The translations under genes and the position numbers were made by a program. DNA of 64,000 bases, taken from the NCBI RefSeq assembly GCF_030013595.1, contig NZ_CP122769.1; one strand, 5' to 3'. This document shows, one piece after another, positions 1-64,000 of this stretch. How positions within the stretch are numbered: position 1 is the stretch's first letter; each line of letters starts with the position of its first letter. Origin of the DNA: Escherichia coli (lineage in GTDB: Bacteria > Pseudomonadota > Gammaproteobacteria > Enterobacterales > Enterobacteriaceae). The notes under the pieces are model-generated. The model did no database searches and was not told where the DNA came from. It saw only the letters and a program-made list of their open reading frames with translations.

Positions 1-1107
1 CAGGCCATCTACTCCTTCAGATCCTCAGGAGGAGTCAAAATATTTCAACAGTTTGAAAAACACTTCAGACCTAACATATTTTACTTAAACACATGCTTTA
101 GGTGTGAACCTGAAATTTTAGAGGTGGCCGGAGCACTGATAGGAAAGAATGTTTACCGTTATGCCAAAGAGTTACGCTCGGCAAAAAAGGGAGGAGGAAA
201 GGTCACTTTTCGTTCATATGTAGATATGGAGGAACAGATACAGGGTATTTTAAGCCTTATAAATCAGGATCCACATGGATGGGCAATTCTAAGCCGCAAT
301 AATGCTCACTTGGATGAGCTAGAAAGTTTGATCGAACAGCCAGTAATTCGTTACGGAGGTAAATCATTCTGGGATGAAAAAGAAACAAGCGATGTGTTAA
401 GCCTTATGGCCTTTTTCCGACAATCAAATGATCCTCGCTTAATGAAGAGAGTATTGGCATTGTTTGGAGAACAGGAATCAGTTTTGGATGATGTGGCATT
501 GAGTATGAGAGGAAGAAAAGTTACTTTTGGCGACCTTGCCATCCCGGAGGACAGTTCTCTCGAAACAAAAACATTACATTCAAACTTCGTGCGCTTTACC
601 CAGGAAAGTACTGATAAAGTTGAGATAGCAAAACGTTTCGCCAACCTTACGAAATGGATGGAATCGTCGTCAATCAAGATGAGGAGTAATAAAGGTACAG
701 CAACCTTAACAAAAATTGCTTTAGACACTTGTAAACAGTGGGCAGAAAAGACTGGTTGGATGAATATGATCAATCGTGCTGCTGCAATGTCATTAGGCCC
801 TAGGAAGAAGGACGAGGAATACAGCCCAGAGAAAGTAGTCCTATCAACCTTGCATGGTTCAAAGGGTCTTGAGTGGAATAAAGTAATAATAATGAGTTGT
901 AATGCGGATCAGATACCAAGTAAAAGATCAGTTGGGGAGGAGGCAATAGAAGAAGAAAGACGTTTGCTTTATGTTGGATTTACGCGTGCAGAAAAGCAAC
1001 TTTTTGTAATGTGGTATGGTGACCCTTCTTTCTTTTTAAGAGAATGCAGTGAAGAAAAGATAAAAGAAGCAGCTAATATTCGAATTTCTCCAGTTTATAC
1101 AGAATAA
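1..1107 (+). CDS. UvrD/Rep-family SF1 DNA helicase, C-terminal part (5' end lies outside the window)
   Basis: Reading frame is open from nt 1 with no stop. Helicase motifs in translation: IYSFR (motif III-like), LNTCFRCEPEIL (motif IV-like), VLSTLHGSKGLEW (motif V), LLYVGFTRAEKQL (motif VI). Confidence 0.8.
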   Translation, partial: QAIYSFRSSGGVKIFQQFEKHFRPNIFYLNTCFRCEPEILEVAGALIGKNVYRYAKELRSAKKGGGKVTFRSYVDMEEQIQGILSLINQDPHGWAILSRNNAHLDELESLIEQPVIRYGGKSFWDEKETSDVLSLMAFFRQSNDPRLMKRVLALFGEQESVLDDVALSMRGRKVTFGDLAIPEDSSLETKTLHSNFVRFTQESTDKVEIAKRFANLTKWMESSSIKMRSNKGTATLTKIALDTCKQWAEKTGWMNMINRAAAMSLGPRKKDEEYSPEKVVLSTLHGSKGLEWNKVIIMSCNADQIPSKRSVGEEAIEEERRLLYVGFTRAEKQLFVMWYGDPSFFLRECSEEKIKEAANIRISPVYTE

Positions 1108-1501
1108 TTCGATATGGGCATTTACTTATGCTTAAAGCTATAGTATAAAAACAATGAGCTTAAATATCAGCTCCCAAATTTGAGTAACTTTGCTTAAAGT
1201 TACTTTCGCGTTAAGCGTTGATTTAGCCGTGAAAAGCGGCCAGCTTAAACAAGCTGTAAGACACCACCGGCAAAATGTCACCTTTGTCGCTGGTGCACTT
1301 CCCATGCCTGAAAAAGGCAATCTGAATTTACCAAACCGTAACTAATTTAGCTCCTCCTGGAGCTATTTTTGTTGCGTACTTCTAATGCCAGATAGTATAA
1401 ATCAGGCGGTTCATAGCTTACGGGAGATGAATGACAGGCTTTGCCTTCGTGTTGAAACAAAAAATTGTTTCTTCCTTCTTACTATATATAGGTGACCCCA
1501 A

Positions 1502-2374
1502 ATGTCTAAAAATAAAGCTCGCAGTAAAGCCCTTCATCAAACCTTTAGTGAAATTATTCCAGAGATGGATAAGGCGCTAAACAAACAGCTCTTAGAAGTT
1601 CTGATGAAATATACAGAACGTGATAATGAACTGATTGTTATTTTGAATGAGGACGGCCCAAATATCATTGAACTTAAGTCTCTTAAGCCTGTGTCTTTGT
1701 TGGCCGAAAAGCTTTCTGCTTATTCAAGCTATTATCATGTGGATGTTGTGGAGCTCGTGGTCAAGAAAATTGATTTCGAAGGAGCTTATAAGCTTCTTAA
1801 AGCTTCCCCAGATGTACCACTTTTTAAAAGCTTAACTGAACTGGATAAATATCTTGTTGAGGAGTTTGAAAAATACGGATTAAATTCATTTCTTGACGTG
1901 GATAATCTGGATTACTCACTTGAAAAAGCCAGTGAACTCAAAAATGAGCAGTTAATAAATTGGGTTTCGGACATCATTTGCAAACGTGAAAAATTAACTT
2001 TACGTAAGCGTTTTGATGTCGCAGTAAAGGCCCACTACGAAAATGTAGAAAAAATGTATGATACCATTCGTCCGTTAATGAAAAAACTGGGTTTCCCAGA
2101 AGATCTCATGACGCACACCTTTAGTGAGTTAAGCGTTTTTGAAACTAAAGGATGGGACCATGCAATAAAATCGAAAATTGAGACTCTCGCTAAGCGTGAA
2201 ACTCAATATTTAGATGATGCGGCTAAAGCAGAGAATCGACGTCTTGTAACAGAGAAGTTGGAGAACTCTTTAGCGATTGCACCAACTAAACCAACAAGAA
2301 ATTGGTTACATATTGCCGGAATTGCCTGTTTGGTAGTCTGCACGTTCATGTATGTAACTAATAAATTTATTTAA
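1502..2374 (+). CDS. hypothetical protein with C-terminal transmembrane anchor
   Basis: 290-aa ORF, ATG preceded by purine-rich stretch; hydrophobic C-terminus (WLHIAGIACLVVCTFMYV). No recognisable family. Confidence 0.5.
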   Translation: MSKNKARSKALHQTFSEIIPEMDKALNKQLLEVLMKYTERDNELIVILNEDGPNIIELKSLKPVSLLAEKLSAYSSYYHVDVVELVVKKIDFEGAYKLLKASPDVPLFKSLTELDKYLVEEFEKYGLNSFLDVDNLDYSLEKASELKNEQLINWVSDIICKREKLTLRKRFDVAVKAHYENVEKMYDTIRPLMKKLGFPEDLMTHTFSELSVFETKGWDHAIKSKIETLAKRETQYLDDAAKAENRRLVTEKLENSLAIAPTKPTRNWLHIAGIACLVVCTFMYVTNKFI

Positions 2375-2431
2375 TCCTGTTAAGGGGGAACCCTAACGGG
2401 GCTTCTCTTTGAACAAATCGAGGAGCGGAAA

Positions 2432-2809
2432 ATGTCATATCTTGAATATATCAATGAAGTAAAAGTGTCCGGGATAGTTATCAGTGCTGTGGAGAAAAAA
2501 ATGACTGACCAGAGTATAGGTTTGTTAATAAAGCTCAAAAATAGGATGAAGACAGAAGTTGATGGTGAAATCACTGAGAGAGAATTTTCAGTTCAAATCA
2601 AGGTGTCGCCTGAAATGTATTCAACCTGTTTCACTGGTATAAATCAGGGTGATGAGTTGATGGTCTCCGGTTATATTGTTGTCGATACTATTATGATTGA
2701 AGGGAGAGAACATCCTCTTGACTACATGAGAGTGGTAGCAACAAGTAAGTTGGCTCACATACCTAAACCTCTAAAAGGTTTTGGACAAAGTAGCTTTAAT
2801 CAGATCTGA
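2432..2809 (+). CDS. hypothetical protein, possible OB-fold ssDNA-binding-like
   Basis: 125-aa ORF with RBS GAGGAGCGG upstream. Alternating beta-strand pattern (NEVKVSGIVIS ... EFSVQIKV ... ELMVSGYIVV) loosely resembles SSB OB-fold; assignment is weak. Confidence 0.4.
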   Translation: MSYLEYINEVKVSGIVISAVEKKMTDQSIGLLIKLKNRMKTEVDGEITEREFSVQIKVSPEMYSTCFTGINQGDELMVSGYIVVDTIMIEGREHPLDYMRVVATSKLAHIPKPLKGFGQSSFNQI

Positions 2810-2829
2810 CATTAAACCCACCCTAAAGG

Positions 2830-2860
2830 GGAGAAATCCCTTCATGGGATTTCTCCTTTT
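2830..2860 (+). terminator. intergenic stem-loop (11-bp perfect stem GGAGAAATCCC/GGGATTTCTCC, loop TTCAT) followed by TTTT
   Basis: Perfect inverted repeat read directly from sequence, T-run downstream, sits between stop of upstream ORF and RBS of next ORF. Confidence 0.5.
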
Positions 2861-2869
2861 GGAGTCCCC

Positions 2870-3847
2870 ATGAAACAAAAATTTAGGGCTACTGCAATAA
2901 GTAGTAATCAACTTAGTTTTTTTTCTATACTCGATATAGATGAAGATGAAATAACGCAAATAGTTGATTCACCCAAAGAGCATTTAAATGATGCTTACAC
3001 GTCCGGATTAAACTTTAAATCAGAAGAAAGTAACATTTCTGAGATAAATTATGATTCTGAAAGGCGTGAAAATCACCTTTATGAAAAATCCAAATTACTT
3101 AAAAATCAGATTTTGCATACAATTAATTTTGCAGCAGAAACAGATTATCTATATACGGTTGAAGAATATAACCCAGATTTGGGTGGTCTGGTAATAGAAT
3201 GGACCCCTGAGGATGTGTATGTTGTTTTTCTATCCGCTATGGAAGAGTCTTTGGAAATCATTAAAGAACTAGTGTTGAGGAGAAAGTTATTCTTCAAAGA
3301 TGACAATGGTAATATCACAGTGAATCCACTTTTAGAAGCTGAAACACGGTGGTATATGTCAAAATCATTTGAATACACTTGTTTATCTCATGGACTTGAT
3401 GCATGTGAATTTAGAGCGGAATTAAAATCATGGCTCTATTATCATTCGCATCGTTCGATTAGTGAAAACACGAAATTAGCTGAATGCAGGAATGATGATG
3501 AAATCATTTTGCATGATTGCAATGACGATATGGGCTGGGACATCTTCTTTGATCAGGATTATTTAATGTCAGAAAAAAAACTGGCTGTTAAATGGACTGA
3601 CAGGGAAATTATGGATGTTTACATAAAAGCTTTTAAATCCACATTAGAGTTGTTTGACGAGCTTGTTTCATGTGATCTGTTAACTAAACGAAACGCTTTT
3701 GGCAAGTTAGAAATCAATCCAATATTCGAAAATCATTTTGAATGGATCATGTCTGAAGCTTTTGAAATAGTGGGAAATCATCTTGGTTATAATGTGCCTC
3801 AAATCAGGAAACTGATGGCAACTATTTGCCAAATGAATCTCAAATAA
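2870..3847 (+). CDS. hypothetical protein
   Basis: 325-aa ORF, co-directional with neighbours, preceded by stem-loop and GGAG-like RBS. No recognisable motifs. Confidence 0.5.
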   Translation: MKQKFRATAISSNQLSFFSILDIDEDEITQIVDSPKEHLNDAYTSGLNFKSEESNISEINYDSERRENHLYEKSKLLKNQILHTINFAAETDYLYTVEEYNPDLGGLVIEWTPEDVYVVFLSAMEESLEIIKELVLRRKLFFKDDNGNITVNPLLEAETRWYMSKSFEYTCLSHGLDACEFRAELKSWLYYHSHRSISENTKLAECRNDDEIILHDCNDDMGWDIFFDQDYLMSEKKLAVKWTDREIMDVYIKAFKSTLELFDELVSCDLLTKRNAFGKLEINPIFENHFEWIMSEAFEIVGNHLGYNVPQIRKLMATICQMNLK

Positions 3848-3904
3848 AATGCCACTGGCAAACATCTGCCAGAGGGCGGTGTTTGCATTTTACCGGAGTT
3901 AAAA

Positions 3905-4963
3905 ATGTCTAATGCCGCTATGAAGTTAAATGAAACATCTTCTGATGCTTATGAAAAATTAGAAGCTCTTCTTTCCCCGGATGTTATAAAGTTAAAACAT
4001 TATGTGGATAAAGGTGAGTATCTTTTAGTTCTAGCAAAGGACCTTTTTGGTATTCCAGAAATGGATCCAAAGATGGCTGTGCCTGTTTTCAAAACTAAAA
4101 CCTCGTATCGAGCTCCGCTGAACAAAGACTACATACCAAATCCCCGAATACTTGAACAAGTGGTTAAACTGCTTATCAGTCCGGATATAGATTTAAGTGT
4201 GTGTCTTAAAGGTGAGTCCGGTTCTGGCAAGACTGAAATGGTAATGTACATTAGCCACATGATGAATTGGCCGCTGACAATTAAGCAGATCAACAGCAAT
4301 ATTCGAGTTGATGAGCTTGAAGGTGAGCGCAGTCTTAATGGTGGTAATACAGGTTTTGTACACAGCGATTTGGTAACGGGATTTCGTAATGGTCACCTCA
4401 TTCTTCTGGATGAAGTGGACAAAATCGATCCTGATACGGCAGCAAAACTTCACATGCCCATTGAACGTAAGCCCTGGTCACTCAGTGCTAATGGTGGTGA
4501 GGTTATAACTGCTAATGGCTACACGCGATTTATTGGTACTGCAAACACAAACATGAGTGGAGGCGCTCGCCGGTTCGTTTCTTCTCAACGTCAAGATGCA
4601 GCTTTTATAAAGCGGTTCTTGATAGTTGAAATGGAGAAGCCCGACAAAGTTGCTTTAACCAATGTGCTTACTAAACGATATAGCTCTTTGCCTTTTCAGG
4701 TCATTGAGAAGTTCGTAAGAGTAGCGATTGCAGTAAATGACTCTGGTACAGAAGACAGTGTGATGGATATTCGTCAATTAGTAGCTTGGGTTGGCACGTC
4801 GATGACGTTAAAAACCTTTAGTCTTCTTGACACTTTCAAAATAGCTTTTGCTTCTGCTTTACCTTTACATGTGGTCGATCTTGTTCTTCAAGCTATAGAT
4901 CTTTCTCTTGGCGAAGACAAGGATAAATCGCTGGAGTATTTCACAGCAAAAAAGTCGAGTTAG
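3905..4963 (+). CDS. AAA+ ATPase, MoxR/CobS-like
   Basis: Walker A GESGSGKT, Walker B HLILLDEVDK, downstream sensor-like FIGTANT; size and motif spacing typical of MoxR/CbbQ/CobS-type AAA+ proteins. Confidence 0.8.
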   Translation: MSNAAMKLNETSSDAYEKLEALLSPDVIKLKHYVDKGEYLLVLAKDLFGIPEMDPKMAVPVFKTKTSYRAPLNKDYIPNPRILEQVVKLLISPDIDLSVCLKGESGSGKTEMVMYISHMMNWPLTIKQINSNIRVDELEGERSLNGGNTGFVHSDLVTGFRNGHLILLDEVDKIDPDTAAKLHMPIERKPWSLSANGGEVITANGYTRFIGTANTNMSGGARRFVSSQRQDAAFIKRFLIVEMEKPDKVALTNVLTKRYSSLPFQVIEKFVRVAIAVNDSGTEDSVMDIRQLVAWVGTSMTLKTFSLLDTFKIAFASALPLHVVDLVLQAIDLSLGEDKDKSLEYFTAKKSS

Positions 4964-5094
4964 ATGGGATTTGTTATGAAACCTCTGATATTTGTATCTC
5001 AGAGTTATCCCATCTTGAATTTAGTGCGTTTTTAAGTACGGATGGTGCTGCTACCATTGCTATAGCAAAAAACGGAACTAATTTTACTGGACTT

Positions 5095-5268
5095 ATGCAA
5101 CTGAATAACGACTATTCTTTATTGTTTTATCATGATGGTAAAATAAATATGGAAGGTCTGATTAAACAAATGGAATTAAAAGGTTATATGTATCAGGGAG
5201 CAATGGGCAATGATGATGTTGTTGCTGAGTTTCCCGGTATTCTTTTAATTTCACCAGAGAAGCTTTAA
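5095..5268 (+). CDS. possible small ORF (57 aa) in otherwise unexplained 355-bp gap
   Basis: ATG..TAA ORF (MQLNNDYSLLFYHDGKIN...) ending immediately before a stem-loop cassette like those that follow other genes in the array. No RBS checked; speculative. Confidence 0.2.
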   Translation: MQLNNDYSLLFYHDGKINMEGLIKQMELKGYMYQGAMGNDDVVAEFPGILLISPEKL

Positions 5269-5280
5269 TATCAACCCTAT

Positions 5281-5320
5281 CGGGAAATCTTTCCCGTTGG
5301 GGAGGGTTTCCCCTTTTTTT
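5281..5320 (+). terminator. double stem-loop cassette (CGGGAAA-TCT-TTCCCG and GGGGAGGGTTTCCCC) followed by T7
   Basis: Two adjacent palindromes and a T-run read from sequence, immediately upstream of RBS GGAGAAACCC and ATG at 5319. Confidence 0.5.
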
Positions 5321-6458
5321 GGAGAAACCCATGACTTTAAATACTTCAATGCTTAACAAAGTATCTGCAAAACAAATCTCTGAGAATTTTGCAAAATCAT
5401 ATCCAGATTTACTGGAAGGTGCAGTTATAACAAAAATTGAAATAAGTGGCTGTCAAGGATCGCGTCGAACCGATAAAATCGATTTGTCTTATGATGGAGA
5501 TGATATTACGGATCAAAAAAGCGTATCTAAAAGCGAAGTACGCTGGATTGACATAAAAGCCCTTAGCTTCAAAAGTACGATTACCAGCAGAATATCAACT
5601 CTTTGCTCACGCTTGTGCATCCGCTATAGCAATATGTGGATTTTACCAGTATCCAGTATGGAAGAGTTTCTGGAAGGGGCCCAAGAGATTGAACGAGAGT
5701 TTCAGGCAGGTATTCAAAACGTTGTAGACAATTATGAGATGCATATTGAGGCTGAAAAAAATAGAAGCCCAAGAATGTCTTCTTTGATTGATCAGTTGAA
5801 ATTAACTAAAGATGATTTCATAAAATCCTTTAGATTTAATATTGCTCACTTTATTCCTTTTACGCCTATTAGCGTTGAAGGTGATGAAACCCAGGACTAC
5901 TATCAGGAACAATTGATAACAGATCTGGCAGAAGAAGCAATGAAGGTTTATGAAAAAATTAGCAAAAATAACAATTTGCGCTCAAGTACTATTGACCGAC
6001 TGAAGCAAATGCAAAATAAGATCATTAGCTTCATGTTTATACATAAAGAGGCGGCAGTACTTGCAGAAGCTATAAAACACATAATGAATAATTTACCTAA
6101 AGGTGCCATTTCTGAACCTCGCGACGTTGCGGTGTTACAGCAGTGGTTTTATTTCATGAGTGATGCTTCAATGTTAAAGCGTATTATTTCAGGAGAGCAA
6201 AAGGTTACTGACTGGTTGGAATCTATTACCAGATCATTTAATCAAAGCTCACAAACAGAACCGAACGCGCTACAGAACACAGGTATTGAAGCTATTTTAG
6301 ATTCAACAAATGTGTTCCAGGTTGAACCTGTCGTAGAGAACGATATAAATAACAGCACGTTTTCAAACACTGATCCTGTAGCTGAACCTGAGAAATCAGT
6401 TTCGCAACAGGAAGACAATGTTGAAAATTGTTTTGATATCGAGCTCAAAGGCTGGTAA
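5319..6458 (+). CDS. hypothetical protein
   Basis: 379-aa ORF between the AAA+ ATPase and vWA genes; no recognisable motifs. Position suggests it belongs to the same module. Confidence 0.5.
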   Translation: MEKPMTLNTSMLNKVSAKQISENFAKSYPDLLEGAVITKIEISGCQGSRRTDKIDLSYDGDDITDQKSVSKSEVRWIDIKALSFKSTITSRISTLCSRLCIRYSNMWILPVSSMEEFLEGAQEIEREFQAGIQNVVDNYEMHIEAEKNRSPRMSSLIDQLKLTKDDFIKSFRFNIAHFIPFTPISVEGDETQDYYQEQLITDLAEEAMKVYEKISKNNNLRSSTIDRLKQMQNKIISFMFIHKEAAVLAEAIKHIMNNLPKGAISEPRDVAVLQQWFYFMSDASMLKRIISGEQKVTDWLESITRSFNQSSQTEPNALQNTGIEAILDSTNVFQVEPVVENDINNSTFSNTDPVAEPEKSVSQQEDNVENCFDIELKGW

Positions 6459-6477
6459 CTGTTTGCTTTATTAAAAA

Positions 6478-6520
6478 CCCCAGATGGGTACTTCACCATC
6501 TGGGTGAGTACCCCTTTTTT
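6478..6520 (+). terminator. intergenic stem-loop with two mutually exclusive pairings followed by T6
   Basis: CCAGATGG/CCATCTGG and GGGTACTTCACC/GGTGAGTACCC alternative stems, then CTTTTTT; lies between stop at 6458 and ATG at 6536. Confidence 0.5.
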
Positions 6521-6535
6521 ATAAAGAGGTATTCT

Positions 6536-8554
6536 ATGAAATTAGATCTTAAATCATCACCGCGCCATATTAAGCGTTTACAGAATATAGCAAAAGTCAT
6601 TAGCGGCTTAGGCGATGTAAGAGTTGTAATAGACGACAATACCAAAGGACCGTATTTTGATCCTGTAAATAAAGTTTGTGTTTTACCAAACGGCGATTAT
6701 AGCGATGATGACTTTGTCAGTCTGATTGAAGGTTTTACCTGTCATGAAGCTGGTCATGGTCGCTATACCGACAGCGAGGTTTACAGTGACGCCTTTAATA
6801 GTGTTCTCAAGTCATCTGAAGGGTTTACACGCTTCGATGACGGAATGAATGCAGAGTTTGAGAGCCTCGCTGAGAAACGTAAAGCTTATAGCAGGGCAAA
6901 ACGTCTTACCGGGCTTATAAATCTGTTCGATGATGTACAGATGGAAGAGAAGGTTGGTAACGATTATCCGGATGCAAAGCGGCGGCTTGCAGCCACTTAC
7001 GCACTGATGGTTAAAGCCGGAAGGATGACTCCTGATATATCTTCTCGTCCGGAAAATCCTGTCCTATTTATTGAGTGGTATCTGCTTAACTCATTGCGAG
7101 TAAAAGTCCTTCAGCAGGCAGGTCACAAAGAAACACTCGATCCGTTTTTTGACTATGCCCAAAAGATACTTTCTCCAGTAATTTCTGATGTTGAGGAAAT
7201 TTTTCATGATGCTCTTGGTTGTGAAAATACTCAGGGCTGTGAATCCCTTGCTCGTAAGACCCTGGCTCTTTTAGAGAGACTGCGGGATGAGGCAAGGGAA
7301 CAACAGCAGCAGACAGAGCAGGAGGAGCAGGAGGCATATGATGAATCCGAGACCGAGACCGATACCGATACCGATACCGAATCAGAAGATAAATCGCTTG
7401 AGTCGACTGATAGTCGTGAGGATGATTCTGAGGACGATAGTGAAGGTCAGGCAGATACTTCCGATAACTCTGATCTTGCTCAAGAGGGATGTTCTGAGCC
7501 TTCAGAACTTGCTGAAGATAACGAGGGAAATAATGAACCCACCGGTGGCAATCCCACAGGTGATAACATTATTGAAGACGATACTGATGCGATTAACCCT
7601 TCCGAGAGTGAATCAGATGAAGCCAGTTCGACTAACGTTGAAGATGAAAGTAACTTTTCATCGGCTCAATGGGAGATACTGGCAGATTTGTTGGATGCCT
7701 TTCTTGGCAGTGATGAGGATAGCGAAGATTATCACGATGCTTTGGCTAAAGAGATTGAAGGTATTGCATCAAAAGTATCCGATGACGTGAAAGCCGAATT
7801 CGGTGCTTCTGAATGGGATATCCCTGATCTCCTTATCGATTTGAATGTTTACAATGAGGCTTTGTCTCTGAGTCATTCAATCGGTAGCGACTTGTCTGTT
7901 TTACAGCAGGTTAAAATGCGTGGCCGAAACAAAACTCATGAGCGTGGAATTACCTTCGATGGAAATCGATTAATTCTGTCACCAATGGGAGTTCGTGATG
8001 TCTTCAGAGCTCAAAGCGAATCTAAAAATAGAGGGCATGTTGGCCTCGTATTAGTTCGTGATATTTCAGCGTCAATGGCTAATGATGAAAGATATATTCA
8101 TGCCATTAAGTCAGATCTTGCTTTATCGATGGCCGCTGAAAGTTTGTCAAAAATGCATGTCTCCAATATAGTCTTTCCCTTCAAGGAAAGTGAATTTGAG
8201 ATTATCAAAACGTTTGATCAAAGCGTTGAGGAATCTCTATCGAAATTCACTCTTGGATGTAAGGGTTATTATACCCCTACGGGATCGGCTTTAATGGCAG
8301 CTGTTGATCTGTTACTTGACAGCCAATTCGATAGGAAAATAATTTTTCTTATAACTGATGGTTATCCGAATAAATCGGAATTTACTATCGGCGAAGTTAT
8401 GGAAAAGGCTAAATGTAATGGAATAGAAATCGTTGGTGTTGGTATTAAGACTGATGAAATAATTGGTTTTGAAACGGACACTTTCGTAACAGTTGATGAT
8501 ACTTCTTTATTGTCTATTGAAGTCAGTAAGCTAGTTCATCAAATACTTTCTTAA
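6536..8554 (+). CDS. von Willebrand factor A (vWA) domain protein, CobT-like, with N-terminal HExxH motif and central acidic low-complexity region
   Basis: C-terminal MIDAS-like motifs LVLVRDISASM and FLITDGYPN; N-terminal CHEAGHGRY (HExxH); central D/E/S/T-rich stretch including ETETDTDTDTESED encoded by hexanucleotide repeats. Confidence 0.75.
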   Translation: MKLDLKSSPRHIKRLQNIAKVISGLGDVRVVIDDNTKGPYFDPVNKVCVLPNGDYSDDDFVSLIEGFTCHEAGHGRYTDSEVYSDAFNSVLKSSEGFTRFDDGMNAEFESLAEKRKAYSRAKRLTGLINLFDDVQMEEKVGNDYPDAKRRLAATYALMVKAGRMTPDISSRPENPVLFIEWYLLNSLRVKVLQQAGHKETLDPFFDYAQKILSPVISDVEEIFHDALGCENTQGCESLARKTLALLERLRDEAREQQQQTEQEEQEAYDESETETDTDTDTESEDKSLESTDSREDDSEDDSEGQADTSDNSDLAQEGCSEPSELAEDNEGNNEPTGGNPTGDNIIEDDTDAINPSESESDEASSTNVEDESNFSSAQWEILADLLDAFLGSDEDSEDYHDALAKEIEGIASKVSDDVKAEFGASEWDIPDLLIDLNVYNEALSLSHSIGSDLSVLQQVKMRGRNKTHERGITFDGNRLILSPMGVRDVFRAQSESKNRGHVGLVLVRDISASMANDERYIHAIKSDLALSMAAESLSKMHVSNIVFPFKESEFEIIKTFDQSVEESLSKFTLGCKGYYTPTGSALMAAVDLLLDSQFDRKIIFLITDGYPNKSEFTIGEVMEKAKCNGIEIVGVGIKTDEIIGFETDTFVTVDDTSLLSIEVSKLVHQILS

Positions 8555-8625
8555 TAAACTCTACCCAATCGGGGCAAAAGGCCCCGGTGGGTCTTTTTGC
8601 TCCATGAAGGAATAAGGAGCAAAAT

Positions 8626-8847
8626 ATGACTCAGATAAAAACTTACCGTGTAGAACATGAAAAAGTCGGTGCGATGCATAAAGTCCGTATTTTCGGACGT
8701 GTTGGTGAAGTTATAAGCAATGATAGCCCTCAGGAAAGAATCTTCCGCGAAGTCACTATAGCGGAGGGTAATAGCCAGCAGGCTGCGTTACTTGTAGATA
8801 ACTACATACAGCGTCTTGAGAATAATGGCTTCACGACTGAAGCATAA
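8626..8847 (+). CDS. hypothetical small protein (73 aa)
   Basis: ORF with strong RBS AAGGAG upstream; no recognisable motifs. Confidence 0.4.
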   Translation: MTQIKTYRVEHEKVGAMHKVRIFGRVGEVISNDSPQERIFREVTIAEGNSQQAALLVDNYIQRLENNGFTTEA

Positions 8848-8852
8848 ATGTT

Positions 8853-8876
8853 GAGGGCCCCCGGGCCCTCTTTCTT
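8853..8876 (+). terminator. palindrome GAGGGCCCCCGGGCCCTC followed by TTTCTT
   Basis: Perfect GC-rich palindrome directly after the stop at 8847, followed by a T-rich run. Confidence 0.45.
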
Positions 8877-8960
8877 AAATTCTGCGTTGTGGGTTTCTCC
8901 CTGTCTTCTGCACCGCAGAAGGCATTGAGAAACTCACAATGCCAGATAAGAGAGATCATC

Positions 8961-10193
8961 ATGACTTATGCATCCCCGGCTCTTCGTCGTAATCCACAGG
9001 AAGTATCTGAACACTTTATTAAACTCGTTCATGCTCGAATTGCTGAAGTGTCTGGCTGGAAGTATATATTCGAAAGAATACCTGCTTTCAAAGACGCTTG
9101 TGCAAAAGCCCCGAGCCAGGTTCCTTGCCCGTTTACTGGCGCAGGGAAATCGAAGTTTCGTTTCCGACAAAAAGACCTTTATACCGGATGTGCGATCCAT
9201 AATGACTTTCCGGTAAATGAGTTTTGCGACGGAATTGATGTTCTGGCGAAATATTATGAATTAAGTAAAACGCAGACTTGCAAAAAGATTCTCTCAGATT
9301 TTTTCGGGATGGATCTGCATGCTCCGTTAACTGACGCCGACATTGAAAATGAACGACGCTATAAATCAGCAGTTCGTGCCACAGAAACTCTTGACCGAGA
9401 GGAAGTGGCAAAGCGAATGCGAAAACTTGATGTGATGTATCACTATACCGGTGAAATCAAGCCTAATACTCCTGTTGCTTTGTACCTCCGTAATCGTGGG
9501 ATCTCCCGCTTACTGAGTCACTTACCAAAGGATTTAGGCTTTAATAACCGGATCTACTATTGGGATAAAGATAAGCAGAAATCGATTATCTATCCGGGAA
9601 TGATTGCGATCTATCGTGACACCCGAGGTCGGCCTCTGACTATTCATAGAACATACGTAGACAAAAATGGTGATAAGGCACCTGTAGAAAATCCAAAGCT
9701 GATGATGAAGCCTCCTGCCGATATGACAGGTGGCTCAATTCAGTTGTTTGACCCTCACTATGATTCAGGTAGTTCGACCTGGACACTGGGAGTGGCTGAA
9801 GGGATCGAGAACGCGCTTTCTGTTGTAGAAGCGACTTCAACACCATGCTGGGCAGCCAGCTCCGCATGGTGCCTTGAAAACGTTACTGTTCCTGATTTTT
9901 TACTGCCTCCGCCGGATGTAAAATCTATAAACTTTTATATCTGGGCGGATAAGGATATTGCTAACTCACAAGGCACTCGTGCCGGTATTGAAGCTGCTCA
10001 GCGACTTCAAAGCCGCATGGTTGAGTTTTTGGCTAAACGATATCCCGCATCAAAGCTGACAATTGAAGTCTTCGAACCAGCACAAGATATTCCTGATGGG
10101 AAAAAGGGTATCGACTGGAACGATGTTCTCCAGTTAACAGGGCAGGATGGATTCCCGATTCACTGGGCTCCTGAATGTCTTAATCAGCTGTAA
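8961..10193 (+). CDS. Toprim-domain protein, putative primase-like
   Basis: Toprim-like motifs LGVAEGIENALSV (acidic E) and IWADKDIANSQG (DxD), Cys/His-rich N-terminus. Start chosen at ATG 8961 (MTYASP...); ORF extends to 8889 upstream. Confidence 0.55.
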   Translation: MTYASPALRRNPQEVSEHFIKLVHARIAEVSGWKYIFERIPAFKDACAKAPSQVPCPFTGAGKSKFRFRQKDLYTGCAIHNDFPVNEFCDGIDVLAKYYELSKTQTCKKILSDFFGMDLHAPLTDADIENERRYKSAVRATETLDREEVAKRMRKLDVMYHYTGEIKPNTPVALYLRNRGISRLLSHLPKDLGFNNRIYYWDKDKQKSIIYPGMIAIYRDTRGRPLTIHRTYVDKNGDKAPVENPKLMMKPPADMTGGSIQLFDPHYDSGSSTWTLGVAEGIENALSVVEATSTPCWAASSAWCLENVTVPDFLLPPPDVKSINFYIWADKDIANSQGTRAGIEAAQRLQSRMVEFLAKRYPASKLTIEVFEPAQDIPDGKKGIDWNDVLQLTGQDGFPIHWAPECLNQL

Positions 10194-10226
10194 CAACGAT
10201 AACTCCCCCGCTTTTTGCGGGGGGGG

Positions 10227-10270
10227 TTATCTTATCAATATTATATTTTAAAATTGTATTGATAAGATAA
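10227..10270 (+). promoter_or_regulatory. 14-bp perfect inverted repeat TTATCTTATCAATA / TATTGATAAGATAA separated by 16-bp AT-rich spacer; candidate operator
   Basis: Read directly from sequence; follows the hairpin CCCCCGCTTTTTGCGGGGG (10205-10227) inside a 270-bp ORF-free gap. Confidence 0.4.
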
Positions 10271-10463
10271 CCGCTTTCCTTCGTGATAATTACCTGCCTT
10301 TAAGGTCTTTTCACGGCTGAGATGCTTGCTCAGTTAAATAAATGTGCGGTACTACTGGCTATGGTCGGTTGTATGACATGGTTATTCCATAAACTATTAA
10401 AACCCATAACGGGAGTATTACCGTTATGGTGATGCTCGTCGTTTTACATCGGAGAGCATTTTA

Positions 10464-10985
10464 ATGAATTTTCAAATTAACGAAGTTTTTAATAAATTTG
10501 CTGCTGTTATAAAATCGCGCATCGTCAATGAACCATCGTCATGCTATTTGCTGCATGATAATGAGATAGATATAACGATTTTGAAACATAGCATATTAGA
10601 AAATGACAGAAACCTGTTGTACGTAGTTCGTCCTTCAGGAACGTGTTTGTTGCGTTGTGACAAATATTTCTATCCGAAATATTATCTTCGTTGCCGTGGA
10701 GATTATAAGTCATTCATATATGTCCATCTTGATCTACATAGTGGTGAAGCTAAAGAAATCACATGGGAGCAAGCAGACGATATGCTGTCTAGTCCAGGAA
10801 AACCCCCATTAAAAGGGAATCTTGGACGATTTGAGTATATAAAAGTTGTGGTTGAGGACCTTCGTATTCGAGGTTACGCTGATTATCTTCCTGCGTATAA
10901 TCTTGATGACCTTCGCCGTTTTGCCTTACAGGACGACCGCCCATCCCTTGTCAGATACATTGACAATGTCATGGCAACGGTCTGA
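10464..10985 (+). CDS. hypothetical protein
   Basis: 173-aa ORF with RBS GGAGAG upstream; no recognisable motifs. Confidence 0.45.
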   Translation: MNFQINEVFNKFAAVIKSRIVNEPSSCYLLHDNEIDITILKHSILENDRNLLYVVRPSGTCLLRCDKYFYPKYYLRCRGDYKSFIYVHLDLHSGEAKEITWEQADDMLSSPGKPPLKGNLGRFEYIKVVVEDLRIRGYADYLPAYNLDDLRRFALQDDRPSLVRYIDNVMATV

Positions 10986-11063
10986 TTGATTGCTAATTGA
11001 TTTACATATTTTCCCTGATGGCCAACCTGCATCAGGGAGGCCTCAATAACGAATGGAGGCTGT

Positions 11064-11942
11064 ATGAAGTTAGCTACGGACCTGGTAAAAGCTATTTTGA
11101 TTAGAAATGGCGTTGAACCAGTAAATATAAGCGAATCATCTAAGTTATCTTTGAAACAACCACTGACAGAACTTAAATTCAGTTTATATTTGCGAACTGA
11201 GCATTTATCTCACTTCCTACCCGGTTATGTTTATTCTATAAAAGAATGTCCACTGTCATATGACATCGGGATCGAAATTCAGAAAATCTTCGAAAGTTTA
11301 CATTTGTTAAACGAAGAATTTGAATCCCTCGGTTTTGTTTCTGTATGGATAGAAATGCATCAAAGCATTTTTGAACAAAGTCGGTTTAAGAAAAGTAACT
11401 TTACTTTTCGGGAGGAAGAGGTCGAGCTTGCTAAAGGGCTTGTTTGTTCTCACAATTCACAAATAAGTAATGCGGCTTATTTCTGGCTTCAGCACTTTGA
11501 GGAGTTTATGATTTATGTTCGTAATAAGCTTATCGACCTCTTTCGAGAGGCCTATGACCTGATCCTTGGAATGCAGCAAGTATTTTTCATTCGGGAAAAG
11601 GAAGAGCTGTTGAAAACTATAAGTTATGGCGATGAGCTGTATGAGGTGAAATTCATGGCGGCTGAGCTTTACTCTATCGAACAGAACTTAAAGTGTTCTG
11701 AATCGATAAGTACAAAATCTCAAGCTTCGGCATATATTAACCGCATCCGTGAGTTTGTGCGTTCGGGGTGGAGGCAGGGCTATATAGTCTGCCATCATAA
11801 GCGAAGTAATCAAATTTCATCATTGTCATTACCGATGTACTTGAAAGATACGTCAGGCCGAAGTGCTCGAAAGCGAGTAAAACGTCTTATATCTTCTACA
11901 GTTTGTGGTAGAAATAAAGATTTAGGTCTTACAGATTTTTAA
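11064..11942 (+). CDS. hypothetical protein
   Basis: 292-aa ORF with RBS GGAGG upstream, preceded by stem-loop CCCTGATG...CATCAGGG; no recognisable motifs. Confidence 0.45.
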   Translation: MKLATDLVKAILIRNGVEPVNISESSKLSLKQPLTELKFSLYLRTEHLSHFLPGYVYSIKECPLSYDIGIEIQKIFESLHLLNEEFESLGFVSVWIEMHQSIFEQSRFKKSNFTFREEEVELAKGLVCSHNSQISNAAYFWLQHFEEFMIYVRNKLIDLFREAYDLILGMQQVFFIREKEELLKTISYGDELYEVKFMAAELYSIEQNLKCSESISTKSQASAYINRIREFVRSGWRQGYIVCHHKRSNQISSLSLPMYLKDTSGRSARKRVKRLISSTVCGRNKDLGLTDF

Positions 11943-11960
11943 TTAAATTATACCCATGTG

Positions 11961-11996
11961 GGGATCACACCCCATATGGGAGTGATCCCTTTTTTT
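11961..11996 (+). terminator. stem-loop GGGATCAC...GTGATCCC with nested palindrome CCCATATGGG, followed by T7
   Basis: Inverted repeats and T-run read from sequence, between stop at 11942 and ATG at 12013. Confidence 0.5.
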
Positions 11997-12012
11997 ATTG
12001 AGAGAGGATCAC

Positions 12013-12948
12013 ATGAAAATTATCGAAAAAATCATTAATGCCTTTTTGGTTGTTCAACATAAAAAAATACAGGTTAAAAACATTACATTTTTAGACAATG
12101 GGCAGGGCATGTTCTCTGGTATGTCTTTTGATGCTGATGTTTCACTGGAGTTTATGTATGAATCAGCAAAAGCATATAGTTCTTGTTTCTTTGATATTCC
12201 CTTTCCAGGTTTTGAAGATGCAAATCTGGAGGAAATTACGAAATTTCAATTAGATGCTTTGAAGCAAAGAAAGAATCATTCTTTCTTTGTTAACCATTTG
12301 AGGTTTCCTATAGTTTTAAGGGAAGGGTGCAAAATCGAAAGAGGAGAAGTCTATTCAATTTCGAATTGCACTTATAATAAAGAAAGATTGCAGTATCTTT
12401 TTTCTCAGGATATTTACGGTAAGTTGTATAATTCCTTAGAGAAAGAATTAAGCTCGTTTTTCTCATTTATCAATGTTGAGGTGCACGAGTTGTTAAAAGA
12501 TGCTGTATGCTTTGCATTAAAAATCCTGAATAAGATATCTTTGGATACACCTGAAAGACTTATTAAAGCTTTTAATTATCGTGACTGGTATTGTAGTTAC
12601 GATGTTGAGCTTTTTAGGAAAGGCTTACCTGGTCATATTCTGGAAGAGCTCATTGCTCCAGATATCTTACTTTCAGACCTTAACGGTTGTAGAAAAATAC
12701 TTAGAAATGCAAAACGATTTCTAAATGGACATACACAAACCAATTGTGTTTATATTAAATATGAATGGTGGTTGGGGCCTGTTGATACCTCACACTCAGC
12801 TAAGTTGATGTCTGACAAAGAAATTAATAACCGAAGTGACTTGAAGAATTTTTCAAAGGTCTTTTTCAAAGAGTGTTTAAGTTCTGGTAAGTCGGAATAT
12901 GAAAACCATCTTAGTGAAAAAGAACATGCGCTTCGCTATAATTATTAA
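12013..12948 (+). CDS. hypothetical protein (~312 aa), first of a tandem array of similarly sized genes
   Basis: ATG at 12013 preceded by RBS GAGAGAGGA (the listed ORF starts at an upstream TTG). No recognisable motifs. Confidence 0.45.
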   Translation: MKIIEKIINAFLVVQHKKIQVKNITFLDNGQGMFSGMSFDADVSLEFMYESAKAYSSCFFDIPFPGFEDANLEEITKFQLDALKQRKNHSFFVNHLRFPIVLREGCKIERGEVYSISNCTYNKERLQYLFSQDIYGKLYNSLEKELSSFFSFINVEVHELLKDAVCFALKILNKISLDTPERLIKAFNYRDWYCSYDVELFRKGLPGHILEELIAPDILLSDLNGCRKILRNAKRFLNGHTQTNCVYIKYEWWLGPVDTSHSAKLMSDKEINNRSDLKNFSKVFFKECLSSGKSEYENHLSEKEHALRYNY

Positions 12949-13016
12949 TTAAAATTATTTTCTCCCATAGGGATTTCTCCCTATGGGAGAAATCCCTCTA
13001 TTAAGAGGGTATTGAA

Positions 13017-13688
13017 ATGAATGCTATACAAAAGTTAGTTGAATCTATTCTTGTTAAAATGGGTTTTGTTGGCGCTGTAGTGGAAAATATATATTTGGAT
13101 TCAAAACCATTTCGGCATATTCGATTTGTGGCTGATATTCCAGTAATATCTTTTCTACCTCATTTGGTGAAATATCTTAAGGGTGCAGACCATCTTTACA
13201 GTGGTAACGATGATTTGCATCCTCTTTTCATTTATTTTTCCGAAGCGGCTACATTAAAAGCAGGTCCTGTAAATCTCGCGAACTTTCGTTTTGAAGTTTC
13301 TATAGCTTCAACTCATTTACGACTGGTCTCAGAGCAGCCTGATTTGCTTTTCAAAGGATTTAACCGGGATAATCTAGAATACGTTTATTACCGCTCAGAT
13401 TTGGCCTCTAGGGATCTTATACTAGGCCTTGTTGAACACGGTTCTCCTTTCATAAAACATCTACATGGACTTATACAAAAGCGAATTTTAAACGAGTTCT
13501 CTCTGATTTTTTCTGTTCTTGAAAAGATTTTAGAAAGCGCGAAGCCACAAATTCTTGCTTGCTTCCATAGTGTTGATTATGAAATGAACGTAAAAATAAT
13601 AGCCGAAGCTATACCTGAAACTGTATCTAATCAGATAGTCACATCTGATTATATAGTTAATGTTAGCGCCAATGATATAAGACTGTAA
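13017..13688 (+). pseudogene. 5' part of a gene interrupted by the IS21-family element
   Basis: Stop codon TAA (13686-13688) lies inside the first bases of the IS end TGTAATTCGCC; the reading frame resumes in the same frame after the element (15787 onward). Confidence 0.5.
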
Positions 13689-13761
13689 TTCGCCATTTGG
13701 GTTGTCCGCTCCACCCAACATGTTGTTTCCTTGAGGTTCTCACACCAGAAAGGACATCGAC

Positions 13762-15731
<1,970 letters not shown>

Positions 15732-15786
15732 TCAAATAGCGGACATTAAAAATGGCGAAAACCGGCCATAAATCTTGGCGTTGACA

Positions 15787-16067
15787 TTAATTCTATATCA
15801 GATGCGGACAAGTTTATAAATCATGTTCGTCGCTATTTAGCAGGCAGGGTAATGAAGAGGCGGATATACGCTGAATTAGATGTTTGTGAAGAAACATCAA
15901 GTATTTCACTAGTGAACTTAGGATGCTTTACGTCTCCTCTGCTCGTTACGGAATATCAAATGTTTAAGCCACACTCTTCAGGGTTATATCGAAAAGCTAT
16001 AAACAACTCCTTAAAACAGTTCAAACCAGAAATGCATGTACCTTCTGAAGAACTCTTTTATAATTAA
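15787..16067 (+). pseudogene. 3' part of the gene interrupted by the IS21-family element
   Basis: Frame is open from the IS end to stop at 16067 and is the same frame (mod 3) as the 5' part; combined length about 316 aa, matching neighbouring genes. Confidence 0.45.
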
Positions 16068-16078
16068 TCTAACCCATC

Positions 16079-16115
16079 CGGGAACCTGCTTCCCGGTGGG
16101 AAGCACTTCCTTTTT
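16079..16115 (+). terminator. stem-loop cassette CCGGGAACCTGCTTCCCGG / GGGAAGCACTTCC followed by T5
   Basis: Inverted repeats and T-run between stop at 16067 and RBS/ATG at 16134. Confidence 0.5.
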
Positions 16116-16133
16116 AGTCATGAGGTAGTGTAA

Positions 16134-17072
16134 ATGTTTAAAGAATCTGACCACGTGGAATTTGTTAGTGCCTTTCTTTATCAAAATTTAGGCCTTAATG
16201 TTTCCGCTGACGATATAACCGTTCAATTATCTGATACTTCGTTCGACAAAGTAACCTTTGATTACGATGTAGATATCGATAATTTAAATTGTATGTTGGA
16301 TCTCTACATATCTGAGCTAATAAAGCACAACGCATCTTACTCCGATTCTATTCTTTTGAAACAAAAAATAATTTATTTTCTTGGAGTATTTAAGAATTTC
16401 GGATTTTTTACGTTTGATATTCGCGGATATAGTAATACTTTAAGCCCAGTTAAAGTTATTGATATTGTTTCAATGATTATTAATGACTGTGAAGAGTTAT
16501 CTAAAGCTAATTCTTCTACTGATGCTATAAGAAATCTTTATCTCGATAAAATGAAGGTGGATGGGAAAGTGTTAGTTGCGAAATTTGCACTTAAACAGTT
16601 TTTTCATTCCGACTTTGGTGACTTTATCTCATTTGTCGAGAAAAGAATTACAGATTGTCTTAATGAAACTTTAAGGATTATCAAAGCTGTTGAACATGGC
16701 TTTGTACGTGTAGGGCAGCATAAGATTAATCGCCGTATTAATGATGACTTAAAGTTATGCATTGATTTCAATACTGATGATTATCCGGCAAATATGCCAG
16801 ATATATATATTAAGTTTAACGATACATTTGATGGGAACGGGGCGTTATATTGTGACAATGATGCCCTCATATCCCTCTATACCGATGTTGCTTCAATTAT
16901 CAATGTGCCGGTGATGATGGAAGTAAGATTGATCAATAAAAGAGGGCGTGTTGTCTGTGATTCTTCGCATTCAACTTACGTATCTCTCGAAAGTAATGAC
17001 CGATACAGAGTAACTGATCGCACATTACTAATAACTGAAGCTTTTGACGATTTTCGTAACGCGTCTCAATGA
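16134..17072 (+). CDS. hypothetical protein, paralogue A of tandem pair
   Basis: 312-aa ORF with RBS GAGGTAGTG. Shares colinear blocks with next gene (KVLVAKFALKQFFHSDFGDFISFVEKRIT vs QVMIARFALQQFWDTHFIGLITFVSESIT; EAFDDFRN vs EVFDNLRN). Confidence 0.5.
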   Translation: MFKESDHVEFVSAFLYQNLGLNVSADDITVQLSDTSFDKVTFDYDVDIDNLNCMLDLYISELIKHNASYSDSILLKQKIIYFLGVFKNFGFFTFDIRGYSNTLSPVKVIDIVSMIINDCEELSKANSSTDAIRNLYLDKMKVDGKVLVAKFALKQFFHSDFGDFISFVEKRITDCLNETLRIIKAVEHGFVRVGQHKINRRINDDLKLCIDFNTDDYPANMPDIYIKFNDTFDGNGALYCDNDALISLYTDVASIINVPVMMEVRLINKRGRVVCDSSHSTYVSLESNDRYRVTDRTLLITEAFDDFRNASQ

Positions 17073-17237
17073 TCCTTTTGCTTCAGTCCAAAAAAGTAAC
17101 TTTGGTTGGCTGAAGACACTTGTCTATGACAATGTAAAATCTGTCGCTGGCATCTTCTTTTAGCTTAACCAAATTTTTATCTAACCCAGTGGGGAAGTCG
17201 CTTCCCTTCTGGGGCACTTCCTCTCAAATTCGAGGTA

Positions 17238-18200
17238 GTGTATATGACACATTCATCTGATGATAAAAACTATGTCCGAGCAGTTCTGAGTTATCTTGGC
17301 ATAGATTTTGATGAGGCGGATATAGTATTAAGTGTTTGCCATTGTCAAAGTGACGAGCTTTCTTTTACCTGTAATATCAAAGCTATTGAACTCAAGAATG
17401 CTGTTGATTTATATGTCGATAGTATCTCTGAGAATGAAATAGAAGCTTTAAACAGAGAATCTTTAAAATCGCGACTCTGTTACTTTCTTGAGGTGTTTGA
17501 CGCAGTCTCTGGTCAGTACCTTGAAATTTCAGGAAAACACTTTGCAACTAGTCGTTTTGAATATGATGATGTTTGTAGTGAAGTTCTTAGCATGTCTAAT
17601 GATGTTTCTCAGTCGAAAGGTTATGACCGGGATGAATATAACAGACTGATGCAGGTTGATGGTCAGGTTATGATTGCCCGTTTTGCTTTGCAACAGTTCT
17701 GGGATACTCATTTTATTGGACTAATAACATTTGTATCTGAGTCTATAACATCGAGCCTCTATAAAGCTTATGAAACTTTTAGTGATATTAGTTTGGCTTG
17801 CTATAAACTGAGTGAATATTCTTATTCACGCTCTATCAACAGTGAATTGACCCTTAATATTTCACTTAAAGAAAATGACTTCTGTGAGGACCTATCTGAT
17901 TGCTATATGGAAGATGAGGCTTTACCTTCTGGTAGGGTAATTTCTCGACGCAACAATGACTCCATAATAAGTATTTATGAGAGCTATGCTGCGGCTTCTT
18001 ATATTCCGATGATTGCATCTTTGGAAGTCGTTGATGAATACGGCGAAGTGGTTACTGACCTCTGCCATACCGTTTATGTTTCAGAGTTAACCGGTGGGCG
18101 GATTAAAATCCACGACCGTAATGACTTAGTATCTGAAGTTTTCGATAACCTAAGAAATTTAAATCTTGCAGTTGGAGATTCAGTTTCACAAGCTGCTTGA
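17238..18200 (+). CDS. hypothetical protein, paralogue B of tandem pair
   Basis: 320-aa ORF with identical RBS context (GAGGTAGTGTATATG); colinear similarity to 16134-17072 product. Confidence 0.5.
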   Translation: MYMTHSSDDKNYVRAVLSYLGIDFDEADIVLSVCHCQSDELSFTCNIKAIELKNAVDLYVDSISENEIEALNRESLKSRLCYFLEVFDAVSGQYLEISGKHFATSRFEYDDVCSEVLSMSNDVSQSKGYDRDEYNRLMQVDGQVMIARFALQQFWDTHFIGLITFVSESITSSLYKAYETFSDISLACYKLSEYSYSRSINSELTLNISLKENDFCEDLSDCYMEDEALPSGRVISRRNNDSIISIYESYAAASYIPMIASLEVVDEYGEVVTDLCHTVYVSELTGGRIKIHDRNDLVSEVFDNLRNLNLAVGDSVSQAA

Positions 18201-18239
18201 TTCTTTCCCTGATTTTGATTTTTTCTCACATACTCTTAT

Positions 18240-18263
18240 GGCACGGTTTCCGTGCCTTTTTTT
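18240..18263 (+). terminator. Rho-independent terminator GGCACGGTTTCCGTGCC + T7
   Basis: Perfect 7-bp stem with 3-nt loop followed by TTTTTTT, 40 bp after stop at 18200. Confidence 0.6.
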
Positions 18264-18462
18264 GCCTCGCTTACAAGCGTCTACTCCTCTTCTACCTATC
18301 CCACCTTACATCACCACTTAAAATCTATCTTTCTAATTCCATTATCCTTTTCGTAGCCTCTAATGCTCTGGTATGAACATACTCTTTAAACTCAAAAAAG
18401 TGCTATTAACGAAAAAAAATCCCTAAAGAGATTTGTATACTGTTCTCAACCAAGGAGAGCTC

Positions 18463-18738
18463 ATGAATGAACTAAAATCCAAAAACGAGAACAGTACCAA
18501 AAGCAACTTTCCCCCGGTTGATAATCAGTTTTGCTTTTACCATGTTGATTTCAGCATAGAACGACTACTTTCTACGGCCGAGGATCTCCAGCTTGAGTAC
18601 ATCTTCCAGAAACCTGGAAGTGAAGTAAGAAAGGATTTGGTTGAGCGATTTGAACGTGGAGAGCGCTTTGTTACAGCTTCACACTGTGACAATTTCTGTG
18701 AAATCCTTGGTTGTCAAGGCCATCAGGAAAATGCATAA
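18463..18738 (+). CDS. hypothetical small protein
   Basis: ATG at 18463 preceded by RBS AAGGAG (listed ORF starts at upstream TTG). No recognisable motifs. Confidence 0.35.
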   Translation: MNELKSKNENSTKSNFPPVDNQFCFYHVDFSIERLLSTAEDLQLEYIFQKPGSEVRKDLVERFERGERFVTASHCDNFCEILGCQGHQENA

Positions 18739-18782
18739 ACCCATAAACCTACATTTCCACTTTTAAGGATGTTCACTAAAGA

Positions 18783-19373
18783 ATGATTGGAGAAAGTATT
18801 TTTGACTGGGTAATTTACGGAATATCCATTTTGATATTTGCCTCAGCACTAATTGAAGGAAAGACAACTCGCTACCCAGCACTTTTTTTCTATGGGAGTT
18901 TAATTTTAATGTTAATCCTGATAGTTGCTGGAGGCCTTAACTGGTGGTTCTACAGGTCAAAATATGGCGCAGTAATCGTTATCTTCACAGTGGTTTCTTT
19001 ACTGATGACTCGATTCCGCCTGGTCATATATAAATTAAGATTAAGAAAGTTAGTTTCAGAGATCAGATTTCGTATAAAAACGGGTTTTCGTATAATTCTT
19101 GTTTTGTCGGATAATGAGGATGAGCGTAATGTTCTGCTGTCTATGCTTAGCAACGTATTGCCAGAGCAAACGCTTATTCACACGCGTGATGCTCTCGGAC
19201 CTCATTCAGGGCCTATCCTAAAAGCTCTTGAGCTACATCATCAACAGGGAACAGGTTACATACTCGTCTGTGAACAACAAATCTCAGCGCGTACGTGGTT
19301 GAGTATCGTAGAAAATGGGAAACCTGATACATCTATAGCTGTTAATTTTCATTCGATCCCAGAAATGGAGTGA
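18783..19373 (+). CDS. hypothetical membrane protein
   Basis: 196-aa ORF with three predicted hydrophobic segments in the N-terminal 75 aa. Confidence 0.45.
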   Translation: MIGESIFDWVIYGISILIFASALIEGKTTRYPALFFYGSLILMLILIVAGGLNWWFYRSKYGAVIVIFTVVSLLMTRFRLVIYKLRLRKLVSEIRFRIKTGFRIILVLSDNEDERNVLLSMLSNVLPEQTLIHTRDALGPHSGPILKALELHHQQGTGYILVCEQQISARTWLSIVENGKPDTSIAVNFHSIPEME

Positions 19374-19380
19374 TTTTTCA

Positions 19381-19638
19381 ATGAGTAGAACCGTTTCACA
19401 AAGTGTCACAGAAGATTGTCTTTTTGATACCCGCACACAAGTCAGATTACAACTAAGTCGAAGCGTTCATAAAACGCTGGCATCTGCTAAAGAAATTTTA
19501 CAGGGAAGGGGGGTTGATTCGGTCTCTATTGAAGATCTTGTGCGAGCCTGTCTTGAAGAGAACCAGCCAATTGATCTCGCCTCACTTTACCTTGAAAATC
19601 TCTTAAAACAGAAAGGTACCAGCATTTGCGATTTTTAG
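19381..19638 (+). CDS. hypothetical small protein
   Basis: 85-aa ORF starting 8 bp after previous stop; no recognisable motifs. Confidence 0.35.
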   Translation: MSRTVSQSVTEDCLFDTRTQVRLQLSRSVHKTLASAKEILQGRGVDSVSIEDLVRACLEENQPIDLASLYLENLLKQKGTSICDF

Positions 19639-19711
19639 TGTTTTCAAACCTATTAGATAAAATGCCGGTTGTGTTTATATAACATCAATAATTTCATGCA
19701 ACAGGTAAAAC

Positions 19712-20248
19712 ATGAGTACTCAAAAGCAACTTTCCAGAACAACCGGCACTGAACGTATGTTTAAGGAAGAGCTGGCGTTATCCTTAATTTGTTGGGTTTT
19801 CACCAGTCCATTTACCAACTGGACCGATAAAGTCTTCAGTGGTATTGAAGTTCCGTCTGAAGGACCGTCAACATTACTGGGTGAGGCTGAAAAATTCTTT
19901 CGTTTTGTCGTTAATGAAGAAGGCTACGACGCAGGAAGGGCTGCTCTTGGTCTTGACCTATGTTGTTTTTCACTTCCGTCGTGTTTGTTCCCGGACGCTG
20001 CCCTGTCTGAGGAAGAGGTTATGAGTAAGTTAACCGGAGAAGTTATCCATGGGATTCTTCTTTCCTTACCTGAATTTATTGATATGCCAGAAGTGCTCGC
20101 TTACCAGGTCAGGGATGAAATTCTTGCTTTTAACACTCGCTGTGGAGACGGGATCTTTCATGGTTGGAACACGGCTTCAGAATTGTGGAAGTTTGAAATC
20201 TTTCCCCGCACCACCATCATGATGCAGCATACTTCGGCAATACATTAA
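19712..20248 (+). CDS. hypothetical protein
   Basis: 178-aa ORF; no recognisable motifs. Confidence 0.4.
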   Translation: MSTQKQLSRTTGTERMFKEELALSLICWVFTSPFTNWTDKVFSGIEVPSEGPSTLLGEAEKFFRFVVNEEGYDAGRAALGLDLCCFSLPSCLFPDAALSEEEVMSKLTGEVIHGILLSLPEFIDMPEVLAYQVRDEILAFNTRCGDGIFHGWNTASELWKFEIFPRTTIMMQHTSAIH

Positions 20249-20264
20249 AATTAGGCGGGGCAGA

Positions 20265-20711
20265 ATGCATAAAAAACTTTTTCTTCTCGAATGGAAACCC
20301 TGTCAGAGCCGCGTATGGGCCGGTTGGATGGCCCTGTGGTTGACTATCAGTTTTCTGATGTTATCTGCCTTGCTTATGACAGATCATCTCCTGAACAAAG
20401 TCATCCTGCCGCCAACATGGTTGTTGATCTGGTTTTCGCCAATGCTGGGGTTTTTGATAAAAGTTCGCGTCGTCGAAACTCAACATTTCCTGGAGCATGA
20501 CCTCTGTGTTGCAGGTTTCTCTTTTTACCGCTGGAAGAGGTTAGTTTCTCCCGGGCTTTGGTCAGTTGACTGTATAAATGGTCGTTTTCGCCTCAATCGG
20601 ATCACCCAGGTGGGTAAGACTATCCACTATCCATGGCGTCTCCATTATCATCCTTTGTTCATGAGCCCTATCGAACATAAATCGCATGCTGTGAAAGCTG
20701 TTTCAAAATGA
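20265..20711 (+). CDS. hypothetical membrane protein
   Basis: 148-aa ORF with hydrophobic N-terminal segments (WMALWLTISFLMLSALLM). Confidence 0.4.
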   Translation: MHKKLFLLEWKPCQSRVWAGWMALWLTISFLMLSALLMTDHLLNKVILPPTWLLIWFSPMLGFLIKVRVVETQHFLEHDLCVAGFSFYRWKRLVSPGLWSVDCINGRFRLNRITQVGKTIHYPWRLHYHPLFMSPIEHKSHAVKAVSK

Positions 20712-20783
20712 CTTCTTTAGAGGTTTACATGACATTTATGTTCTGCAAGGTCAGCCAGGGCAGCAAAATTGATTTGAAATAAC

Positions 20784-21764
20784 ATGAGCCTGGAGAAACG
20801 TATGAGTTATGACGATTTGCCCTATTTTCGTGACCAGATTCTGGAACGTATCGACTCGCTTAAGTGTTTTCTTTCGAACACCCCCCCGCTGATGGCAAAC
20901 CTGATGACTGTCTCCACCGTATCTCGAACAGAAGAGCGACTGAAGCAGGTTAAACCCATCAGGGTTAGTGTTAAAGACGATGCTTCGGTTGAGGAAATTA
21001 TTCAGGCACTTACTGACATCTGTGTGGATGACATAGAGTCATTAAGTCATGATTCCACCAAAGTGACCACTAAATACCCGGGTCTTATCATTGTCCCAGA
21101 AAGAGCAGATCTTCTCGAAAGCTTGATCACATCTATAAATGAAGCAAAAAATGATTTTGCTGCGGCAATGAGGCGTATCGATAATAAAAAGAATGTCCGT
21201 TTTGATAAAGTGCACAAGAAGCTCCCGGGCCTTGTCGCTATGCACTCAACAAGAAATGTCCTTTTCATCAAGTCCCAGCTTAAAAAAGTTACTTTTTCAT
21301 GGCGGCTAAACCGAAACCAGGAAGTTAAAACAGCAGAGCAACTTGTGAGTTTGTTGGAGCGCAGGAGAGCCTCAGAAGTAAAAAATGTAGCAACTACCAA
21401 TTTGAATGTCGTGTCTAATATCGATAAGGCTTTACACCGTCTTGAATTTCACCCACTGAAGCAGGGCGAATCTTATCGCCTTTGTCGAACTAACTCTTTC
21501 CCTGTTCCGATTGCTCACATTTTTGCATTTAGGCCTGAAGGGCAGGAACGAAACGGGAATAAATATGCTGAGACTGATTATTCAGTAGTAAAAGCATCCT
21601 TGCCCATTTTCGCAGCAGGCAACATACCTCAATTAAAAACGCTCTCTGACTGGGCTCCTGAAAACAGCCAGGGCCCGTCCAACCAACGGAAGCTGAGCCT
21701 GAAATATACAGAACTCGTGCCGGGGGCTGAGCTGGGCATTTTCATTGTCAGCCCCGAAAATTAA
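20784..21764 (+). CDS. hypothetical protein
   Basis: 326-aa ORF; alternative start at ATG 20823 has a better RBS (GGAGAAACG). No recognisable motifs. Confidence 0.45.
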   Translation: MSLEKRMSYDDLPYFRDQILERIDSLKCFLSNTPPLMANLMTVSTVSRTEERLKQVKPIRVSVKDDASVEEIIQALTDICVDDIESLSHDSTKVTTKYPGLIIVPERADLLESLITSINEAKNDFAAAMRRIDNKKNVRFDKVHKKLPGLVAMHSTRNVLFIKSQLKKVTFSWRLNRNQEVKTAEQLVSLLERRRASEVKNVATTNLNVVSNIDKALHRLEFHPLKQGESYRLCRTNSFPVPIAHIFAFRPEGQERNGNKYAETDYSVVKASLPIFAAGNIPQLKTLSDWAPENSQGPSNQRKLSLKYTELVPGAELGIFIVSPEN

Positions 21765-21773
21765 GGAACAACA

Positions 21774-22679
21774 ATGCAATGGATTTCCACAGCCAGCCAG
21801 AAAATCGATGAGCGTCTCTATCGTGTCTGCGTCTGGGTAAAAAAATATCACGCTGATGCGATTAACCGCGTTGTGCTTACCGTTGATCTAAGTAAAGCCC
21901 GACATGACCCTGACGAGGACCAGGTAAGAGCAGAGCTGCTGTGCGGCCATTATTTTTTGCTTCGTAAGGAAAACGCTTCGAACTCTGCGCCTGACGATCA
22001 AAAGTTTGCTTTCCTGCCTGACGGGCGCAATCTGTGTTGGCAGACCGCAACCCCGGTGCTTCAGCATCTCCTGCTCAATAAAAACGTTCCTGAGTCGCTG
22101 AGGTTGCTTACGGACTACATACATATGCGTCTGGCCAGGCTGACAATGGTACCAATGTCCGGAACCATCATGAACGAGGCTCTGCTGGACAGCATCAGCT
22201 GGGTTAAGGTGGATTTGACCTACTTCTGGCAGTATGAACAGCTCAGCTCTCATCTGGGACCCATCCAGATAACCCACAAGGCACTAGTACGCTTCGGGCA
22301 TCTGGCAAAGAATGATGAAAACTCCAGTGCCATAAGAATCCTGCGTCAGCGTCTGTCTTCAGAATTCTTACAAGAATTTCAGATGGCTGAGGATGAGCTA
22401 AAGCGCAAACAGTCGTTGATGGGCACCATGGACGTGAAAATGCTGTTTCATGCTCATTACCCCAGCCAGAAGATGCTGGTGGCTCGATATAAAAATGGTT
22501 GGGTAATGGTGGATTGTTTTCTGTTTCATCATACCAAACCTAAGAAAAAAGCAAAAAACAAAACTACTGTGGCTAAGCCTCAACTTAAAGAGACTAAAAG
22601 AGAAGGGAGTGAAAATGGAACTGGGCATTATGGTGTGCATCGTGTTGTTACTCTCCGTGGCGGCGGCGTGGATCAGTAA
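21774..22679 (+). CDS. hypothetical protein
   Basis: 301-aa ORF with RBS AAGGAA upstream; basic C-terminal tail. Confidence 0.45.
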   Translation: MQWISTASQKIDERLYRVCVWVKKYHADAINRVVLTVDLSKARHDPDEDQVRAELLCGHYFLLRKENASNSAPDDQKFAFLPDGRNLCWQTATPVLQHLLLNKNVPESLRLLTDYIHMRLARLTMVPMSGTIMNEALLDSISWVKVDLTYFWQYEQLSSHLGPIQITHKALVRFGHLAKNDENSSAIRILRQRLSSEFLQEFQMAEDELKRKQSLMGTMDVKMLFHAHYPSQKMLVARYKNGWVMVDCFLFHHTKPKKKAKNKTTVAKPQLKETKREGSENGTGHYGVHRVVTLRGGGVDQ

Positions 22680-22959
22680 TAAGACAGTTGATTTGCTCGA
22701 AAGATTCTATTTCAAGCGTCCGCTGAGCATGGAGTACGCGGCATGGCTACGTGTAATGTGTGCAGGCTTGTTATTGGTTTTTATTCAGGTTGCTCCACAA
22801 TTTACACTTCTGTATACCCTTAAACTTGTCACGCTTATTAATCTTGGAATCCAGACAATGAAATTAAATGGCGTGTACAAATATAAAAGAACGGGAATTT
22901 TGCCTCCGGGAGGGGCACTCTCTAATCTCACCAGACTTAACCCGTTCAAGAAAAAATAA
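22615..22959 (+). CDS. hypothetical small membrane protein
   Basis: ATG at 22615 with RBS GGGAGTG; two hydrophobic segments; overlaps 3' end of previous ORF in another frame. Confidence 0.35.
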   Translation: MELGIMVCIVLLLSVAAAWISNKTVDLLERFYFKRPLSMEYAAWLRVMCAGLLLVFIQVAPQFTLLYTLKLVTLINLGIQTMKLNGVYKYKRTGILPPGGALSNLTRLNPFKKK

Positions 22960-22965
22960 AGTTAT

Positions 22966-22981
22966 GCGCCCGTGAGGGCGC
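22966..22981. terminator. palindrome GCGCCCGTGAGGGCGC between convergent genes
   Basis: Perfect 6-bp stem with GTGA loop flanked by A-run upstream and T-rich sequence downstream; positioned between plus-strand stop (22959) and minus-strand stop (22981). Confidence 0.4.
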
Positions 22982-24171
22982 TATTCATCAAAGGCATTTC
23001 GCATAAGCTTGATCATTGCTTTTTTACCAGCTTCAATATTACGAATGTAGCGCATAACCATTTCTTCATTCGACCAGTTCCCCATTTCCATAATCTGTGG
23101 TAGCGAGTAACCTTCAATATTTAGCTGTATCGCTCCGCCTACACGAACGCTGTGCCCTGTCCAGTAACGAGTTTTAGTCTCATTTGGATAAAGCTCATTC
23201 CACATCTCTTTAAATGCTCGTAAAAGGGAATTTTTGCTGAGCATACCGGCATCGTCCACAGTGTCTTCTTCATCTTCATCTTCATCGTTCAGAAGACTTT
23301 GCTTAGCACGATAGGGTAGGTTATGCCTTTTAAGAAGTTCAGATAGCTCATTCCCCTTACTCCGAAGCTTCCAGCCGGGTGGCATATAGCCTGTATCATG
23401 GAAATTTACGGCCTGGAAAAGGAATTCATCCGGATGACTGTGCTGATCCATTTTCACGAGGTTCATCAATCTCAAGAGGCAGTTAGTTAACTGACGTGTC
23501 AGCCGGTAGGTAAGAAGTGTACTAATGTTCGTTTTTGTACGGTATACCGTCAGGTTAAATTCACCGGTCATACTATCCAGAGACAGATCTTTCAGACGTA
23601 TACGTCGAATTTCGGATGAACGGAGCAGTGTTTCAAAGCCTGTCCAGATCAGGCACAGGTCACGAAGTTTACGAACTGAGTTTGTAGTACTGCGTAACTT
23701 TATCAGAGCCTTGAGATCGCCAATAAGAAAGGGAGTTGCCTGTTTAGTCGTCTTTCGCTTCCGGGCTTCCGATTGTTTTAAGGCTTCCAGCATGTACCAT
23801 GCTTCAGACGTAATAATCCCGGGCAGGTTAAGCCCTTTTTTATGGATACTATTTAAGGCCTGAAGACAGCTGTTTATGCTGCTTCGTGACAATTTGCCTT
23901 CAAGATGCCCCATAAACGCAAGCAGAGCGTCCTCAGACACGGGGAGCGAACTTACTGGCCAGTCTGTATGCAACCGGGCATTCGCCAGATACCATTCGTT
24001 CCATACTCGTAGCCAGTGCAGATAGGTTTTAGCAGTGTTGTATCTCAGATGGGAAAAGTAACGGATCAAGCGTGAAAGCTGTTTATCATGGTTGCCGAAC
24101 GTTTCCAGCTGCTGATGCAATTCGCTTTCCGAAAACTGTCTGATCACTGATTGATTCTTCATCCTGCTCAC
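22981..24171 (-). CDS. tyrosine site-specific recombinase (phage-integrase family)
   Basis: C-terminal catalytic signature: LRSSEIRRIRLKDL (Arg), WTGHSVRVGGA (HxxR), MVMRYIRN (Tyr). Confidence 0.75.
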   Translation of the reverse strand: MSRMKNQSVIRQFSESELHQQLETFGNHDKQLSRLIRYFSHLRYNTAKTYLHWLRVWNEWYLANARLHTDWPVSSLPVSEDALLAFMGHLEGKLSRSSINSCLQALNSIHKKGLNLPGIITSEAWYMLEALKQSEARKRKTTKQATPFLIGDLKALIKLRSTTNSVRKLRDLCLIWTGFETLLRSSEIRRIRLKDLSLDSMTGEFNLTVYRTKTNISTLLTYRLTRQLTNCLLRLMNLVKMDQHSHPDEFLFQAVNFHDTGYMPPGWKLRSKGNELSELLKRHNLPYRAKQSLLNDEDEDEEDTVDDAGMLSKNSLLRAFKEMWNELYPNETKTRYWTGHSVRVGGAIQLNIEGYSLPQIMEMGNWSNEEMVMRYIRNIEAGKKAMIKLMRNAFDE

Positions 24172-24326
24172 CGGGATACACTGGTTTTAATTACAGGTCA
24201 TTTTAGCACTCATGTACCTGGTTATGAACAGGGTGGAAACAACGAAAAAGGTTGTGAAATCGTTAGGCTTAAGTGAAAAATGATATTAAGATTATCCTTG
24301 GCCAGTTGAGGCCTGTCTAAAGAAGG

Positions 24327-24545
24327 TTGATTATGTCTGACACAAAGCAGTCTTATTTAATGAAATTCCGTAAGTGTAGTTCGTTCGAAACGCTCGAAAA
24401 AGTATTTGAAAGGTTATGTGAAAAAAACTCGGGTGTCGCCTCTCTTGAAATTTCTGGTGCTTATGATCATCGTAAAGCCGAACTGACAATGAAAAAGTTA
24501 TATGACAAAGTTCCTGCGAGTGTGTGGACCTTTGTTCGCGAGTAA
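24327..24545 (+). CDS. hypothetical small protein
   Basis: 72-aa ORF followed by hairpin GCCCCTTTCGGGGC; no recognisable motifs. Confidence 0.3.
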   Translation: MIMSDTKQSYLMKFRKCSSFETLEKVFERLCEKNSGVASLEISGAYDHRKAELTMKKLYDKVPASVWTFVRE

Positions 24546-24875
24546 TTATTAATATTGGCACAACAAAAAGACTGTGCCTGGATTTGAAAATAGTTTATGC
24601 CCCTTTCGGGGCTAAAGGCATTGTAATAGCCTGTCTTTTAAAGTTGTTTATTAAGTTCGGAGAAAAACTTTAATCATAAGCCAAGCCCACTGCTAAATAC
24701 ATCCGATATTCTCCTTCATTTTATTAGAAGTGATAAAAGTTACTTTACCTAAACTTCTCTCTCAATATTTGTAAGGCTCTCATTTGATTTTTGTCAAACA
24801 TTAATCTGGAAGACGGAAAAATCATTTCTTTTAATACGTTTTACAGAAATCCTCCTCCGTTATTTCGGATATAGT

Positions 24876-25988
24876 TTGAATCATTATCAAAAACGGGGTG
24901 CAGCCATGCGTAAGAGTTATACATTTGGTATTCCATTTGGACTCCAGCGTGAATCAGGACTCTTTTTAGATATTACAGAGGTCAGCCGGGGTATTGACTG
25001 TAACTGCATCTGCCCCGCTTGCAAAACTGATCTGTTAGCAAAGCAGGGGGAGGTCAAGCTTTGGCATTTCTCACACAGTACAGCTGTAGCCGGTGACTGT
25101 GATGGTCTGATGGAAGCCATCCGGGGAAAGATTATTGAAGTCATCAACGAGCACCAGGTTCTTGGTTTCCCAAATCTTCTCGCTGGCGACGATGGTGGGC
25201 CGGTTTCACTGAATGAGGTTAGTGGAAGCGGCAGTATGTTCGGAGGCACAGCTGATCTGTTCGTAAAGGTTAATGATTTATGTGTGGCCGTCTTTCTGGA
25301 CAGGGATCGCAGCATTTCAGAGAAGTTAACCTTTGACCATCTTCATCCTTCCGAAAGAGTTGCCGCATTGCGTATCGATCTTCCTGATATTGAATATGAA
25401 ATCAGTCAGGTGCAGCTCGGGCGACGTAAAACAACATACAGTGAGTGCATTGAAAGCCTGATCATTGATGAGACCAGTTCCCGGGAATGGCTATATCATC
25501 CATTAATGCATGAACTTGAATCTGAACCTCTTCAGGAGTATCGGGGACGGGAGCCTTCAGAGGAAGGGCCTCTTCTTCAGCGCCTTGCTGACTGTAAGAT
25601 GAAATTGCCTGATATCCTTCCGGGCAGTCATAACGCGCTAGTCAGGTTACAGCAGGATACGATTGTATGTCTGTGTCGGTTAACGGTTCGGGCTTATGAC
25701 ATCGCTCAGACCGATGAATTTCCTTTGTTCCTTCGCTATTTCAGGTTGCACTGCCTGGAAAACAGCGAACATGTCAGTTACGAAAGACTGATCTGCTGGC
25801 AGGAAATGATTTCAAAAACCCAGGAAGGCCAGTCCTTGACACAAAACGAACTTGAATATCTTCATGAGATTGTCCGCATCGCCTTTTACAATCACCGGCT
25901 TAACAATGTCAGTATTTCAGATGTTAAAAACCATGACACTGGAAAGAAGAGCGGCAGGGTAGAGTCACAAAACTATTCACTTTTATAA
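24876..25988 (+). CDS. hypothetical protein with N-terminal Cys/His motif, possibly CoiA-like
   Basis: Motif CNCICPACKTDLLAKQGEVKLWHFSH resembles the zinc-finger/HFxH signature recalled for CoiA-family proteins; remainder unassigned. Start may be the internal ATG (MRKSYTFG). Confidence 0.35.
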   Translation: MNHYQKRGAAMRKSYTFGIPFGLQRESGLFLDITEVSRGIDCNCICPACKTDLLAKQGEVKLWHFSHSTAVAGDCDGLMEAIRGKIIEVINEHQVLGFPNLLAGDDGGPVSLNEVSGSGSMFGGTADLFVKVNDLCVAVFLDRDRSISEKLTFDHLHPSERVAALRIDLPDIEYEISQVQLGRRKTTYSECIESLIIDETSSREWLYHPLMHELESEPLQEYRGREPSEEGPLLQRLADCKMKLPDILPGSHNALVRLQQDTIVCLCRLTVRAYDIAQTDEFPLFLRYFRLHCLENSEHVSYERLICWQEMISKTQEGQSLTQNELEYLHEIVRIAFYNHRLNNVSISDVKNHDTGKKSGRVESQNYSLL

Positions 25989-26154
25989 ATAACTTGGGCT
26001 TTGCGCATTAAACCCTTGCCGCAGGCGGTGTACCGCATATCCGGCACAGACAGTCAGTTTTTTCTGGCAGCTTAAATTTGACACTGCTTAATATAGTGAT
26101 TCATTAAACAGGTTCAGTATGCTGCCAGAACGTTTTAGTCGTAATGGGCGTCCG

Positions 26155-27708
26155 TTAGTTTTCAACTAACTGAACGACGACCAGCCTGCCGCCTTCCTCC
26201 TTTGACAGAACAAACTGAGCGTTATTCGTCAGTTCAATTTTTTCCCCAATGGCAATCTGTCGTTTATCCGGTAATGACATAAGCCCATTTATGCCTTCAT
26301 TTACTAACCACCACTGATCGTTATGGAAAACAAAATACCCAACTCGTTTCCTTTGTGCATCGGTTGTGCGCTCATTTGGCGCAATGAGGCGATTCACATG
26401 CCACGCATAGATTGACTGCCCGCTCCACACCATCAACCGGTGGTCGTCAGGACGATAACTGCCTTCCTTTCGGGATGAATATAAATTTAGAACCGGTAAT
26501 TTACCCTTGTATGGCGTACCGCAGTAGGGACAAACCGGCTTTGTCTTACCTGAGAAAACGTACCATTTCTGTTCACACGCCTTGTTCTGGCAGGGCTGTA
26601 TCAGATCGACTGTTTTAACCAGGGCACTTTCCCACTCATCGGCGGTCGGGCGTTTATTGGCATCGTGTAAGCCATCAATAAAGGCGCGTTCAAACAAAGG
26701 CGTCAAATAAGGGCCCATGATGGTGTAAGGAATTTTCTCCGGGTCAGCCCAGGGCAGTGAAAAGGAGGATATCTGACTGACTTTGACTGCATTGCTTTTG
26801 TCTGTCGGATGTTCAATGAAGAGTGCCTTCTCACCCATAGATAAGGTCTCATCACGTACTTCATCCGACATGTCATGTATTTTTCCGCCACGTAGCGGAT
26901 GACGGAAGAACAGATACATGTAGATAAGCACCGACAGCGCATGACGGTCAGTAGAAATGCTTGGCAATACGCGGTTCGGATCCTCTTTGGAAAGATGGCT
27001 GGTTTTCACCACTTCCGGAGCGATAAAATCCGGGGTGCCCACGACGTCGGGAGGATACTTTCCAGGGACAACCAGGCCGTCTACGTCAATGATGCAGGCA
27101 TGTCCCATTTCTGGATCGATAAGCACGTTTTTATAGCTTAGATCGCTGTGACAGAGACCTGCCGCATGCATCCTTCTGACGGCTCTTGTTAGCAGCAGAC
27201 AGACCTTGAGATAGGTAAGCGTATTGCCTCGTTCACGTGGGTCGAGAAATTTATTCTGGTTGCTGGCGCTGGCAAACCATTTGCCTTCCTTTTCACGGCC
27301 TTTTATGCCAAGAAAATCATCGTTTTTAGAGCCGTATTTAAAGAAAAAGTAGCTTTTGTAGGTTGGAACCACGATGCCGATTTTATCCCCATGCTCAACA
27401 ACGTGGGTCGGCCAGCAAAACAGGTCCTTCCAGTATTCACCTCCGGACTGGCCAAAAATGTTTTGCCTGTAGCGTCCGGTGATCATATCAATCCGATCCC
27501 GGGCCTGCTCGTTCTGCGGTTTATGATAAAAAGCGACGACGTATGATTTATCAGGCGAGAAGTAAACATCCTTCATCGAGCCCGAACCAATTACCTCGTC
27601 AACATACTGGACTGTTTCGCCGTCCTTTGTTTTGCACGTAACAATATTTGCCATATTGATCACCGAAGAAGCGTATCCCTTACCACAACACCGCAATAGT
27701 GCGGTCAT
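26155..27708 (-). CDS. Hanks-type serine/threonine protein kinase with C-terminal zinc-ribbon
   Basis: Gly-rich loop VIGSGSMKDVYF, catalytic loop HSDLSYKNVLI, IDVDG (DFG-equivalent), GTPDFIAPEV (APE motif); CQNKACEQ...CPYCG zinc ribbon. Alternative start at 27654 (MANIVTCK). Confidence 0.8.
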   Translation of the reverse strand: MTALLRCCGKGYASSVINMANIVTCKTKDGETVQYVDEVIGSGSMKDVYFSPDKSYVVAFYHKPQNEQARDRIDMITGRYRQNIFGQSGGEYWKDLFCWPTHVVEHGDKIGIVVPTYKSYFFFKYGSKNDDFLGIKGREKEGKWFASASNQNKFLDPRERGNTLTYLKVCLLLTRAVRRMHAAGLCHSDLSYKNVLIDPEMGHACIIDVDGLVVPGKYPPDVVGTPDFIAPEVVKTSHLSKEDPNRVLPSISTDRHALSVLIYMYLFFRHPLRGGKIHDMSDEVRDETLSMGEKALFIEHPTDKSNAVKVSQISSFSLPWADPEKIPYTIMGPYLTPLFERAFIDGLHDANKRPTADEWESALVKTVDLIQPCQNKACEQKWYVFSGKTKPVCPYCGTPYKGKLPVLNLYSSRKEGSYRPDDHRLMVWSGQSIYAWHVNRLIAPNERTTDAQRKRVGYFVFHNDQWWLVNEGINGLMSLPDKRQIAIGEKIELTNNAQFVLSKEEGGRLVVVQLVEN

Positions 27709-29320
27709 CGTGGTTCCCTGTGGAGAAAAAGTTAAGCCAGTCGCCTAACCTCTCAGGCGCAATACTGGCGTCTGTAAGGACAGGGATGAGCTCATCAAGG
27801 AGACGGGTCCATTTTTCGTCACTGCGAAGCCCGTTATCTGTCTCAAACAGAGGGTCTGATACGCCATCTGTCATGAGGATCAAGTGAGATACATCATTCC
27901 ATTTACCCACGCTGATGCGGCCGCTAAACGAGGGGTCTGCGATAATGCTCTGGTCAAGAAAGCGGGTTTGTCCTGCGTATTCTCCGCTATCGGGATTTCC
28001 CAGTATCCTGACTTTACCGGAAGGGCTGTATGCACCTATCGCACCATCACCAAGCCAGAATGCAGCCGCAAACAGCTCGTTATCAGTTCGTAGCGCTACA
28101 GTTGCCAGTAGGGTTGTTGAATAGGATTTCACAGGTTGTTCTGCACAAATGGCTTCGTTCTGGATACTGTTGACCGCGAGCGTAGCTGCCTGTTTAAAAT
28201 GATGAAGCATGGCGTTTATGGTTGCCTGCTGATCGCTCCCTTCCCACGCCGTGATGTGCTGCTTTAGATGGACGCCTTTCAAACCACTGAGCTGATTGAA
28301 AAGGTAATCGCCAGCCGTTTGGACTGCAATCCGGGAGCCTTCCCGGGAATTTACCGCACTACCGGCCCCGTCTGCGACCAGCATGACAGACCATCCTGTT
28401 TCCTGGCAGTGGTTGATATAGAAGTCGTCATCTCTGAAGCTCCCGGCATGCTCATGAGATCGTCCCCGGCGACTGGCGGCAGCAATACGTATGTCACCCC
28501 TGACCAGGCCAGCAGCGTCCAGATGGGACTTAGGGTAGGAAGCGTCTGCTGGTGGCTCTACCACCTTCCACAGGCTTCTCGGATCGGGATTGACTATAAA
28601 AAGCTGTTTTGTTTCGCATTCGTCGTGCGAAGCGCATGACCAGAGTACTGAAAGCTCTATATCGCCGCTTTCGGTGGGTGTACCTGTCAGCAACTTATGC
28701 TCTTTGTCAAAGGTCAGGCCAATGTTCCTGGGAAAGACAACGTCCCTGACAGTAGCCTGCTGGCCCTCATCCAGAACTATAGCAACCGGCGAAGAGAAAC
28801 GTTCGCCTGCGCGGGCGTTGGGAATAACTATTTTAGCTCTCGGGGGAACGGCAGGTGGCACAGCTAATCCGGCCCGCTGCTGGCCTGTCGGTATCTGCCC
28901 GGGTTTTAATACCAGGGAAGACAGGTTTTCGTCTTCCCTCTGTGCTGGTTTATCAAATTCGTAATAAGGCATCAGCTTCCAGAACGGAGGATGAGGTTCA
29001 TTTTCTGGCAGGGGTTGCAGTAATGGTGTATCGGTAGCGTCAATGCCCGGGTTATCAGCATCACTTACGACCGTTTGTTGCTGATCGGAAAGGCTGGATG
29101 CTGACGAGGGGGCGATCTCTGCGTCGTTATAACCTTCGCTAACCCGCGCAGATAAACCCTGTGCAAGGCTCTCAATCCGCTCTTTAAGCCGCATAATCTC
29201 TTCAGTAAGGGAAGGGTCGTGCGATAGAAGAAAAAGCCGCTCACCTTCTACAGGGTGGCCCAGCTCAGACAGCACTAAGCGGATAATCTTCTCTTCAAGT
29301 AAAACATTTTGCGACATCAA
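27680..29320 (-). CDS. PP2C-family serine/threonine phosphatase with N-terminal extension
   Basis: PP2C-like motifs MLVADGAGSAVNS and LILMTDGVSDPL; stop overlaps kinase start region and start overlaps upstream vWA gene stop. Confidence 0.75.
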   Translation of the reverse strand: MMSQNVLLEEKIIRLVLSELGHPVEGERLFLLSHDPSLTEEIMRLKERIESLAQGLSARVSEGYNDAEIAPSSASSLSDQQQTVVSDADNPGIDATDTPLLQPLPENEPHPPFWKLMPYYEFDKPAQREDENLSSLVLKPGQIPTGQQRAGLAVPPAVPPRAKIVIPNARAGERFSSPVAIVLDEGQQATVRDVVFPRNIGLTFDKEHKLLTGTPTESGDIELSVLWSCASHDECETKQLFIVNPDPRSLWKVVEPPADASYPKSHLDAAGLVRGDIRIAAASRRGRSHEHAGSFRDDDFYINHCQETGWSVMLVADGAGSAVNSREGSRIAVQTAGDYLFNQLSGLKGVHLKQHITAWEGSDQQATINAMLHHFKQAATLAVNSIQNEAICAEQPVKSYSTTLLATVALRTDNELFAAAFWLGDGAIGAYSPSGKVRILGNPDSGEYAGQTRFLDQSIIADPSFSGRISVGKWNDVSHLILMTDGVSDPLFETDNGLRSDEKWTRLLDELIPVLTDASIAPERLGDWLNFFSTGNHDDRTIAVLW

Positions 29321-30357
29321 CCTCTCCCTCTGTTTACGTCGAAGTTAGTGTTTCCGCCATCATTGCTGAATGACAGACCTGTTTCACACCACGGGCAGAT
29401 CACGTCATCCGGGCCGTCAATGCACAGCAATTTTCCGCATGAGCACAGGGCAAACGCACTGGCATTACCGCAGTGAGGGCAACCCGGTACGCCATGCAGT
29501 TCGCTGGTGTTTACCTGCAAACCGGTAGCGGTGGCATCTGACCATGCAAAATAGTCCTCATCGATGGGATAGCATCCGGCAATATTAAAGCTGTTCAGGT
29601 TCAGGCTGAAATCGAGCCCGGAAATCCTTGCTGGTGGCCGTTCATACTTCATCAGATACGGACGACGGGTCTTGCTGCAACGGCCGGTAAGCGTAACGCA
29701 GTTTTCGTCGTACGCTTTTACTGGCTCGTCCTTGGCCAGCCGGACTATGTATTCAGTCTGGCTGAGCTCAGGTTGTTTGTCGTCTCCGACGCTGCGGCTG
29801 TGCGCCGTAACCGAGGCTGTGATCCATTTGATGAAGCGGGTAAAGTCCCCTTCCTGAGACTCGGTGAACAGCATGACATTCTCTGTCAGTTGCCGCAGGG
29901 TATTCAGGTCCGCTGACGGCCCCAGGCCAACGGCAATGAGATTCACTTTACTCGCGTAGTGATCCTTCCAGCGCTTCACTTCTGCGGTTGTGTCGTCAGT
30001 CGGACGTCCGTCGGTAAGGAGATACACGACGGGTTTCCAGTCGCCTTTAGCCTCATGAGTGGTTTTTCTGACCTGGGTATCAATTTGTACGGTCAGCTCA
30101 CGCAATGCGGCCCCAAGGCTCGTACCGCCGCCAACGGGAAGGCGGGGAGGGTAGAACGAGGCAATTTCGTGAAGAGGTACAATCGTACGGGCTACACCGG
30201 CAAATGCGATTACCGAAACCCAGGCTGTTTCAAGTGCGTGTGGATCCTTTCTTAAATCTCCGATGATCATTTGCAGACCATCAGTCATTTTTTTCAGGTT
30301 TTCACCAATCATGGACTCTGAACAGTCCAGGACAAAAAACACGGGAAGGCGTCTCAT
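29317..30357 (-). CDS. TerY-like vWA protein with C-terminal zinc ribbon (third TerY paralogue)
   Basis: Start set at MRRLPVFFVLDCSESM (RBS GAGGAAA); MIDAS motifs DCSES and YLLTDGRPTDD; C-terminal CPHCG...CSCG...CPWC. Confidence 0.75.
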   Translation of the reverse strand: MRRLPVFFVLDCSESMIGENLKKMTDGLQMIIGDLRKDPHALETAWVSVIAFAGVARTIVPLHEIASFYPPRLPVGGGTSLGAALRELTVQIDTQVRKTTHEAKGDWKPVVYLLTDGRPTDDTTAEVKRWKDHYASKVNLIAVGLGPSADLNTLRQLTENVMLFTESQEGDFTRFIKWITASVTAHSRSVGDDKQPELSQTEYIVRLAKDEPVKAYDENCVTLTGRCSKTRRPYLMKYERPPARISGLDFSLNLNSFNIAGCYPIDEDYFAWSDATATGLQVNTSELHGVPGCPHCGNASAFALCSCGKLLCIDGPDDVICPWCETGLSFSNDGGNTNFDVNRGRG

Positions 30358-30442
30358 AATTTTCCTCGTACGGCTGGTACGGCCAGCAGAAAACGTTGCT
30401 GTACAGAAAGGTGCTGCCCGGAAAGCAGCACCTTTCTGTCTG

Positions 30443-31084
30443 TCAGAGCACCAGCTGGATTTCTGGTGGAGGAGGGGGAAGGGTATCAGTTCCGTTATTG
30501 ATCCCCGCGCTTGTGCTGCCGGAAGACACGCTGGCCGATACCCATTTAAAGAAACCTGCAAACGCGGTTGAATCTAGCGTCTCCAGAGACACAACCTTAT
30601 CGGTGAGCTGTTTTAAGTGCTCATGGCCTGCTTTAGGACCAACGGCGCAGGCAATGATGGATCCGAATCCCCGGCCGCGAATCGCTTTTACCGCTTCACC
30701 GTACGCCAGGGCATCAGAAGGGGTTCCATCAGTCATCAGGAATACCAGAGGACGCCAGTCTCCTTTTGTATCACCATCTGAGCGACGTACATCCCGTTCA
30801 ACACACTGCATCAGACATTCAAGGGCAGCACCGGTGAACGTCCCGCCTGCGCTTGGCACAACGATGTCAGAAAACTGGAAGTCTTCCAGCGGCGTGAGAG
30901 GAATGAACTCACGCGCCTCATTGTCATAGGTGATAATGGAGATATGAACGCTTTCGAGGGCGTAGGGATCCTGGCGAAGAGCGCTAAGCATCGCCTGAAT
31001 TCCAACGTTAACGGAATGGATGGACTCACCGCGCATCGAGCCGGATGTGTCGATAACAAGGTAAACAGGCAGGCGGCGCATCAC
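30443..31084 (-). CDS. TerY-like vWA protein (second TerY paralogue)
   Basis: MMRRLPVYLVIDTSGSM and FLMTDGTPSD MIDAS motifs; 213 aa; start overlaps terX stop. Confidence 0.8.
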   Translation of the reverse strand: MMRRLPVYLVIDTSGSMRGESIHSVNVGIQAMLSALRQDPYALESVHISIITYDNEAREFIPLTPLEDFQFSDIVVPSAGGTFTGAALECLMQCVERDVRRSDGDTKGDWRPLVFLMTDGTPSDALAYGEAVKAIRGRGFGSIIACAVGPKAGHEHLKQLTDKVVSLETLDSTAFAGFFKWVSASVSSGSTSAGINNGTDTLPPPPPEIQLVL

Positions 31085-31722
31085 ATGTAATTCCTCAGGT
31101 GCGAGACAAACGAATCTGATTCTGAAGGCTCACCAATTGCCCTGAGTTTCCAGCCTGTAGCCTCGCGTATCAGCTCGGCAAAAACCATGGAGCGCTGGCT
31201 GGCGAAGGCGGGTCCGCCAGAAAGATCGAATCGTGCCATTTCAATATTACGGGCATCTACTGCCCGGATGAAGGCATTCTGAACTTTACCAAAGTGCTGC
31301 TGGAGCTTTTCACCATTGTAGATCTGAACGATGAACACAATTTTCTCGTACTGAGCGTCAAGGGAATTCAGGCGCACAATAATTTGCTCATCGTCACCAT
31401 CACCGGCTCCGGTTCGGTTATCGCCCGTCAGCCAGATATTTCCTGACTTATGGCGAAGGCTGTTGAAAAAGATGATATCGCCATTCACAAGCGTTGGTTT
31501 ACCATTTTCCACATTGCCGAGATCGGTCACCTTTCCGGCTGAATTACACAGGAAAGCGATCACATCAAGGTCGTATTCTTCTTCTTTTTTACCAAAGATC
31601 CCGCCGAGGAAACCTTTCTTTTCCTCATTAATATCCCAACCCAGGCCGATAGTAACGGACGAGAGATCGTATTCATTTTTTTTCAGGCTTACGCCCTGGC
31701 CTTTGCTCAGACTGACAGACAT
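31081..31722 (-). CDS. terX: TerD-family protein TerX
   Basis: TerD-domain signature GDNRTGAGDGDDE and N-terminal [13 protein letters not shown] typical of TerD/TerX proteins. Confidence 0.85.
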   Translation of the reverse strand: MSVSLSKGQGVSLKKNEYDLSSVTIGLGWDINEEKKGFLGGIFGKKEEEYDLDVIAFLCNSAGKVTDLGNVENGKPTLVNGDIIFFNSLRHKSGNIWLTGDNRTGAGDGDDEQIIVRLNSLDAQYEKIVFIVQIYNGEKLQQHFGKVQNAFIRAVDARNIEMARFDLSGGPAFASQRSMVFAELIREATGWKLRAIGEPSESDSFVSHLRNYM

Positions 31723-31744
31723 GACATCCCCTTAATTAATAAAA

Positions 31745-32383
31745 TTATAAGACCACGTTTACTTCTGGCGGCGGCGGTGGCAGGTCTTCAAGACCGATCA
31801 CTTCTTTTTTGCTGGACTCCACTTTCTGACTGCCTACCGAAATGCTCGCACTGACCCATTTAAAGAAAGCTTTAATCGTCGAACTGTCAGCTGTATCGAG
31901 CTGAACCACGATTTCAGTGATTTCTTTGAGGACGCTGGTATCGGCATCATGCCCGGCTGCACATGCCACAACAACGCCGGTTCTGGCCGCTTTAAAGTCA
32001 TTCAGGCCTTTACGCCAGTCATCATTCGGACTTCCATCCGTCATCAGGAATACAAGGGGACGCCAGTCACCTTTAGTGTCAGCCGTCGTTTTCTGTACTT
32101 CTTTGGCAATGGAGCTGGCCGTCAGGGTAAGCGCTGCGCCAAGAGAGGTGGTGCCGCTGGCTGTTAGTGCTGGCATCTGGAAACTCAGGAGGTCTGTCAG
32201 GGGGACTGCCTGTCGGGCTGAAGAATCAAAGGTGATCACTGACACGTAAGCCGTTTCGAGTGCATACGGATCCTGTTTCAGCGTGGTAAGCAGCGTCTGA
32301 ACGCCATTCTTAACCGCTTCGATAGGCTCTCCGTGCATAGAGCCGGACGTGTCGAGTAGCAGATATACGGGTAAGCGTCTCAA
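31745..32383 (-). CDS. terY: TerY vWA protein (first TerY paralogue), TTG start
   Basis: LRRLPVYLLLDTSGSM and FLMTDGSPND; no in-frame ATG at the conserved N-terminus, but TTG at 32383 is preceded by AAGGA at proper spacing. Listed ORF extends to 32464. Confidence 0.7.
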   Translation of the reverse strand: MRRLPVYLLLDTSGSMHGEPIEAVKNGVQTLLTTLKQDPYALETAYVSVITFDSSARQAVPLTDLLSFQMPALTASGTTSLGAALTLTASSIAKEVQKTTADTKGDWRPLVFLMTDGSPNDDWRKGLNDFKAARTGVVVACAAGHDADTSVLKEITEIVVQLDTADSSTIKAFFKWVSASISVGSQKVESSKKEVIGLEDLPPPPPEVNVVL

Positions 32384-32846
32384 ATGTAATTCCTTCTTAA
32401 GAGATCGGAAGAGGAGAGTAGTTTCAGGAAGAGGCCAGAGTTTGTAGATTTGATAAAACGGCACGACATCTGTCGGGTGGAGATTAAATACTCAGAAGCG
32501 GCATTAAAGAAATAAGTTAACCACCATTGAATTACCGACATGTGAATGGCCTCTTATCAGAGAAAAAAATTCAGACCGTACTGGAATATAAAATTTCTGA
32601 AAAAAACTCCGGCAAAAATAAACTTTCTTATGTATGAAAATCATCATACATCACAGATCTGCATGAATGGAGTGTAAATCGCCCAAAGATTGATGTGTAG
32701 CACAAGAGGATGTCAAGACACCAGGTTTTGTAGGCAGAAAGGCGCTGCTGACATTGCGGGAGGAGAATAGATCAAAACTCCGTCACGCAGATACAGAGGT
32801 GAAATATGACAAAACCGGGGTTTTCACCCCGGTCTGAGATTTAGCG

Positions 32847-33314
32847 TCAGGACTTTTTAGCGCTGTATTCTTTTATCAGTTCATCAACGGAGTGCAGAGC
32901 CAGCTTCTCTACCGCTTCACTTCGGGTCGAGCCACTCAGCGCAGCCAGACGGTCAATTTTTCTTAAAATCCGCATGCGTAGCGATAATGACACGGCTGTT
33001 TTTTTATCCTTATCGAGTACGACCTTCCCTGTGGACTCACCGGTTTTCAGTTCAGCATTCTGTGCGAGCGCTTCATTCATCCGGCGAAGGGTCTTTTTAT
33101 CCAGCTGGCCCGGATTAACGAGATGGTAGGAATGACCTGCCTTGCTGTATTTGATCTCCGCAGAATATGACTCGCGTAGCTCTTTGAGTGCCCGGGTTAA
33201 TGTCGGCTCTGAGCATTCCAGACTGGTTATAATGTCGGCAGCGGAAACGGGCTTGCCGGTGCCCAGTAAGTTGGCAAGCTTAAAAATCCGGGCCTGTCTG
33301 GTATTTAATTGCAT
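32847..33314 (-). CDS. terW: winged-helix regulator, TerW-like
   Basis: 155-aa product with HTH-like segment ADIITSLECSEPTLTRALKEL; position immediately upstream of terY/terX as in described ter loci; followed by hairpin CCGGGGTTTTCACCCCGG. Confidence 0.55.
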   Translation of the reverse strand: MQLNTRQARIFKLANLLGTGKPVSAADIITSLECSEPTLTRALKELRESYSAEIKYSKAGHSYHLVNPGQLDKKTLRRMNEALAQNAELKTGESTGKVVLDKDKKTAVSLSLRMRILRKIDRLAALSGSTRSEAVEKLALHSVDELIKEYSAKKS

Positions 33315-33331
33315 CGTAAGATTTAGCCTGC

Positions 33332-34540
33332 TTAAAGGGTTAGTGGTTCAATAGGCTGAAAAATGAAGGTACTGCTCATCTTTCGAATAACCGGGTGATC
33401 GCCTAACGCTTCAACCGGATCAATGTGTTCTAAGCCTGCAAAATTTACTGACGACATCTGGCTGCGACTGCATTTGCAGGACAGGATATACTCATCCTCC
33501 AGATAGCCGGTCCGCTTACTGACCCGTTGCGTAAAGCCTGACACAATCACGTTGTCGAACGGTAGCGTATGTAAAACGATACCGACCAGGCGGAACAAGC
33601 AGCCATGGACGTGGCGGGCATAGTTTTCGCGTACGGCTTTTTGCGTCATGGCTTTTTCCGTCAGCTCCGTGCCCCGGGCATTAACGCCGTAAATCTTATC
33701 AGGGAAATCTTCAATCTCAGCTAAATCAACATCCAGCAGGACTGCTGATAGCTCCGGCTTTACTTCAAATGCAACAAGCGTTTCACGCGGCCATTCAGTT
33801 TCTGCCAGCACACCCGCCAGGTATGATTCGAAAAACGCGGCGTCTGTCCGGAACTGCTGCCGGGCATCTGCCTGAGCCGTGGCGAGCCGTTTTTCATGTT
33901 CTTCAGCCTCAAACTTCCAGTTTGCATACTGTTCGGCCCAGGCCGTCCGTTGTTGCTGGTACCGGTGCTGTCGAAGGGTATTCTCACGCTCCACATCAAT
34001 CAGCTCCTGCTGCCACCGGCGAAGATTTTCGGCGTGGCGCTCAGCTTTAGCTGATTCCGATTCAAACCATTTACCCAGAAAACTAATGCCTTCGCTCTCG
34101 GCAGGCTTTTCCGGCAATGCAAGATAGTCTGGCTTTTCTGGACGCACCGGTGCCGGAACCTGAAAAGGCGACGTTCTGTTATGCAGGTATACTGCTTCCA
34201 GCTCTGCCCAGCTGATGCCTGTTTTAGGATCCGGCGTCAGCTCGTGAATATTACGGATTGCGGTCACCGCTGACATGAGATCAGCGGCTTCCTCCTCAAG
34301 CGCCTGTCTGAGCCCCGGGTCGGTAGCCGTCCGGTTCCCACCTCCGGAACGCGCGGCCCGATCAAGCCGGGTACGGTAACTCAGCCCGGTACCGGGCAAG
34401 CCCAGATTGGCATAGGTCCCCCGGCTTCCAAAAGAAACGGAAGCACCTCTCGGCCCGACACTCAGGCTCGGTGCACCGTTACTCAGGTTGAGGCGAACAC
34501 CAGGAATAATGTTGATCGACTTTCTGAATCTGAACCCCAT
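33332..34540 (-). CDS. DUF4236-like N-terminal domain protein, function unknown
   Basis: N-terminal Gly-rich motif MGFRFRKSINIIPGVRLNLSNGAPSLSVGPRGASVSFG; charged helical middle region. Confidence 0.5.
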   Translation of the reverse strand: MGFRFRKSINIIPGVRLNLSNGAPSLSVGPRGASVSFGSRGTYANLGLPGTGLSYRTRLDRAARSGGGNRTATDPGLRQALEEEAADLMSAVTAIRNIHELTPDPKTGISWAELEAVYLHNRTSPFQVPAPVRPEKPDYLALPEKPAESEGISFLGKWFESESAKAERHAENLRRWQQELIDVERENTLRQHRYQQQRTAWAEQYANWKFEAEEHEKRLATAQADARQQFRTDAAFFESYLAGVLAETEWPRETLVAFEVKPELSAVLLDVDLAEIEDFPDKIYGVNARGTELTEKAMTQKAVRENYARHVHGCLFRLVGIVLHTLPFDNVIVSGFTQRVSKRTGYLEDEYILSCKCSRSQMSSVNFAGLEHIDPVEALGDHPVIRKMSSTFIFQPIEPLTL

Positions 34541-34550
34541 TATGATTTCC

Positions 34551-35510
34551 TTAATGATGCTGGGTCACGGTAAGTAATCTGATTCCATCAGCGCTTTGCT
34601 CGTTCTGTAACCCATAAAAACGAGCTCTGTCCAGAATGCCAGCCGCCCAGCGGCGATGTGTGGCGGGTTCACACATTGCTCCCTGCGACTTAAACACGGC
34701 CTGGGTAGAGTTCAGGATCCGCAGAGCGTCAGAATGCTCACCCTGAGTGACCATCAGCGCGTTTTGAATGACCTCTATCTGACCCGGGTGAATGGCCGTT
34801 TTCCCAACAAGCCCATGTGCCATATCAAGAGCCAGCTCTCTGGCCATTACGGCATGATCGTCAATATGCTCACATACGGGCGCGGTCAGGGCAAAATCAC
34901 GCGGGCCGAAGACCGAAACGAGCATTTTGATGACGTAGCCCATCGGGCTGTCATACAGCGTCAGGTCCCGGGGACGGCGAAGCGACACAACGTTCATAAG
35001 ATCGTTGCCGCCGATTCGAAGCGCAATAATGCGGTCGTGGCAGGGATGTTCCACCAGACGGGTGGCCAGCTCCCGCATCTGAACCACGTCAAAGACGTCT
35101 TCTGTTTCCAGCGTTGGCATCATGCACAGGTGAGTCCCGCCCATGATATCCCACCATTCAGCTAACGAACTGAGGGTAAATTTCGGCAACACAAACCCGT
35201 CGACAGCGGAAAGATCATAATGCGCTTTTAACCATCTGCCCATTTCGGCATGCCGGGGGCGAATGAACACCAGAGGCCAGTCATTTTTACCCAGGCTATG
35301 CATGCTGTTACTGAGCTCGTGCAGCAGGTGCTCCAGATTTTTGAGGGCGACGGGGATGTCTGCTTCACTGACAGCATCCTCCAGGCAAATCACCAGAGAG
35401 CGCAAACCCGGGATTTTCCCGTGCAGGACGGCATCAGCAATATCTTCCCGTGTTGCAGGCATGTATAGCGTGGCTCCCAGATTCCAGGGAGAAAGACGAT
35501 TTTTCATCAA
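34551..35510 (-). CDS. HpcH/HpaI aldolase / citrate-lyase beta-subunit-like TIM-barrel enzyme
   Basis: 319-aa product with CitE/HpcH-like features (LVICLEDA, ...RIGGNDL...); start overlaps upstream stop. Family assignment by recollection, not search. Confidence 0.6.
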   Translation of the reverse strand: MMKNRLSPWNLGATLYMPATREDIADAVLHGKIPGLRSLVICLEDAVSEADIPVALKNLEHLLHELSNSMHSLGKNDWPLVFIRPRHAEMGRWLKAHYDLSAVDGFVLPKFTLSSLAEWWDIMGGTHLCMMPTLETEDVFDVVQMRELATRLVEHPCHDRIIALRIGGNDLMNVVSLRRPRDLTLYDSPMGYVIKMLVSVFGPRDFALTAPVCEHIDDHAVMARELALDMAHGLVGKTAIHPGQIEVIQNALMVTQGEHSDALRILNSTQAVFKSQGAMCEPATHRRWAAGILDRARFYGLQNEQSADGIRLLTVTQHH

Positions 35511-36586
35511 AGTACCTTCTTGATAATGGTTACAGCCCGATACTGGCCGAGGGTTCCCCCCATTTCTGTAACAACTATTCCCTTTTCACGAGCAAGCCCT
35601 ACAAGCAAGGCAACGTCCGGGTCGTCAATAGAACGCACAAATACATGGTCCGGTACCCGACGTAATACAGCCCGGGTTGCTTCAGCAATACCGGGTTTTA
35701 TACGATTGACGCTGTCCACTTTAAATTCATCGGCCAGGAACGCGATAACGTCGCGACTTGTCTGCCATAAGATCCGGGCTGACTCCGTATTCCAGCTCAG
35801 GGGAGCGAGGGATGACGGGGTTAACTTCTTACGGAAATGAGCGACGGTATCGACAAGCATCCGGCTGCATTCGAATTCACTGAGATGCTCGCAAACCATG
35901 CACCCGTGTAATCCTTCAGAGGACCACACTGACCGGGAGATCAGGCCTGACACCGGCGCACCCATGATGCCAAAAGGAATGAGCCAGTCATCATCACTGG
36001 CTGCAAGCCAGGAGCAGCCACAGGGATCGGCCAGGACAACCAGTCGCGGCTGCTCAGGATAGCCCGGGCGATCTTTCAGTGCGCGTACAAGCTCTCCGGT
36101 AATTGCGCCTTTACCTGTCCATCCGTCAACAAAGACAATACCGCTGGTACCATGCCGCTCTTCAATGACGTCGAGGGCTGCACCGTCAATTCCACGATCC
36201 CGGATAATGCTGATACCGTAATGCCATGAGGTTTTCCCCATGTCACGCAGGGCCTGGTGCAGCATAACGCCGAGCGGCACGCCAGCCCTGACAAGACTGG
36301 CCAGTACAATGGGCTCATCACCAAAGCGTTTGGCCAGAGCAATAGCGAGCTGTGTGACTTCTTTTGCAAGTCTCTCTGCGCCCCGATCCAGCGCCCGGTG
36401 AAACAAATCAAGATGCCATTGTGTTGGCGCTGGCTCCTGACTGAGCATGTCCGAATAATGTTTCTTCCCTGACTGAATCAGCTCTTCTTTTTGCTCAACC
36501 GGCGTCATCTCAATGACAACCGGCTTTAGCAGAAATTCCACGTCACCGGGCTGGTATGAGCCGGTAAATGTGTCATGTGGCTGCAT
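35507..36586 (-). CDS. conserved ter-associated protein with degenerate phosphoribosyltransferase-like motif
   Basis: Start set at ATG 36586 (MQPHDTFTG), one nt after the HAD gene stop; motif GIVFVDGWTGKGAITGEL resembles a PRTase PRPP loop. Listed ORF extends to 36652. Confidence 0.5.
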   Translation of the reverse strand: MQPHDTFTGSYQPGDVEFLLKPVVIEMTPVEQKEELIQSGKKHYSDMLSQEPAPTQWHLDLFHRALDRGAERLAKEVTQLAIALAKRFGDEPIVLASLVRAGVPLGVMLHQALRDMGKTSWHYGISIIRDRGIDGAALDVIEERHGTSGIVFVDGWTGKGAITGELVRALKDRPGYPEQPRLVVLADPCGCSWLAASDDDWLIPFGIMGAPVSGLISRSVWSSEGLHGCMVCEHLSEFECSRMLVDTVAHFRKKLTPSSLAPLSWNTESARILWQTSRDVIAFLADEFKVDSVNRIKPGIAEATRAVLRRVPDHVFVRSIDDPDVALLVGLAREKGIVVTEMGGTLGQYRAVTIIKKVL

Positions 36587-36587
36587 T

Positions 36588-37361
36588 TTAATTTTCTCCA
36601 AAAATTCGCTGTGAAATGGCATCTGCAAACTGACTCTGACGCGGGATGCCAAACCAGCTGCACAGTTTCATAAAACGATGATCGCTCAGGCTGTCGCCCA
36701 GGCCAATTACGGGGAAGACTCCGCGTTCAGCCCGAAGTTTTTCAAGCAGCCATCTGACTGCCAGCCCTTTCTCAACCGGGGTGGGAAGCCAGGCCACGTT
36801 ATTACTGTTGCGGTGGATGTAGAAGCCCTCGGTCGGAAACACCGTTTCTATCTCATCTGCAATGGCATTGAGCTCGTCAAGGCGGGTGCTGTCGCGGTGC
36901 TTCATCACCATATAAACCGCCGTTTCACAGTATTCGAAGTTCAGCCTTGCCCAGGCATTGATCCCTTTTGCGTCCATCATTTCAGTGATCAGACGCTGCA
37001 TCGATGTCAGCTTTTCCTGGTAGGGAGCCAGCTGGCCAAGCATATGGGCCTTCCACTCCTCGTCGGGTTTGCCTTCAGGCGTGAGAATGACGGCCCCGTG
37101 CGTGGTGATTGCCCAGGAGTGGAAAGGGATCCGGACGCGGCTGATTTCTTCAGTTCCCCGGGCGGTAACAGGTATGAGTTCAGCCTGCTCCAGGAGCCAG
37201 TCCACCAACATGGACTGTTCTTCCGTCATAAAGCTTCGTGGATTCAGGGTGCGATCAACGGCACCGGTACGGAATGGCTCCAGGGCCAGCTCGTCCACCA
37301 TTTTACGACGGGTCTGAAAGAGCGTGTCGTCAAGGTCGCTCAGAACAACGGGTTTATTCAT
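36588..37361 (-). CDS. HAD-superfamily hydrolase
   Basis: Start set at MNKPVVLSDLDDTLFQ (HAD motif I DxDxT) with RBS GGAGA; listed ORF has a 112-codon upstream extension overlapping the PRTase gene. Confidence 0.65.
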   Translation of the reverse strand: MNKPVVLSDLDDTLFQTRRKMVDELALEPFRTGAVDRTLNPRSFMTEEQSMLVDWLLEQAELIPVTARGTEEISRVRIPFHSWAITTHGAVILTPEGKPDEEWKAHMLGQLAPYQEKLTSMQRLITEMMDAKGINAWARLNFEYCETAVYMVMKHRDSTRLDELNAIADEIETVFPTEGFYIHRNSNNVAWLPTPVEKGLAVRWLLEKLRAERGVFPVIGLGDSLSDHRFMKLCSWFGIPRQSQFADAISQRIFGEN

Positions 37362-38502
37362 AGGTAACAATCTCCACGACGGGCGCAACCTCAGCCAGGG
37401 CTTTAAGAAGCTGCGTGTCAATACTTTCTGCGGGTGTCTCAGTACACACAAGAATACGGTCAAACTGCTGGTGGGCGACGTTATAGACAAAATTGGGGAT
37501 GCCCAGCCCGTAGTTATCCGTAAAGGAAATGGCGGACTCAATGGCATAACCAACGGCGATAGGGGAGCGGGTGGTCGAACCATAAAGTGCCTGTGCTCCG
37601 GCAGCTTCGAGCCGTTCAGCAAGCAGGAACGGCTCCCAGACGAATTCCCCGGTCCCGAGAACCAGAATACGTTCCCCCTTGCGGACGGAGACCTCATGGC
37701 CGAGATCGGCCGCAGGTGCGAGCATCCCCAGTCGACCCCAGGACTGTTTTCCCAGGATGTCCCATTCTCCGCGTGAAGTTACGTTGACTTTCGGCATGTC
37801 CGGGACAGGTGCATCAGGTAATGGGGTCCATCCCCACTGACCGCTTACAAGCGAAACCGAAGTGACGGGCAAGGATGTGCGCTCCGACAGGGCGTTGCTA
37901 CTCCAGTCGGTAAGCGTAACGGCGATAACCTGTTCAATATGTTGAAGCTTGCCGGTATTACGCAGGGCAGAAAGCAGGTTAATAAAGGTATTACCGGTGG
38001 TTGCCTCGTCATCAATCAAAACCAGCGTTCGTGCGTTGGTAACACGACGTCTTTTCTCTTCATCATCTGGCAGATAGATCAGATGATCGGTGGCGTGGCT
38101 GTGTTCTTCCTTGAACTCGCAAAGTAACGTGCCATCAACCGGGTGACGGGTAGAGGTCAGATAGACAGATTCACGATGCTGGTGGCGCACTTCATCAAAC
38201 ACACCGGCCCCTAGCCCAACGGCGGTTTCAGCCATACCGATAAAAAGTACGGGCCCTGTCAGCGTTGCGGGGAACTGGCTGGCAAGCTGTCTGTAGGCCT
38301 GCCGCATGACTGAGGGTGGCACGGGAATGTGCCTGCCGAGTACTTTGCTGACAAACAGAAAGGCGCGTTTCGGGTTACGTCTTTCAGCGATATCAAACAG
38401 GTCATCGAGCGAAACATCACCCTGGTCGCGGGTTACCTGTATCGTACCGCATGAGAGGGTACGGCGATAAATCATATCTTCGAGGGTATCAGACATAAAC
38501 AC
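37354..38502 (-). CDS. phosphoribosyltransferase (PRTase) family protein
   Basis: PRPP-binding motif RTLVLIDDEATTGNTF. Confidence 0.7.
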   Translation of the reverse strand: MFMSDTLEDMIYRRTLSCGTIQVTRDQGDVSLDDLFDIAERRNPKRAFLFVSKVLGRHIPVPPSVMRQAYRQLASQFPATLTGPVLFIGMAETAVGLGAGVFDEVRHQHRESVYLTSTRHPVDGTLLCEFKEEHSHATDHLIYLPDDEEKRRRVTNARTLVLIDDEATTGNTFINLLSALRNTGKLQHIEQVIAVTLTDWSSNALSERTSLPVTSVSLVSGQWGWTPLPDAPVPDMPKVNVTSRGEWDILGKQSWGRLGMLAPAADLGHEVSVRKGERILVLGTGEFVWEPFLLAERLEAAGAQALYGSTTRSPIAVGYAIESAISFTDNYGLGIPNFVYNVAHQQFDRILVCTETPAESIDTQLLKALAEVAPVVEIVTYE

Positions 38503-38505
38503 GCC

Positions 38506-39564
38506 TTAATTCAGATGGTTAGAGAGTGATTCCGGGTAAACGATGACATCTGTGATGGATCTCACTGCAACCGGAGAAAAGGTATTTCTGGCGCTCTGGA
38601 TCACCGCATCTTCAGACATCAGACCGAGCTTAAAGGCAGCAAACAACCCGGGAAGGTTCACCCCGCTGTGAAGGGTATAACCCACCCCGCCTGACGGACG
38701 CATGTTGGTTTCAAGCAGCACCGGGTTGCCATTCACATCGTTTCGCGTCTGAACATTCACCAGCCCGTCGGCCTTCATAACCCGGGCGCAGTCACAAGCC
38801 AGTTCCCAGGCGCTTCCTTCGTTTACCAGATACTGGATAGCCCCTTCCTTACGGCGTCCCACGGCTGCGAGTATTTCGCCCTTATCCGCGAGGATATCGA
38901 CGGAAAATTCCGGGCCTGGCAGGTACGGCATCAAAACAAGGGGTTTAAACGACTCAGAAGCCGATGCTGCTGCAATATACTGTTGCGGACTGACCAGACG
39001 ATGTTCGGGATGATTAAAGACGGCCATGGGCGAAGCACTGTCATCAAAGCGCCAGAATCCCATGCCATAGATACCCGTCACCGGCTTCACGCATACCGGG
39101 CTGTCCGAGAACGGCGGGGCCGCGAGGTGCGTCTTTAATTCTGCCAGCGTATTCACCCGCCAGGACGGTACGACCGGGAGCCCGTTTTGCTCCATAAACT
39201 GAGCAAAAGTAACTTTTTCGTCAGCCAGAGTTAACCAGTCGACGCCTGTTGCACCGGTAGTAAGGGTGGCTCCGGTCGATTCAATGGCTGAACGGTGTTC
39301 TTCAAACCACTGGCTGTTACGGCCAGTATGAATATGGTGGATGCCGTAGGTCTGAATGGTTTCCTGAATAAACTGAAGACGTTTTTGAGGATCTTCAGGT
39401 TCAGTCAAAGAATAATCGGCAACGGAAAGAATTTCATGTCTTTCGTTACGGTGGGAGGCAAATACGGTAATAGCAAAATTATTTTTTTGTGCAAATGATT
39501 TTACCCCCTGAATAATATCTCGCTGGGAGGACAAACCTTCCATAAACCAAATTTTCTTGTTCAT
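38506..39564 (-). CDS. ATP-grasp family enzyme
   Basis: 352-aa product with ATP-grasp-like organisation; first gene of the minus-strand operon, divergent from terZ. Family assignment by recollection of ter-linked clusters. Confidence 0.6.
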   Translation of the reverse strand: MNKKIWFMEGLSSQRDIIQGVKSFAQKNNFAITVFASHRNERHEILSVADYSLTEPEDPQKRLQFIQETIQTYGIHHIHTGRNSQWFEEHRSAIESTGATLTTGATGVDWLTLADEKVTFAQFMEQNGLPVVPSWRVNTLAELKTHLAAPPFSDSPVCVKPVTGIYGMGFWRFDDSASPMAVFNHPEHRLVSPQQYIAAASASESFKPLVLMPYLPGPEFSVDILADKGEILAAVGRRKEGAIQYLVNEGSAWELACDCARVMKADGLVNVQTRNDVNGNPVLLETNMRPSGGVGYTLHSGVNLPGLFAAFKLGLMSEDAVIQSARNTFSPVAVRSITDVIVYPESLSNHLN

Positions 39565-39793
39565 TTTTTTTAATTATCCGGAACGCCATGCAAATTTATG
39601 ATTGAGAAGTGAGTCTATGAGTGTCTACGCTACATGTCAATCATAATATGATTAATAACTTCAGTGGTTATGGAGTGCGTCAGTGTTTTTTTAGTACCTT
39701 ATAACGTATTGATATTTAAATTAAAAATAGAAAAATGAACACCATGAAAAGGATTTATTTTTGTGTTTTTGAAGAAAACTACCAAAATTTCCC

Positions 39794-39821
39794 TTGTCAG
39801 AGAACTTCATCATGATATGAT
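39794..39821 (+). promoter_or_regulatory. candidate sigma70 promoter for terZABCDE (TTGTCA - 16 bp - TATGAT)
   Basis: -35 TTGTCA (39794-39799) and -10 TATGAT (39816-39821) in the AT-rich 320-bp divergent intergenic region upstream of terZ. Confidence 0.35.
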
Positions 39822-39886
39822 TTTCTTCGTCAGTTACTAAATATACCTTTGATTGTCTCGGTCATTACCATTTTAAGGAATAAAAC

Positions 39887-40468
39887 ATGGTTTCATTAGT
39901 TAAGAACCAGACGGTATCACTCAGCAAAGAATCAGCTGCATTAAGCCAGCTTCATTTCGGTCTCGGTTGGGATCCGGTTAAGAAAAAAGGTCTTCTTGGA
40001 GGATTGTTTGGAGGCAACGACTCAATCGATCTCGATGCTGGCTGCGTATTAATGGACAGCACCGGTAAAACAATTGACACCATCTGGTTCCGCAAACTGG
40101 AATCCACCTGCGGCGCTGTTGTGCACAGTGGCGATAACCTGACCGGTGAGGGTGACGGTGACGATGAGGTGATTAAGGTCAACCTCTCCCGACTGCCTGC
40201 AAACGTTGAATACCTGGCGTTTACGGTAAACAGCTTCCGTGGTCAGTCGTTCAATGACGTCGAAAACGCGTTCTGCCGCGTTGTCGATCAAACCGGCAAA
40301 GAGCTGGCTCGCTACAAGCTGACTGAGCAGGGCTCACATACCGGGATCGTTATTTCTTCGCTGCGCCGTAATAACGGCAACTGGGACTTTACCGCCCTTG
40401 GCCATGCCTGTCGCGGCCGCACAATTGACGATATGCACTCCGATATCGTTTCAGCGGTTATTCGCTAA
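39887..40468 (+). CDS. terZ: TerD-family protein TerZ
   Basis: TerD signature [13 protein letters not shown]; first gene of terZABCDE. Confidence 0.9.
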   Translation: MVSLVKNQTVSLSKESAALSQLHFGLGWDPVKKKGLLGGLFGGNDSIDLDAGCVLMDSTGKTIDTIWFRKLESTCGAVVHSGDNLTGEGDGDDEVIKVNLSRLPANVEYLAFTVNSFRGQSFNDVENAFCRVVDQTGKELARYKLTEQGSHTGIVISSLRRNNGNWDFTALGHACRGRTIDDMHSDIVSAVIR

Positions 40469-41625
40469 TGAACCTGACGCCGGGGGGCAATGCCCCCGTT
40501 CCAGCCCAGGAGTTGCGGGTCCGGATCACCTCGGGCGGCCAGGTGGATGCTTCGGCGTTTCGCCTGTATGCCGACGGGAAGGTGCAGGGTGATGCGGACA
40601 TGGTGTTTTATGGTCAGCCACGTAACGATGATGGTACCGTCAGCCTGGTCAGTGAAGGCCAGTACTCAACCTTTACTGTCGCGCTCAACCGGCTGAAACC
40701 TGATGTCCAGAAAATTGCGTTCACCGTGACCTGTGACGGTGGGCAGACGGTGTCCGGTCTTCGTAATCTTTCCATCGACGTGGAGCAAGGGGCTACCGGC
40801 CTGGTTAGCGGCAGTGTCGAACTGAGCGGCCGTCAGGAAGCAGCCTTAATTCTGGGTGAATTTTACCGTCGTAATAATGACTGGAAATTCCGCTTCGTTG
40901 CGCAGGGGTTCAACGGTGGACTTAAACCGCTGGCAGAGCATTTCGGCGTAAATATTGCCGACGAACCGGCTCCCGCAGCCCCGACTCCTCCGGTTGTAAC
41001 CCCTCCGCCAGTTGAGACAAAAATCAGCCTGAGCAAGGTATCGCTGACAAAAGAGAAGCCTGCAATCAGCCTGACCAAACGGGATAACTTCGGTGAAATC
41101 CGGATCAACCTGAACTGGCACCGGGGCAGCGGCAAATCAGGCTTTGCAGGCATGTTCGGCTCCAAAGGAATCGACCTGGATCTGGGGGCCTTTGTTGAGC
41201 TTCAGGACGGGTATAAATCGGTCATTCAGGCGCTCGGTAATGCATTCGGTAATTATCGCGATGAACCGTATGTTCAGCTCAAGGGCGATGACCGGACGGG
41301 TGATGTATCAGACGGCGAGTGGCTGCATATCAATGGACGTGAATGGAAGCATATCCGCGAAGTGCTGATTTACGCCTTTATTTATGAAGGTGTTCCCAGC
41401 TGGGACAAGACTGATGGTGTGGTCACCATTCATGTGCCGGATCAACCGCCCATTGAGACCCGCCTGACCGAAGGTGAAAACCGTCGCACATTGTGCGCCA
41501 TTGCCAGACTCGTAAACGAAAACGGCGCAATTAAAGTCGAGCGAATTAACCAGTACTTCAAAGGCCAGGACGAAATGGACCGGGCATTTGGCTGGGGATT
41601 TCGCTGGAGCGCCGGTTCTAAATAA
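40468..41625 (+). CDS. terA: tellurite resistance protein TerA
   Basis: 385-aa TerD-like protein at the TerA position; start overlaps terZ stop (TAATG). Confidence 0.85.
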   Translation: MNLTPGGNAPVPAQELRVRITSGGQVDASAFRLYADGKVQGDADMVFYGQPRNDDGTVSLVSEGQYSTFTVALNRLKPDVQKIAFTVTCDGGQTVSGLRNLSIDVEQGATGLVSGSVELSGRQEAALILGEFYRRNNDWKFRFVAQGFNGGLKPLAEHFGVNIADEPAPAAPTPPVVTPPPVETKISLSKVSLTKEKPAISLTKRDNFGEIRINLNWHRGSGKSGFAGMFGSKGIDLDLGAFVELQDGYKSVIQALGNAFGNYRDEPYVQLKGDDRTGDVSDGEWLHINGREWKHIREVLIYAFIYEGVPSWDKTDGVVTIHVPDQPPIETRLTEGENRRTLCAIARLVNENGAIKVERINQYFKGQDEMDRAFGWGFRWSAGSK

Positions 41626-41647
41626 CACAGCAACAAAGGAAACAGGT

Positions 41648-42103
41648 ATGAGCTTTTTCGACAAGGTAAAAGGTGCCATTAACTCTGGCCGGGACGAACT
41701 GACCCGCCAGGTTGGTCGTTTCAAAAACAAAAAATTTATGCACGGCACCGTTGCTGTATGTGCCCGTATTGCCGTATCGAGTGACGGCGTGAGTTCGGAA
41801 GAAAAGCAGAAAATGATGGGCTTTCTTCGCTCTTCAGAAGAGCTGAAGGTCTTCGATACCAATGAGGTGATCGAGTTCTTCAATAAACTGGTTTCAAGCT
41901 TCGATTTCGATGTTGAAATCGGCAAGGGCGAAACCATGAAATACATCCTGGCGCTGAAAGATCAGCCTGAGGCCGCTCAGCTGGCCTTACGTGTTGGTAT
42001 TGCCGTTGCGAAAAGTGACGGTAACTTCGATCAGGACGAGAAACTGGCCTCCCGCGAGATCGCTATCGCGTTGGGCTTCGACCCGGCTGAATTTGGCCTC
42101 TGA
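41648..42103 (+). CDS. terB: tellurite resistance protein TerB
   Basis: Start set at MSFFDKVKGA with RBS AGGAAACAGG; TerB-like sequence; listed ORF has a 20-codon upstream extension. Confidence 0.85.
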   Translation: MSFFDKVKGAINSGRDELTRQVGRFKNKKFMHGTVAVCARIAVSSDGVSSEEKQKMMGFLRSSEELKVFDTNEVIEFFNKLVSSFDFDVEIGKGETMKYILALKDQPEAAQLALRVGIAVAKSDGNFDQDEKLASREIAIALGFDPAEFGL

Positions 42104-42125
42104 TCCACATCCCTAAGGGTAAAAT

Positions 42126-43166
42126 ATGGTTTCCACACACATCGGCTTCCCGACTGAAACGGTCATTGTTTTCATTGCGCTTTCAGTCGGTGCCATCTTT
42201 ATTGACCTGTTTATGCACCGTGATGACAAGCCCATTTCCCTGAAGAGTGCGGCGCTCTGGTCCGTATTCTGGGTTGTGGTTGCGATGGCATTTGCCGGTT
42301 TCCTCTACATCCACCACGGTGCTGAGGTTGCCAGCCTGTTTGTAACGGGTTATGCGCTGGAGAAAGTGCTGTCGGTCGACAACCTGTTTGTCATGATGGC
42401 CATCTTCTCCTGGTTCGCCGTTCCTGATCGTTACCGCCACCGTGTTCTCTACTGGGGGATCATTGGTGCCATCGTCTTCAGGGGCATCTTTGTCGCCATC
42501 GGTACGAGCCTGCTGAGTCTGGGGCCGTATGTTGAAGTTGTCTTCGCTATCATCGTCGCCTGGACGGCGGTCATGATGCTTAAAAGCGGTGATGACGATG
42601 ATGAAATTGAGGATTATTCCCAGCATCTGGCTTACCGCATGGTTAAACGCTTCTTCCCTATCTGGCCGAAGCTCAGAGGTCATGCTTTCCTGCTTAACCA
42701 GAAGGAAGTGGATGCCGAACTGGCGAAACCAGAAAACAGCGATGTCACCATTGGCCGTGGTAAAAAGGCGGCGCTGTATGCGACCCCTCTGTTCCTGTGT
42801 GTGGCCGTGGTTGAACTCTCGGATGTTATGTTTGCGTTTGACTCGGTACCGGCAATCATTGCCGTCAGTCGTGAACCGCTTATCGTCTATAGTGCCATGA
42901 TGTTTGCTATCCTGGGCCTGCGTACTCTGTACTTTGTCCTTGAAGCACTGAAACAGTACCTGGTTCATCTGGAGAAGGCCGTTATCGTGCTGCTGTTCTT
43001 CATCGCGGCAAAACTGGGCCTGAATGCGACCGATCACATTTGGCATCATGGTTACAGCATCGCGGCGACAACCAGCCTGTATGTTGTACTGGGTGTTTTG
43101 GCGCTGGGCATTCTCGCAAGCGTCATGTTCCCGGGCAAACCTGAATCTGAGGAAAAGGGGAGCTGA
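42126..43166 (+). CDS. terC: integral membrane protein TerC
   Basis: 346 aa, multiple hydrophobic helices, conserved TerC-family sequence. Confidence 0.9.
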   Translation: MVSTHIGFPTETVIVFIALSVGAIFIDLFMHRDDKPISLKSAALWSVFWVVVAMAFAGFLYIHHGAEVASLFVTGYALEKVLSVDNLFVMMAIFSWFAVPDRYRHRVLYWGIIGAIVFRGIFVAIGTSLLSLGPYVEVVFAIIVAWTAVMMLKSGDDDDEIEDYSQHLAYRMVKRFFPIWPKLRGHAFLLNQKEVDAELAKPENSDVTIGRGKKAALYATPLFLCVAVVELSDVMFAFDSVPAIIAVSREPLIVYSAMMFAILGLRTLYFVLEALKQYLVHLEKAVIVLLFFIAAKLGLNATDHIWHHGYSIAATTSLYVVLGVLALGILASVMFPGKPESEEKGS

Positions 43167-43214
43167 TCCCCTGAAGTGTTAACCTGAACAATTACTAATC
43201 GAAGAGGTTATTTT

Positions 43215-43793
43215 ATGAGTGTTTCTCTTTCCAAAGGCGGGAACGTCTCCCTGAGTAAAGCAGCTCCGTCAATGAAAAACGTCCTGGTGGGCCTTGGCTG
43301 GGATGCGCGTTCAACAGACGGTCAGGACTTTGACCTGGATGCTTCAGCATTCCTGCTGGCCGCAAATGGCAAAGTGCGCGGCGATTCAGATTTCATCTTC
43401 TATAACAACCTGACGTCATCTGACGGTTCCGTAACCCATACCGGTGATAACCGTACCGGTGAAGGTGATGGTGATGATGAATCGCTGAAAATTAAACTGG
43501 ACGCCGTCCCGTCTGATGTTGACAAGATCATCTTCGTTGTCACTATCCATGATGCTCAGGCTCGTCGCCAGAGCTTTGGTCAGGTATCCGGTGCGTTTAT
43601 TCGCCTGGTCAATGACGATAACCAGACTGAAGTCGCTCGCTACGATCTGACCGAAGATGCGTCCACTGAGACTGCCATGCTGTTCGGCGAGCTGTATCGC
43701 CACAATGGTGAGTGGAAATTCCGCGCAGTGGGCCAGGGTTATGCTGGTGGTCTGGCATCTGTATGTGCTCAGTACGGCATTAACGCGTCCTGA
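43215..43793 (+). CDS. terD: tellurite resistance protein TerD
   Basis: [14 protein letters not shown]-terminus and [13 protein letters not shown] signature. Confidence 0.9.
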
Positions 43794-43860
43794 TCGAAAA
43801 GTAACTTTTCACCCGGGGCTGTTAATGCAGCCCTCATTCAACTGTTTGCAGGAGCTAAAA

Positions 43861-44436
43861 ATGGCAGTTTCTCTCGTAAAAGGCGGCAACGTATCTCTGA
43901 CCAAAGAAGCACCAACCATGAATATCGCTATGGTTGGCCTCGGCTGGGATGCCCGTGTAACTGACGGTCAGGCTTTTGACCTGGACGCTTCCGTGTTCGC
44001 AGTAGGCGAAGACGGTAAAGTGCTGTCAGATGCGCATTTCATTTTCTTCAATAACAAAACCAGCCCTGATGGCGCGGTAGAGCACCAGGGCGACAACCGT
44101 ACCGGTGAAGGCGACGGTGACGATGAGCAGGTCAAAATCGATCTGACCAAAGTCTCAGCAGATATCAAAAAACTGGTGTTTGCCGTTACCATCTATGATG
44201 CAGAAGCGCGTAAACAAAACTTCGGCATGGTGAGCAACAGCTTCATGCGCGTTTACAACAACGACAACGGCACGGAAATTGCCCGTTTCGATCTGTCTGA
44301 AGATGCCTCAACCGAAACCGCTATGGTCTTCGGTGAACTGTATCGTCATGGCGCTGAGTGGAAGTTTAAAGCTGTCGGTCAGGGCTTTGCCGGTGGCCTG
44401 GCGGCTCTTGCCTCCCAGCACGGCGTTAACATCTAA
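43861..44436 (+). CDS. terE: tellurite resistance protein TerE
   Basis: Start set at [13 protein letters not shown] with RBS CAGGAG; [13 protein letters not shown] signature; listed ORF has a 68-codon upstream extension overlapping terD. Confidence 0.9.
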
Positions 44437-44453
44437 AACAACGCTGAATCATA

Positions 44454-44478
44454 CCCCGGCAATGCCGGGGTTTTTTTT
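44454..44478 (+). terminator. Rho-independent terminator CCCCGGCAATGCCGGGG + T8
   Basis: Perfect 7-bp GC stem, 3-nt loop and TTTTTTTT, 18 bp after terE stop. Confidence 0.65.
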
Positions 44479-44864
44479 GGTTGCGATCCGCTTTCAGGAG
44501 GGAGTAGTAGAAAGGGGACTGGAAATTTCAGAAAGCAGGTCATGTTAATTCAGACCTGAGCCTTTTAAAGGCAGGAAACGGATTTATCTCTGGTTGCTGG
44601 TTAAAGCCGGTATTCCGTGCCTTTTATCAACAGAATGCCCCTCTGATATATGTTACTTTTGCGGTTTATGAAGGAACGGGATCTGGAACATAAGATACCC
44701 GGTCAATCAAAATTCCAGTTCAACAGGTATAGAAACTTCAGCGTGATGAAATATGGTGTCACACCATATATACGCCTCACCAGAAATCCAGCGTCCTGAA
44801 CTAAGCCTGGGGAACATATATAAGCGCTGCGCTTTAAAAATAATCAAAAATCAGGAGAGTTAAT

Positions 44865-46106
44865 GTGAATCTACAATCCGGACAAAACATACCGCTTCAG
44901 CAATCTGCGATCAGGCTGAATCTTCAGTACCCTGCCAAATCCGGCTTTAAAGGCGAACCCGATACCTGCCTCTTCCTGCTTAATGCTCAGGGAAAGGTAA
45001 CCGGCGATTCTGACTTTATCTTTTATAATAATCTGTCTTCTCCTGAAGGGGCAGTAAAGCTCGTTACCGGTTCTCAGCAGTCCAGCATTGAGATAGCACT
45101 GGATCGTGTTCCGGCGAACGTCAGTAAGATTGCGATCACCGTTGTCATTGATGGTGAAGATACTATCAGTGGGCTCAGTTTATTGAGCATTCAGGCTCCT
45201 GGTATCGCTGATTTTCAGGCTGAGACTCAGGGCCGCAGTGAGAAAGCAATCATCCTGGGTGAAGTATATCGGCACAATGGCGCCTGGAAGCTTCGTGCGC
45301 TCGGGCAGGGTTTCAACGGTGGTCTTGAGCCTCTGGCCATTAGCTTTGGCGTTGATGTCGCACAGCCAGCTCCGCAGCCAGCAAAGCCCGCTCGTATCAG
45401 TCTGGAAAAGAAACTTGAAACCAGATCTCCGCGCCTCGTAAGCCTCGCTAAAAAAGCCTCGGTCAGTCTCACTAAAAATAAACTGGACACCCTTGAGGCA
45501 GCGGTTGCATTTGTACTTGACGCATCCGGCTCAATGAGTGGCCAGTTCAGTAAGGGCAACGTTCAGTCTGTGCTGGACCGCATCGCCGTTCTTGCCGCCC
45601 AGTTCGACGACGACGGTGAAATGGATGTCTGGGGATTTGGAGAGAAGCACAAGAAGTATCCAAACGTCACACTGGACAACCTGGACACATATATTCAGTC
45701 CATTCGCGGGTCTGGAAAGCGTTCAGCCTGGGAGAACCTGCCGGGACTTGGTGGGACAAACAATGAGCCCCCTGTGATGGAAGAAATTGTCGACTACTTT
45801 AAGGACTCGAAAATCCCGGTATATGTTGTATTTATTACCGATGGCGGGATCAGCAAGACCCGGGCGATTAAAGATGCAATCCGGCGTTCTGCCAACTACC
45901 CCATCTTCTGGAAGTTTGTCGGCCTGGGTGGTTCAAGCTACGGTATCCTCAAAAATCTGGATGACTTTACTGACCGCCGGGTTGATAACACCCACTTCTT
46001 TGCCATGGATGATTTCGGTTCGATCAGCGATGAAAAGTTATATGATAATTTACTGGAAGAATTCAGACCGTGGATCGATGAAACAAAAAGGTTAGGCATC
46101 CTGTAA
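44865..46106 (+). CDS. terF: TerF: TerD-like N-terminal domain fused to vWA-like C-terminal domain, GTG start
   Basis: GTG start with RBS CAGGAGAG; N-terminal TerD-like region ([14 protein letters not shown]); C-terminal MIDAS-like LDASGSM and FITDGGIS. Confidence 0.8.
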
Positions 46107-46668
46107 TACGCACAGTTTTCGCATGGTTAAAGGAGCTCTACAGCAGCTTAATACTGTAGAGCCTTTGTTCACTGGAAATCGTACAGGGAGGAGCATATGG
46201 ACCGCATCAAGTACCTGAAATGGATAGCTGAAGAATCACCAACTGATGATGAAATCGACAACTACGATAGTATCATTAGTCGGGGCGCAGAAAGGGCCGA
46301 GAAGGTTCAGTTGTCTTTAAGACGTTAATATACGGGAGTTTAAATGTTCGCAGAAATCAAAGATAATTATTCGTTAGGTGGATAAAGAAAGGTTGCCATT
46401 ACCAGCTTTCGACGAGTCGAAAATAAAAACCTTATTTATAGTGACAGGGAGTATGAGCTGACGCTTGCCAATGGAACAATAATTAAAAATGTACTTAGAA
46501 AAGAAGAGTGGGAACTGTTAGAAAGCAATTCAATTAAGGTTATATTATAACGAAAATATATTTACAGTTTTGGATAGGTTTCAAACGAGTCCGGACATTT
46601 GTACCTGAAGTATCTGACATTACAGTTAAGTGACGATTATGTCAGCACGTCTGTTGCTGGCAGCTTAG

Positions 46669-46950
46669 CTATCGGTCTAAAAGCTGATCCATTAATAATT
46701 CTTCGTAAAGCCCAGAGGTATCGGGCTTTATTACAATATCCGTTATTTCGAAGCGTTCAAGTACAAATTGCAGATATTCCGGAGTAACGTAGTAGGGATC
46801 AGGTTCAGCCAGATTAGTATAGAGTGGGTCTTCTGCTGCATTAATGTCATAATCAATGCACATATGAAACCACTGCAAAGGTGGATCCCAGCCTAACATC
46901 ACCTGAACAATTCCCTGATTGCTTTTCACCTCATACCAGTGCTGGCTCAT
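46669..46950 (-). CDS. hypothetical small protein
   Basis: 93-aa ORF; no recognisable motifs. Confidence 0.3.
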   Translation of the reverse strand: MSQHWYEVKSNQGIVQVMLGWDPPLQWFHMCIDYDINAAEDPLYTNLAEPDPYYVTPEYLQFVLERFEITDIVIKPDTSGLYEELLMDQLLDR

Positions 46951-46999
46951 ACTTAGTCCTTAAGAAAATTTGTCATCGGAAAATAACACGAAGCCTGCA

Positions 47000-47191
47000 T
47001 CATCGAGGCGCATAACCTTCTTCCCTTAACGCCTGTTGTAATTTATCAACTGCGCTTTTCATTACCCAGGCTTCTTCGTCACTCACAGCACAACCACGTA
47101 GATCGCTCCAGCTCAGACGTTTAACAAATTGAGCAAGGGCCATAGTTTCGTTCTCATCAAGCCGCAAACTCAGTGTCTCAATACCTTCCAC
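47000..47191 (-). CDS. hypothetical small protein
   Basis: 63-aa ORF upstream of and co-directional with 46669-46950; no recognisable motifs. Confidence 0.3.
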   Translation of the reverse strand: MEGIETLSLRLDENETMALAQFVKRLSWSDLRGCAVSDEEAWVMKSAVDKLQQALREEGYAPR

Positions 47192-47282
47192 TATCTAACC
47201 TCCCTTATAATGAAAAATGGCGCTTTACTTCTGACCAGATGCCGAAGCCTTGAATGCAGCCGGAACTGTCGTTGTTTCTACT

Positions 47283-47654
47283 TTACAGAAATGGAATTAA
47301 AAAGTGGTGATGCTGGGCACGTTTCTTTTCCAGCCGGGGTTTAAGCCAGAGCTGAAACTCATTCAACTTCTCAGCAGCCAAAACCGCTTCAACGGGGAAA
47401 ACTTTATATTTACCCTGTTGCTGAGGTTCACCCAGCCATCGCCTGATGGCTCCGTCAGTCCATAAACGAGTCTCTTTTAGCCTAGTTACAGTGACCCATT
47501 TTCTGGACCATTCATCAAATTGTCGCTGGCGATCCCGATAACGTTGTTCTTCCTGCTGCCGAAGCCACTCGCGATCAACAGCAAATTTTCGGTATCCAAC
47601 AAAGAGCCCTTGTACTTTGGCCATGTCATATTCCGGTTGCTTAGAGTTACTCAT
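47283..47654 (-). CDS. hypothetical protein
   Basis: 123-aa ORF, basic and Arg/Gln-rich; no recognisable motifs. Confidence 0.35.
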   Translation of the reverse strand: MSNSKQPEYDMAKVQGLFVGYRKFAVDREWLRQQEEQRYRDRQRQFDEWSRKWVTVTRLKETRLWTDGAIRRWLGEPQQQGKYKVFPVEAVLAAEKLNEFQLWLKPRLEKKRAQHHHFLIPFL

Positions 47655-47957
47655 TCAACCAAAACCTAAACGTCGATACAAACTCTGTTTCATAACCAGG
47701 GTTTTATCCTTACCGCGACAGTAAGTAACAGGGGCTGCATAAACCGGTCATTTAGTCCGTTATGCAAAAATTATTGAGGATCCGGGCTGTTAAACTGTTC
47801 TTCCTCTTTCGCTTCCGGTGAAAAGGGGAGGTGTCACCCTGCGAGCCCGTGTAGTGAAAGGGATTCGTCGTAATACAGGCCAAAGGCTAACATGACCGCA
47901 AAGGACGCCCGGGCGACCGGATACCTGCCGGGTTGTGCGATGTAAAATCCGGAAGCA

Positions 47958-48389
47958 GTGATAACACAAACAGGCCCCTACAGCGTAAGGATTGTGATGG
48001 ACGATAAAGAGCAGTTTACGAATCTTGTGGCAAAGCATGCCTCCGGACTCACCGAAGAGCAGCTGGCCGGGTACGATGCCTGTTCCCTGGATGGTGAATG
48101 CGTCACGCCTTCATACGAGGTTTTCCGGGGGTATCGTACCCGCCACACACTGGATGAATTTCTGGAGATGGCCATATCGCTGAATGCCATCCACCCGGAT
48201 GAATATTTAACGGATATGCTGCTGAAGCCTCATGAGGTGATCGGCGCTCTGGCCGATGAAGGCGACCAGCTGAACAACGCCACCCCGGTTTATTTCTTTC
48301 CGGATACCGGCGTCTATGCAGCGGCCGTTAGTGAAACCCGGGTGCTCGATGCCTGGCTTTGCTGGCCATGCTACCCGGCGAACTGGTAA
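47958..48389 (+). CDS. hypothetical protein
   Basis: 143-aa ORF; the internal ATG (MDDKEQF) may be the true start. No recognisable motifs. Confidence 0.3.
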   Translation: MITQTGPYSVRIVMDDKEQFTNLVAKHASGLTEEQLAGYDACSLDGECVTPSYEVFRGYRTRHTLDEFLEMAISLNAIHPDEYLTDMLLKPHEVIGALADEGDQLNNATPVYFFPDTGVYAAAVSETRVLDAWLCWPCYPANW

Positions 48390-48457
48390 CGCGGCCGTTG
48401 GAATTGCACCGGCCGGATACGAATTTAACCGACCCCGTGGCGGGAAGGCTATCAGAG

Positions 48458-48710
48458 TTGCATGTCCTCATCCCTCAAGCCCCCTGCCAGGCCCCAACGT
48501 GCTGTCAGGCTTCGCCTGATTCCCGATCTGCGCCGATACTTCAGCCGATAACTTTTTGTTTTCTTTTTATTTTCTTCCCATCTCCTCAAAAATCGCGGGC
48601 GGCGTGGACAGGGCACCATTGCCGCATGTGGGGTCTTAATAAGGGCAGGGTGGTCAGTTTTGCTCGATGCCAGGGGTAGGCCCTCCCCTTCATGGGATGA
48701 GGACATGCAA
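48458..48710. repeat. 253-bp segment bounded by a perfect 17-bp inverted repeat (TTGCATGTCCTCATCCC / GGGATGAGGACATGCAA)
   Basis: Inverted repeat read directly from sequence at 48458-48474 and 48694-48710; interior is non-coding. Confidence 0.35.
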
Positions 48711-48862
48711 GTAAGCTAACTATCTGAAATGACGAAGGTTCATTTGGTGAATGTCGCTTCATATTAATGTTGTGTCACTTATGATCGTATGTAGCTGGTT
48801 GCAAAGAGGAGCGATGAGACAATAAAGTTGTATCGCTAACAAGATTTATGCTGCCACATAGT

Positions 48863-48960
48863 AACAGCCTAAAAGTTGTACGCCCTATTTAACAGCTTTT
48901 AGGCTGTTAATTTGATATTACAGCTTTTAGGGTGTATGTTTAGGAAACAGCCTGCAAGGT
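48863..48960 (+). promoter_or_regulatory. hipBA promoter/operator region with repeated ACAGCYTW-type palindromes
   Basis: Palindromes AACAGCCTAAAAG..., AACAGCTTTTAGGCTGTT, ACAGCTTTTAGGGTGT, AACAGCCTGCAAGGTGT; embedded TTGATA - 17 bp - TATGTT (48912-48940) promoter-like hexamers. Confidence 0.45.
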
Positions 48961-48989
48961 GTATCAGAGGAAACTACTGAGGCCAGCTT

Positions 48990-49286
48990 ATGATCAATAA
49001 TGATTACCCGTTAAACACGCTCAACCAGCTGCGTCCCTTGCTCATTGGTTTTCGCAAGGCGAATGGCCTGACGCAAAAAGACCTGTCCGAAAGGTTAGGC
49101 GTCACTCAACAGACATACTCACGTCTGGAAGCCAACCCTGCCAGTGCGAGCATTGAACGGCTATTCAAGGTGTTTTCCATCCTGGGCGTAAAAATCAGCT
49201 TCTCCTCGGCAACCACCTCTTCAGAGAGGAAGCAGACGGAAGAAATGCTTAAATCAAACTCACCTGCACGACAGGAGGATTGGTAA
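48990..49286 (+). CDS. hipB: HipB antitoxin (Cro/C1-type HTH)
   Basis: HTH segment GLTQKDLSERLGVTQQTYSRLE; immediately upstream of hipA with 4-bp gap. Confidence 0.85.
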   Translation: MINNDYPLNTLNQLRPLLIGFRKANGLTQKDLSERLGVTQQTYSRLEANPASASIERLFKVFSILGVKISFSSATTSSERKQTEEMLKSNSPARQEDW

Positions 49287-49290
49287 CGAT

Positions 49291-50616
49291 ATGAGCCGGA
49301 AACAGCAACGTCTGGTAATTTGGATGAACGGCATCAAAGTCGGGTACTGGGAAAAAAGCAAAGGGGTAGACAGCTTAGAATACCTTCCTGAATGGGTTGC
49401 TGACGAACAGGGAAGGCCGCTGTCATTGTCCCTTCCTTTTACTCCCGGGAACCAGGTCTGGCGTGGAAATGTGGTACGTGACTATTTTGATAATTTACTG
49501 CCGGACAGCGAAGGCATACGCAGACGTCTGGCAATGCGTTACAAGGCCGATAGCCTGGAGCCTTTTGATCTGCTGACGGAGCTGGGAAAAGACTGCGTGG
49601 GCGCGATACAGCTGCTTCATGACGGAGATGAACCCACTGATTTATATTCCGTGAAGTATCACCCGCTTACTGAATCAGAAATTGCGGCAACTTTGCGTAA
49701 TACCACGGAGACATTGCTACCGGGCAGGCCAGAAGATAACGACGACTTACGTTTATCTATTGCCGGTGCTCAGGAGAAAACAGCCCTACTGTGGCATGAA
49801 GATCGGTGGTGTATGCCGGAGGGTAATACACCAACGACGCATATATTCAAGCTACCGCTCGGACTTGTGGGGAACATGAAAGCCGACATGAGCTCGTCGG
49901 TTGAAAATGAATGGCTCTGCTCGGTACTTCTCGGCCAGTACGGGCTCCCCGTGGCAAGAACGCAGATTGCTCACTTTGAAGATCAGAAAGCGCTGGTGGT
50001 AGAACGTTTTGACCGAAAATGGTCAGGAGACGGACAATGGATCATTCGTTTACCCCAGGAGGATATGTGTCAGGCCCTGGGCGTTTCGCCATTACGAAAA
50101 TATCAGGCGGACGGCGGGCCAGGTATATCGGAAATTATGGAGGTTCTGAGTAATTCAGACCGTGCTGAGCGTGACAAAGCGCAGTTTTTTATGACGCAGA
50201 TAATTTTCTGGATGATGGCCGCAACAGATGGCCACGCTAAAAATTTCAGTATTTCTATTGGGCCACAGGGACGTTATCACCTTACACCAAACTATGATGT
50301 GTTGTCGGCATGGCCGGTGATCGGTCATGGGAACAATCAGATATCCTGGCAGAAGTGCAAACTGGCGATGGCCGTACGTGGCAGTAGCAACTATTACCAG
50401 ATATATCGAATACAACGACGCCACTGGATCAGGCATGGTGAGATAACCGGCCTGAGTAAACAGCAGACAGAGGCGATGATAGAGGAAATCATCGCCAGAA
50501 CCCCGGGTGTCATTGAACGTGTTAGCGGGCTTCTTCCGGACCAGTTCCCCCAGCAGCTTGCGGAAAGTATTTTTGATGGAATGAGGCAGCAATGCAGGCG
50601 CCTGGCTGAGAAATGA
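49291..50616 (+). CDS. hipA: HipA serine/threonine kinase toxin
   Basis: Colinear with E. coli HipA including SIAGAQEKTALL, VERFDR, RLPQEDMCQ and ATDGHAKNFS motifs. Confidence 0.9.
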   Translation: MSRKQQRLVIWMNGIKVGYWEKSKGVDSLEYLPEWVADEQGRPLSLSLPFTPGNQVWRGNVVRDYFDNLLPDSEGIRRRLAMRYKADSLEPFDLLTELGKDCVGAIQLLHDGDEPTDLYSVKYHPLTESEIAATLRNTTETLLPGRPEDNDDLRLSIAGAQEKTALLWHEDRWCMPEGNTPTTHIFKLPLGLVGNMKADMSSSVENEWLCSVLLGQYGLPVARTQIAHFEDQKALVVERFDRKWSGDGQWIIRLPQEDMCQALGVSPLRKYQADGGPGISEIMEVLSNSDRAERDKAQFFMTQIIFWMMAATDGHAKNFSISIGPQGRYHLTPNYDVLSAWPVIGHGNNQISWQKCKLAMAVRGSSNYYQIYRIQRRHWIRHGEITGLSKQQTEAMIEEIIARTPGVIERVSGLLPDQFPQQLAESIFDGMRQQCRRLAEK

Positions 50617-50676
50617 CAGCCGCAATTTATAGTGTGCATGTTTTCAGAATAGCTGATGTAAGCGTGAGGATTCAGT

Positions 50677-50883
50677 ATGACTGAAGAACAAAAAAGAATA
50701 GAGCGGGCTATTGAGTTGGCTTGTCGTTACGGCGGAACCGATGAAATGCATCATCTGCAATGGGTCGTGGATCAGATGGTAAGAGAACTTGCTGGAGAAC
50801 GTTATGCACAGATTGTAGCTGATGCCACCAGCGGAGAAGATGGGCCTGATACTTACAAATGGAGTGTTGGGATCGCGCCTTAA
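50677..50883 (+). CDS. hypothetical small protein
   Basis: 68-aa ORF with RBS GAGGA upstream; no recognisable motifs. Confidence 0.35.
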   Translation: MTEEQKRIERAIELACRYGGTDEMHHLQWVVDQMVRELAGERYAQIVADATSGEDGPDTYKWSVGIAP

Positions 50884-50984
50884 CAGCTGTCGGTCTGGGG
50901 GTGAAAACGTATTCTTCATTCAGCGAATTCCCAGGCTTCACATTAAGACTAAAGCGGCGGCCGCAGTAACGTAAGAGAAAATAA

Positions 50985-51395
50985 ATGGCTATTTTAGCAA
51001 TCATTGCAGTTATCGCCCTGGGTGGGTACGCCTACGGATTTATTAAAACCCGTGAGCTGAGCGCTTTGCGTAAAGAAATGAAACTATACGTGGATCGCAT
51101 GGAAGCGGCGGAGCTGGACTTACACGCAATCAGAAGTGTAGCGGAGCACCGGTTGCACGGTGCAGGTAAACAGTTTGCCGACCTTTACAGCCGTATCGAC
51201 GGTGCAACTGTGACGCTGACACCCGAAGATCAGCTGTTACTGGCAACGATGCCATTTAATATTCAGGATGTAGAAGACATCGTAAACGAGCGCGGTCCAA
51301 AGACAATTAGCGGCCGTCCATTCTGGGAAGTTGAGCCAGGCCTGCATGATTATGAATATGGCCCGCAATATCCGTATTTCCCAGACCAGCGCTAG
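50985..51395 (+). CDS. hypothetical protein with N-terminal transmembrane helix
   Basis: 136-aa ORF; N-terminus MAILAIIAVIALGGYAYGFI; 12 bp upstream of HNH gene. Confidence 0.4.
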   Translation: MAILAIIAVIALGGYAYGFIKTRELSALRKEMKLYVDRMEAAELDLHAIRSVAEHRLHGAGKQFADLYSRIDGATVTLTPEDQLLLATMPFNIQDVEDIVNERGPKTISGRPFWEVEPGLHDYEYGPQYPYFPDQR

Positions 51396-51407
51396 GAAGA
51401 GATCAAG

Positions 51408-52223
51408 ATGAGAGAGCCAAGACCACGCCATACCTTGCAGGTCATTCGTGTACCTTCTCTGGAGGTTCAGGACCTGGGGCTGACCAGCTTTGATAGCTGG
51501 CTTGACGAGCACGGGTATGACAAAACGAATGCCAGAAATAACCGTACCATCTGGGCGAGAGAAGGCGGATGGCATCTGAAACGTTGCAGAAATCTTGAAA
51601 CTGGCACGGACGATTTCTGGTTTATCGCTTTCGATGGTAAAGGCGGGAAGATTTACCCGCTGAAAACCCAAAGAGACTACCGGGCTGCATATCGTAAGCT
51701 GGAAGCAGAAGGTTATGCGCCTGCGGTCATCGAGCAAATGACCACAGGCGCAGCATATAACCTGGCCTATCCACGTTCCACCCTAAAACAAGCTGAGACG
51801 GCCACCAGCGAGCCAATTCGGAAACCTGACGTAGATATCCAGGGTGAGCACTGCGAGCGCGTAGTGACGCAACGTAGTGGCGTGGCACAGGGTAAATTCA
51901 AAGCTCTGCTCATCGAGAATTTCGCAGGCCGTTGTGCGGTAACCGGTTGGGTTAATGGAGGTGTCCTGGATGCGGCACACATTGAACATGGAACCCGGTA
52001 CAATCCGTCTAATGGCATCCTGATGACTCCAACAATGCATGCGCTGTTTGATGCCGATCTTATGGGCATAGATCCGGCCACCCTGACCGTTCATTTTAAG
52101 CCAGGCATTGAGGTGGGCGAGCTGTTTGAAGGCCGTAAAATCACACCGCTGGTGTACGATCTGGACTTAGAGCGGCTGGCCGTACGCTGGGCAGAATACC
52201 AGGGCCTTGCTCAGGACCAATGA
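51408..52223 (+). CDS. HNH-family endonuclease
   Basis: C-terminal HNH signature CAVTGW...DAAHIEHGTRYNPSNGILMTPTMHALFD. Confidence 0.65.
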   Translation: MREPRPRHTLQVIRVPSLEVQDLGLTSFDSWLDEHGYDKTNARNNRTIWAREGGWHLKRCRNLETGTDDFWFIAFDGKGGKIYPLKTQRDYRAAYRKLEAEGYAPAVIEQMTTGAAYNLAYPRSTLKQAETATSEPIRKPDVDIQGEHCERVVTQRSGVAQGKFKALLIENFAGRCAVTGWVNGGVLDAAHIEHGTRYNPSNGILMTPTMHALFDADLMGIDPATLTVHFKPGIEVGELFEGRKITPLVYDLDLERLAVRWAEYQGLAQDQ

Positions 52224-52476
52224 AGGGTGACAGCCAGGTTGTGCCTAAACCTGGCAGTAAAACCTGCATGCCACAAACCTTTAAATTCTGACTCAAGAGC
52301 CTGGCACAAGATAAAAGCGAAATGAAAAGGTTAAAACCGGTGCACCAGACCTCTTAGGTTTAATACCTGAGCCAGTATACTGGCAGTCTCAGGTAAGTGG
52401 GTATCATACACTTCAGAAATATCCACACCGAGATAACCGCAACAGTTAAAGAGCTAAAAAGGACGGTTTTAATTTT

Positions 52477-52598
52477 ATGAATAAAACAGCTTTAATTATG
52501 ATTCTGGGAATCCTCGGATGTGGTAAAGCATTTGCAGCCACTGAATTACAGCTCCAGCAAAAACGCGTTATGCATTTCTGTGCCAATGCCAGCCTTCC
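52477..52598 (+). pseudogene. 5' end of a small lipoprotein gene truncated by IS1
   Basis: ATG with RBS AAAAAGGA; signal peptide with lipobox ILGC; coding frame runs into the IS1 left end. Confidence 0.3.
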
Positions 52599-52654
52599 GG
52601 GTGATGATGCCAACTTACTGATTTAGTGTATGATGGTGTTTTTGAGGTGCTCCA

Positions 52655-52930
52655 GTGGCTTCTGTTTCTATCAGCTGTCCCTCCTGTTCAGCTACTGACG
52701 GGGTGGTGCGTAACGGCAAAAGCACCGCCGGACATCAGCGCTATCTCTGCTCTCACTGCCGTAAAACATGGCAACTGCAGTTCACTTACACCGCTTCTCA
52801 ACCCGGTACGCACCAGAAAATCATTGATATGGCCATGAATGGCGTTGGATGCCGGGCAACCGCCCGCATTATGGGCGTTGGCCTCAACACGATTTTCCGC
52901 CATTTAAAAAACTCAGGCCGCAGTCGGTAA
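52655..52930 (+). CDS. insA: IS1 InsA
   Basis: 91-aa product with zinc-finger [10 protein letters not shown]...CSHCRK and HTH, matching IS1 InsA. Confidence 0.9.
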
Positions 52931-53352
52931 CCTCGCGCATACAGCCGGGCAGTGACGTCATCGTCTGCGCGGAAATGGACGAACAGTGGGGATACGTCGG
53001 GGCTAAATCGCGCCAGCGCTGGCTGTTTTACGCGTATGACAGGCTCCGGAAGACGGTTGTTGCGCACGTATTCGGTGAACGCACTATGGCGACGCTGGGG
53101 CGTCTTATGAGCCTGCTGTCACCCTTTGACGTGGTGATATGGATGACGGATGGCTGGCCGCTGTATGAATCCCGCCTGAAGGGAAAGCTGCACGTAATCA
53201 GCAAGCGATATACGCAGCGAATTGAGCGGCATAACCTGAATCTGAGGCAGCACCTGGCACGGCTGGGACGGAAGTCGCTGTCGTTCTCAAAATCGGTGGA
53301 GCTGCATGACAAAGTCATCGGGCATTATCTGAACATAAAACACTATCAATAA
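52849..53352 (+). CDS. insB: IS1 InsB (expressed as InsAB' by -1 frameshift)
   Basis: 167-aa frame overlapping insA 3' end; sequence matches IS1 InsB. Confidence 0.85.
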
Positions 53353-53510
53353 GTTGGAGTCATTACCGGCAGCATCAACTACATCGCAAGCAGTAAGAGT
53401 AAGTGACGATGCCACAGCAAGACACAATAAAGAAAATCTGTTTTTGAACATATTTGAGACCTTTTATAAAAATAAAATAACAGGAGAATTGTATCATTAA
53501 CAGTCTAGTT

Positions 53511-54176
53511 CTAACGACTACCACTTTTAAGTATGTATTGAGCCAGTTTTATATTCAGGCACACCATATTGCACTCTAGCTCTTTCATCATTCTTGAAGA
53601 ACTCTTAATTAAGTATTCTTCAAGTGGGCCAGCATATGCCCCTGATGTCACGATCGTTAGTTGCGTAAGAGGATGAGTCAAACTCTCAATGCCCTTCAGG
53701 ATGTCATTCTGGACAGCAGCAATATAAACAGGCGAAGCCGCAATCAAATATTCATCATTCGGGCTGGACTGCATTAACTGGCTTATAGTTGCGCAACGGT
53801 TATGCTTACCTAGTGATTTTGTGATGGCTTTCCACCAGAGATCATGCCTGAATGGTACTTGATGAAATGTCGCCTCGTAAGAGGGCACCCGATCTCGACT
53901 ATTTAAAAACCCCATCCCGGCAGAGATTATCCACAACTCCAGATTTCTGGTTGAGTTTAAAATTTCCTTTGCCGTAGACCAGTGATTACCTGAATACAAG
54001 GACAATGCCGGTACCGCCTGATTACTTCTGGCGTCGTCTACAATGTTACTCCAGGCATATGCTGCGTCGTCCGGGGTTTGTTTTGGATCTATGTCCAATG
54101 TCGGCCAGACGTGGCCCTGATGATTCTTGCCCTTTGTACAGGAAGTGATTAAGTGTACTGAGCGTTCAGAGAACAT
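53511..54176 (-). CDS. hypothetical protein
   Basis: 221-aa ORF downstream of and co-directional with 54234-54614; no recognisable motifs. Confidence 0.45.
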   Translation of the reverse strand: MFSERSVHLITSCTKGKNHQGHVWPTLDIDPKQTPDDAAYAWSNIVDDARSNQAVPALSLYSGNHWSTAKEILNSTRNLELWIISAGMGFLNSRDRVPSYEATFHQVPFRHDLWWKAITKSLGKHNRCATISQLMQSSPNDEYLIAASPVYIAAVQNDILKGIESLTHPLTQLTIVTSGAYAGPLEEYLIKSSSRMMKELECNMVCLNIKLAQYILKSGSR

Positions 54177-54233
54177 TATCTTCCTTACATACCCATAGAA
54201 CAGCTTTCTAAGAACGGTGGGCTCGCCTGAAAA

Positions 54234-54614
54234 TTACAAATCAGCCCCTTTCACGGCATCATTTTGATTCTTCGCGTCTGCCCCCAGTAAGATGACCGGT
54301 TTTCTGCATGACAGTGTTATTCCTAACAAACGCAACACAAAACCACGCCAGCCAGAGCAAATTTTTTCATTTGCTGCGTAAAGCCTATTGTTTTCTCTTT
54401 TAAGCTTCGCCCACTCGTTACAGAGGGTAACATCATCAAGCGCTGTTATATGCTTCGCCTCACCTTCGACGATAACGGTATGGATACCGTATGCTGTAAA
54501 TCTCATACTATTTTCCAGAACCCAGTTGCGGTATTCGTCGAGTCCACCTTCGGAACCGGTAGCTCTGCGCCACATTTCAATTTGCTTGTGTGATGGGTCA
54601 AGTGTACTTGTCAT
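54234..54614 (-). CDS. hypothetical protein
   Basis: 126-aa ORF; no recognisable motifs. Confidence 0.45.
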   Translation of the reverse strand: MTSTLDPSHKQIEMWRRATGSEGGLDEYRNWVLENSMRFTAYGIHTVIVEGEAKHITALDDVTLCNEWAKLKRENNRLYAANEKICSGWRGFVLRLLGITLSCRKPVILLGADAKNQNDAVKGADL

Positions 54615-55207
54615 TGAAGCCTCGTCTCAGCGATAACGCTTGAAATAGCCCGCTTTGGTCATCATGAAATTAGCCATCTGACTGGCGATTTGATTGTATC
54701 TTACTCATAGTGCCCTACCTATAGGTTAAAAAGGGGCATTTTCGCTTTATAGCGTGTTCAGCAGCATCAATCCTCCCAAGAAAGGCTGGCTTATTAAGCC
54801 GGTCCATCATTTTCTGTATATCTCTCATCAATTTTTATATCCGCCCTGGAGTGCACCGTTCAAGCACACCGATTAGGCAGATAGTCACTAGTTAACTCTT
54901 TACTAGTGACTAAATTCCATTGATATACGTGACAACGTCACGTCATGAAAGCTTTTAAATGCCTATTTTTCATACAATGGGATTTAATTAGGAGTAAATC
55001 CCATAGGCTTACATAAGGATGACAATTAAAAGCGTTAAATATCAACCAGATAGAATGATTACCCCCAATTAATGGGCTCATCACATTATTTCACTGGCTG
55101 GGGTTATTGCTGGCATATCTGAAAGTGCTAATATGTTAGTCATTAGTAATTAGTAAAGCCTTTACTAAACGCGTTTCTACGTAAATTCTATAGGTTTTAT
55201 AGGGTCC

Positions 55208-55290
55208 TGTCCGAGGACAATAAAGTTGTACACAAAGCACTAAAGTTGTAACCATTCTCAAAAAACGACGCTAATGTTGTATACTTACTG
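55208..55290 (+). repeat. Tn7-like end with three TnsB-binding-type repeats (AAAGTTGTA core)
   Basis: GACAATAAAGTTGTACAC, CACTAAAGTTGTAACC, CGCTAATGTTGTATAC in direct orientation within 80 bp of the TGT terminus. Confidence 0.6.
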
Positions 55291-55365
55291 AATGTGTGGT
55301 TATAGGGTTGGAGACTATAAAATGCACATATAGGTACGTATCAATGTCGTTTTTAGGGTACGATC

Positions 55366-56208
55366 ATGGCTAGGGGTAGGCGTCTCAAATCCTATTTGGA
55401 TTATGAAAATGCGCTAGGTGACGGCATAGGAGTGGGCTATGGCCAAAGTTATCAGCCCTGGCTTAGAGCTCAGGACGTTAAATCCCGTGGAAACCGTTCG
55501 ATAGTCTTTGGCCTTAAGACGTTTCGAAACCATCATCTCCTTTCTTCTGTCGAAAGTAACTTTTTCTATCTGGCTGAGTTTAATGACTCGGTGATTGATA
55601 TCCGGGAACAATTCCCACTCTTTCCTCTCCGGCTTACCCAACAAATAGCAAATCATCTACATTTTCAACATCCTATGGTGAGGGGAGTAAGAGGAGTACC
55701 TGTCGAAGTTCTGAATGTTATGACAACCGATTTTTTACTGACCTTGAGAACTCCTGAAGGCGGACTTCGATACAAAGCTATAGCAGTAAAACATAACGAG
55801 AGCATACCTGAACGCGAAGCCCAAAAACTTGAAATAGAGAGGATGTTTTGGCAGTTGATTGATGTTGAGTTTCAAATTTATGTTGGCTCGGAACTCAATA
55901 ACGTCGTCGGTAAAAACATTTGCTGGGCTACTTCTGTATTAAGAGATGGTTCTGAATTTTATGATAAATATCCTCTTGATAAAATCCTATGGAAGCTTAA
56001 ACCAGATGTTTATCCCATAGTAGGACTACGTGCAATGATTTCATCAATCTTTGGGGTAGATGCACAAGAAGCGATGATGTTATTGCAGGCAATGATTGGA
56101 TTAAAAATGATAAATGTTGATTTATCATATCCAATACTCGAAACCGGTCTGATAAAGATAATTTCCAATGACCACTATATAGGACTGAACGCAAATGGAT
56201 ATTATTAG
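55366..56208 (+). CDS. tnsA: TnsA-like endonuclease
   Basis: Colinear with Tn7 TnsA (YQPWLRAQDV..., HLLSS, IDIREQFPLFPL, LEIERMFWQ). Confidence 0.85.
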   Translation: MARGRRLKSYLDYENALGDGIGVGYGQSYQPWLRAQDVKSRGNRSIVFGLKTFRNHHLLSSVESNFFYLAEFNDSVIDIREQFPLFPLRLTQQIANHLHFQHPMVRGVRGVPVEVLNVMTTDFLLTLRTPEGGLRYKAIAVKHNESIPEREAQKLEIERMFWQLIDVEFQIYVGSELNNVVGKNICWATSVLRDGSEFYDKYPLDKILWKLKPDVYPIVGLRAMISSIFGVDAQEAMMLLQAMIGLKMINVDLSYPILETGLIKIISNDHYIGLNANGYY

Positions 56209-58318
56209 GAATTCAGTCTGGCTCTCTCAAGGCACTGATTTGCTTGCAGAGGGACTTTACCGTGTTTTGGATTTTGACAGAAAGGTCGATTTGTTAATTT
56301 TGTTTAAAATAAAATCAGAAAGAACGGGTAAGCCAATCCCTTTCTCATTTTCAATGTTTAAATATTATATTGAATCAAATAGCATAACTTGTAAAGATTA
56401 TATATATCCTTCATATATGTTAGTAGATGAGAAAGAATTAACAGATAAAGACAGAGGAAGGCGAGATGAAAATTACAATATCATTAAAGATCTTGTAGAT
56501 GACAGAATGTTTCTGTTCGACTATGCATTACATAAAAAGTCGCACCTTTTAATGGATTACTCAAGAAATAAAAAAATATCACAATATACTATCAGAACGC
56601 TTCTGGCGTTGTATTGGCGACATGGGCAGGATATTTATGCATTGCTACCCGCATTCTCGAACTGTGGCGCCGCTGGGAAAAGTAGAATCAAACATGAAAT
56701 TAAACTTGGGAATTCCAAAAAAAACAGAGCATTACCTAATGAACGATCACGTGTTTTCATTCTTAATGAAAGAGATATAAATAATATTAGAAAATCTCTC
56801 ATTACGTATCATTATAAAGTTAACGGAGATACGATAAAGAAAACATTAGAGAGACATATTGATTTGTATTTTAGGGATGAAATTAAAACAGCAAACCTAG
56901 AAAATAGAGCTCCATATGTTCCTTCTTTAAAACAATTTTCATACTGGAATAAAAAACTCTTCACTAAAGATTTCTCGATAAATAAGAAGAACACGAAAAA
57001 AGAAATAGACCTCAAAATGCGGGCGCTTTTAGGTAGTGTGGCTAATACAACTGTTTTGCCGGGTGATGTTTTCGAAATAGACTCAACTGTCGCTGATGTA
57101 CATCTTATTTCGAGTTTAAACAGACGAAAAGTCATTGGGCGTCCTACTATTTATACAGTGGTGGATCGTGCAACAAGAATGATTGTTGGCCTTCATGTTT
57201 CTTTATACCATGCTTCATGGCGAGCCGCCCGACAAGCGTTAGCAAATTGCTTTATGCCAAAAAAAGAATATTGTAGATTATTTGGAATCTCTATTACTGA
57301 TGATGATTGGCCTTGTTCTCACATTCCATTAACATTGATGTGTGACAACGGGGAGATGATTGGTCTTAAACCTCAGGAAGAGATGACCCCCCTGACAAAA
57401 CTTGAGTTTGCGCCAGTCGGTAGAGGCGACAGAAAAAGCATTGTTGAACGCTGTTTCGGCATTCTGAATGATGAGGTTATTCATAGGCTTATTGGAACAA
57501 CACGAAGGGGAAAGATTGTTAAAGGAGAGCCAACACCGCAATCCAGGGCTTGTTTAACGATTCAGGAGGTCACGTCTTTACTGATTCGGGAGATACTTGC
57601 ACATAATCAGAGAACGTATGAGGAACTGGCTTATATCAATCCCTTACTGATTGAAAATGATCTCGTAATATCACCAAAAAATAGTTGGATGATAAGCTTA
57701 AAGCACGGGAGATTCAGCGCAAGAGCCGTTGGGGCCGACGAAGTGATCGCACGATTGTTAATCCCTGTGAACGCTAACATTACCGCCGGTGGGATTCAGT
57801 ACAATAATCTTTTTTATGAATGTGATCCTGAAATTGCATCAGGTGTCAGAGTATTTGGAAGAACCACTTGTGAAGCAAGAATAGATGACAATTGCGTAGA
57901 TTATATATATGTAAGATTTGACAAAAATAGCATTTTCAAAAAACATTACCTACTTAAGAAAAGAGATGTATTTAAAGGGAAAGCTCATCTTGATACAGAT
58001 GTAATGGCTGATTGGGTAGATACTCAAAAAGAAATTAATTTATTTACTCTGGATTCGCTCAGCAATATCAATAATAAAGATGAATTTAACAGGAAAGGTA
58101 ACGAAAGATTAAATGAAATATACGAATCTCGCCGGGTACATGGTAAAGATATTAAAAAGAACAGAAAAAATGAACTTGATTCATTAGGGCGAACTCATGT
58201 TGCTAATGGAAGATCTGAACCCCTACTTCCTTCATCCAGTAATGTTCTGCTTTTGCCTGGCCGGGAGGAGAAACAAAGATGGTTAAAAGGTAAGAAGAAG
58301 ACTGAGGACGCAGAATAA
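56195..58318 (+). CDS. tnsB: TnsB-like DDE transposase
   Basis: 707-aa product in TnsB position, overlapping tnsA stop; Mu/Tn7-type transposase organisation. Confidence 0.8.
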   Translation: MDIIRNSVWLSQGTDLLAEGLYRVLDFDRKVDLLILFKIKSERTGKPIPFSFSMFKYYIESNSITCKDYIYPSYMLVDEKELTDKDRGRRDENYNIIKDLVDDRMFLFDYALHKKSHLLMDYSRNKKISQYTIRTLLALYWRHGQDIYALLPAFSNCGAAGKSRIKHEIKLGNSKKNRALPNERSRVFILNERDINNIRKSLITYHYKVNGDTIKKTLERHIDLYFRDEIKTANLENRAPYVPSLKQFSYWNKKLFTKDFSINKKNTKKEIDLKMRALLGSVANTTVLPGDVFEIDSTVADVHLISSLNRRKVIGRPTIYTVVDRATRMIVGLHVSLYHASWRAARQALANCFMPKKEYCRLFGISITDDDWPCSHIPLTLMCDNGEMIGLKPQEEMTPLTKLEFAPVGRGDRKSIVERCFGILNDEVIHRLIGTTRRGKIVKGEPTPQSRACLTIQEVTSLLIREILAHNQRTYEELAYINPLLIENDLVISPKNSWMISLKHGRFSARAVGADEVIARLLIPVNANITAGGIQYNNLFYECDPEIASGVRVFGRTTCEARIDDNCVDYIYVRFDKNSIFKKHYLLKKRDVFKGKAHLDTDVMADWVDTQKEINLFTLDSLSNINNKDEFNRKGNERLNEIYESRRVHGKDIKKNRKNELDSLGRTHVANGRSEPLLPSSSNVLLLPGREEKQRWLKGKKKTEDAE

Positions 58319-59766
58319 TGAATCTTATACGGCGCGTTTCAGCGATATATAAAGAACAGGAGTTACCTGAGTATCGTGGCAATCCCTTAATTGAAGCACT
58401 TCCTGAAGCGCTTACGGAAGATGAAGTACTTCTGGAAATGAGTTATTTCCCCGAAATTGACGAAAAAATCCGCTGGACTGCCCCGGCGAATGTTAGAGAG
58501 CAGTATGTCGAACGTATAAAGAAATTCCGTTGCCCTCAAACCAATCTTATCCAGGCTTATAAGATGATCTTACGGGCACTTAGGGAAAGCTATGCAGCTC
58601 GTAATCCTTTAAAAAGCGGAACAATTCAATATCTTCATTACTATGGAAATGAGCGTCCTGATATTGAGCCAGAAAGTGGATATTTTAAATCCCAGGCTGA
58701 AACTATTACGATAGTTGGAATGAGTGGTTCTGGAAAAACTACCATGATTGAGCAAGTCATGGAACATTTCCCTCAGATTATAGAACACAGCAGCTATAAA
58801 GGAGTTTTTCCCGGCTTCAGTAAGCAAATTGTATGGGTAAAGATTAATTGTCCATACAATTCAAGTGTGAGAGACCTTTGTGAAGAGATTTTACAAAAAT
58901 TAGATGATGCAATTGGTATTGAACGAACTACACCTGAGATTAGAAATGGTGCTCTGGCTCGCCAGATTGCACAAAGAATTAAATCATCATTTTTGGGTAT
59001 CCTTGTTATTGATGAAATGCAGAGGCTTAAATTTTCAAGAACCGGGGGTGAGAGTAAGTTGATTGATTTTTTACATGAAATTGTAGATTCCATGGGGGTA
59101 TCTATGGTTTTTTGTGGAAATCATCCTTTTGACGAGACGCTGACAAAGAAAATGAGAATTGCCAGGCGGGCAGAGTCTGGTGGTTACATGAAAATTAAGA
59201 ATGTTAGATACGATTCACAAGACTGGCAATCGTTTATTCATTATTTATGGCCATTACAATGGACAAATGTTGAAACTCCATTAAATGATGAGTTAAACGA
59301 AAAATTATTCATTTTATCTAAAGGCAATATTGGATTGGCTCAGATGATTTATCGGGGGGCACAATTAAAGGTTATCGGTAGCGGCAATGAAATCATCACT
59401 GGCGCAGTCTTGTCGGCCTCTGTACCGGTACTCGTGAGTCATACGGAGGAATATAAGGATACTCCACTCCCGGGGGCCGCGACTGAAGATGAGGAAGCTA
59501 AATGGCTCTCTGCATCTAATGAGGGTGATGCTTCGGCTAAAATCATGGCAGAGAAGTCCCTAAAGTCTTTGATCCCTGGGGATATAGACAGGCCACAGCA
59601 CAAGGAATTCGTAGGAAAAATAGACGAGGTTTTGCGCAATTTCGACGAGAAAATACTGTCTCTTGACCACGATCTTGTTATCAACAGAACAGCTGAAAAG
59701 AAAAATACCTACGATGCTCTTCAGCGTTGCGGGCTTATAAATATAGATCCACTTAATAAATTGTAA
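58318..59766 (+). CDS. tnsC: TnsC-like AAA+ ATPase
   Basis: Walker A GMSGSGKTT, Walker B LVIDEMQRL; start overlaps tnsB stop. Confidence 0.85.
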   Translation: MNLIRRVSAIYKEQELPEYRGNPLIEALPEALTEDEVLLEMSYFPEIDEKIRWTAPANVREQYVERIKKFRCPQTNLIQAYKMILRALRESYAARNPLKSGTIQYLHYYGNERPDIEPESGYFKSQAETITIVGMSGSGKTTMIEQVMEHFPQIIEHSSYKGVFPGFSKQIVWVKINCPYNSSVRDLCEEILQKLDDAIGIERTTPEIRNGALARQIAQRIKSSFLGILVIDEMQRLKFSRTGGESKLIDFLHEIVDSMGVSMVFCGNHPFDETLTKKMRIARRAESGGYMKIKNVRYDSQDWQSFIHYLWPLQWTNVETPLNDELNEKLFILSKGNIGLAQMIYRGAQLKVIGSGNEIITGAVLSASVPVLVSHTEEYKDTPLPGAATEDEEAKWLSASNEGDASAKIMAEKSLKSLIPGDIDRPQHKEFVGKIDEVLRNFDEKILSLDHDLVINRTAEKKNTYDALQRCGLINIDPLNKL

Positions 59767-59797
59767 TGAGGTAACAGTTCGTAACGGTCAAAGAGAG

Positions 59798-61363
59798 GTG
59801 TGGGAAATGAGAATGTTGCCTGTTTTGCCTGATGAATCCTTGTTCAGCCGGTTTTGTCGGACAACTACCGTGTACGGTATGTCCCCATCTTCTCTGTTAA
59901 CGATCATTTTCAACAAACCTGATATGAACGTCCATCCAATTCTCAATTCAGGATTAAAGGCTATTTCTCTTCATACATCCGAAAGTGCAGATCAGCTCTG
60001 GCATGAACAGACTTTACTCCCTCTTTTTGCCTGGGCACTACCAATCAGTCGTAATGAAATTATGGATTTCAACACGACCCCTGCCAGGCTTAATCGATTG
60101 TGCCGCCTTAGTAATTTTTCACTAGGGCAGCGCACACTATTGAAGTTTTGCCCGGTTTGCGCTCGTGAAGATACTTTTCATTATGGTGTTACTTATTGGC
60201 ATCTGGCGCATCAGCTTCATGGGGTTACAACCTGCCATCGGCATCCGGTAGCGCTTGAAAGCATCCATGTCCCTTCTTCACCGCACATACGTATTGGACT
60301 GATGCCTCCTGTTTCGTATACAGAACAACTTAGCAATGAGATAGACTTCGATTTTGCTAAGTTTTGTTATGAGTCCCTAAATATAATCAGAAGAAAAGAT
60401 ATTACACACCCCAATTACATGGATGTACTTAAAAAGTTGAATTTATTATCATTGGATGGAAATTTAAAGAAAAATGTATTCTACGCACATGTTTATGCTA
60501 AGTGCCAGTTATTTGGGGAGGGTTCATCGGGACTTATACCAACATCCCTAACTGATTATCATTACTGGGAGCCTATACTCAAAGACAAATGTTGTCAGCA
60601 TCCCACAAAGCATCTTTTGCTTTGTTATTGTTTGTTAAATACTTGCTGGCCAACGTATGCAGGAAGTCGTACTAATAAAAAGAAAGAAATCTTTAAAAGT
60701 CATAAGAAATACAGTTTTCATATAGTTGAAAATAATACTAGTGTTAGCAACCTTGGGAAGGAATTTAGTCGCAGCAGATGTTACATTAAAACACTTATTT
60801 ATAAAAAATACCTGAGGGCGTTTAAGCGAAACACAAAAATTAATATATTCACTGAATTGCTTATCAAGTCTATGGCTGTAAGGGGGTTTAGTCTGGCATC
60901 CATAGCTGAGAAAAACTCATTATCGGAAGGAGCTGTATCCTCTGTAATTTCATCTTGTTACGGTTTATGCTCATGGCGTAAAAAATGTAAAAAAGATTCT
61001 TTAAGACGGCGTCATAAGCAGAAAATATTAAGATTTATACATAATCAATCCGTTTCTATAACACGAAAGTTAGTCAAAGAAAGTTGTTATGCAAGTTTCT
61101 ATTGGCTAAATAAACATGAATGTGACTGGCTTAATTCCTGTCTTCCTAAAACAATACGATGCTATAAAAATAAAAGAGTAGACTGGAGCGAGAGAGATAT
61201 TATCTCATCATCATTAATAAATGATGTTTTATCTCAGGGGCAGTACTCGATGTCACTTACAAGTCTAGATGCTTTACTGGGAGGGCATGGCTGGCTTTTG
61301 AAATACAGAGATAAACTACCAATGACAATGATACTTCTCAGAAAAATGGAACTAATTAAATAA
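59798..61363 (+). CDS. tnsD: TnsD/TniQ-family target-selection protein
   Basis: N-terminal zinc-finger pattern CPVCAREDTFHYGVTYWHLAHQLHGVTTCHRHP characteristic of TniQ/TnsD. Confidence 0.7.
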   Translation: MWEMRMLPVLPDESLFSRFCRTTTVYGMSPSSLLTIIFNKPDMNVHPILNSGLKAISLHTSESADQLWHEQTLLPLFAWALPISRNEIMDFNTTPARLNRLCRLSNFSLGQRTLLKFCPVCAREDTFHYGVTYWHLAHQLHGVTTCHRHPVALESIHVPSSPHIRIGLMPPVSYTEQLSNEIDFDFAKFCYESLNIIRRKDITHPNYMDVLKKLNLLSLDGNLKKNVFYAHVYAKCQLFGEGSSGLIPTSLTDYHYWEPILKDKCCQHPTKHLLLCYCLLNTCWPTYAGSRTNKKKEIFKSHKKYSFHIVENNTSVSNLGKEFSRSRCYIKTLIYKKYLRAFKRNTKINIFTELLIKSMAVRGFSLASIAEKNSLSEGAVSSVISSCYGLCSWRKKCKKDSLRRRHKQKILRFIHNQSVSITRKLVKESCYASFYWLNKHECDWLNSCLPKTIRCYKNKRVDWSERDIISSSLINDVLSQGQYSMSLTSLDALLGGHGWLLKYRDKLPMTMILLRKMELIK

Positions 61364-61374
61364 GAGGGAGTTAT

Positions 61375-62301
61375 ATGGTTTACGAAAATGAATTGTGGCA
61401 CAGTTTTCTTCTGCGTTCACAGATAATGTATAACTTATCCAATTGCAGGAACATAATATCAAAGCATGGCGCACTAAGGTACGATGCCTTTCCTCGTTTC
61501 GAACTGATTGATATGTACAAATTGCATAGCTTGCAGGATATATATGACATTCTTGCCACTAGAAATGGTTATATACTAACTTCCAATATAGTGTCGTTAT
61601 CTTCTGGTGTTTACGGGTATTTTAACGCTGTTGAAGATGCCTGTCGGAAAAATTTTCACATAACTAATTCATATCCATTGGTAAACATCTCAAACATTCG
61701 TTACTGTCACAAATGTATTGTTGAAGATATACACTCTAAAGGCATTGGTTATCTGCGTCATAGATGGTTGTTTGAATCTAAATGTGCAGTTCATAGTACC
61801 AGTTTATATGAGGTTTGTTTTGATAACTATTTGAATGCAGTGAAAGGACTTAGTGACTTAATTATAAGTGGAATAAATCCTCATGGTTATTGTTCCCTTG
61901 TGGTTGACGTTTCAAACCCTTTCAAAAATCCAGTGTATATATTACCATGTGCACGTAATAAAATTTTAAAATGGATTTCGGACAATAAAAATATGCTGAT
62001 TTACTTTCTCTTTGATCTCTTCAAATGTAAGTCGCATTCAAGTTTATCTAAGGTTATCGAAGTCAAGATAATGCATGATAGATATATTTCTGCGGTGTTC
62101 AAGATGTTAAGTGAAGTTAATTTTTGTAATTTCAACTCATTTATTTCTGATATTTTTGAGGACGTAAGTTATGCCTCTATCGGACTTGATGATTATTCTG
62201 TTAATGTGCATTTTCTCAGGCTAAGGGCTGCAGATTGTAAATTTTGCCAGTTGAATGGTAAATATTTTTGCTCACTTTACAATGTAAAATTTCTTCGCTA
62301 A
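61375..62301 (+). CDS. second TniQ-like protein (308 aa) in the position normally held by TnsE
   Basis: Repeats the TniQ-type pattern CHKCIVEDIHSKGIGYLRHRWLFESKCAVHS; too short and dissimilar to be Tn7 TnsE. Confidence 0.45.
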   Translation: MVYENELWHSFLLRSQIMYNLSNCRNIISKHGALRYDAFPRFELIDMYKLHSLQDIYDILATRNGYILTSNIVSLSSGVYGYFNAVEDACRKNFHITNSYPLVNISNIRYCHKCIVEDIHSKGIGYLRHRWLFESKCAVHSTSLYEVCFDNYLNAVKGLSDLIISGINPHGYCSLVVDVSNPFKNPVYILPCARNKILKWISDNKNMLIYFLFDLFKCKSHSSLSKVIEVKIMHDRYISAVFKMLSEVNFCNFNSFISDIFEDVSYASIGLDDYSVNVHFLRLRAADCKFCQLNGKYFCSLYNVKFLR

Positions 62302-62653
62302 TTTCACTTCATTTATAAAATACTAAGAAAGCTAGTTAGATAAGGTTTTATATTTTGACTGGGGCAGGAATAAATTATCACTCATAGAGTTTCCCTGGGG
62401 GTTACCACCTGTGTATGATGCCGGTTAGCAACAACGTCTAAAAGACCTGCGATCACGTGGGTCCCTCTCCAGCAAAGGGGCAAGGGGTGCTATATAACGG
62501 TGTACTGCTTACCCAATACGGCCTTGTATTTGAAAGATGCCGCATCTTGGCAGGATTCGTATTACAGCCTATAGTCTGTTAATGAGCATTACAGCCTATA
62601 TGCTGTAAATCCCTGCGTTATGCTTGTTAACTCGTCGATACGGAAGGTCACTT

Positions 62654-62953
62654 ATGAACACTCAATACGCTTTGAAGACTTTGAATCAGTTACGTCCTGT
62701 TTTAATCGGCTTTCGCAAAGCCAATGGACTGACGCAAAAAGATGTTTCTGAACGTTTGGGTATAACACAGCAAACTTATGCCCGACTAGAGGCCAACCCT
62801 GCAAGTGCGGGTTTTGAGCGTTTGTTTAGGGTGTTCAGCGTCCTTGGAGTGGAGATCGTACTTTCATCCAGGGAACCATTGTCAGATGCAAAGCCCGAAT
62901 ACGGAGCTATGCACAATTATTCTTCACTTCCAGCCAGGCGGGAGAAATGGTGA
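62654..62953 (+). CDS. hipB: orphan HipB-like HTH protein inside the Tn7-like element
   Basis: About 80-85% identical by eye to the HipB at 48990-49286 (LNQLRPVLIGFRKANGLTQKDVSERLGITQQTYARLEANPAS); upstream palindromes ACAGCCTATAGTCTGT / ACAGCCTATATGCTGT; no hipA follows. Confidence 0.7.
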   Translation: MNTQYALKTLNQLRPVLIGFRKANGLTQKDVSERLGITQQTYARLEANPASAGFERLFRVFSVLGVEIVLSSREPLSDAKPEYGAMHNYSSLPARREKW

Positions 62954-63516
62954 CGCCTGGCGCTTCCCGGTCTAATTTTTCTTCAACAAGATTAACCCCT
63001 TAGCGGCCTGAAGTATCAGGTTGCGATAGAGCCTTTCATTTCTTCTGTTATGTTAAATACACCATTTTGAGCTATTTCGCTCGGCCTTAAATTATCTCTT
63101 CATTCTTCAGTGAAAATTTTATGTCGATCACATTATCGATGAATTTAGGAAATAATCCGTAAATGAAAATCTATCTTCTTTTAAATTCATCAGTGTCAGT
63201 AGCAAATATTACGCATAAAAGAATGGTTATTATTATCATTTAAATTATAAAGCTCATGAGTCAATTCCAAAAAATATAATAAGCATTGAAATCATTACCC
63301 GTGATTCTGGAGTTTTAACTTTGCCATGTAACCAACCACAAGTTAGTTTCCGGTGTTTTGAGGGGCAGTAAAGTTCTGAAAGCGCGACCAGATCATAATC
63401 CCGAAATGTCGTTAAGATATTCTGAATAACGGTTATCCCTGCTTGTTGGCAGGCATTTGAAAATATATTTTGTATTCAGGTTGCAGCAAAACGCTTTCTT
63501 ACACACAGGACTTCAT

Positions 63517-64000
63517 ATGCGGCTCAGAAAATTAAAACTGAAAAACTTCAGAGGCTACAGAAACTCTACTGAAATCATTATTGATGAAAGCATGACGGGT
63601 ATTGTCGGTCGTAATGACTTTGGGAAATCAACGCTTCTGGAAGCGCTGGCTATTTTTTTTGAAACAGAAGGAATGAAGGCTGACAAGAATGACATGAACT
63701 GTTTCAGCCTAAGAGAAGGGGACGGCCGTTTTGAAATAGCCTGTGAATTTGATGACCTGCCCGATTTTATCATGATCGACGACAGGGTGCAGACCACGCT
63801 CGCCTCAGAACATCTGCTGAATGAGGACGGCAATTTTGAAATCGTCAAAACGTTTAAAGCAACGACCTCAGGAAAACCGGAGCAGACCTGCATCCGCTGC
63901 ATCCACCCGGATGAGGAGCCCCTGAGAAATTTACTGGGCATGAAAATTTCTGAGCTCAAGGCGGTGGGAAAAGAAGTTGAAAAAAATGTGGCGGATAAAC
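63517..64000 (+). CDS. OLD/ABC-type (AAA_15/21-like) ATPase, N-terminal 161 codons; 3' end outside window
   Basis: ATG with RBS CAGGA; N-terminus MRLRKLKLKNFRGYRN...GIVGRNDFGKSTLLEAL (Walker A) typical of OLD-family/defence-associated ATPases; no stop before window end. Confidence 0.65.
   Translation, partial: MRLRKLKLKNFRGYRNSTEIIIDESMTGIVGRNDFGKSTLLEALAIFFETEGMKADKNDMNCFSLREGDGRFEIACEFDDLPDFIMIDDRVQTTLASEHLLNEDGNFEIVKTFKATTSGKPEQTCIRCIHPDEEPLRNLLGMKISELKAVGKEVEKNVADK

What the first reader, a model, noticed from the sequence alone, without database searches (positions are those of the whole stretch)
48458..48710. 253-bp non-coding segment bounded by a perfect 17-bp inverted repeat
TTGCATGTCCTCATCCC at 48458 and its exact reverse complement at 48694 enclose a non-coding interior. 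This could be a miniature inverted-repeat element, the ends of a degraded IS, or a long-range RNA stem enclosing a structured ncRNA just upstream of the hipBA operator.
Basis: seen in the sequence. Interest (0 to 1): 0.4.

Follow-up and report, generated by a model that had tools for sequence, protein, structure and literature searches.

The report
Conserved hairpin-ended spacer in IncHI plasmids
The 253-bp segment with perfect 17-bp inverted ends is real, but it is a single-copy, non-coding piece of the backbone of IncHI resistance plasmids rather than a jumping element; its ends are kept unchanged by selection, its function is still unknown, and a Tn7-like transposon repeatedly lands next to it.

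Summary
TTGCATGTCCTCATCCC (48458-48474) and its exact reverse complement (48694-48710) enclose 219 bp that code for nothing on either strand.

The window is an IncHI2 plasmid. The segment occurs once per replicon in about 1,450 IncHI1/IncHI2-type plasmids, always just downstream of the same 130-aa gene. It was never found elsewhere, has no target duplication and was never seen flipped. That rules out an active MITE, an IS remnant that still moves, and an invertible switch. It is also independent of hipBA, which adjoins it only in this lineage.

The 16-nt core of both arms is invariant across lineages in which the neighbouring gene's synonymous sites differ by 13-65%. The last ~65 bp of the interior is essentially unconstrained, and the interior has no conserved fold. 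Homology between lineages stops at the outer edge of the right arm, where a variable cargo slot begins.

There is no Rfam match, promoter, terminator or Frpo-type feature.

My best guess, at low confidence, is a + strand RNA domain read through from the upstream gene. Its ends would clamp into a 16-bp helix that acts as a processing or termination insulator before the cargo slot. A DNA-level pair of protein-binding sites is nearly as likely.

Side finding: Tn7-like transposons insert 37-47 bp left of the left arm, orientation-specifically, with a 5-bp duplication.

The parts
48458..48474 (.). Left arm of the inverted repeat (TTGCATGTCCTCATCCC); the invariant core is 48459-48474
   Evidence: Invariant in 19 distinct variants except the first base in L138.
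48694..48710 (.). Right arm (GGGATGAGGACATGCAA). Its outer edge is where homology between plasmid lineages ends.
   Evidence: BLAST matches of IncHI2A and IncHI1 plasmids end exactly at 48710. The innermost base varies in the Citrobacter and p1653 variants.
48475..48624 (+). Interior, left part. It is pyrimidine-rich (68% C+T over element positions 1-135, i.e. with the left arm) and has conserved blocks.
   Evidence: Alignments A3 and A5. Identity to the window is 85% (IncHI1), 74% (L138) and 83% (Citrobacter type). C/G ratio reaches 1.9.
48504..48520 (+). Small invariant hairpin GTCAGGC-TTC-GCCTGAT (7 pairs)
   Evidence: RNAalifold and pair counts: 99% of cells paired, with one G-C to G-U change.
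48552..48587 (+). Near-invariant pyrimidine tract CTTTTTGTTTTCTTTTTATTTTCTTCCC...
   Evidence: Invariant columns 95-120 of A5. Predicted unpaired in all folds.
48625..48693 (+). Interior, right part: hypervariable. A candidate helix 48625-48632 / 48687-48694 closes it.
   Evidence: Identity to the window is 55% (IncHI1), 61% (L138) and 32% (Citrobacter type), more diverged than synonymous sites of the adjacent gene in the first two comparisons. The helix at columns 168-175:230-237 has 4 compensatory pairs but fails in L138. The segment does not fold better than shuffles.
47997..48389 (+). Upstream 130-aa acidic hypothetical protein gene, tightly linked to the element. Together they form a 55% G+C block, 47682-48710.
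   Evidence: The gene occurs in 1450 PLSDB plasmids and the element in 1451. Block limits come and composition. No Pfam or PHROG match. Homologues lie in conjugative elements. The AF2 model has pLDDT 92 and no PDB fold match.
48409..48423 (.). Insertion points of Tn7-like transposons in other IncHI plasmids: TSD CCGGC = 48409-48413, and a second point at 48419-48423
   Evidence: Junction sequences. 26 plasmids carry the junction.
48711..48841 (.). First 131 bp after the right arm. It is shared only with the pIMP-042001-type lineage and marks the start of the variable cargo slot that here holds hipBA (48990-50616).
   Evidence: Annotation of related plasmids.

Best explanation
The segment is an immobile, single-copy, non-coding element of the IncHI1/IncHI2 plasmid backbone. 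It is inherited together with the 130-aa gene just upstream, and selection holds its two 16-17-nt ends constant.

Proposed mechanism (inferred, not shown). The element has no promoter or terminator of its own. It is therefore transcribed on the + strand by read-through from the upstream gene. In that RNA the two ends pair into a perfect 16-17-bp helix that closes a ~220-nt domain. The 5' two-thirds of the domain is a largely single-stranded, C/U-rich tract with one small invariant hairpin. The 3' third is a free-evolving spacer. The closed domain would act as a processing or termination module: a long double-stranded stem of the kind RNase III cuts, plus a Rho-loading-like C-rich tract. This would insulate the backbone gene from the variable cargo slot that starts exactly at the right arm.

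Shown: the repeat is real; it has a single locus and fixed orientation; it is non-coding; the arms are under constraint; the homology boundary falls at the right arm.

Inferred: that it is transcribed, that the ends pair in RNA, and what the RNA does.
For: Distribution. About 1,450 plasmids carry one copy each, always after the same gene. All 19 metagenome copies sit in the same context.

Constraint on the arms:
- 0 of 34 arm bases differ between IncHI2 and IncHI1, where the gene's synonymous divergence (pS) is 0.134 (P=0.0075).
- 1 of 34 differs in L138, at pS 0.27 (P=3e-4).
- 1 of 34 differs in the Citrobacter type, at pS 0.65.

Structure. The terminal helix accounts for the whole-element folding z-scores, -5.3 to -2.9 on the + strand.

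Strand. Every one-sided change in the small candidate helices is G-C to G-U on the + strand (pairs 44:74, 51:59, 138:146, 156:165). On the minus strand these would be A.C mismatches. A candidate helix next to the right arm shows 4 compensatory pairs.

Transcription context. No sigma-70 promoter or intrinsic terminator lies in or just before the element, and the flanking genes are all on the + strand. The left half has C/G ratios of 1.4-1.9 over 78-nt windows.

Boundary. Homology between lineages ends exactly at 48710, with different cargo beyond.
Against: - The terminal helix shows no G-U or compensatory variant in 15 pairs across 19 variants. That fits sequence-specific recognition of DNA at least as well as RNA pairing.
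- Without the arms, the interior folds no better than shuffles: z = -2.0, +0.06 and +1.2. The long-hairpin model of the window copy is not conserved. The candidate compensatory helix fails in L138 and was chosen by the program that scores it.
- Length is held at 252-253 nt despite 45-68% divergence of the right part. That suggests a spacing constraint, which is more natural for DNA.
- In 26 plasmids a 24-kb transposon separates the gene from the element. In one plasmid the gene is missing nearby. Co-transcription with that gene is therefore not indispensable.
- There is no Rfam match, and no transcript data were available.
Confidence: 0.3

Rival explanations
1. DNA-level element. The two arms are inverted binding sites for a sequence-specific protein, plasmid- or host-encoded, held at a fixed distance of about 236 bp centre to centre. 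They would form a looped or wrapped nucleoprotein complex at the edge of the cargo slot. The arms could have started as transposon ends that were later domesticated.
For: The arms are invariant at the sequence level, with no wobble or compensatory variants, while the neighbouring sequence diverges. Total length is held at 252-253 bp even where the right interior is 45-68% diverged, with +1/-1 indels cancelling in the Citrobacter type. The core ends are TG...CA. A protein-guided Tn7-like transposon inserts at a fixed side and distance, which shows that at least one protein reads conserved DNA in this ~60-bp neighbourhood.
Against: No candidate binding protein was identified. The arm motif occurs nowhere else in the 64-kb window, even with 3 mismatches. 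The adjacent 130-aa protein is acidic and has no DNA-binding family or fold match. The strand-asymmetric G-U pattern in the small helices is not explained.
Confidence: 0.27
2. Single-stranded-DNA hairpin used during conjugation. The transferred strand would fold through the arms to make a priming signal (ssi) or an Frpo-like single-strand promoter for establishment genes.
For: The element sits in a conjugative plasmid among small establishment-type genes: an acidic 130-aa protein, HNH nucleases, a methyltransferase and H-NS. Homologues of the 130-aa gene lie in transfer or leading-type gene arrays. DNA-parameter folds are stable, with z = -5.3 and -3.9. G.T is poorly tolerated in DNA stems, which would explain the invariant arms.
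Against: No -35/-10 pair lies in either stem orientation by my reading of the sequence, and the scan found no promoter in the element. Frpo is defined by such elements in a long duplex (PMC11541004). The interior pairing is not conserved. The right half, where the promoter strand would lie, is hypervariable. The R27 oriT lies in Tra1 (my recollection of published work), whereas the window holds only the end of Tra2 (trhN, trhI) and no Tra1 gene, so this is probably not the immediate leading region.
Confidence: 0.12
3. A functionless fossil of a MITE or an internally deleted IS that inserted once in the ancestral IncHI backbone.
For: The segment is 253 bp with perfect terminal inverted repeats and TG...CA core ends. 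G+C is higher than in the flanks. Breakpoints fall at an element end.
Against: The arms are far more conserved than neutral expectation. There is no target duplication. No second copy or empty site appears in about 1,450 plasmids, 5,426 E. coli genomes, 100,044 species genomes or the metagenome scan. The high-G+C block also includes the upstream gene.
Confidence: 0.1
4. An invertible DNA switch (inverton, fimS-like) that flips a promoter towards the cargo slot.
For: The size, the perfect flanking inverted repeats and the position upstream of a variable operon resemble fimS-type switches. A tyrosine recombinase is encoded on the plasmid at 22980-24161.
Against: None of 1,401 plasmids carries the flipped orientation. 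There is no promoter-like site inside. The recombinase gene is 24 kb away.
Confidence: 0.02
5. A hidden small-protein or type I toxin gene (hok-like mRNA with 5'-3' fold-back) encoding the hydrophobic FCFLFIFF peptide.
For: The + frame from TTG at 48458 is open for about 73 codons in most variants and has a hydrophobic core. End-to-end pairing resembles fold-back inhibition in hok mRNA (my recollection of published work).
Against: pN/pS is about 1, and all substitutions within IncHI2 are non-synonymous. Variants L156 and L145 carry in-frame stops, and L138 has a CTG first codon plus a frameshift. 7.8% of shuffles are equally open. No antisense promoter was found.
Confidence: 0.03

Closest known systems
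MITEs / internally deleted insertion sequences
   Same: Size of about 250 bp, perfect terminal inverted repeats, TG...CA core termini, non-coding interior.
   Different: Single fixed locus, no target-site duplication, no other copies or empty sites. The ends are conserved by selection in an element that does not move.
Long-range processing stems cut by RNase III (for example the stems flanking pre-16S and pre-23S rRNA, or lambda sib retroregulation). Recalled from the literature, not tested.
   Same: Two distant complementary segments pair into a perfect helix of 16 bp or more. The helix encloses or follows a functional RNA and lies between co-directional genes.
   Different: No transcript or cleavage evidence here. 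The enclosed sequence has no conserved fold. The helix is conserved in sequence, not only in pairing.
attTn7 (the glmS-proximal Tn7 attachment site recognised by TnsD)
   Same: Tn7-like elements carrying tnsABC and tniQ insert next to it repeatedly, in one orientation, with a 5-bp duplication and with the right end facing the conserved sequence 37-63 bp away.
   Different: The conserved landmark is a non-coding plasmid element rather than the end of an essential chromosomal gene. Two insertion points lie 10 bp apart. Binding of TniQ to the arm has not been shown.
Frpo / ssi single-strand promoters of plasmid leading regions
   Same: An intergenic hairpin-forming segment of about 250-330 nt in a conjugative plasmid, upstream of co-directional accessory genes.
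   Different: No -35/-10 elements in a duplex stem. Only 17 bp of conserved pairing. The half that should carry the promoter is hypervariable.
Invertible promoter switches (fimS, Proteus mrp switch, gut-bacterial invertons)
   Same: A segment of about 250-300 bp bounded by inverted repeats, directly upstream of a variable operon.
   Different: Never found inverted in 1,401 plasmids. No internal promoter and no adjacent recombinase.

Membership tests
MITE / non-autonomous IS | Terminal inverted repeats | tested here: met
   17-bp perfect arms
MITE / non-autonomous IS | Direct target-site duplication flanking the element | tested here: not met
   Six different flank pairs were inspected and none shows a duplication
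MITE / non-autonomous IS | Several copies at different loci, or empty sites in relatives | tested here: not met
   One place per record in 1,451 plasmids and 401 E. coli genomes. All 19 metagenome copies are at the same locus. The genome scan gave 119 single chance-level hits and no two-arm locus among those examined. The gene occurs in 1450 plasmids and the element in 1451.
MITE / non-autonomous IS | A parent IS with matching ends and a transposase | not testable with these tools
   No ISfinder access. No match to the arm elsewhere in the window.
Invertible promoter switch (inverton) | Both orientations present in a population or in databases | tested here: not met
   0 of 1,401 plasmids match the flipped-state junction over at least 80% of its length
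Invertible promoter switch (inverton) | Promoter inside the invertible segment | tested here: not met
   No sigma-70-like site within 48458-48710 on either strand
Invertible promoter switch (inverton) | Dedicated recombinase encoded nearby | tested here: not met
   The nearest tyrosine recombinase is at 22980-24161, 24 kb away
Frpo / ssi single-strand promoter | -35 and -10 (and UP) elements paired within a long stem | tested here: not met
   Definition from PMC11541004. Reading both stem orientations gives TTGCAT followed by no -10 at 16-18 nt, and the promoter scan found none.
Frpo / ssi single-strand promoter | Extended, conserved imperfect hairpin | tested here: not met
   Interior z-scores are -2.0, +0.06 and +1.2. 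Inner helices are 68-86% paired, with no covariation above the slid controls.
Frpo / ssi single-strand promoter | Sequence similarity to the known Frpo/ssi sequences | not tested
MOBH origin of transfer | Compact inverted-repeat hairpin with the nic site a few nucleotides away | tested here: not met
   The arms are 219 nt apart, whereas the GGI minimal oriT is 50 nt with a 32-nt inverted repeat (PMC6736028). The R27 oriT was mapped in Tra1 (recalled from the literature).
Rfam RNA families | Match to a curated covariance model | tested here: not met
   Only chance-level hits at E of 0.8 or more, far below the gathering scores
Type I toxin-antitoxin (hok-like) | Small ORF under purifying selection | tested here: not met
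   pN/pS is about 0.9-1.1, and variants carry stops and a frameshift
Retron ncRNA (msr-msd) | Flanking a1/a2 inverted repeats with a reverse transcriptase gene directly downstream | tested here: not met
   Inverted repeats are present, but no lineage has an RT gene downstream
attTn7-type homing site | Recurrent insertion of Tn7-like elements at a fixed place and orientation with a 5-bp duplication | tested here: met
   TSD CCGGC in pEQ2. 26 plasmids carry the junction. A diverged relative and a remnant lie 10 bp away in the same orientation.
attTn7-type homing site | Target selector (TnsD/TniQ) binds the conserved sequence on the right-end side | not testable with these tools
   tniQ is present in the transposon. 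There is no CRISPR array or spacer match. The left arm lies at +37..+63 from the duplication centres.

The most novel reading that the evidence does not exclude
The element could be the founding example of an undescribed plasmid-backbone ncRNA, or of a boundary element. It would be a ~250-nt domain excised or closed by a sequence-invariant 16-bp terminal helix, marking the edge of a cargo (defence/toxin-antitoxin) slot in IncHI plasmids. A family of TniQ-guided Tn7-like transposons would have adopted it as a plasmid-borne 'attTn7', giving them sequence-specific homing onto conjugative resistance plasmids.
Probability: 0.2. Interest if true: 0.65.

Novelty: new variant of a known kind. Interest (0 to 1): 0.4.

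Why it matters
IncHI1 and IncHI2 plasmids are major carriers of multidrug, colistin (mcr) and metal resistance in Salmonella, E. coli and Enterobacter. A non-coding element whose ends have stayed identical across all these lineages points to an unrecognised cis-acting function in their backbone. It sits exactly where accessory cargo is exchanged: hipBA, a protease cassette or IS elements.

Knowing what reads these 16 bases would explain how this slot is insulated or remodelled. The candidates are an RNase, Rho, a DNA-binding protein or a transposon target selector.

The side finding also matters. A Tn7-like transposon with sugar-utilisation cargo homes beside the element with a 5-bp duplication. 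This suggests a sequence-specific route by which Tn7-like elements board conjugative plasmids, and it offers a natural safe-insertion site for engineering IncHI plasmids.

Tried and rejected
- Rfam scan at permissive E-value: only chance hits.
- Promoter and terminator scan: nothing inside the element.
- Scan of one genome per species for the 16-nt arm: 119 single hits, about the number I expect by chance (~140, my own arithmetic). The Buttiauxella hit lies inside a coding gene. This was a poor use of that scan.
- Coding hypotheses on both strands: rejected.
- Inverton hypothesis: rejected.
- Long-hairpin model taken from the window copy: not conserved.
- Folding of the hypervariable 3' domain: not better than shuffles.
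- Tus/Ter idea. The plasmid encodes Tus at 20784-21764. R6K's terminus, as I recall it, is a pair of inverted repeats, and a Ter-like motif follows the right arm in the IncHI1 and Citrobacter types. However, the arms match the Ter consensus at only about 8 of 17 positions (by eye), and the window has no Ter-like site above chance. Dropped.
- oriT/MobI-like module idea, prompted by a homologue of the 130-aa gene next to a MOBH relaxase: other contexts differ, and the inverted-repeat geometry does not fit.
- Structure prediction of the 130-aa protein: confident model, no PDB match, no clue to the element.
- nhmmer profile of the element against all fetched loci: no remote copies next to distant gene homologues.
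- Literature searches by arm sequence and by IncHI topics: nothing describes the element.
- R27 region 30-79 kb: does not contain the element, so R27 ORF names were not recovered.

Full report
**1. The observation**

The window holds TTGCATGTCCTCATCCC at 48458-48474 and its exact reverse complement at 48694-48710, 219 nt apart. The 17-mer has no other match in the 64-kb window, even with three mismatches. It is the only long-range perfect inverted repeat of its kind in the window. About 0.002 such pairs are expected by chance.

**2. Where the window comes from, and how the segment is distributed**

The region matches large E. coli plasmids at 99-100% identity. There are 407 places in 401 of 5,426 genomes, and 393 of them are on plasmids of about 200-300 kb. 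The annotation of a matching record shows an IncHI2 backbone: trhN/trhI transfer genes, the ter tellurite cluster, Tus, Hha and H-NS.

In PLSDB the segment is present in 1,451 plasmids of Escherichia, Salmonella, Enterobacter, Klebsiella and Citrobacter. Those examined are typed IncHI2/HI2A, IncHI1A or 'IncHI1B', and almost all carry one copy. The 130-aa ORF just upstream (47997-48389) is found in 1,450 plasmids, so gene and segment travel together.

Two wider scans found nothing new:
- A scan of one genome per species for the 16-nt arm returned 119 single hits, about what I expect by chance, and no locus with both arms among the loci fetched.
- A metagenome scan with a 30-nt left-end pattern returned 19 contigs, all with the same left flank and one of the known right flanks.

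The segment therefore never occurs outside this one backbone locus.

**3. Not a mobile element, not a switch, not a gene**

- No flank pair shows a target-site duplication.
- A query built to match the flipped state covers at least 80% of its length in 0 of 1,401 plasmids. The segment is therefore not an active invertible switch.
- The minus-strand 84-aa ORF that spans the element exactly is an artefact of the ATG in the palindromic ends. It carries stops in the other lineages.
- The + frame that starts at base 1 stays open, but pN/pS is about 0.9-1.1. All substitutions within IncHI2 are non-synonymous, and some variants have stops or a frameshift. 7.8% of shuffles are equally open.

**4. What is conserved**

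Nineteen distinct variants were aligned (A5). Both arms are invariant over 16 nt. Only the outermost pair (in L138) and the innermost pair (in the Citrobacter type and p1653) ever change.

The table calibrates this against the neighbouring gene. pS is the gene's synonymous divergence from the window copy; the other columns are per cent identity to the window copy.

| Comparison | Gene pS | Arms | Left interior | Right interior |
|---|---|---|---|---|
| IncHI1 | 0.134 | 100 / 100 | 85 | 55 |
| L138 | 0.27 | 94 / 100 | 74 | 61 |
| Citrobacter type | 0.65 | 100 / 94 | 83 | 32 |

- The arms are much more conserved than neutral sites, with P = 0.0075 and 3e-4 for the first two comparisons.
- The left interior holds conserved blocks: CCCCTGCC, the hairpin GTCAGGC-TTC-GCCTGAT, and a 26-nt pyrimidine tract.
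- The right 65 nt is unconstrained. Between IncHI2 and IncHI1 it is more diverged than synonymous sites, which suggests mosaic replacement.
- Total length stays at 252-253 nt, apart from a 240-nt copy on a low-coverage metagenome contig and a 260-nt copy on a probably error-prone long-read contig.

**5. Boundaries**

Homology between lineages ends exactly at 48710. What follows the right arm depends on the lineage:
- hipBA in the window;
- a 3.3-kb protease/membrane-protein/463-aa cassette and then hipBA in R478-like IncHI2A plasmids;
- an IS3 or small ORFs in IncHI1;
- other genes in the Citrobacter type.

The supposed tie to the hipBA operator is therefore an accident of this lineage.

In the Citrobacter 'IncHI1B' lineage the sequence left of the left arm is also strongly diverged, and similarity resumes about 6 nt before the arm. 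One plasmid (Cfre_HI2A) is a recombinant whose junction lies just inside the left arm. The element is thus an island of conservation. Together with the upstream gene it forms a 55% G+C block (47682-48710) inside 40-45% G+C flanks.

**6. Structure**

Whole-element folds have strong z-scores: + strand -5.3 as DNA or RNA, minus strand -3.9 and -3.0. IncHI1 and the Citrobacter type give -2.9 to -5.1.

Without the arms, the interior folds like shuffled sequence, with z = -2.0, +0.06 and +1.2 on the + strand. The long-hairpin model of the window copy decays in other lineages: helices are 68-86% paired, with no covariation beyond the slid controls.

RNAalifold keeps the following:
- the terminal helix;
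- the 7-bp hairpin;
- a few short helices in which every one-sided change is G-C to G-U on the + strand;
- a candidate 7-pair helix (columns 168-175 with 230-237) with four compensatory pairs. This helix fails in L138 and does not make the 3' domain more stable than shuffles.

There is no Rfam family, and no promoter or intrinsic terminator in the element. The left half is C-rich and G-poor, with a C/G ratio up to 1.9.

**7. Comparison with known kinds**

- MITE/IS: fails on duplication, copy number and mobility.
- Inverton: fails on orientation, promoter and recombinase.
- Frpo/ssi: fails on -35/-10 elements in a duplex and on a conserved long hairpin (definition from PMC11541004).
- MOBH oriT: these are compact hairpins (PMC6736028), and the R27 oriT lies in Tra1 (recalled from the literature).
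- Retron: there is no RT gene.
- hok-like toxin: there is no selected ORF.
- Tus/Ter pair: considered and dropped.

**8. The upstream gene**

The gene encodes an acidic 130-aa protein with no Pfam or PHROG family. Its family is small, with 27 representatives at 50% identity.

Homologues lie in conjugative elements:
- directly upstream of a MOBH relaxase and an integrase;
- inside an F-type T4SS cluster;
- in a RadC/ParB_N array.

None of these has the element. The AF2 model is confident (pLDDT 92) but has no PDB fold match.

**9. Side finding: a Tn7-like landing site**

In pEQ2 a 24,042-bp Tn7-like transposon (tnsA, tnsB, tnsC and tniQ, plus fructo-oligosaccharide utilisation cargo) is inserted between the gene and the element. 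It has a perfect 5-bp duplication, CCGGC, which corresponds to window 48409-48413. Its right end faces the element. Twenty-six PLSDB plasmids carry this junction.

A diverged relative in an IncHI2A mcr-9 plasmid, and a 163-bp right-end remnant in an E. coli chromosome, sit 10 bp further on (48419) in the same orientation. The transposon has no CRISPR array and no sequence match to the target.

For Tn7, as I recall the literature, the right end faces the TnsD-binding site at about +23 to +58. Here the left arm lies at +37..+63. The inference is that a TniQ-type selector reads the conserved DNA at or next to the left arm. This does not reveal the element's own function, but it does show that the site is a dependable landmark.

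**10. Verdict**

What the segment is seems well supported: a selected, immobile, non-coding backbone element of IncHI plasmids at the edge of a cargo slot. How it works is not.

I favour a + strand RNA domain clamped by the terminal helix that acts in processing or termination (confidence 0.30). A pair of DNA protein-binding sites at fixed spacing is nearly as likely (0.27). Less likely are a conjugative ssDNA hairpin (0.12) and a functionless fossil (0.10).

The decisive experiments are end-mapped RNA-seq in rnc and Rho-inhibited backgrounds, and compensatory arm mutagenesis.

Noticed in passing
window 48409-48423; L171 12600-12615; L134 1490-1510; L169 9095-9110; L003 2838-3002: Tn7-like transposons (tnsABC + tniQ) insert between the 130-aa gene and the inverted-repeat element with a 5-bp duplication (CCGGC), right end facing the element. 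The pEQ2 copy is 24 kb and carries fos sugar-utilisation cargo. A diverged relative and a 163-bp remnant sit 10 bp away. The site looks like a plasmid-borne attTn7-type site.
   Followed up: yes
window 47997-48389: The 130-aa acidic protein belongs to a small, unannotated family found in conjugative elements. Contexts include a position next to a MOBH relaxase, one inside an F-type T4SS cluster, and a RadC/ParB_N array. The AF2 model is confident (pLDDT 92) and has no PDB fold match.
   Followed up: partly
window 48625-48693: The right third of the element is more diverged between IncHI2 and IncHI1 (45%) than synonymous sites of the adjacent gene (13%), yet the flanking right arm is identical. 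This points to mosaic replacement or very fast evolution, and it is unexplained.
   Followed up: partly
window 20784-21764; L130 3778-3796; L004 about 3355-3380: The plasmid encodes a 326-aa Tus homologue. A distant homologue of the 130-aa gene on a MOBF plasmid has a canonical Ter site (AATTAGTATGTTGTAACTA, minus strand) 400 nt downstream. IncHI1 and Citrobacter-type plasmids have a Ter-like ATGGTGTAACTTG about 50 nt after the right arm. The window itself has no Ter-like site above chance.
   Followed up: partly
window 48711-48990, compared with L136 22497-25832: The slot after the right arm varies between lineages. R478-like IncHI2A plasmids carry a three-gene cassette there (trypsin-like protease, membrane protein, 463-aa protein) before hipBA. 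The window lineage lacks it and keeps only a 131-bp linker.
   Followed up: partly
window 48857-48962: Nested palindromes (ACAGCCTAAAAGTTGT / ACAGCTTTTAGGCTGT, three to four copies) lie upstream of hipB. They are probably the HipB operators and are unrelated to the 17-bp repeat.
   Followed up: no
window 48452-48706, minus strand: An 84-aa basic ORF begins with the ATG inside one arm and ends just past the other arm, so it spans the element almost exactly. It is interrupted in the other lineages and is a by-product of the palindromic ends.
   Followed up: yes
L159 (metagenome contig), equivalent to window 48540-48552: One low-coverage metagenome copy lacks 13 nt between the two CCGATA direct repeats, which looks like a slippage deletion. 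It gives a 240-nt element with intact arms.
   Followed up: no
window 47645-47682, compared with L136 16625-21469: Relative to R478-like plasmids, a 4.8-kb block (restriction-modification fragment, helicase, hypothetical genes) is absent just left of the gene-plus-element block in the window. In a close relative of the window lineage, a similar helicase pair lies about 6 kb to the right instead, which suggests a rearrangement with a breakpoint at 47682.
   Followed up: no

Follow-up and report, generated by a model that had tools for sequence, protein, structure and literature searches.

A probable hipBA toxin-antitoxin operon of the IncHI2 plasmid backbone with a four-operator promoter, and its toxin-less HipB paralog in a Tn7-like metal-resistance transposon

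The chromosomal hipBA locus of Escherichia coli K-12 (PDB 2WIU, 3DNV, 3TPD) carries four exact TATCC-N8-GGATA operators of 18 bp, spaced 28, 39, and 28 bp, and its hipB and hipA genes overlap by 1 nt; both the operator consensus and the HipB tail acting as a Lon degron have been described (PMC3376134). Other hipBA loci are found throughout Enterobacterales, on the chromosomes of Pantoea, Serratia, Brenneria, Rahnella, Citrobacter youngae, Morganella, and others and on the Cronobacter plasmid pCsaC767b. HipBST and the YjjJ/HipH kinases belong to the same HipA_C kinase fold family, and solo or orphan HipBs have been reported on mobile elements, in anti-defence islands of plasmid leading regions (PMC11541004). 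On IncHI2 plasmids, hipAB has been named as a stability or post-segregational-killing module (PMC4855149, PMC6306219, PMC6617520), a label that PMC6306219 and PMC4855149 assert from annotation only, and the genes are transcribed with host-dependent expression (PMC13183382). In the literature searched, we found no direct experiment on the IncHI2 module, plasmid retention included. The locus is therefore already known and annotated, with the hipA product listed in RefSeq as a HipA-family toxin, and its classification is ordinary. Only one feature was unexpected: 13.6 kb from the locus, a Tn7-like metal-resistance transposon carries another HipB copy, which has no toxin partner but the same type of putative binding site.

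The DNA analysed here (the window, 64,000 nucleotides) is IncHI2 plasmid backbone, in keeping with the plasmid location that the initial annotation had considered. On its plus strand, hipB (48990-49286) encodes a predicted 98-aa Cro/C1-type HTH antitoxin/repressor, and hipA (49291-50616) a predicted 441-aa HipA-family Ser/Thr kinase toxin. Neither ORF is truncated, and the two share one orientation, with hipB directly upstream and a gap of 4 bp (49287-49290), just as first annotated. The hipB ATG follows a GAGG at 48979-48982, 7 nt upstream, and RefSeq places the start one codon downstream (48993-49286); the hipA Shine-Dalgarno sequence AGGAGG (49273-49278) lies within the 3' end of hipB. The protein identities proposed from the sequence also hold. 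HipB is an HTH_3 protein by domain search (4.5e-15) whose top PDB sequence matches are HipB chains, and HipA contains Couple_hipA (PF13657, 3.7e-21) and HipA_C (PF07804, 3.6e-51), both beating their gathering scores, and matches solved E. coli HipA structures end to end (E = 1e-100, residues 7-431). A mutated HipA active site had been named as the finding that would speak against the locus, and none of the residues in question is mutated. By global alignment, the K-12 catalytic set is identical, with S150 (the autophosphorylated P-loop serine in K-12 numbering) corresponding to S156, K181 to K187, D309 to D313, H311 to H315, N314 to N318, and D332 to D336. The hipA7/P86L positions are kept as well (G22 as G25, D291 as D295, and P86 as P91), so that all catalytic and regulatory residues examined are conserved. 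The Ser/Thr-rich HipB tail terminates in ...SNSPARQEDW, and its terminal tryptophan is shared by K-12 HipB, as aligned here, and without exception by the relatives; by analogy with K-12 (PMC3376134), the tail is probably disordered and Lon sensitive.

Compared with K-12, the IncHI2 locus shares the gene order from hipB to hipA, the HipA domain architecture, the catalytic and regulatory residues checked, a HipB made of an HTH core and a probably disordered tail with a final tryptophan, and four palindromic operators over one promoter with neighbouring sites 28 bp apart. In contrast, identity is just 41% for HipA and 32% for HipB, the plasmid-borne genes are separated rather than overlapping, and the HipB tail extends a further 10 aa. 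The expected alignment to E. coli hipBA thus stood for the proteins but not for the operators: the IncHI2 sites read ACAGC-N6-GCTGT (16 bp), spaced 28, 28, and 27 bp, and no TATCC-N8-GGATA site occurs at the hipBA locus of the window. HipB scores 41.5 bits against the NCBIfam HipB equivalog model NF007271, under its 79-bit cut-off. Neither the operator sequence nor this score identifies the pair as an orthologue (equivalog) of K-12 HipB/HipA, so the repression complex may be different in detail. Assignment to the other kinase families is likewise not supported. Unlike HipBST, which combines a split kinase with a third gene, the locus encodes a single full-length 441-aa HipA including the N-domain, with no hipS-like gene or third co-oriented homolog beside it; the 68-aa ORF downstream matches no family and has no counterpart in relatives. 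Against the YjjJ model, HipA reaches 25 bits, with a cut-off of 401 bits. The sequence features of a canonical two-gene HipBA are all found here, namely the toxin domains, the kinase set, the upstream HTH antitoxin, the tail tryptophan, and the operators.

Upstream of hipB, the four related palindromes around TTGATA-17-TATGTT that had been noticed at the outset are present with the same promoter and spacing. The -35 hexamer TTGATA lies at 48912-48917 and the -10 hexamer TATGTT at 48935-48940, both on the plus strand. Putative operators O1 (48864-48879, ACAGCCTAAAAGTTGT), the distal and least symmetric of the four, and O2 (48892-48907, ACAGCTTTTAGGCTGT), which has perfect 7-nt arms TAACAGC/GCTGTTA spanning 48890-48909, lie upstream of the -35 hexamer, O2 directly so. 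O3 (48920-48935, ACAGCTTTTAGGGTGT) fills the 17-nt spacer, its last position being the first T of the -10 hexamer, and O4 (48947-48962, ACAGCCTGCAAGGTGT) sits at or just past the predicted transcription start, which would fall near 48946-48948. All follow ACAGC-N6-G(C/G)TGT, with start-to-start spacings of 28, 28, and 27 bp, so that multiple palindromes overlap the promoter at the sequence level. A simple scan also flags O2 as terminator-like, a hairpin followed by a T-run. Allowing at most one mismatch, the motif has 18 strand-matches in the window compared with 4.98 +/- 3.0 in shuffles (0 of 100 shuffles reach 18), and 12 of the 18 fall in two clusters. Since the motif was derived from these very sites, the independent evidence from other genera and from a near-identical 232-kb plasmid weighs more. 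That plasmid has no more than two exact sites and two phased clusters, each upstream of a hipB-type gene. These patterns indicate that the four palindromes are very probably genuine repressor-binding operators of the hipBA promoter, and hipB and hipA are predicted to be transcribed from this single sigma-70 promoter.

An equivalent four-operator promoter, matching in the position of each element, precedes the hipBA loci of about 20 species of Enterobacterales. The shared architecture consists of hipB, a 4-bp gap, and hipA, preceded by three to four operators near -128, -100, -73, and -46 and a TTGnnn-17-TAnnnT promoter; the loci agree with the IncHI2 module in operator consensus, number, and positions, but are mostly chromosomal and lack its flanking genes. 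Relatives' HipA proteins are 67-81% identical (genome-contig loci), yet the surrounding non-coding DNA is unalignable; their HipB proteins are 56-75% identical and end in ...SPARREKW. Within the family alignment, O3 is the most strongly conserved site, its asymmetric GGGTG half being fixed across genera, and the half-sites of O2 are at least 90% conserved among 25 loci, in which TAnnnT is also conserved at the -10 column, with TTGnnn at the -35 column in relatives. O1 is found near -128 in most family members, is missing from some relatives, and is a perfect palindrome in one IncHI2 variant (L008). This recurrence reads as a clear phylogenetic footprint and, judged from these alignments, the IncHI2 module belongs to an Enterobacterales hipBA lineage that is distinct from that of the K-12 chromosome and has an operator sequence of its own. 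Four relatives (L011, L012, L014, and L023) have retained hipB and lost hipA, which shows that some chromosomes can do without the toxin or select against it.

We found the hipBA locus at 95-100% identity in 1,186 plasmids (PLSDB records), and in E. coli 286 of its 290 places are plasmids. The carriers are low-copy conjugative plasmids of type IncHI2A, as typed in those records that were fetched. The immediate neighbours are ter genes and small hypotheticals, with no defence genes among them. The flanking small ORFs (68 aa at 50677, 136 aa at 50985, and 143 aa at 47958) were considered as module parts and ruled out: none has a family match or a homolog beside 38 related hipB loci. Their absence from chromosomal relatives indicates that two genes and a promoter make up a self-contained module. 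We regard this locus as probably the two-gene hipBA operon of the IncHI2 backbone, a type II toxin-antitoxin system of canonical form. From K-12 and from the sequence features above we infer HipA toxicity, its kinase target, HipB neutralisation, operator binding, and plasmid stabilisation. HipB dimers would occupy the operators and, with HipA as co-repressor, shut off the promoter, while the disordered tail would make HipB Lon labile. Once the supply of HipB stops, as it would after loss of the plasmid, free HipA would phosphorylate an aminoacyl-tRNA synthetase, most likely GltX, and this would trigger the stringent response and growth arrest. As a result, plasmid-free segregants may be penalised or cells may become more tolerant. 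Location on an IncHI2 plasmid backbone makes an addiction role reasonable.

The second phased cluster belongs to hipB2 (62654-62953, plus strand), which the Tn7-like sil/pco transposon carries as cargo and which encodes a toxin-less 99-aa HipB paralog, 65% identical to HipB and ending in ...PARREKW. Its plus-strand upstream region (62547-62606) has a promoter-like TTGGCA-17-TATAGT (62547-62575) and two putative operators of the hipBA type, 27 bp apart, at 62564-62579 (ACAGCCTATAGTCTGT) and 62591-62606 (ACAGCCTATATGCTGT). The recognition helix is TQQTYARLE in HipB2 versus TQQTYSRLE in HipB, and genuine hipBA loci that have these operators also use the alanine variant. The hipB2 gene resembles the published solo hipB genes (PMC11541004) in lacking hipA and residing on a mobile element, but differs in that its operator type and its recognition helix recur in a complete hipBA of the same replicon, and in being cargo of a Tn7-like transposon rather than part of a leading region. 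A recent truncation of hipBA was ruled out as its origin, because no hipA remnant lies downstream (tblastn, E up to 100, 62901-63600) and the window has one HipA only. No operators are found between hipB2 and the neighbouring OLD-nuclease gene at up to two mismatches, giving no sign that HipB2 directly regulates that gene. The neighbouring ATPase matches PADLOC AriA, but AAA_15 explains this PARIS label; Pfam adds an OLD-like TOPRIM domain, and we therefore class the protein as an OLD-family nuclease. The surroundings of solo hipB relatives contain defence-type genes, including TIR, AbiE-like, PtuAB-like, and OLD-family nuclease genes. They do not appear to form one clade, since a neighbour-joining tree (75 residues, low resolution) suggests at least three origins.

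Several alternatives to a plasmid addiction operon can be weighed against these data. The locus could be a decaying or silent remnant whose palindromes are the terminator of the upstream gene, iterons, or sites of another regulator, and the terminator-like score of O2 and the loss of hipA from several chromosomal relatives would fit such a history. However, full-length ORFs with every key residue, conserved across the 1,186 plasmids, argue against decay. What the family alignment conserves is half-sites rather than stems, including the GGGTG half of O3, together with the 27- to 28-bp phase and the distance to hipB; moreover, every hipB-type gene examined has these sites in front of it, and the 232-kb plasmid has phased pairs nowhere else. 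We consider a remnant very improbable. An intact hipBA might instead serve mainly in antibiotic tolerance and persistence, or in anti-phage abortive infection, rather than addiction. K-12 hipBA is an established persistence locus (PMC3376134), and one IncHI2 plasmid increased ciprofloxacin tolerance, an effect that the study did not ascribe to hipBA (PMC6617520). A defence role, which the initial annotation had also raised, could draw on the defence-type surroundings of solo hipB relatives, but the neighbours of hipBA itself are of another kind. PADLOC gives HipA only a weak match to a candidate family (PDC-M03A, E = 4.1e-5, 21 bits, part of the kinase domain). Phage records contain practically no HipA homologs (2 of 50,697 match, one of them labelled a Salmonella genome contig), and we rejected a phage link on this count. 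The abortive-infection suggestion thus goes unsupported, and a main role in tolerance or defence is on the whole unlikely.

The remaining alternative concerns not hipBA alone but its relation to hipB2. HipB and HipB2 may form one cross-talking circuit, in which HipB2 binds the hipBA operators and/or HipA and buffers the toxin, and a chromosomal copy of the transposon cancels addiction. The similarity of the two proteins and the near identity of their recognition helices, with an alanine variant that genuine hipBA loci also use, are consistent with this, as are the two hipB2 operators, whose consensus and phase are identical to those of hipBA, and the PAR(R/Q)E.W tail kept in HipB2. Moreover, among 5,426 complete E. 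coli genomes, 674 have hipB2 at 99-100% identity, and 651 of its places are chromosomal; a published example describes transfer of Tn7/pco/sil to yhiN/yhiM with loss of the IncH portion of the plasmid (PMC8417528). Earlier work has already raised the possibility that orphan hipB genes act against toxin-antitoxin systems (PMC11541004). On the other hand, most hipBA plasmids lack hipB2 (1,186 versus 198 plasmid records), and solo HipBs may be mere autoregulated XRE-family regulators of neighbouring cargo. Cross-repression or anti-addiction by HipB2 is plausible from these sequence features, and a further HipB encoded by one and the same plasmid could weaken the hipBA module. The fuller proposal is tentative, with the odds against it: HipB2 would recognise ACAGC-N6-GCTGT operators as well as HipA, cross-repress hipBA, and serve as a spare antitoxin that, from chromosomal yhiN, where the transposon is put in about 12% of complete E. 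coli genomes, immunises the host against IncHI2 addiction. If true, recurrent and independently derived two-operator solo HipBs would be kept as anti-HipA devices on mobile elements and defence islands.

As vehicles for mcr-1, mcr-9, ESBL, and metal-resistance genes, IncHI2 plasmids are of major importance. How stably they are inherited, a property for which hipBA is routinely credited on annotation alone, matters in practice. To this picture we add a concrete promoter and operator map, a hipBA lineage that appears to use an operator code unlike that of the K-12 model, and a candidate interfering partner, HipB2, on the Tn7-like sil/pco element. HipB2 could alter the strength of addiction in many E. 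coli and Salmonella strains with this element.

The hipBA locus in the window consists of two co-oriented genes, hipB (48990-49286; 98 amino acids) and hipA (49291-50616; 441 amino acids), both intact and separated by 4 bases (49287-49290), as the initial annotation had described. GAGG lies 7 nt upstream of the hipB ATG, and AGGAGG (49273-49278), within the 3' end of hipB, precedes hipA. RefSeq/PGAP starts hipB one codon later, at an ATC codon (48993; 97 amino acids), a minor discrepancy; related proteins align best with a hipB starting at the ATG at 48990. HipB carries an HTH_3 (Cro/C1) domain and HipA the Couple_hipA and HipA_C domains, the latter protein matching E. coli HipA crystal-structure sequences across residues 7-431 (E = 1e-100). 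Mutated active-site residues in HipA had been named as what would speak against this reading, and global alignment found none: each K-12 HipA residue checked falls on an identical residue, including the autophosphorylation site S150 (S156 here, in the P-loop SxAGAQEKT), K181 (K187), D309 (D313), H311, K313, N314, and D332 (D336). The high-persistence positions G22, P86, and D291 of K-12 are also kept, as G25, P91, and D295. HipB ends in a 26-residue, Ser/Thr-rich tail (...PARQEDW) whose terminal Trp is invariant across K-12 HipB and all relatives; in K-12, the tail is a Lon degradation signal and W88 is held in a HipA surface pocket (PMC3376134).

Upstream of hipB we located four palindromes, each 16 bp long and all of the same type: O1 (48864-48879), O2 (48892-48907, with perfect 7-nt arms TAACAGC/GCTGTTA), O3 (48920-48935), and O4 (48947-48962). 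From start to start they are spaced 28, 28, and 27 bp. Among them lies a sigma-70-like promoter, TTGATA (48912-48917), 17 nt, and TATGTT (48935-48940). The earlier description of the locus was right in every particular. O2 adjoins the -35 element, O3 occupies the spacer, and O4 lies over the expected transcription start. This arrangement differs from that of K-12, which has four exact operator sites with centres 28, 39, and 28 bp apart. The window operator, ACAGC-N6-GCTGT, places its half-site centres 11 bp from each other, compared to 13 bp for TATCC-N8-GGATA in K-12, and the recognition helix reads TQQTYSRLE rather than KQATISNFE. Moreover, the K-12 genes overlap by 1 nt instead of being 4 bp apart, and the window HipB falls short of the NCBIfam equivalog threshold for HipB. 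The pair, 41% (HipA) and 32% (HipB, across the HTH core) identical to its K-12 counterparts, thus belongs to the HipBA family without being an orthologue of the K-12 pair.

With at most one mismatch, ACAGC-N6-GSTGT gives 18 strand-matches in the window versus 5.0 +/- 3.0 in shuffles, none of 100 shuffles reaching 18, a test that is partly circular because the motif was derived from O1-O4 themselves. Independent evidence is comparative, from a scripted analysis of related loci from plasmids and one genome per species. The same layout is found in about 20 species of Enterobacterales, including Pantoea, Serratia, Brenneria, Rahnella, Hafnia, Cedecea, Citrobacter youngae, Mangrovibacter, Morganella, and Klebsiella sp., with HipA 67-81% identical to that of the window, hipB followed after exactly 4 bp by hipA, and three or four operators matching this consensus at about -128, -100, -73, and -46 relative to the start of hipB. 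In an alignment of 25 upstream regions, the conserved columns are the ACAGC and GCTGT/GGTGT half-sites, the -35 element (TTGnnn), and the -10 element (TAnnnT), while the inter-site and distal DNA is unalignable. The hipBA of Cronobacter sakazakii plasmid pCsaC767b has the same four operators at -123, -95, -68, and -40. In relatives from Burkholderiales, whose HipA is 55-60% identical, the HipBs are longer and the sites read ACAG-N8-CTGT. A natural promoter variant occurs on an IncF plasmid (L006, NZ_CP060675.1; 1580-1740, corresponding to 48890-48920 of the window), where a 28-bp tandem duplication of O2 and the -35 element creates a fifth operator and two -35 boxes ahead of an otherwise identical hipBA.

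Sequence thus establishes the gene pair, the conservation of residues in its products, and a conserved arrangement of operators and promoter. The action of HipA on GltX in K-12 is well established and underlies the mechanism proposed here. By analogy with K-12, HipB dimers would bind each palindrome, with HipA on HipB as co-repressor (PMC3376134), and occupied sites in the spacer and over the start point would exclude RNA polymerase. HipB would be turned over by Lon, as in K-12; once HipB synthesis stops, HipA would be freed and would phosphorylate an aminoacyl-tRNA synthetase, probably GltX, leading to growth arrest. On a low-copy plasmid, such a system would be expected to penalise plasmid-free segregants.

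The same operator search found two further sites of the ACAGC-N6-GCTGT type, 62564-62579 and 62591-62606, 27 bp apart and directly upstream of hipB2 (62654-62953; 99 amino acids), whose product is 65% identical to HipB. A promoter-like TTGGCA-17-TATAGT begins at 62547, its -10 within the first operator, and neither hipA nor a hipA remnant is detectable after hipB2. HipB2 ends in ...PARREKW, with the same terminal Trp as HipB, and has the recognition helix TQQTYARLE; since this Ala variant is the one that accompanies the same operators in genuine hipBA loci, HipB and HipB2 are predicted to read the same DNA. hipB2 is the first cargo gene of a Tn7-like sil/pco transposon, following tnsA, tnsB, tnsC, tnsD, and a second, weak TniQ-like ORF (61375-62301) of the transposition region (55366-62301). 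The reassembled 232-kb plasmid encodes one HipA and two HipBs; its exact-consensus sites number only two, as do its phased clusters, of which each hipB gene has one. At 99-100% identity, hipB2 occurs in 674 of 5,426 complete E. coli genomes (651 places chromosomal) and in 198 plasmids, R478 among them; in the one chromosomal copy inspected, of O104:H4, it adjoins yhiN, beside which the same Tn7-like element, carrying sil/pco, is inserted.

From these sequence matches, it is plausible that HipB2 cross-represses hipBA. It is also possible that HipB2 neutralises HipA and hence acts as a putative anti-addiction factor when the transposon resides in the chromosome. A published stock variant, with Tn7/pco/sil relocated to yhiN/yhiM and the plasmid's IncH portion gone (PMC8417528), is compatible with anti-addiction but is no evidence for it, and the general idea of an orphan hipB acting against toxin-antitoxin systems was proposed earlier (PMC11541004). 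Most hipBA plasmids lack hipB2 (1,186 versus 198 records), so it is not required.

Further toxin-less HipBs with exactly two operators are found in Enterobacter, Klebsiella grimontii, Serratia, and a Citrobacter plasmid, next to TIR, AbiE-like, PtuAB-like, or IS genes. Intermediate loci occur among chromosomal relatives (Silvania confinis, two Enterobacteriaceae genomes, and Klebsiella indica): in three fetched loci (L012, L014, and L023; about 3300-3420), hipB is followed by just the last 20-30 codons of hipA, and in K. indica (L011, 3302-3406) hipA is broken after codon 35, with hipB and the operators kept in all of them. These loci represent repeated toxin loss with antitoxin retention, and a rough tree suggests that the solo state arose independently several times.

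Several other genes share this plasmid segment. Directly after hipA, two small ORFs (50677-50883, 68 amino acids; 50985-51395, 136 amino acids) are present in all IncHI2 copies fetched; neither matches a Pfam or NCBIfam family, and both are missing next to the chromosomal relatives of hipBA. An HNH_2 endonuclease gene (51408-52223; weak PADLOC HNH match) and an IS1B copy (52655-53352) lie between hipBA and the Tn7-like element. Starting 564 bp downstream of hipB2, with no HipB-type operator in between, is a gene cut by the window end (63518-64000; full gene at 21918-23744 of related locus L003) for a 608-amino-acid AAA_15 ATPase fused to an OLD-like TOPRIM domain. With PADLOC matches to AriA/GajA/Old, this protein is a stand-alone OLD-family nuclease, probably serving an anti-phage role. 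Upstream, a ter-associated cluster (26155-32383, minus strand) is annotated as VWA (TerY-like), TerY-C metal-binding, PP2C phosphatase, and InaA-family kinase genes, the last two being a second kinase/phosphatase pair on the segment.

The hipBA surroundings are IncHI2 backbone, with trhI, ter clusters, the HNH gene, and IS1, then the Tn7-like element with sil/pco; fetched plasmid records are typed IncHI2A, MOBH, and conjugative. Just two differences separate window positions 5314-49333 from Salmonella IncHI2 plasmid NZ_CP117034.1, and the match is perfect (100%) over 50600-64000. Many plasmids carry an exact copy (100% identity) of the 2-kb hipBA locus, and in nearly all of 1,186 PLSDB plasmids, from Escherichia, Salmonella, Enterobacter, Klebsiella, and other hosts, identity is 95% or higher; among the 5,426 complete E. 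coli genomes it occurs in 285, with 286 of 290 places plasmid-borne. A suggested role in abortive-infection-like responses found no support. RefSeq names the products "helix-turn-helix transcriptional regulator" and "type II toxin-antitoxin system HipA family toxin", and papers list hipA/hipB as a stability or post-segregational-killing module of the IncHI2 backbone (PMC4855149, PMC6306219, PMC6617520) with host-dependent expression (PMC13183382). Our literature search found no direct functional test of IncHI2 hipBA; at the level of annotation, therefore, the module was known before. Thus, we conclude that this is the known IncHI2 hipBA module, real, correctly interpreted, and ordinary, to which our analysis adds, modestly, a promoter map and operator code for this hipBA lineage and the observation that the replicon also carries a matching solo HipB.

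Follow-up and report, generated by a model that had tools for sequence, protein, structure and literature searches.

The window, the 64-kb stretch of DNA analysed here, is IncHI2 plasmid backbone, with a ter operon, hipBA, HNH genes and a Tn7-like tnsABCD element with sil/pco. It is collinear with the Salmonella enterica plasmid NZ_CP117034.1 (from pig faeces, with mcr-1 and blaTEM-1), the two differing by 1 bp in length over 64 kb. Its single copy of IS1 lies between the remains of two convergent signal-peptide genes, and the features of the locus are as follows.

51408 to 52223, plus strand: intact HNH-endonuclease-motif gene of the upstream backbone (WP_001572439.1 in NZ_CP117034.1)
52477 to 52599, plus strand: left signal-peptide gene, 41 native codons of 141 aa (WP_001043843.1, beginning MNKTALIMILGILGCGKAFAA), cut by IS1
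52592 to 52599: GCCTTCCG, the retained left copy of the 8-bp target site duplication (TSD) from the original insertion, which recurs right after the IRR in two relatives (L012/L017 and L013, below)
52600 to 53367, plus strand: complete IS1 with an IS1B-type transposase, 768 bp
52600 to 52622: IRL of IS1, C8A allele, GGTGATGATGCCAACTTACTGAT
52655 to 52930: insA of IS1, a 91-aa InsA ORF
52906 to 52912: A6C frameshift motif, AAAAAAC at IS1 position 307
up to 53352: insB frame, open
53345 to 53367: IRR of IS1
53368 to 53379, minus strand: native 12-mer GGCAGCATCAAC, directly abutting the IRR, the deletion target site; present in IS1-free plasmids
53368 to 53451, minus strand: lipoprotein gene, 28 native codons of 151 aa, reading MFKNRFSLLCLAVASSLTLTAC and then DVVDAA; 3' part deleted
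53483 to 53491: empty site B, GGAGAATTG in single copy; a different IS1 with this 9-bp TSD occurs in some other IncHI2 plasmids
53511 to 54176, minus strand: intact downstream DUF6884-like backbone gene, 221 aa

The element has the anatomy of a typical IS1. Its length and terminal inverted repeats agree with the published description of the family (about 768 bp, with imperfect inverted repeats of about 23-30 bp; PMC12428005), and insA, the A6C motif and the insB frame are all intact, preserving the insA/insB -1 frameshift feature of IS1. With a degenerate IS1 end pattern (GGTRATG...CCAACTTAYTGAT), both inverted repeats showed 0 mismatches, 0.01 being expected by chance, and these two repeats were the only matches in the 64 kb. 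The transposase is annotated as IS1-like element IS1B family (WP_095033700.1), and Pfam Zn_ribbon_InsA and HTH_Tnp_IS1 match the transposase product in identical loci. The left boundary had been placed 1 nt too far left in the original prediction and is corrected here to 52600.

The same prediction called the ends canonical, and this is a fair description, the one change in the IRL being a natural, multi-copy allele. Relative to the commonest IS1, position 8 of the IRL is changed from C to A (the minority allele C8A). Of 5,426 E. coli genomes, 338 carry the allele, at 2,075 places in total, and 99 plasmids have it at 111 places; unrelated sites are among them, such as one in an IncHI1A plasmid. 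Because it is natural, widespread and multi-copy, we rejected the idea that C8A is a junction-specific hybrid or a local mutation. Further IS1 copies lie in NZ_CP117034.1 at 104494-105261, about 1.4 kb past the end of the window, and at 132934-133701; both carry C8, which indicates that the copy in the window came from a different donor.

IS1 TSDs are normally 8 or 9 bp long (PMC12428005). At the correct boundary the 9-bp flanks are AGCCTTCCG on the left and GGCAGCATC on the right, which form no repeat, and no direct repeat of 8 or 9 bp was found at the IS1 flanks under any boundary placement. The earlier observation that the flanks lack a direct repeat is thus borne out; in particular, no 9-bp duplication emerged once the ends were correctly placed. 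The absence of a TSD is secondary and leaves membership of the IS1 family unaffected, and the same IS1 does have its duplication in the two relatives listed above. Adjacent deletion and recombination between IS copies are standard causes of missing TSDs (PMC11708052).

It is highly improbable that the locus is a simple insertion whose TSD has decayed or been mis-called, or an assembly artefact in which reads were collapsed across IS1 copies. IS copies are a frequent source of misassembly and the earlier boundary was off by 1 nt, but the lack of any repeat regardless of boundary speaks against a simple insertion, and hundreds of related plasmids have 7.8 kb of DNA between the two flanks. Moreover, two complete plasmids that were deposited independently, NZ_CP117034.1 and NZ_OY754830.1, match both IS1 junctions at 100% identity and are the only entries in PLSDB to have the two together.

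The genes on either side of the element are both cut short. On the left, the native codons read on into the IRL to give a hybrid ORF (52477-52626, plus strand) of 49 aa, WP_156839068.1. The product of the left gene has ILGC at residues 12-15 followed by AFA-A, so that a lipobox and an SPase I site are indistinguishable. On the right, the lipoprotein-gene ORF starts at 53451 on the minus strand and reads into the IRR; an exact look-up of the resulting 54-aa hybrid returned no gene call on record. This right-hand gene matches the lipobox pattern [LVI][ASTVI][GAS]C, by pattern match only, with L-T-A-C at residues 19-22 of MFKNRFSLLCLAVASSLTLTAC. The original prediction had described one ORF with a signal peptide or lipobox running into the IS. 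Such an ORF is there (52477-52626, plus strand), but two convergent genes are truncated rather than one, and the classical lipobox gene enters IS1 from the right side, opposite to that ORF. Both convergent genes lack their 3' parts, an outcome that a simple insertion cannot produce. Two fragments annotated as 'hypothetical protein' are now identified as IS-truncated genes.

Truncation of the left gene is found elsewhere too. Clustered at 90% identity, the 49-aa hybrid groups with many more truncated versions of this gene, 50-69 aa in length, including a 58-aa form on 45 contigs, which suggests that the gene is a frequent breakpoint for insertions or rearrangements in IncHI2 plasmids.

Alignment with related replicons, the comparison by which the missing duplication was to be checked, places the two flanks in a common arrangement. 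In L010, the E. coli O157 plasmid NZ_CP015833.1, which we used as the common backbone reference and which lacks the insertion, both genes are intact (141 aa at 1587-2012; 151 aa at 9145-9600), neither with a Pfam match, and the breakpoints of the window lie 7,807 bp apart. The flanks in the window are 99.94% and 100% identical to it. Judged by L010, the lost interval took in the remainder of the left gene and most of the lipoprotein gene and, between them, an HsdM remnant, a UvrD-like helicase, HNH and small genes, a 78-aa gene and an H-NS paralogue (Pfam Histone_HNS_N and Histone_HNS). In all, about 10 backbone genes have gone, including the plasmid's only H-NS paralogue. The deleted segment gave no blastn match anywhere in the 232-kb NZ_CP117034.1, and its H-NS paralogue gave no tblastn match there; the absence of the segment from that plasmid marks a true deletion rather than an inversion or translocation.

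An exact-protein look-up of the 49-aa hybrid, found on 46 contigs, led to the state before the deletion. The left IS1 junction is identical across L011-L015; the right flank of L011 is that of the window, and those of L012 and L013 differ. In L012/L017 (GCA_900603285.1) and L013 (GCA_964239455.1), both long NCBI contigs, the left junction and the C8A allele of the IRL are as in the window, and the IRR is followed by GCCTTCCG and then the rest of the left gene, the structure of a simple insertion with an 8-bp TSD. L017 retains the full 7.8-kb interval, an intact lipoprotein gene (18337-18792) and no other IS1, and its IS1 is 100% identical to that of the window. When 10892-18708 is taken out of L017 (7,817 bp, from the first base after the IRR onwards), the remaining sequence agrees with the window over 12,333 bp apart from 3 SNPs, all of them upstream. 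With 3 SNPs in 12.3 kb, L017 would best be regarded as an ancestor-like relative, not as a demonstrated direct ancestor. The IS1 of L013 (locus 4124-4891) carries a patch of 6 substitutions at IS1 positions 262-396, its junctions and IRL allele being as in the window; this suggests an exchange with another IS1 variant in that host, by gene conversion or recombination. IS1 junctions such as these are usable as lineage markers for tracking IncHI2 plasmids.

These comparisons favour what the original prediction had proposed, recombination between IS1 copies or an adjacent deletion instead of a simple insertion, since the window equals L017 minus 7,817 bp counted from the IRR terminus. The locus has the marks of an adjacent deletion: the left junction is that of the simple-insertion relative, the other flank has been replaced, the first deleted base is the one next to the IS terminus and the lost DNA is missing from the replicon. 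We put the probability at about 0.95 that IS1 inserted at site L, the insertion point in the left signal-peptide gene, and that an IS1-bounded deletion then extended to site A, the deletion endpoint in the lipoprotein gene. This sequence of events accounts for an IS1 without direct repeats.

We propose a model where a C8A IS1 first entered the signal-peptide gene (141 aa) of an IncHI2 plasmid, generating the 8-bp duplication GCCTTCCG, and where the same IS1 later deleted the DNA adjoining its IRR. The most likely route would be a single intramolecular replicative transposition, in which the IS1 ends attack a target in the lipoprotein gene 7.8 kb away. The interval would be released together with a second IS1 copy as a non-replicating circle, and this circle would be lost because it has no replication origin. 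The expected product is the left flank, IS1 and a new right flank, without a duplication and with two convergent genes truncated. The left junction is the original one, and the right junction, at the IRR terminus, is a novel joint.

The assemblies show directly an ancestor-like state, where exactly the deletion starts and ends, and that the segment is gone; that one transposase-mediated step produced the deletion is what we infer from them. A one-step IS1-mediated adjacent deletion is, in our judgement, the best explanation and probably the correct one, and it is equally probable when weighed solely among the routes by which an insertion may be followed by a deletion. The joint coincides with the IS end and offers no more than 1 nt of microhomology, evidence against replication slippage. 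Microhomology-mediated slippage was accordingly rejected, the shared GTCAT lying off the junction and the joint falling at the IS terminus.

The same product would also be expected if a second IS1 had inserted in the same orientation at site A and RecA-dependent homologous recombination between the two copies had then excised the interval. This series of events yields exactly what is observed, and further points speak for it: the host plasmid has two more near-identical IS1 copies, so the element is active there, the 6-nt internal patch in the L013 IS1 fits an exchange between IS1 copies, and this backbone region has been struck by IS1 repeatedly. Against it stand the need for two events rather than one and the missing intermediate, as neither PLSDB nor the 5,426 complete E. 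coli genomes hold a record of IS1 at site A together with the remainder of the lipoprotein gene. Synthetic queries for the site-A and site-L junctions with their TSDs likewise found no intermediate in PLSDB or the complete E. coli genomes, their top matches being artefactual joins to the nearby site-B IS1 or to an IS1 downstream of the left gene; the site-L intermediate was recovered only by the exact-protein look-up. We regard excision between two IS1 copies as possible but rather unlikely. The products of the two routes are identical in sequence, and the one-step mechanism is for this reason not proven.

The right flank deserves separate comment, as the original prediction saw in it a likeness to an IS1 terminus. 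The likeness is genuine. The complement of the 12-mer that abuts the IRR, GTTGATGCTGCC, agrees with the IRL tip GGTGATGCTGCC in 11 of its 12 bases, the similarity ending after these 12 nt, and sites with at most 1 mismatch to the IRL tip number only 3 over about 230 kb of plasmid, one of which is the site abutting the IRR. In a windowed test (±30 nt), 1% of random positions reach the end-likeness score of site A, a modestly significant result. A resemblance of the native sequence at site L to an IS1 end was attributed to chance, as 13.8% of random windows score at least as high as its best local value, 16.

The second part of that claim, that the flank is a fragment of IS1, does not hold. The 12-mer is codons 23-28 of the native lipoprotein gene, and with a query that takes in the intact gene and the region downstream of it, at least 546 PLSDB plasmids match over at least 80% of the query; IS1 is absent at this site in 44 of the 44 single-piece full-length matches listed. 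A 12-mer found in hundreds of IS1-free plasmids is native coding sequence and not an IS1 remnant. For the right flank to be the remnant of a second IS1 end, at a rearranged IS1-IS1 junction, is in our view next to impossible: the agreement of 11 of the 12 bases of GGCAGCATCAAC with the complement of the IRL tip speaks for it, but the 12-mer and its surroundings are identical in those 546 or more plasmids, the likeness stops after 12 nt, and all 44 listed matches have this DNA without IS1.

IS1 targets reportedly tend to resemble IS1 ends, as is said to have been found by Galas, Calos & Miller in 1980 and by Zerbib et al. in 1985; our literature search for this preference for end-like targets gave no usable support. 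The end-like 12-mer at the deletion target may reflect this tendency of IS1, or it may be a coincidence.

Deletion formation by IS1 is a classical subject, described for the gal region, reportedly, by Reif & Saedler in 1975. Like those classical adjacent deletions, the one in the window starts at an IS1 terminus, leaves the IS and the other flank in place, has no TSD and has cost kilobases of DNA. Nothing essential is different; the window is a natural IncHI2 case whose pre-deletion state is found in public assemblies. Intramolecular replicative transposition is known for IS26 in resistance plasmids (PMC4471558), and deletions bounded by IS26 or IS1 in such plasmids resemble the window in that the product leaves an IS without a TSD and a reshaped backbone. 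Unlike the IS26 cases, the element here is IS1, and resistance genes were neither gained nor lost at the junction, only backbone genes being lost. Both the IS1 and its rearrangement are ordinary and the sequences were already public; adjacent deletion by IS1 with a missing TSD is a known phenomenon.

Other IncHI2 plasmids have been reshaped by IS1 in the same region. At site B, to the right of the junction, an undeleted relative, L003 (pCFSAN061772_02), has an IS1 insertion with the TSD GGAGAATTG. This 9-mer is present in single copy in the window, which indicates that the lineage of the window never acquired the site-B insertion. In pAMSH1 (L001), the right junction of the site-B IS1 (2553-3320) is preserved, and on the left of this IS1 8,070 bp have been lost (L010 1562-9631), the H-NS paralogue and both signal-peptide genes among them. 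Of the 30 PLSDB records with at least 80% query coverage, 28 are of the pAMSH1 type. This type resembles the window in the backbone region affected, the similar size of the loss (8,070 vs 7,807 bp of backbone) and the genes lost. In contrast to the window, however, its IS1 occupies site B, the loss extends from the IRL to the left and the allele is C8, which makes it an independent event. On the sequence comparisons made here, the H-NS-paralogue region appears to have been removed by IS1 at least twice independently in IncHI2 plasmids, once in the window type and once in the pAMSH1 type. In other IncHI2 plasmids, this region is replaced by resistance DNA.

A further variant, about 95% identical to the IS1 of the window, was observed at about 1501-2268 of L020 (CP082465.1, an IncHI2 plasmid of Salmonella Brandenburg). 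It has the H-NS paralogue on one side and the 78-aa gene on the other, and is one more independent insertion of IS1 into this 8-kb interval.

H-NS and Hha proteins have been implicated in the thermoregulated conjugation of IncHI plasmids (PMC6764697), and given this role the deletion could be phenotypically relevant. It is tempting to speculate, although we hold it quite doubtful, that the recurrent loss of the H-NS-gene region might be selected and, separately, that the 12-mer may reflect target capture by end-like sequences. If selected, the loss could bring relaxed silencing or thermoregulation of transfer, or a lower cost in certain hosts. As it stands, this mcr-1 IncHI2 plasmid lineage is short of 7.8 kb of backbone, the H-NS paralogue included, a finding of little weight beyond annotation.

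Some neighbouring features merit mention. A HipA-family toxin gene lies at 49291-50616 of the window, with an HTH (HipB-like) gene upstream of it in the matching plasmid; this HipA/HipB-like pair is a type II toxin-antitoxin module on the backbone. About 2 kb to the right of IS1, the Tn7-like tnsABCD module begins at 55366 with a tnsA-like ORF (55366-56208), and in the matching plasmid it carries the sil and pco silver and copper resistance clusters. Of the two extra IS1 copies in NZ_CP117034.1, one is flanked by an 8-bp TSD, TTAATTTC. The other, beside blaTEM-1 and mcr-1, has no TSD, probably the sign of a further IS1-associated rearrangement.

Follow-up and report, generated by a model that had tools for sequence, protein, structure and literature searches.

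The transposition module of a Tn6230-type Tn7-like transposon on an IncHI2 plasmid encodes a candidate second TniQ-family target selector

The tns module, the transposon end, and the adjacent cargo

The analyzed stretch of Escherichia coli DNA (contig NZ_CP122769.1, 64,000 nucleotides), referred to here as the window, contains the tnsA-proximal end and the transposition module of a Tn6230-type Tn7-like transposon in an IncHI2 plasmid. We identify the element as Tn6230 or as belonging to the Tn6230 subfamily, that is, the sil/pco transposon of approximately 32 kb found in R478-type IncHI2 plasmids. A 9-kb query (window positions 55000–64000) was 100% identical to IncHI2 plasmids, with sil/pco located downstream in full-length records. 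The features discussed below are as follows.

55136..55168, + strand: AT-rich block conserved in the IncHI backbone, TTAGTCATTAGTAATTAGTAAAGCCTTTACTAA, approximately 40–72 bp from the insertion point
55203..55207, no strand: 5-bp target duplication (left copy), reading GGTCC in the window and TGTCC in some sister plasmids
55208..55281, + strand: tnsA-proximal end (in Tn7 terms, the "right end"), made up of the terminal TGTCCGAG and three direct repeats of the TnsB type
55366..56208, + strand: tnsA, endonuclease subunit of the heteromeric transposase, 280 aa (PDB match Tn7 TnsA 1t0f, E = 2.5e-31)
56195..58318, + strand: tnsB, end-binding DDE transposase subunit, 707 aa (PDB match Tn7 TnsB 7pik, E = 1.5e-49)
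58318..59766, + strand: tnsC, AAA+ adaptor between selector and transposase, 482 aa (PDB match Tn7 TnsC 7mbw, E = 4.1e-37)
59798..61363, + strand: tnsD, large selector of the TniQ family whose C-terminal domain is of the TnsD type, 521 aa, GTG start
61375..62301, + strand: small TniQ-family gene, candidate second target selector, 308 aa (annotated as "hypothetical protein," WP_000262423.1)
62654..62953, + strand: first cargo gene, encoding a small XRE/HipB-like HTH protein (NCBIfam HipB/Y4mF-type HTH)
63517..64000, + strand: start of a gene for a 608-aa OLD-family/PARIS AriA-like ATPase-nuclease, a defense-type cargo gene cut by the end of the window

The initial annotation had described a Tn7-type end with TnsB-type repeats, followed by tnsA, tnsB, and tnsC and then by a 521-aa TnsD/TniQ protein, and all of these were found in this order. 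The TnsA endonuclease, the TnsB DDE transposase, and the TnsC AAA+ regulator are encoded together, and the element further shows TGT...ACA ends, a 5-bp target duplication, a TniQ/TnsD selector, and orientation-specific insertion beside a conserved gene, as expected for a Tn7-like transposon. The tnsD product matches Pfam TniQ (1.7e-19) and Pfam TnsD (8.8e-15), and its PDB match is TnsD 8glu (E = 0.0028). An NCBIfam scan of the five proteins of the tns region was uninformative for TnsA, TnsB, TnsD, and the 308-aa protein, the last of which had no hit. RefSeq places the start of tnsD at 59807, which gives a protein of 518 aa.

The element starts at position 55208 (TGTCCGAGGACAATAAAGTTGTA; TGT...). 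Its three direct repeats conform to the motif MWAAWGTTGTA and occupy positions 55220–55230, 55240–55250, and 55271–55281; across the whole 64-kb window, 0.52 matches to this motif are expected by chance. The end in the window, TGTCCGAGGACAATAAAGTTGT, shares 21 of 22 bases with the published Tn6230 IRL, TGTCCGAAGACAATAAAGTTGT, the sole mismatch being an A/G variant, and in the R478-type copy both IRL and IRR read exactly as published (PMC13049778). The element runs beyond the end of the window (position 64000), and both ends and the 5-bp duplication could be defined in full-length records. In one of these (L002), the inverted partner ...ACAACTTTAATGTCTCTACACA was found at the distal end, and TGTCC flanks the element on both sides. 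Where the IncHI2 site is empty (L007), the sequence is ...ATAGGGTCCTACC... and contains the pentamer a single time. The perfect 5-bp duplications seen are TGTCC, ATTGC, GGTGG, and CCTAC.

In complete records, the full element measures approximately 32.4 kb and carries the sil and pco silver and copper resistance operons. The IRL/IRR, the yhiN attachment site (see below), and the sil/pco (sil-cop) cargo place it in the Tn6230 subfamily. The element is carried by 938 of 5,426 complete E. coli genomes, or about one in six, and a scan of species-representative genomes for the end sequence returned three loci only. Tn6230 itself has been published (PMC13049778; PMC11406308, Table 1), with the prototype in plasmid R478 (Peters et al. 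2014, as cited in PMC13049778 and PMC11406308).

The absence of TnsE noted in the initial annotation holds for the full 32.4-kb element, none of whose 30 annotated genes is TnsE-like; a Pfam scan of the 308-aa protein likewise gave TniQ only and no TnsE. Annotation of the full-length element and of its relatives lists no cas genes, that of the element lists no resolvase, and the element and its relatives have no conserved partner gene beside the small TniQ gene. Close to the tns genes there is just one further large ORF; it encodes the OLD/AriA-like ATPase, a full-length copy of which (L001:28518–30344) matches PADLOC AriA (4.9e-57) and GajA/Old (~1e-23). The HTH gene is missing from the equivalent position in three other loci (L018, L020, and L029). 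The idea that these two downstream genes encode partner selectors or a disguised TnsE was rejected, given the OLD/PARIS-AriA-like nature of the ATPase and the lack of conservation of either gene beside the small TniQ gene.

The 308-aa protein as a TniQ-family member

The gene for the 308-aa protein lies 12 bp downstream of tnsD, and relatives have the same layout of two TniQ genes. Judged by its sequence, this hypothetical protein is a divergent member of the TniQ family. The zinc-finger pattern pointed out in the initial annotation is present as C111-x2-C114...C137-x2-H140, and all four ligands are invariant in 32 sequences of diverse homologs. This CxxC...CxxH finger is preceded by an N-terminal helical domain and is homologous to that of TnsD. 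Pfam PF06527 matches the protein weakly (19.5 bits, i-E 0.0016), the match covering the whole model (7–142 of 142), and the PADLOC TniQ profile matches at 1.2e-5; among the homologs, 19 of 32 match Pfam TniQ at E ≤ 0.1, with a best value of 8e-8. Profile comparison by hhalign linked the family to the TnsD family with a probability of 91.6% (E = 8.2e-7, 156 columns), and Tn7 TnsD is the best PDB match of the family profile.

The AF2 model of the protein has a mean pLDDT of 80.6. Together with the hhalign result, the model predicts a TniQ fold, and the possibility that the protein lacks this fold, which had been raised alongside the initial annotation, is not borne out. A Foldseek search against the PDB gave no significant match (E = 0.34), and a single-sequence PDB search with the protein gave nothing meaningful. 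A BLASTP comparison with the neighboring TnsD was not significant (E = 0.16) but nonetheless aligned the zinc finger. Because a word-indexed search gave only six close relatives, an exhaustive profile search was used for homologs of the protein.

The 308-aa protein consists of the TniQ core only and does not have the long C-terminal DNA-binding extension. Additional cysteines are conserved, three of them invariant (C192, C288, and C299) and one nearly so (C291), and these could form a binding module of their own. In five of five readable contexts, including the window, the small TniQ gene adjoins tnsABC and a TnsD/TniQ gene, and the cargo of these elements is unrelated.

The gene also diverges faster than any other tns-linked gene; between relatives, the 308-aa protein is 23–27% identical compared with 33–43% for TnsD. 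This divergence, the weak Pfam score, and the hypothetical annotation would be compatible with a decaying tnsD duplicate that has no present function. We give this reading very little credence, since the protein is present intact and at full length in a cluster with 2,266 members, dN/dS of the gene is approximately 0.15, the zinc ligands are invariant in the 32 homologs, the AF2 model is confident, and the position of the gene is kept in elements that share no cargo.

According to a remark in PMC11014353, the name "TnsF" has apparently already been given to the fifth gene of Tn6230. On this partial evidence, the 308-aa ORF is probably that TnsF.

A chromosomal and a plasmid target site

Two attachment sites were identified, one chromosomal (yhiN) and one on IncHI plasmids. 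Among the sampled chromosomal copies, 40 of 41 are at yhiN. The insertion in E. coli has a perfect ATTGC duplication and lies in the last codons of yhiN, with the element supplying a new stop codon. The tnsA end always faces the 3′ end of yhiN, and the position of insertion is the same in E. asburiae and in a distant relative. Transposition from plasmid to chromosome into yhiN/yhiM has been seen in the laboratory (PMC8417528). The chromosomal copy in STEC388 was considered as an independent chromosomal site and rejected; it is an IS26-bounded piece of an IncHI2 plasmid in which the plasmid flank is intact.

The second specific target lies in the IncHI1/IncHI2 backbone and is a single intergenic site, with a DUF4942 gene just downstream. 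At least three independent insertions occurred here, in constant orientation and at positions within approximately 4 bp of each other, and an empty copy of the site exists. The duplications read [G/T]GTCC, CCTAC (offset by +3 bp and accompanied by another variant of the end), and GGTGG on IncHI1A; on IncHI1B, a relative that is 60–88% identical and has a different end sequence sits at the same position. Compared with the R478-type copy, the window copy has the G end variant, TGTCCGAGGAC, and lies 3 bp from the R478-type insertion point, which marks it as the product of a different insertion at this plasmid site.

One could explain the IncHI insertions without a second TniQ protein, namely by a TnsD pseudo-att site, by a structural or replication-linked hotspot, or by an ancestral insertion spread through recombination, with the 308-aa protein having a role in, for example, regulation or target immunity. 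Tn7 TnsD does use weaker pseudo-att sites, and IncHI plasmids recombine and have homologous flanks. Yet the flanks of IncHI1 and IncHI2 are only approximately 61–65% identical while the element itself is identical, and their differences extend to the very junction, so the element was not carried over by recombination. Nor can a single inherited insertion account for three different perfect duplications, two end variants, and a diverged relative, all at one spot. The IncHI site shows no detectable similarity to yhiN (the flanks are 0.20–0.33 identical, which is chance level), and constant orientation with near-constant position is typical of selector-directed insertion. Hence, we consider an origin of these insertions without the second TniQ protein to be rather improbable.

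The best-conserved stretch of the otherwise diverged IncHI1/IncHI2 flanks is the AT-rich block at 55136..55168, which contains the dyad TTAGTAAAG-C-CTTTACTAA; the dyad is imperfectly conserved in IncHI1B. We propose this block as a candidate for the sequence recognized at the plasmid attachment site; how far it lies from the tnsA-proximal end, and on which side, agrees with the geometry of TnsD at attTn7.

The IncHI target was also considered as a promoter or an RNA gene, and both were rejected; it has no match to the sigma-70 consensus and no Rfam family, a lone match to the Hammerhead ribozyme model being far below threshold. A junction on a Citrobacter MOBH plasmid (L010) was rejected as a third attachment site; it occurs in a single record, it interrupts an otherwise intact gene for an ATP-binding protein, and its flank is not yhiN-like. 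This unique gene-disrupting plasmid insertion implies that targeting is not absolute.

Division of labor between the selectors and comparison with known systems

The initial annotation had read the two TniQ-family proteins as implying two target-recognition modes. This reading gains real support from the use of two specific, sequence-unrelated sites by the family, and which selector serves which site is a matter of inference. Our preferred reading, to which we assign a probability of roughly 60%, is that of a Tn6230-type element with two TniQ selectors, in which TnsD would direct insertion at yhiN and the small TniQ at the IncHI site. By analogy to Tn7 TnsD and glmS, the 521-aa TnsD is the putative selector for the yhiN attachment site.

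Movement would follow the cut-and-paste route of Tn7. TnsB would bind the repeated sites in both ends, TnsA and TnsB would excise the element, and TnsC would link the transposase to a target-bound selector, such that insertion produces a 5-bp duplication at a fixed distance and orientation from the recognized sequence. In the most likely division of labor, TnsD would read yhiN, a safe chromosomal site, and the small TniQ would direct insertion at the IncHI site, letting the element ride on a conjugative plasmid. The small TniQ might do so by its own DNA binding or via a plasmid- or host-bound partner. A more specific proposal, that the small TniQ is a dedicated, protein-guided plasmid-homing selector for the conserved IncHI block of approximately 30 bp, acting through its extra cysteine cluster or a bound protein, is tentative and in our estimate falls somewhat short of even odds.

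The small TniQ is also conserved in yhiN-targeting relatives whose hosts have no IncHI plasmids, Vibrio among them (PMC12671221), and is kept in relatives whose tnsA-end flank is not yhiN. In general, its role is thus not IncHI-specific, and the protein might act as a co-factor for the primary selector instead. In the stronger form of this idea, the small TniQ would be an obligatory partner of TnsD in a hetero-complex needed for targeting in general, and recognition of both sites would fall to the complex or to TnsD aided by different co-factors. The pair of TnsD/TniQ and small TniQ is indeed kept throughout the lineage, including yhiN-targeting relatives at 21–27% identity and the Vibrio elements (PMC12671221); TniQ and TnsF of Tn6022 provide a precedent for joint action; and the missing C-terminal extension was read as a sign of partner need by Faure 2023. 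On the other hand, two unrelated DNA sites are more simply explained by two recognition modules, the extra conserved cysteines could supply such a module, and in I-B, I-D, and Tn7017 CASTs, each TniQ-family protein has its own pathway (PMC10293859, PMC11406308). We therefore regard an obligatory partnership as unlikely and retain the putative assignment of one selector to each site.

The element and its two-selector architecture are already known. The novelty implied by the initial annotation does not stand, as Tn6230, its movement from plasmid to yhiN (PMC8417528), and the dual TniQ-TnsD class (PMC10293859) had all been published; the present finding accordingly adds annotation, in turning a hypothetical protein into a second TniQ, and is not a discovery. 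Of use as a lead is the second attachment site, an IncHI segment of approximately 100 bp that is targeted repeatedly and precisely. Table 1 of PMC11406308 has the entry "molecular details unknown," which the defined IncHI segment turns into a question of two targets and two selectors. Tn6230 is a carrier of silver and copper resistance and, in relatives, a landing pad for mcr-9, and the IncHI attachment site could be the reason why these resistance islands are so closely linked to IncHI plasmids. If the small TniQ is indeed plasmid-homing, a Tn7-like element lacking TnsE would through it have a sequence-specific attachment site on a family of conjugative plasmids, and this would explain why sil/pco, and mcr-9 with it, are so tightly tied to IncHI plasmids.

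There is no substantive difference between the element and Tn6230, with which it shares the terminal repeats (apart from the A/G variant), the tnsABCD module, the sil/pco cargo, the yhiN site, and carriage on IncHI2. Dual TniQ-TnsD loci form a described class of 1,048 loci, about a quarter of the Tn7-branch loci, and their combination of a large and a small TniQ has been read as two targeting options (Faure 2023, PMC10293859). As in that class, a selector of more than 400 aa with a C-terminal extension is found next to a much smaller TniQ (here 521 and 308 aa); in contrast to that class, there is no cas or conserved partner gene here, and the putative second target is located at a fixed sequence on a plasmid and is not RNA-guided. 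CASTs pair cas effectors and a CRISPR array with a small TniQ, and the annotation of the present element, having no cas genes, does not place it among them.

Tn6022 (TniQ plus TnsF/Orf3, targeting comM) likewise has a short TniQ beside another dedicated targeting protein. The TnsF of Tn6022 is tyrosine-recombinase-like and unrelated to the 308-aa protein, and the "TnsF" of Tn6230 is a different gene (PMC11014353). The "res-site hunters" Tn5053/Tn402 (TniABQ+R) offer a precedent for a small TniQ that leads to a specific plasmid locus, possibly via a site-bound protein. These transposons lack TnsA, have a resolvase, and target res sites, whereas the present element has TnsA and no resolvase and uses an intergenic IncHI segment, which sets it outside that class.

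With prototypic Tn7, the element has in common the heteromeric TnsA/TnsB transposase, the TnsC adaptor, the 5-bp duplication, and a lifestyle that includes both chromosome and plasmid. In both, too, the element inserts at the 3′ end of a conserved gene, toward which its tnsA-proximal end points. The present element differs in targeting yhiN instead of glmS, in inserting inside the last codons, and in having no TnsE. Whereas Tn7 captures conjugating DNA through TnsE in a structure-specific manner, carriage on plasmids is here apparently achieved through a sequence-specific plasmid site.

The Tn6230 element and its tns module

Upstream of the tns genes, a Tn7-type end starts at 55208 (TGTCCGAGGACAATAAAGTTGTA), and three direct repeats of MWAAWGTTGTA lie inside 75 bp at this element end, where chance would yield 0.52 matches per entire window. 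The ORF list contains five co-directional genes, placed as in the initial annotation, whose reading of an end with repeats followed by tnsA, tnsB, tnsC and a 521-aa TnsD/TniQ protein is confirmed by the matches listed here.

Genes of the element in the window (the first five co-directional), with best evidence
55366–56208, TnsA, 280 aa; solved structure of E. coli Tn7 TnsA, E = 2.5e-31
56195–58318, TnsB, 707 aa; solved structure of E. coli Tn7 TnsB, E = 1.5e-49
58318–59766, TnsC, 482 aa; solved structure of E. coli Tn7 TnsC, E = 4.1e-37
59798–61363, TnsD, 521 aa; Pfam TniQ 1.7e-19 and Pfam TnsD 8.8e-15
61375–62301, small TniQ, 308 aa; RefSeq product name, hypothetical
63517–64000 (full gene, 28518–30344 in L001, plasmid pHNSHP24-1), OLD-family ATPase-nuclease, 608 aa; PARIS AriA 4.9e-57, Gabija GajA/Old models

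Of 5,426 complete E. coli genomes, 938 contain the 9-kb segment 55000–64000, which is 99.9–100% identical to many IncHI2 plasmids. Downstream of the tns genes, full-length records show an HTH gene, an AAA ATPase gene, copM, silESRCFBAGP, and pcoABCDRSE. Plasmid pMCR_WCHEC050613 defines both ends of the full element and its 5-bp duplication: 32,410 bp separate the proximal end from the distal one (...ACAACTTTAATGTCTCTACACA), and TGTCC flanks the element on both sides. The reference for Tn6230 is R478, with published IRL and IRR sequences TGTCCGAAGACAATAAAGTTGT and TGTACACAGACATTAAAGTTGT (PMC13049778); both were recovered exactly on an R478-type backbone. The literature identifies the element as Tn6230, and it is therefore already known.

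The stretch of Tn6230 that separates its tns genes from the sil operon encodes a small XRE/HipB-like HTH protein (62654–62953) and the 608-aa nuclease. Judged from its matches to AriA and GajA/Old, the latter is probably anti-phage defence cargo beside the metal-resistance genes.

The 308-aa TniQ-family protein

The small TniQ covers the entire Pfam TniQ model with a weak score (19.5 bits, i-E 0.0016) and matches the PADLOC TniQ model at 1.2e-5. An exhaustive profile search gave 91 relatives; among the 32 full-length ones aligned, the TniQ-type finger (C111, C114, C137, and H140) is invariant, as are C192, C288, and C299, with C291 nearly so. Pfam TniQ is matched by 19 of these 32 (best 8e-8), and no second family recurs. 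The top PDB match of the family profile is Tn7 TnsD (E = 0.0029), and when this profile was compared with that of the lineage's own TnsD family, 156 columns including the finger aligned at 91.6% probability (E = 8.2e-7). Foldseek of the AF2 model (mean pLDDT 80.6) against the PDB returned no significant match, and every named AFDB50 structure match was TniQ/TnsD. The zinc-finger pattern ascribed to this protein in the initial annotation is borne out, and the sequence and structural evidence together argue against its lacking a TniQ fold. It is a divergent TniQ core without the C-terminal extension of TnsD.

Comparison with a 60%-identical ortholog gives a dN/dS of ~0.15, an approximate value given saturated dS. 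Homologs at 21–27% identity occur in tnsABC modules whose cargo is unrelated, immediately next to tnsD or to a shorter tniQ; the two genes point the same way in loci L018 and L026 and toward each other in L020/L021 and L029/L030. The small TniQ is the fastest-diverging component of the module (L020: 23% identity, vs 33% for TnsD and 42–50% for TnsA/B/C). No gene is a constant neighbor of it among the relatives' loci compared, so no encoded partner is apparent. L029/L030 has as its primary selector a short TniQ (336–346 aa) without a TnsD domain, whose gene converges with that of the second, small TniQ; a glycosyl-hydrolase/GntR locus, not yhiN, adjoins the tnsA end, and among the cargo are an OLD-like nuclease and a UvrD-type helicase, a Gabija-like pair.

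Some authors loosely write the module as "tnsABCDE" (PMC8417528). According to a remark in PMC11014353, one gene of Tn6230 was given the name "TnsF" by Peters et al. 2014; this gene is most likely the 308-aa ORF.

Plasmid and chromosomal target sites

Two attachment sites were identified, a repeatedly used site in the IncHI backbone and chromosomal yhiN. The window copy is inserted in an intergenic IncHI2 segment, of which an empty version exists (...ATAGGGTCCTACC...).

Insertions in IncHI backbones
IncHI2, window type: reference position; duplication [G/T]GTCC; TGTCCGAGGAC end
IncHI2, R478 type: +3 bp; duplication CCTAC (perfect); TGTCCGAAGAC end
IncHI1A: equivalent position; duplication GGTGG (perfect); identical element
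IncHI1B: same nucleotide as IncHI1A; relative with proteins 60–88% identical and a different end sequence

On both sides, the IncHI1A flanks are diverged homologs of the IncHI2 flanks (~61–65% identity), whereas the elements they enclose are identical. In all IncHI cases, the tnsA end points toward a conserved AT-rich block (55136–55168), ~40–72 bp away. We found no description of this site as a specific attachment site in the open-access literature; the Peters 2014 abstract reportedly places Tn6230 relatives in yhiN "as well as in mobile plasmids". A junction in a Citrobacter plasmid (L010) was unique and gene-disrupting and is hence treated as an off-site event.

The first base of the pentamer is polymorphic (55203; L002, the pMCR_WCHEC050613 locus, 2828 and 35243): GGTCC occurs in the window, at the empty site (L007), and in L017, whereas pMCR_WCHEC050613 has TGTCC at both sides. 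A target SNP or flank exchange between plasmid lineages may account for this. Near the plasmid attachment site, the 600-bp intergenic region contains two small dyad/hairpin motifs, GTGACAACGTCAC and AATGGGATTTAATTAGGAGTAAATCCCATAGG (54931–54950 and 54976–55007), that IncHI1 and IncHI2 share within diverged surroundings; they may have a regulatory or protein-binding role. The IncHI2 backbone directly upstream of Tn6230 carries a copy of IS1 with InsA and InsB' ORFs (52655–53352). An HNH-endonuclease gene (51408–52223) lies ~7 kb nearer the transposon end than in pHNSHP24-1, pointing to a backbone deletion associated with IS1.

Among 41 chromosomal rows sampled, 40 show a match that begins at the element end and abuts yhiN. 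Strain ECONIH4 carries the insertion 16 bp ahead of the native yhiN stop, with ATTGC duplicated and yhiN directed toward the tnsA end; Enterobacter asburiae has the element at the same position, and a distant relative adjoins a yhiN homolog. The yhiN flanks resemble the IncHI flanks no more than expected by chance (0.20–0.33 identity), with GC contents of 60–70% vs 33–37%.

The last five YhiN codons in ECONIH4 (L004, 3002–3017) are replaced (…DLIAAKSS to …DLIAVRGQ), and the transposon end provides the stop codon, so that insertion at the "safe site" changes the host protein slightly. The chromosomal copy of E. coli STEC388 (L003, 1966000–2015000) is not at yhiN: it sits within an IS26-bounded block of IncHI2 DNA with its plasmid flank intact, and came by IS26-mediated integration, not Tn7-type transposition. 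Its pco end is replaced by IS26/Tn3-family resistance modules.

Target selection and known dual-selector loci

A Tn7-type machine with two TniQ-family proteins inserts precisely and with fixed polarity at two unrelated sites, duplicating 5 bp. Of the two target-recognition modes proposed in the initial annotation, the sites stand as observed, and we infer which selector serves which. TnsD, whose C-terminal domain is typical of gene-reading selectors, would serve yhiN; the small TniQ would serve the plasmid site, with the AT-rich block as putative recognition element. The main rival, in which the small TniQ assists the primary selector as a co-factor, stays alive because the protein is conserved in relatives from hosts without IncHI plasmids (PMC12671221) and in relatives with a non-yhiN flank at the tnsA end.

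The initial finding was accurate, yet it concerns a known transposon of a known architectural class. What it contributes is a better annotation of one gene and a concrete, testable starting point for explaining how a Tn7-like element that lacks TnsE reaches a family of conjugative plasmids. Tandem dual TniQ-TnsD loci (1,048, vs 2,905 single-gene loci) are polyphyletic and were proposed as a source of two targeting options (PMC10293859); their layout is exactly that of TnsD and the small TniQ here.
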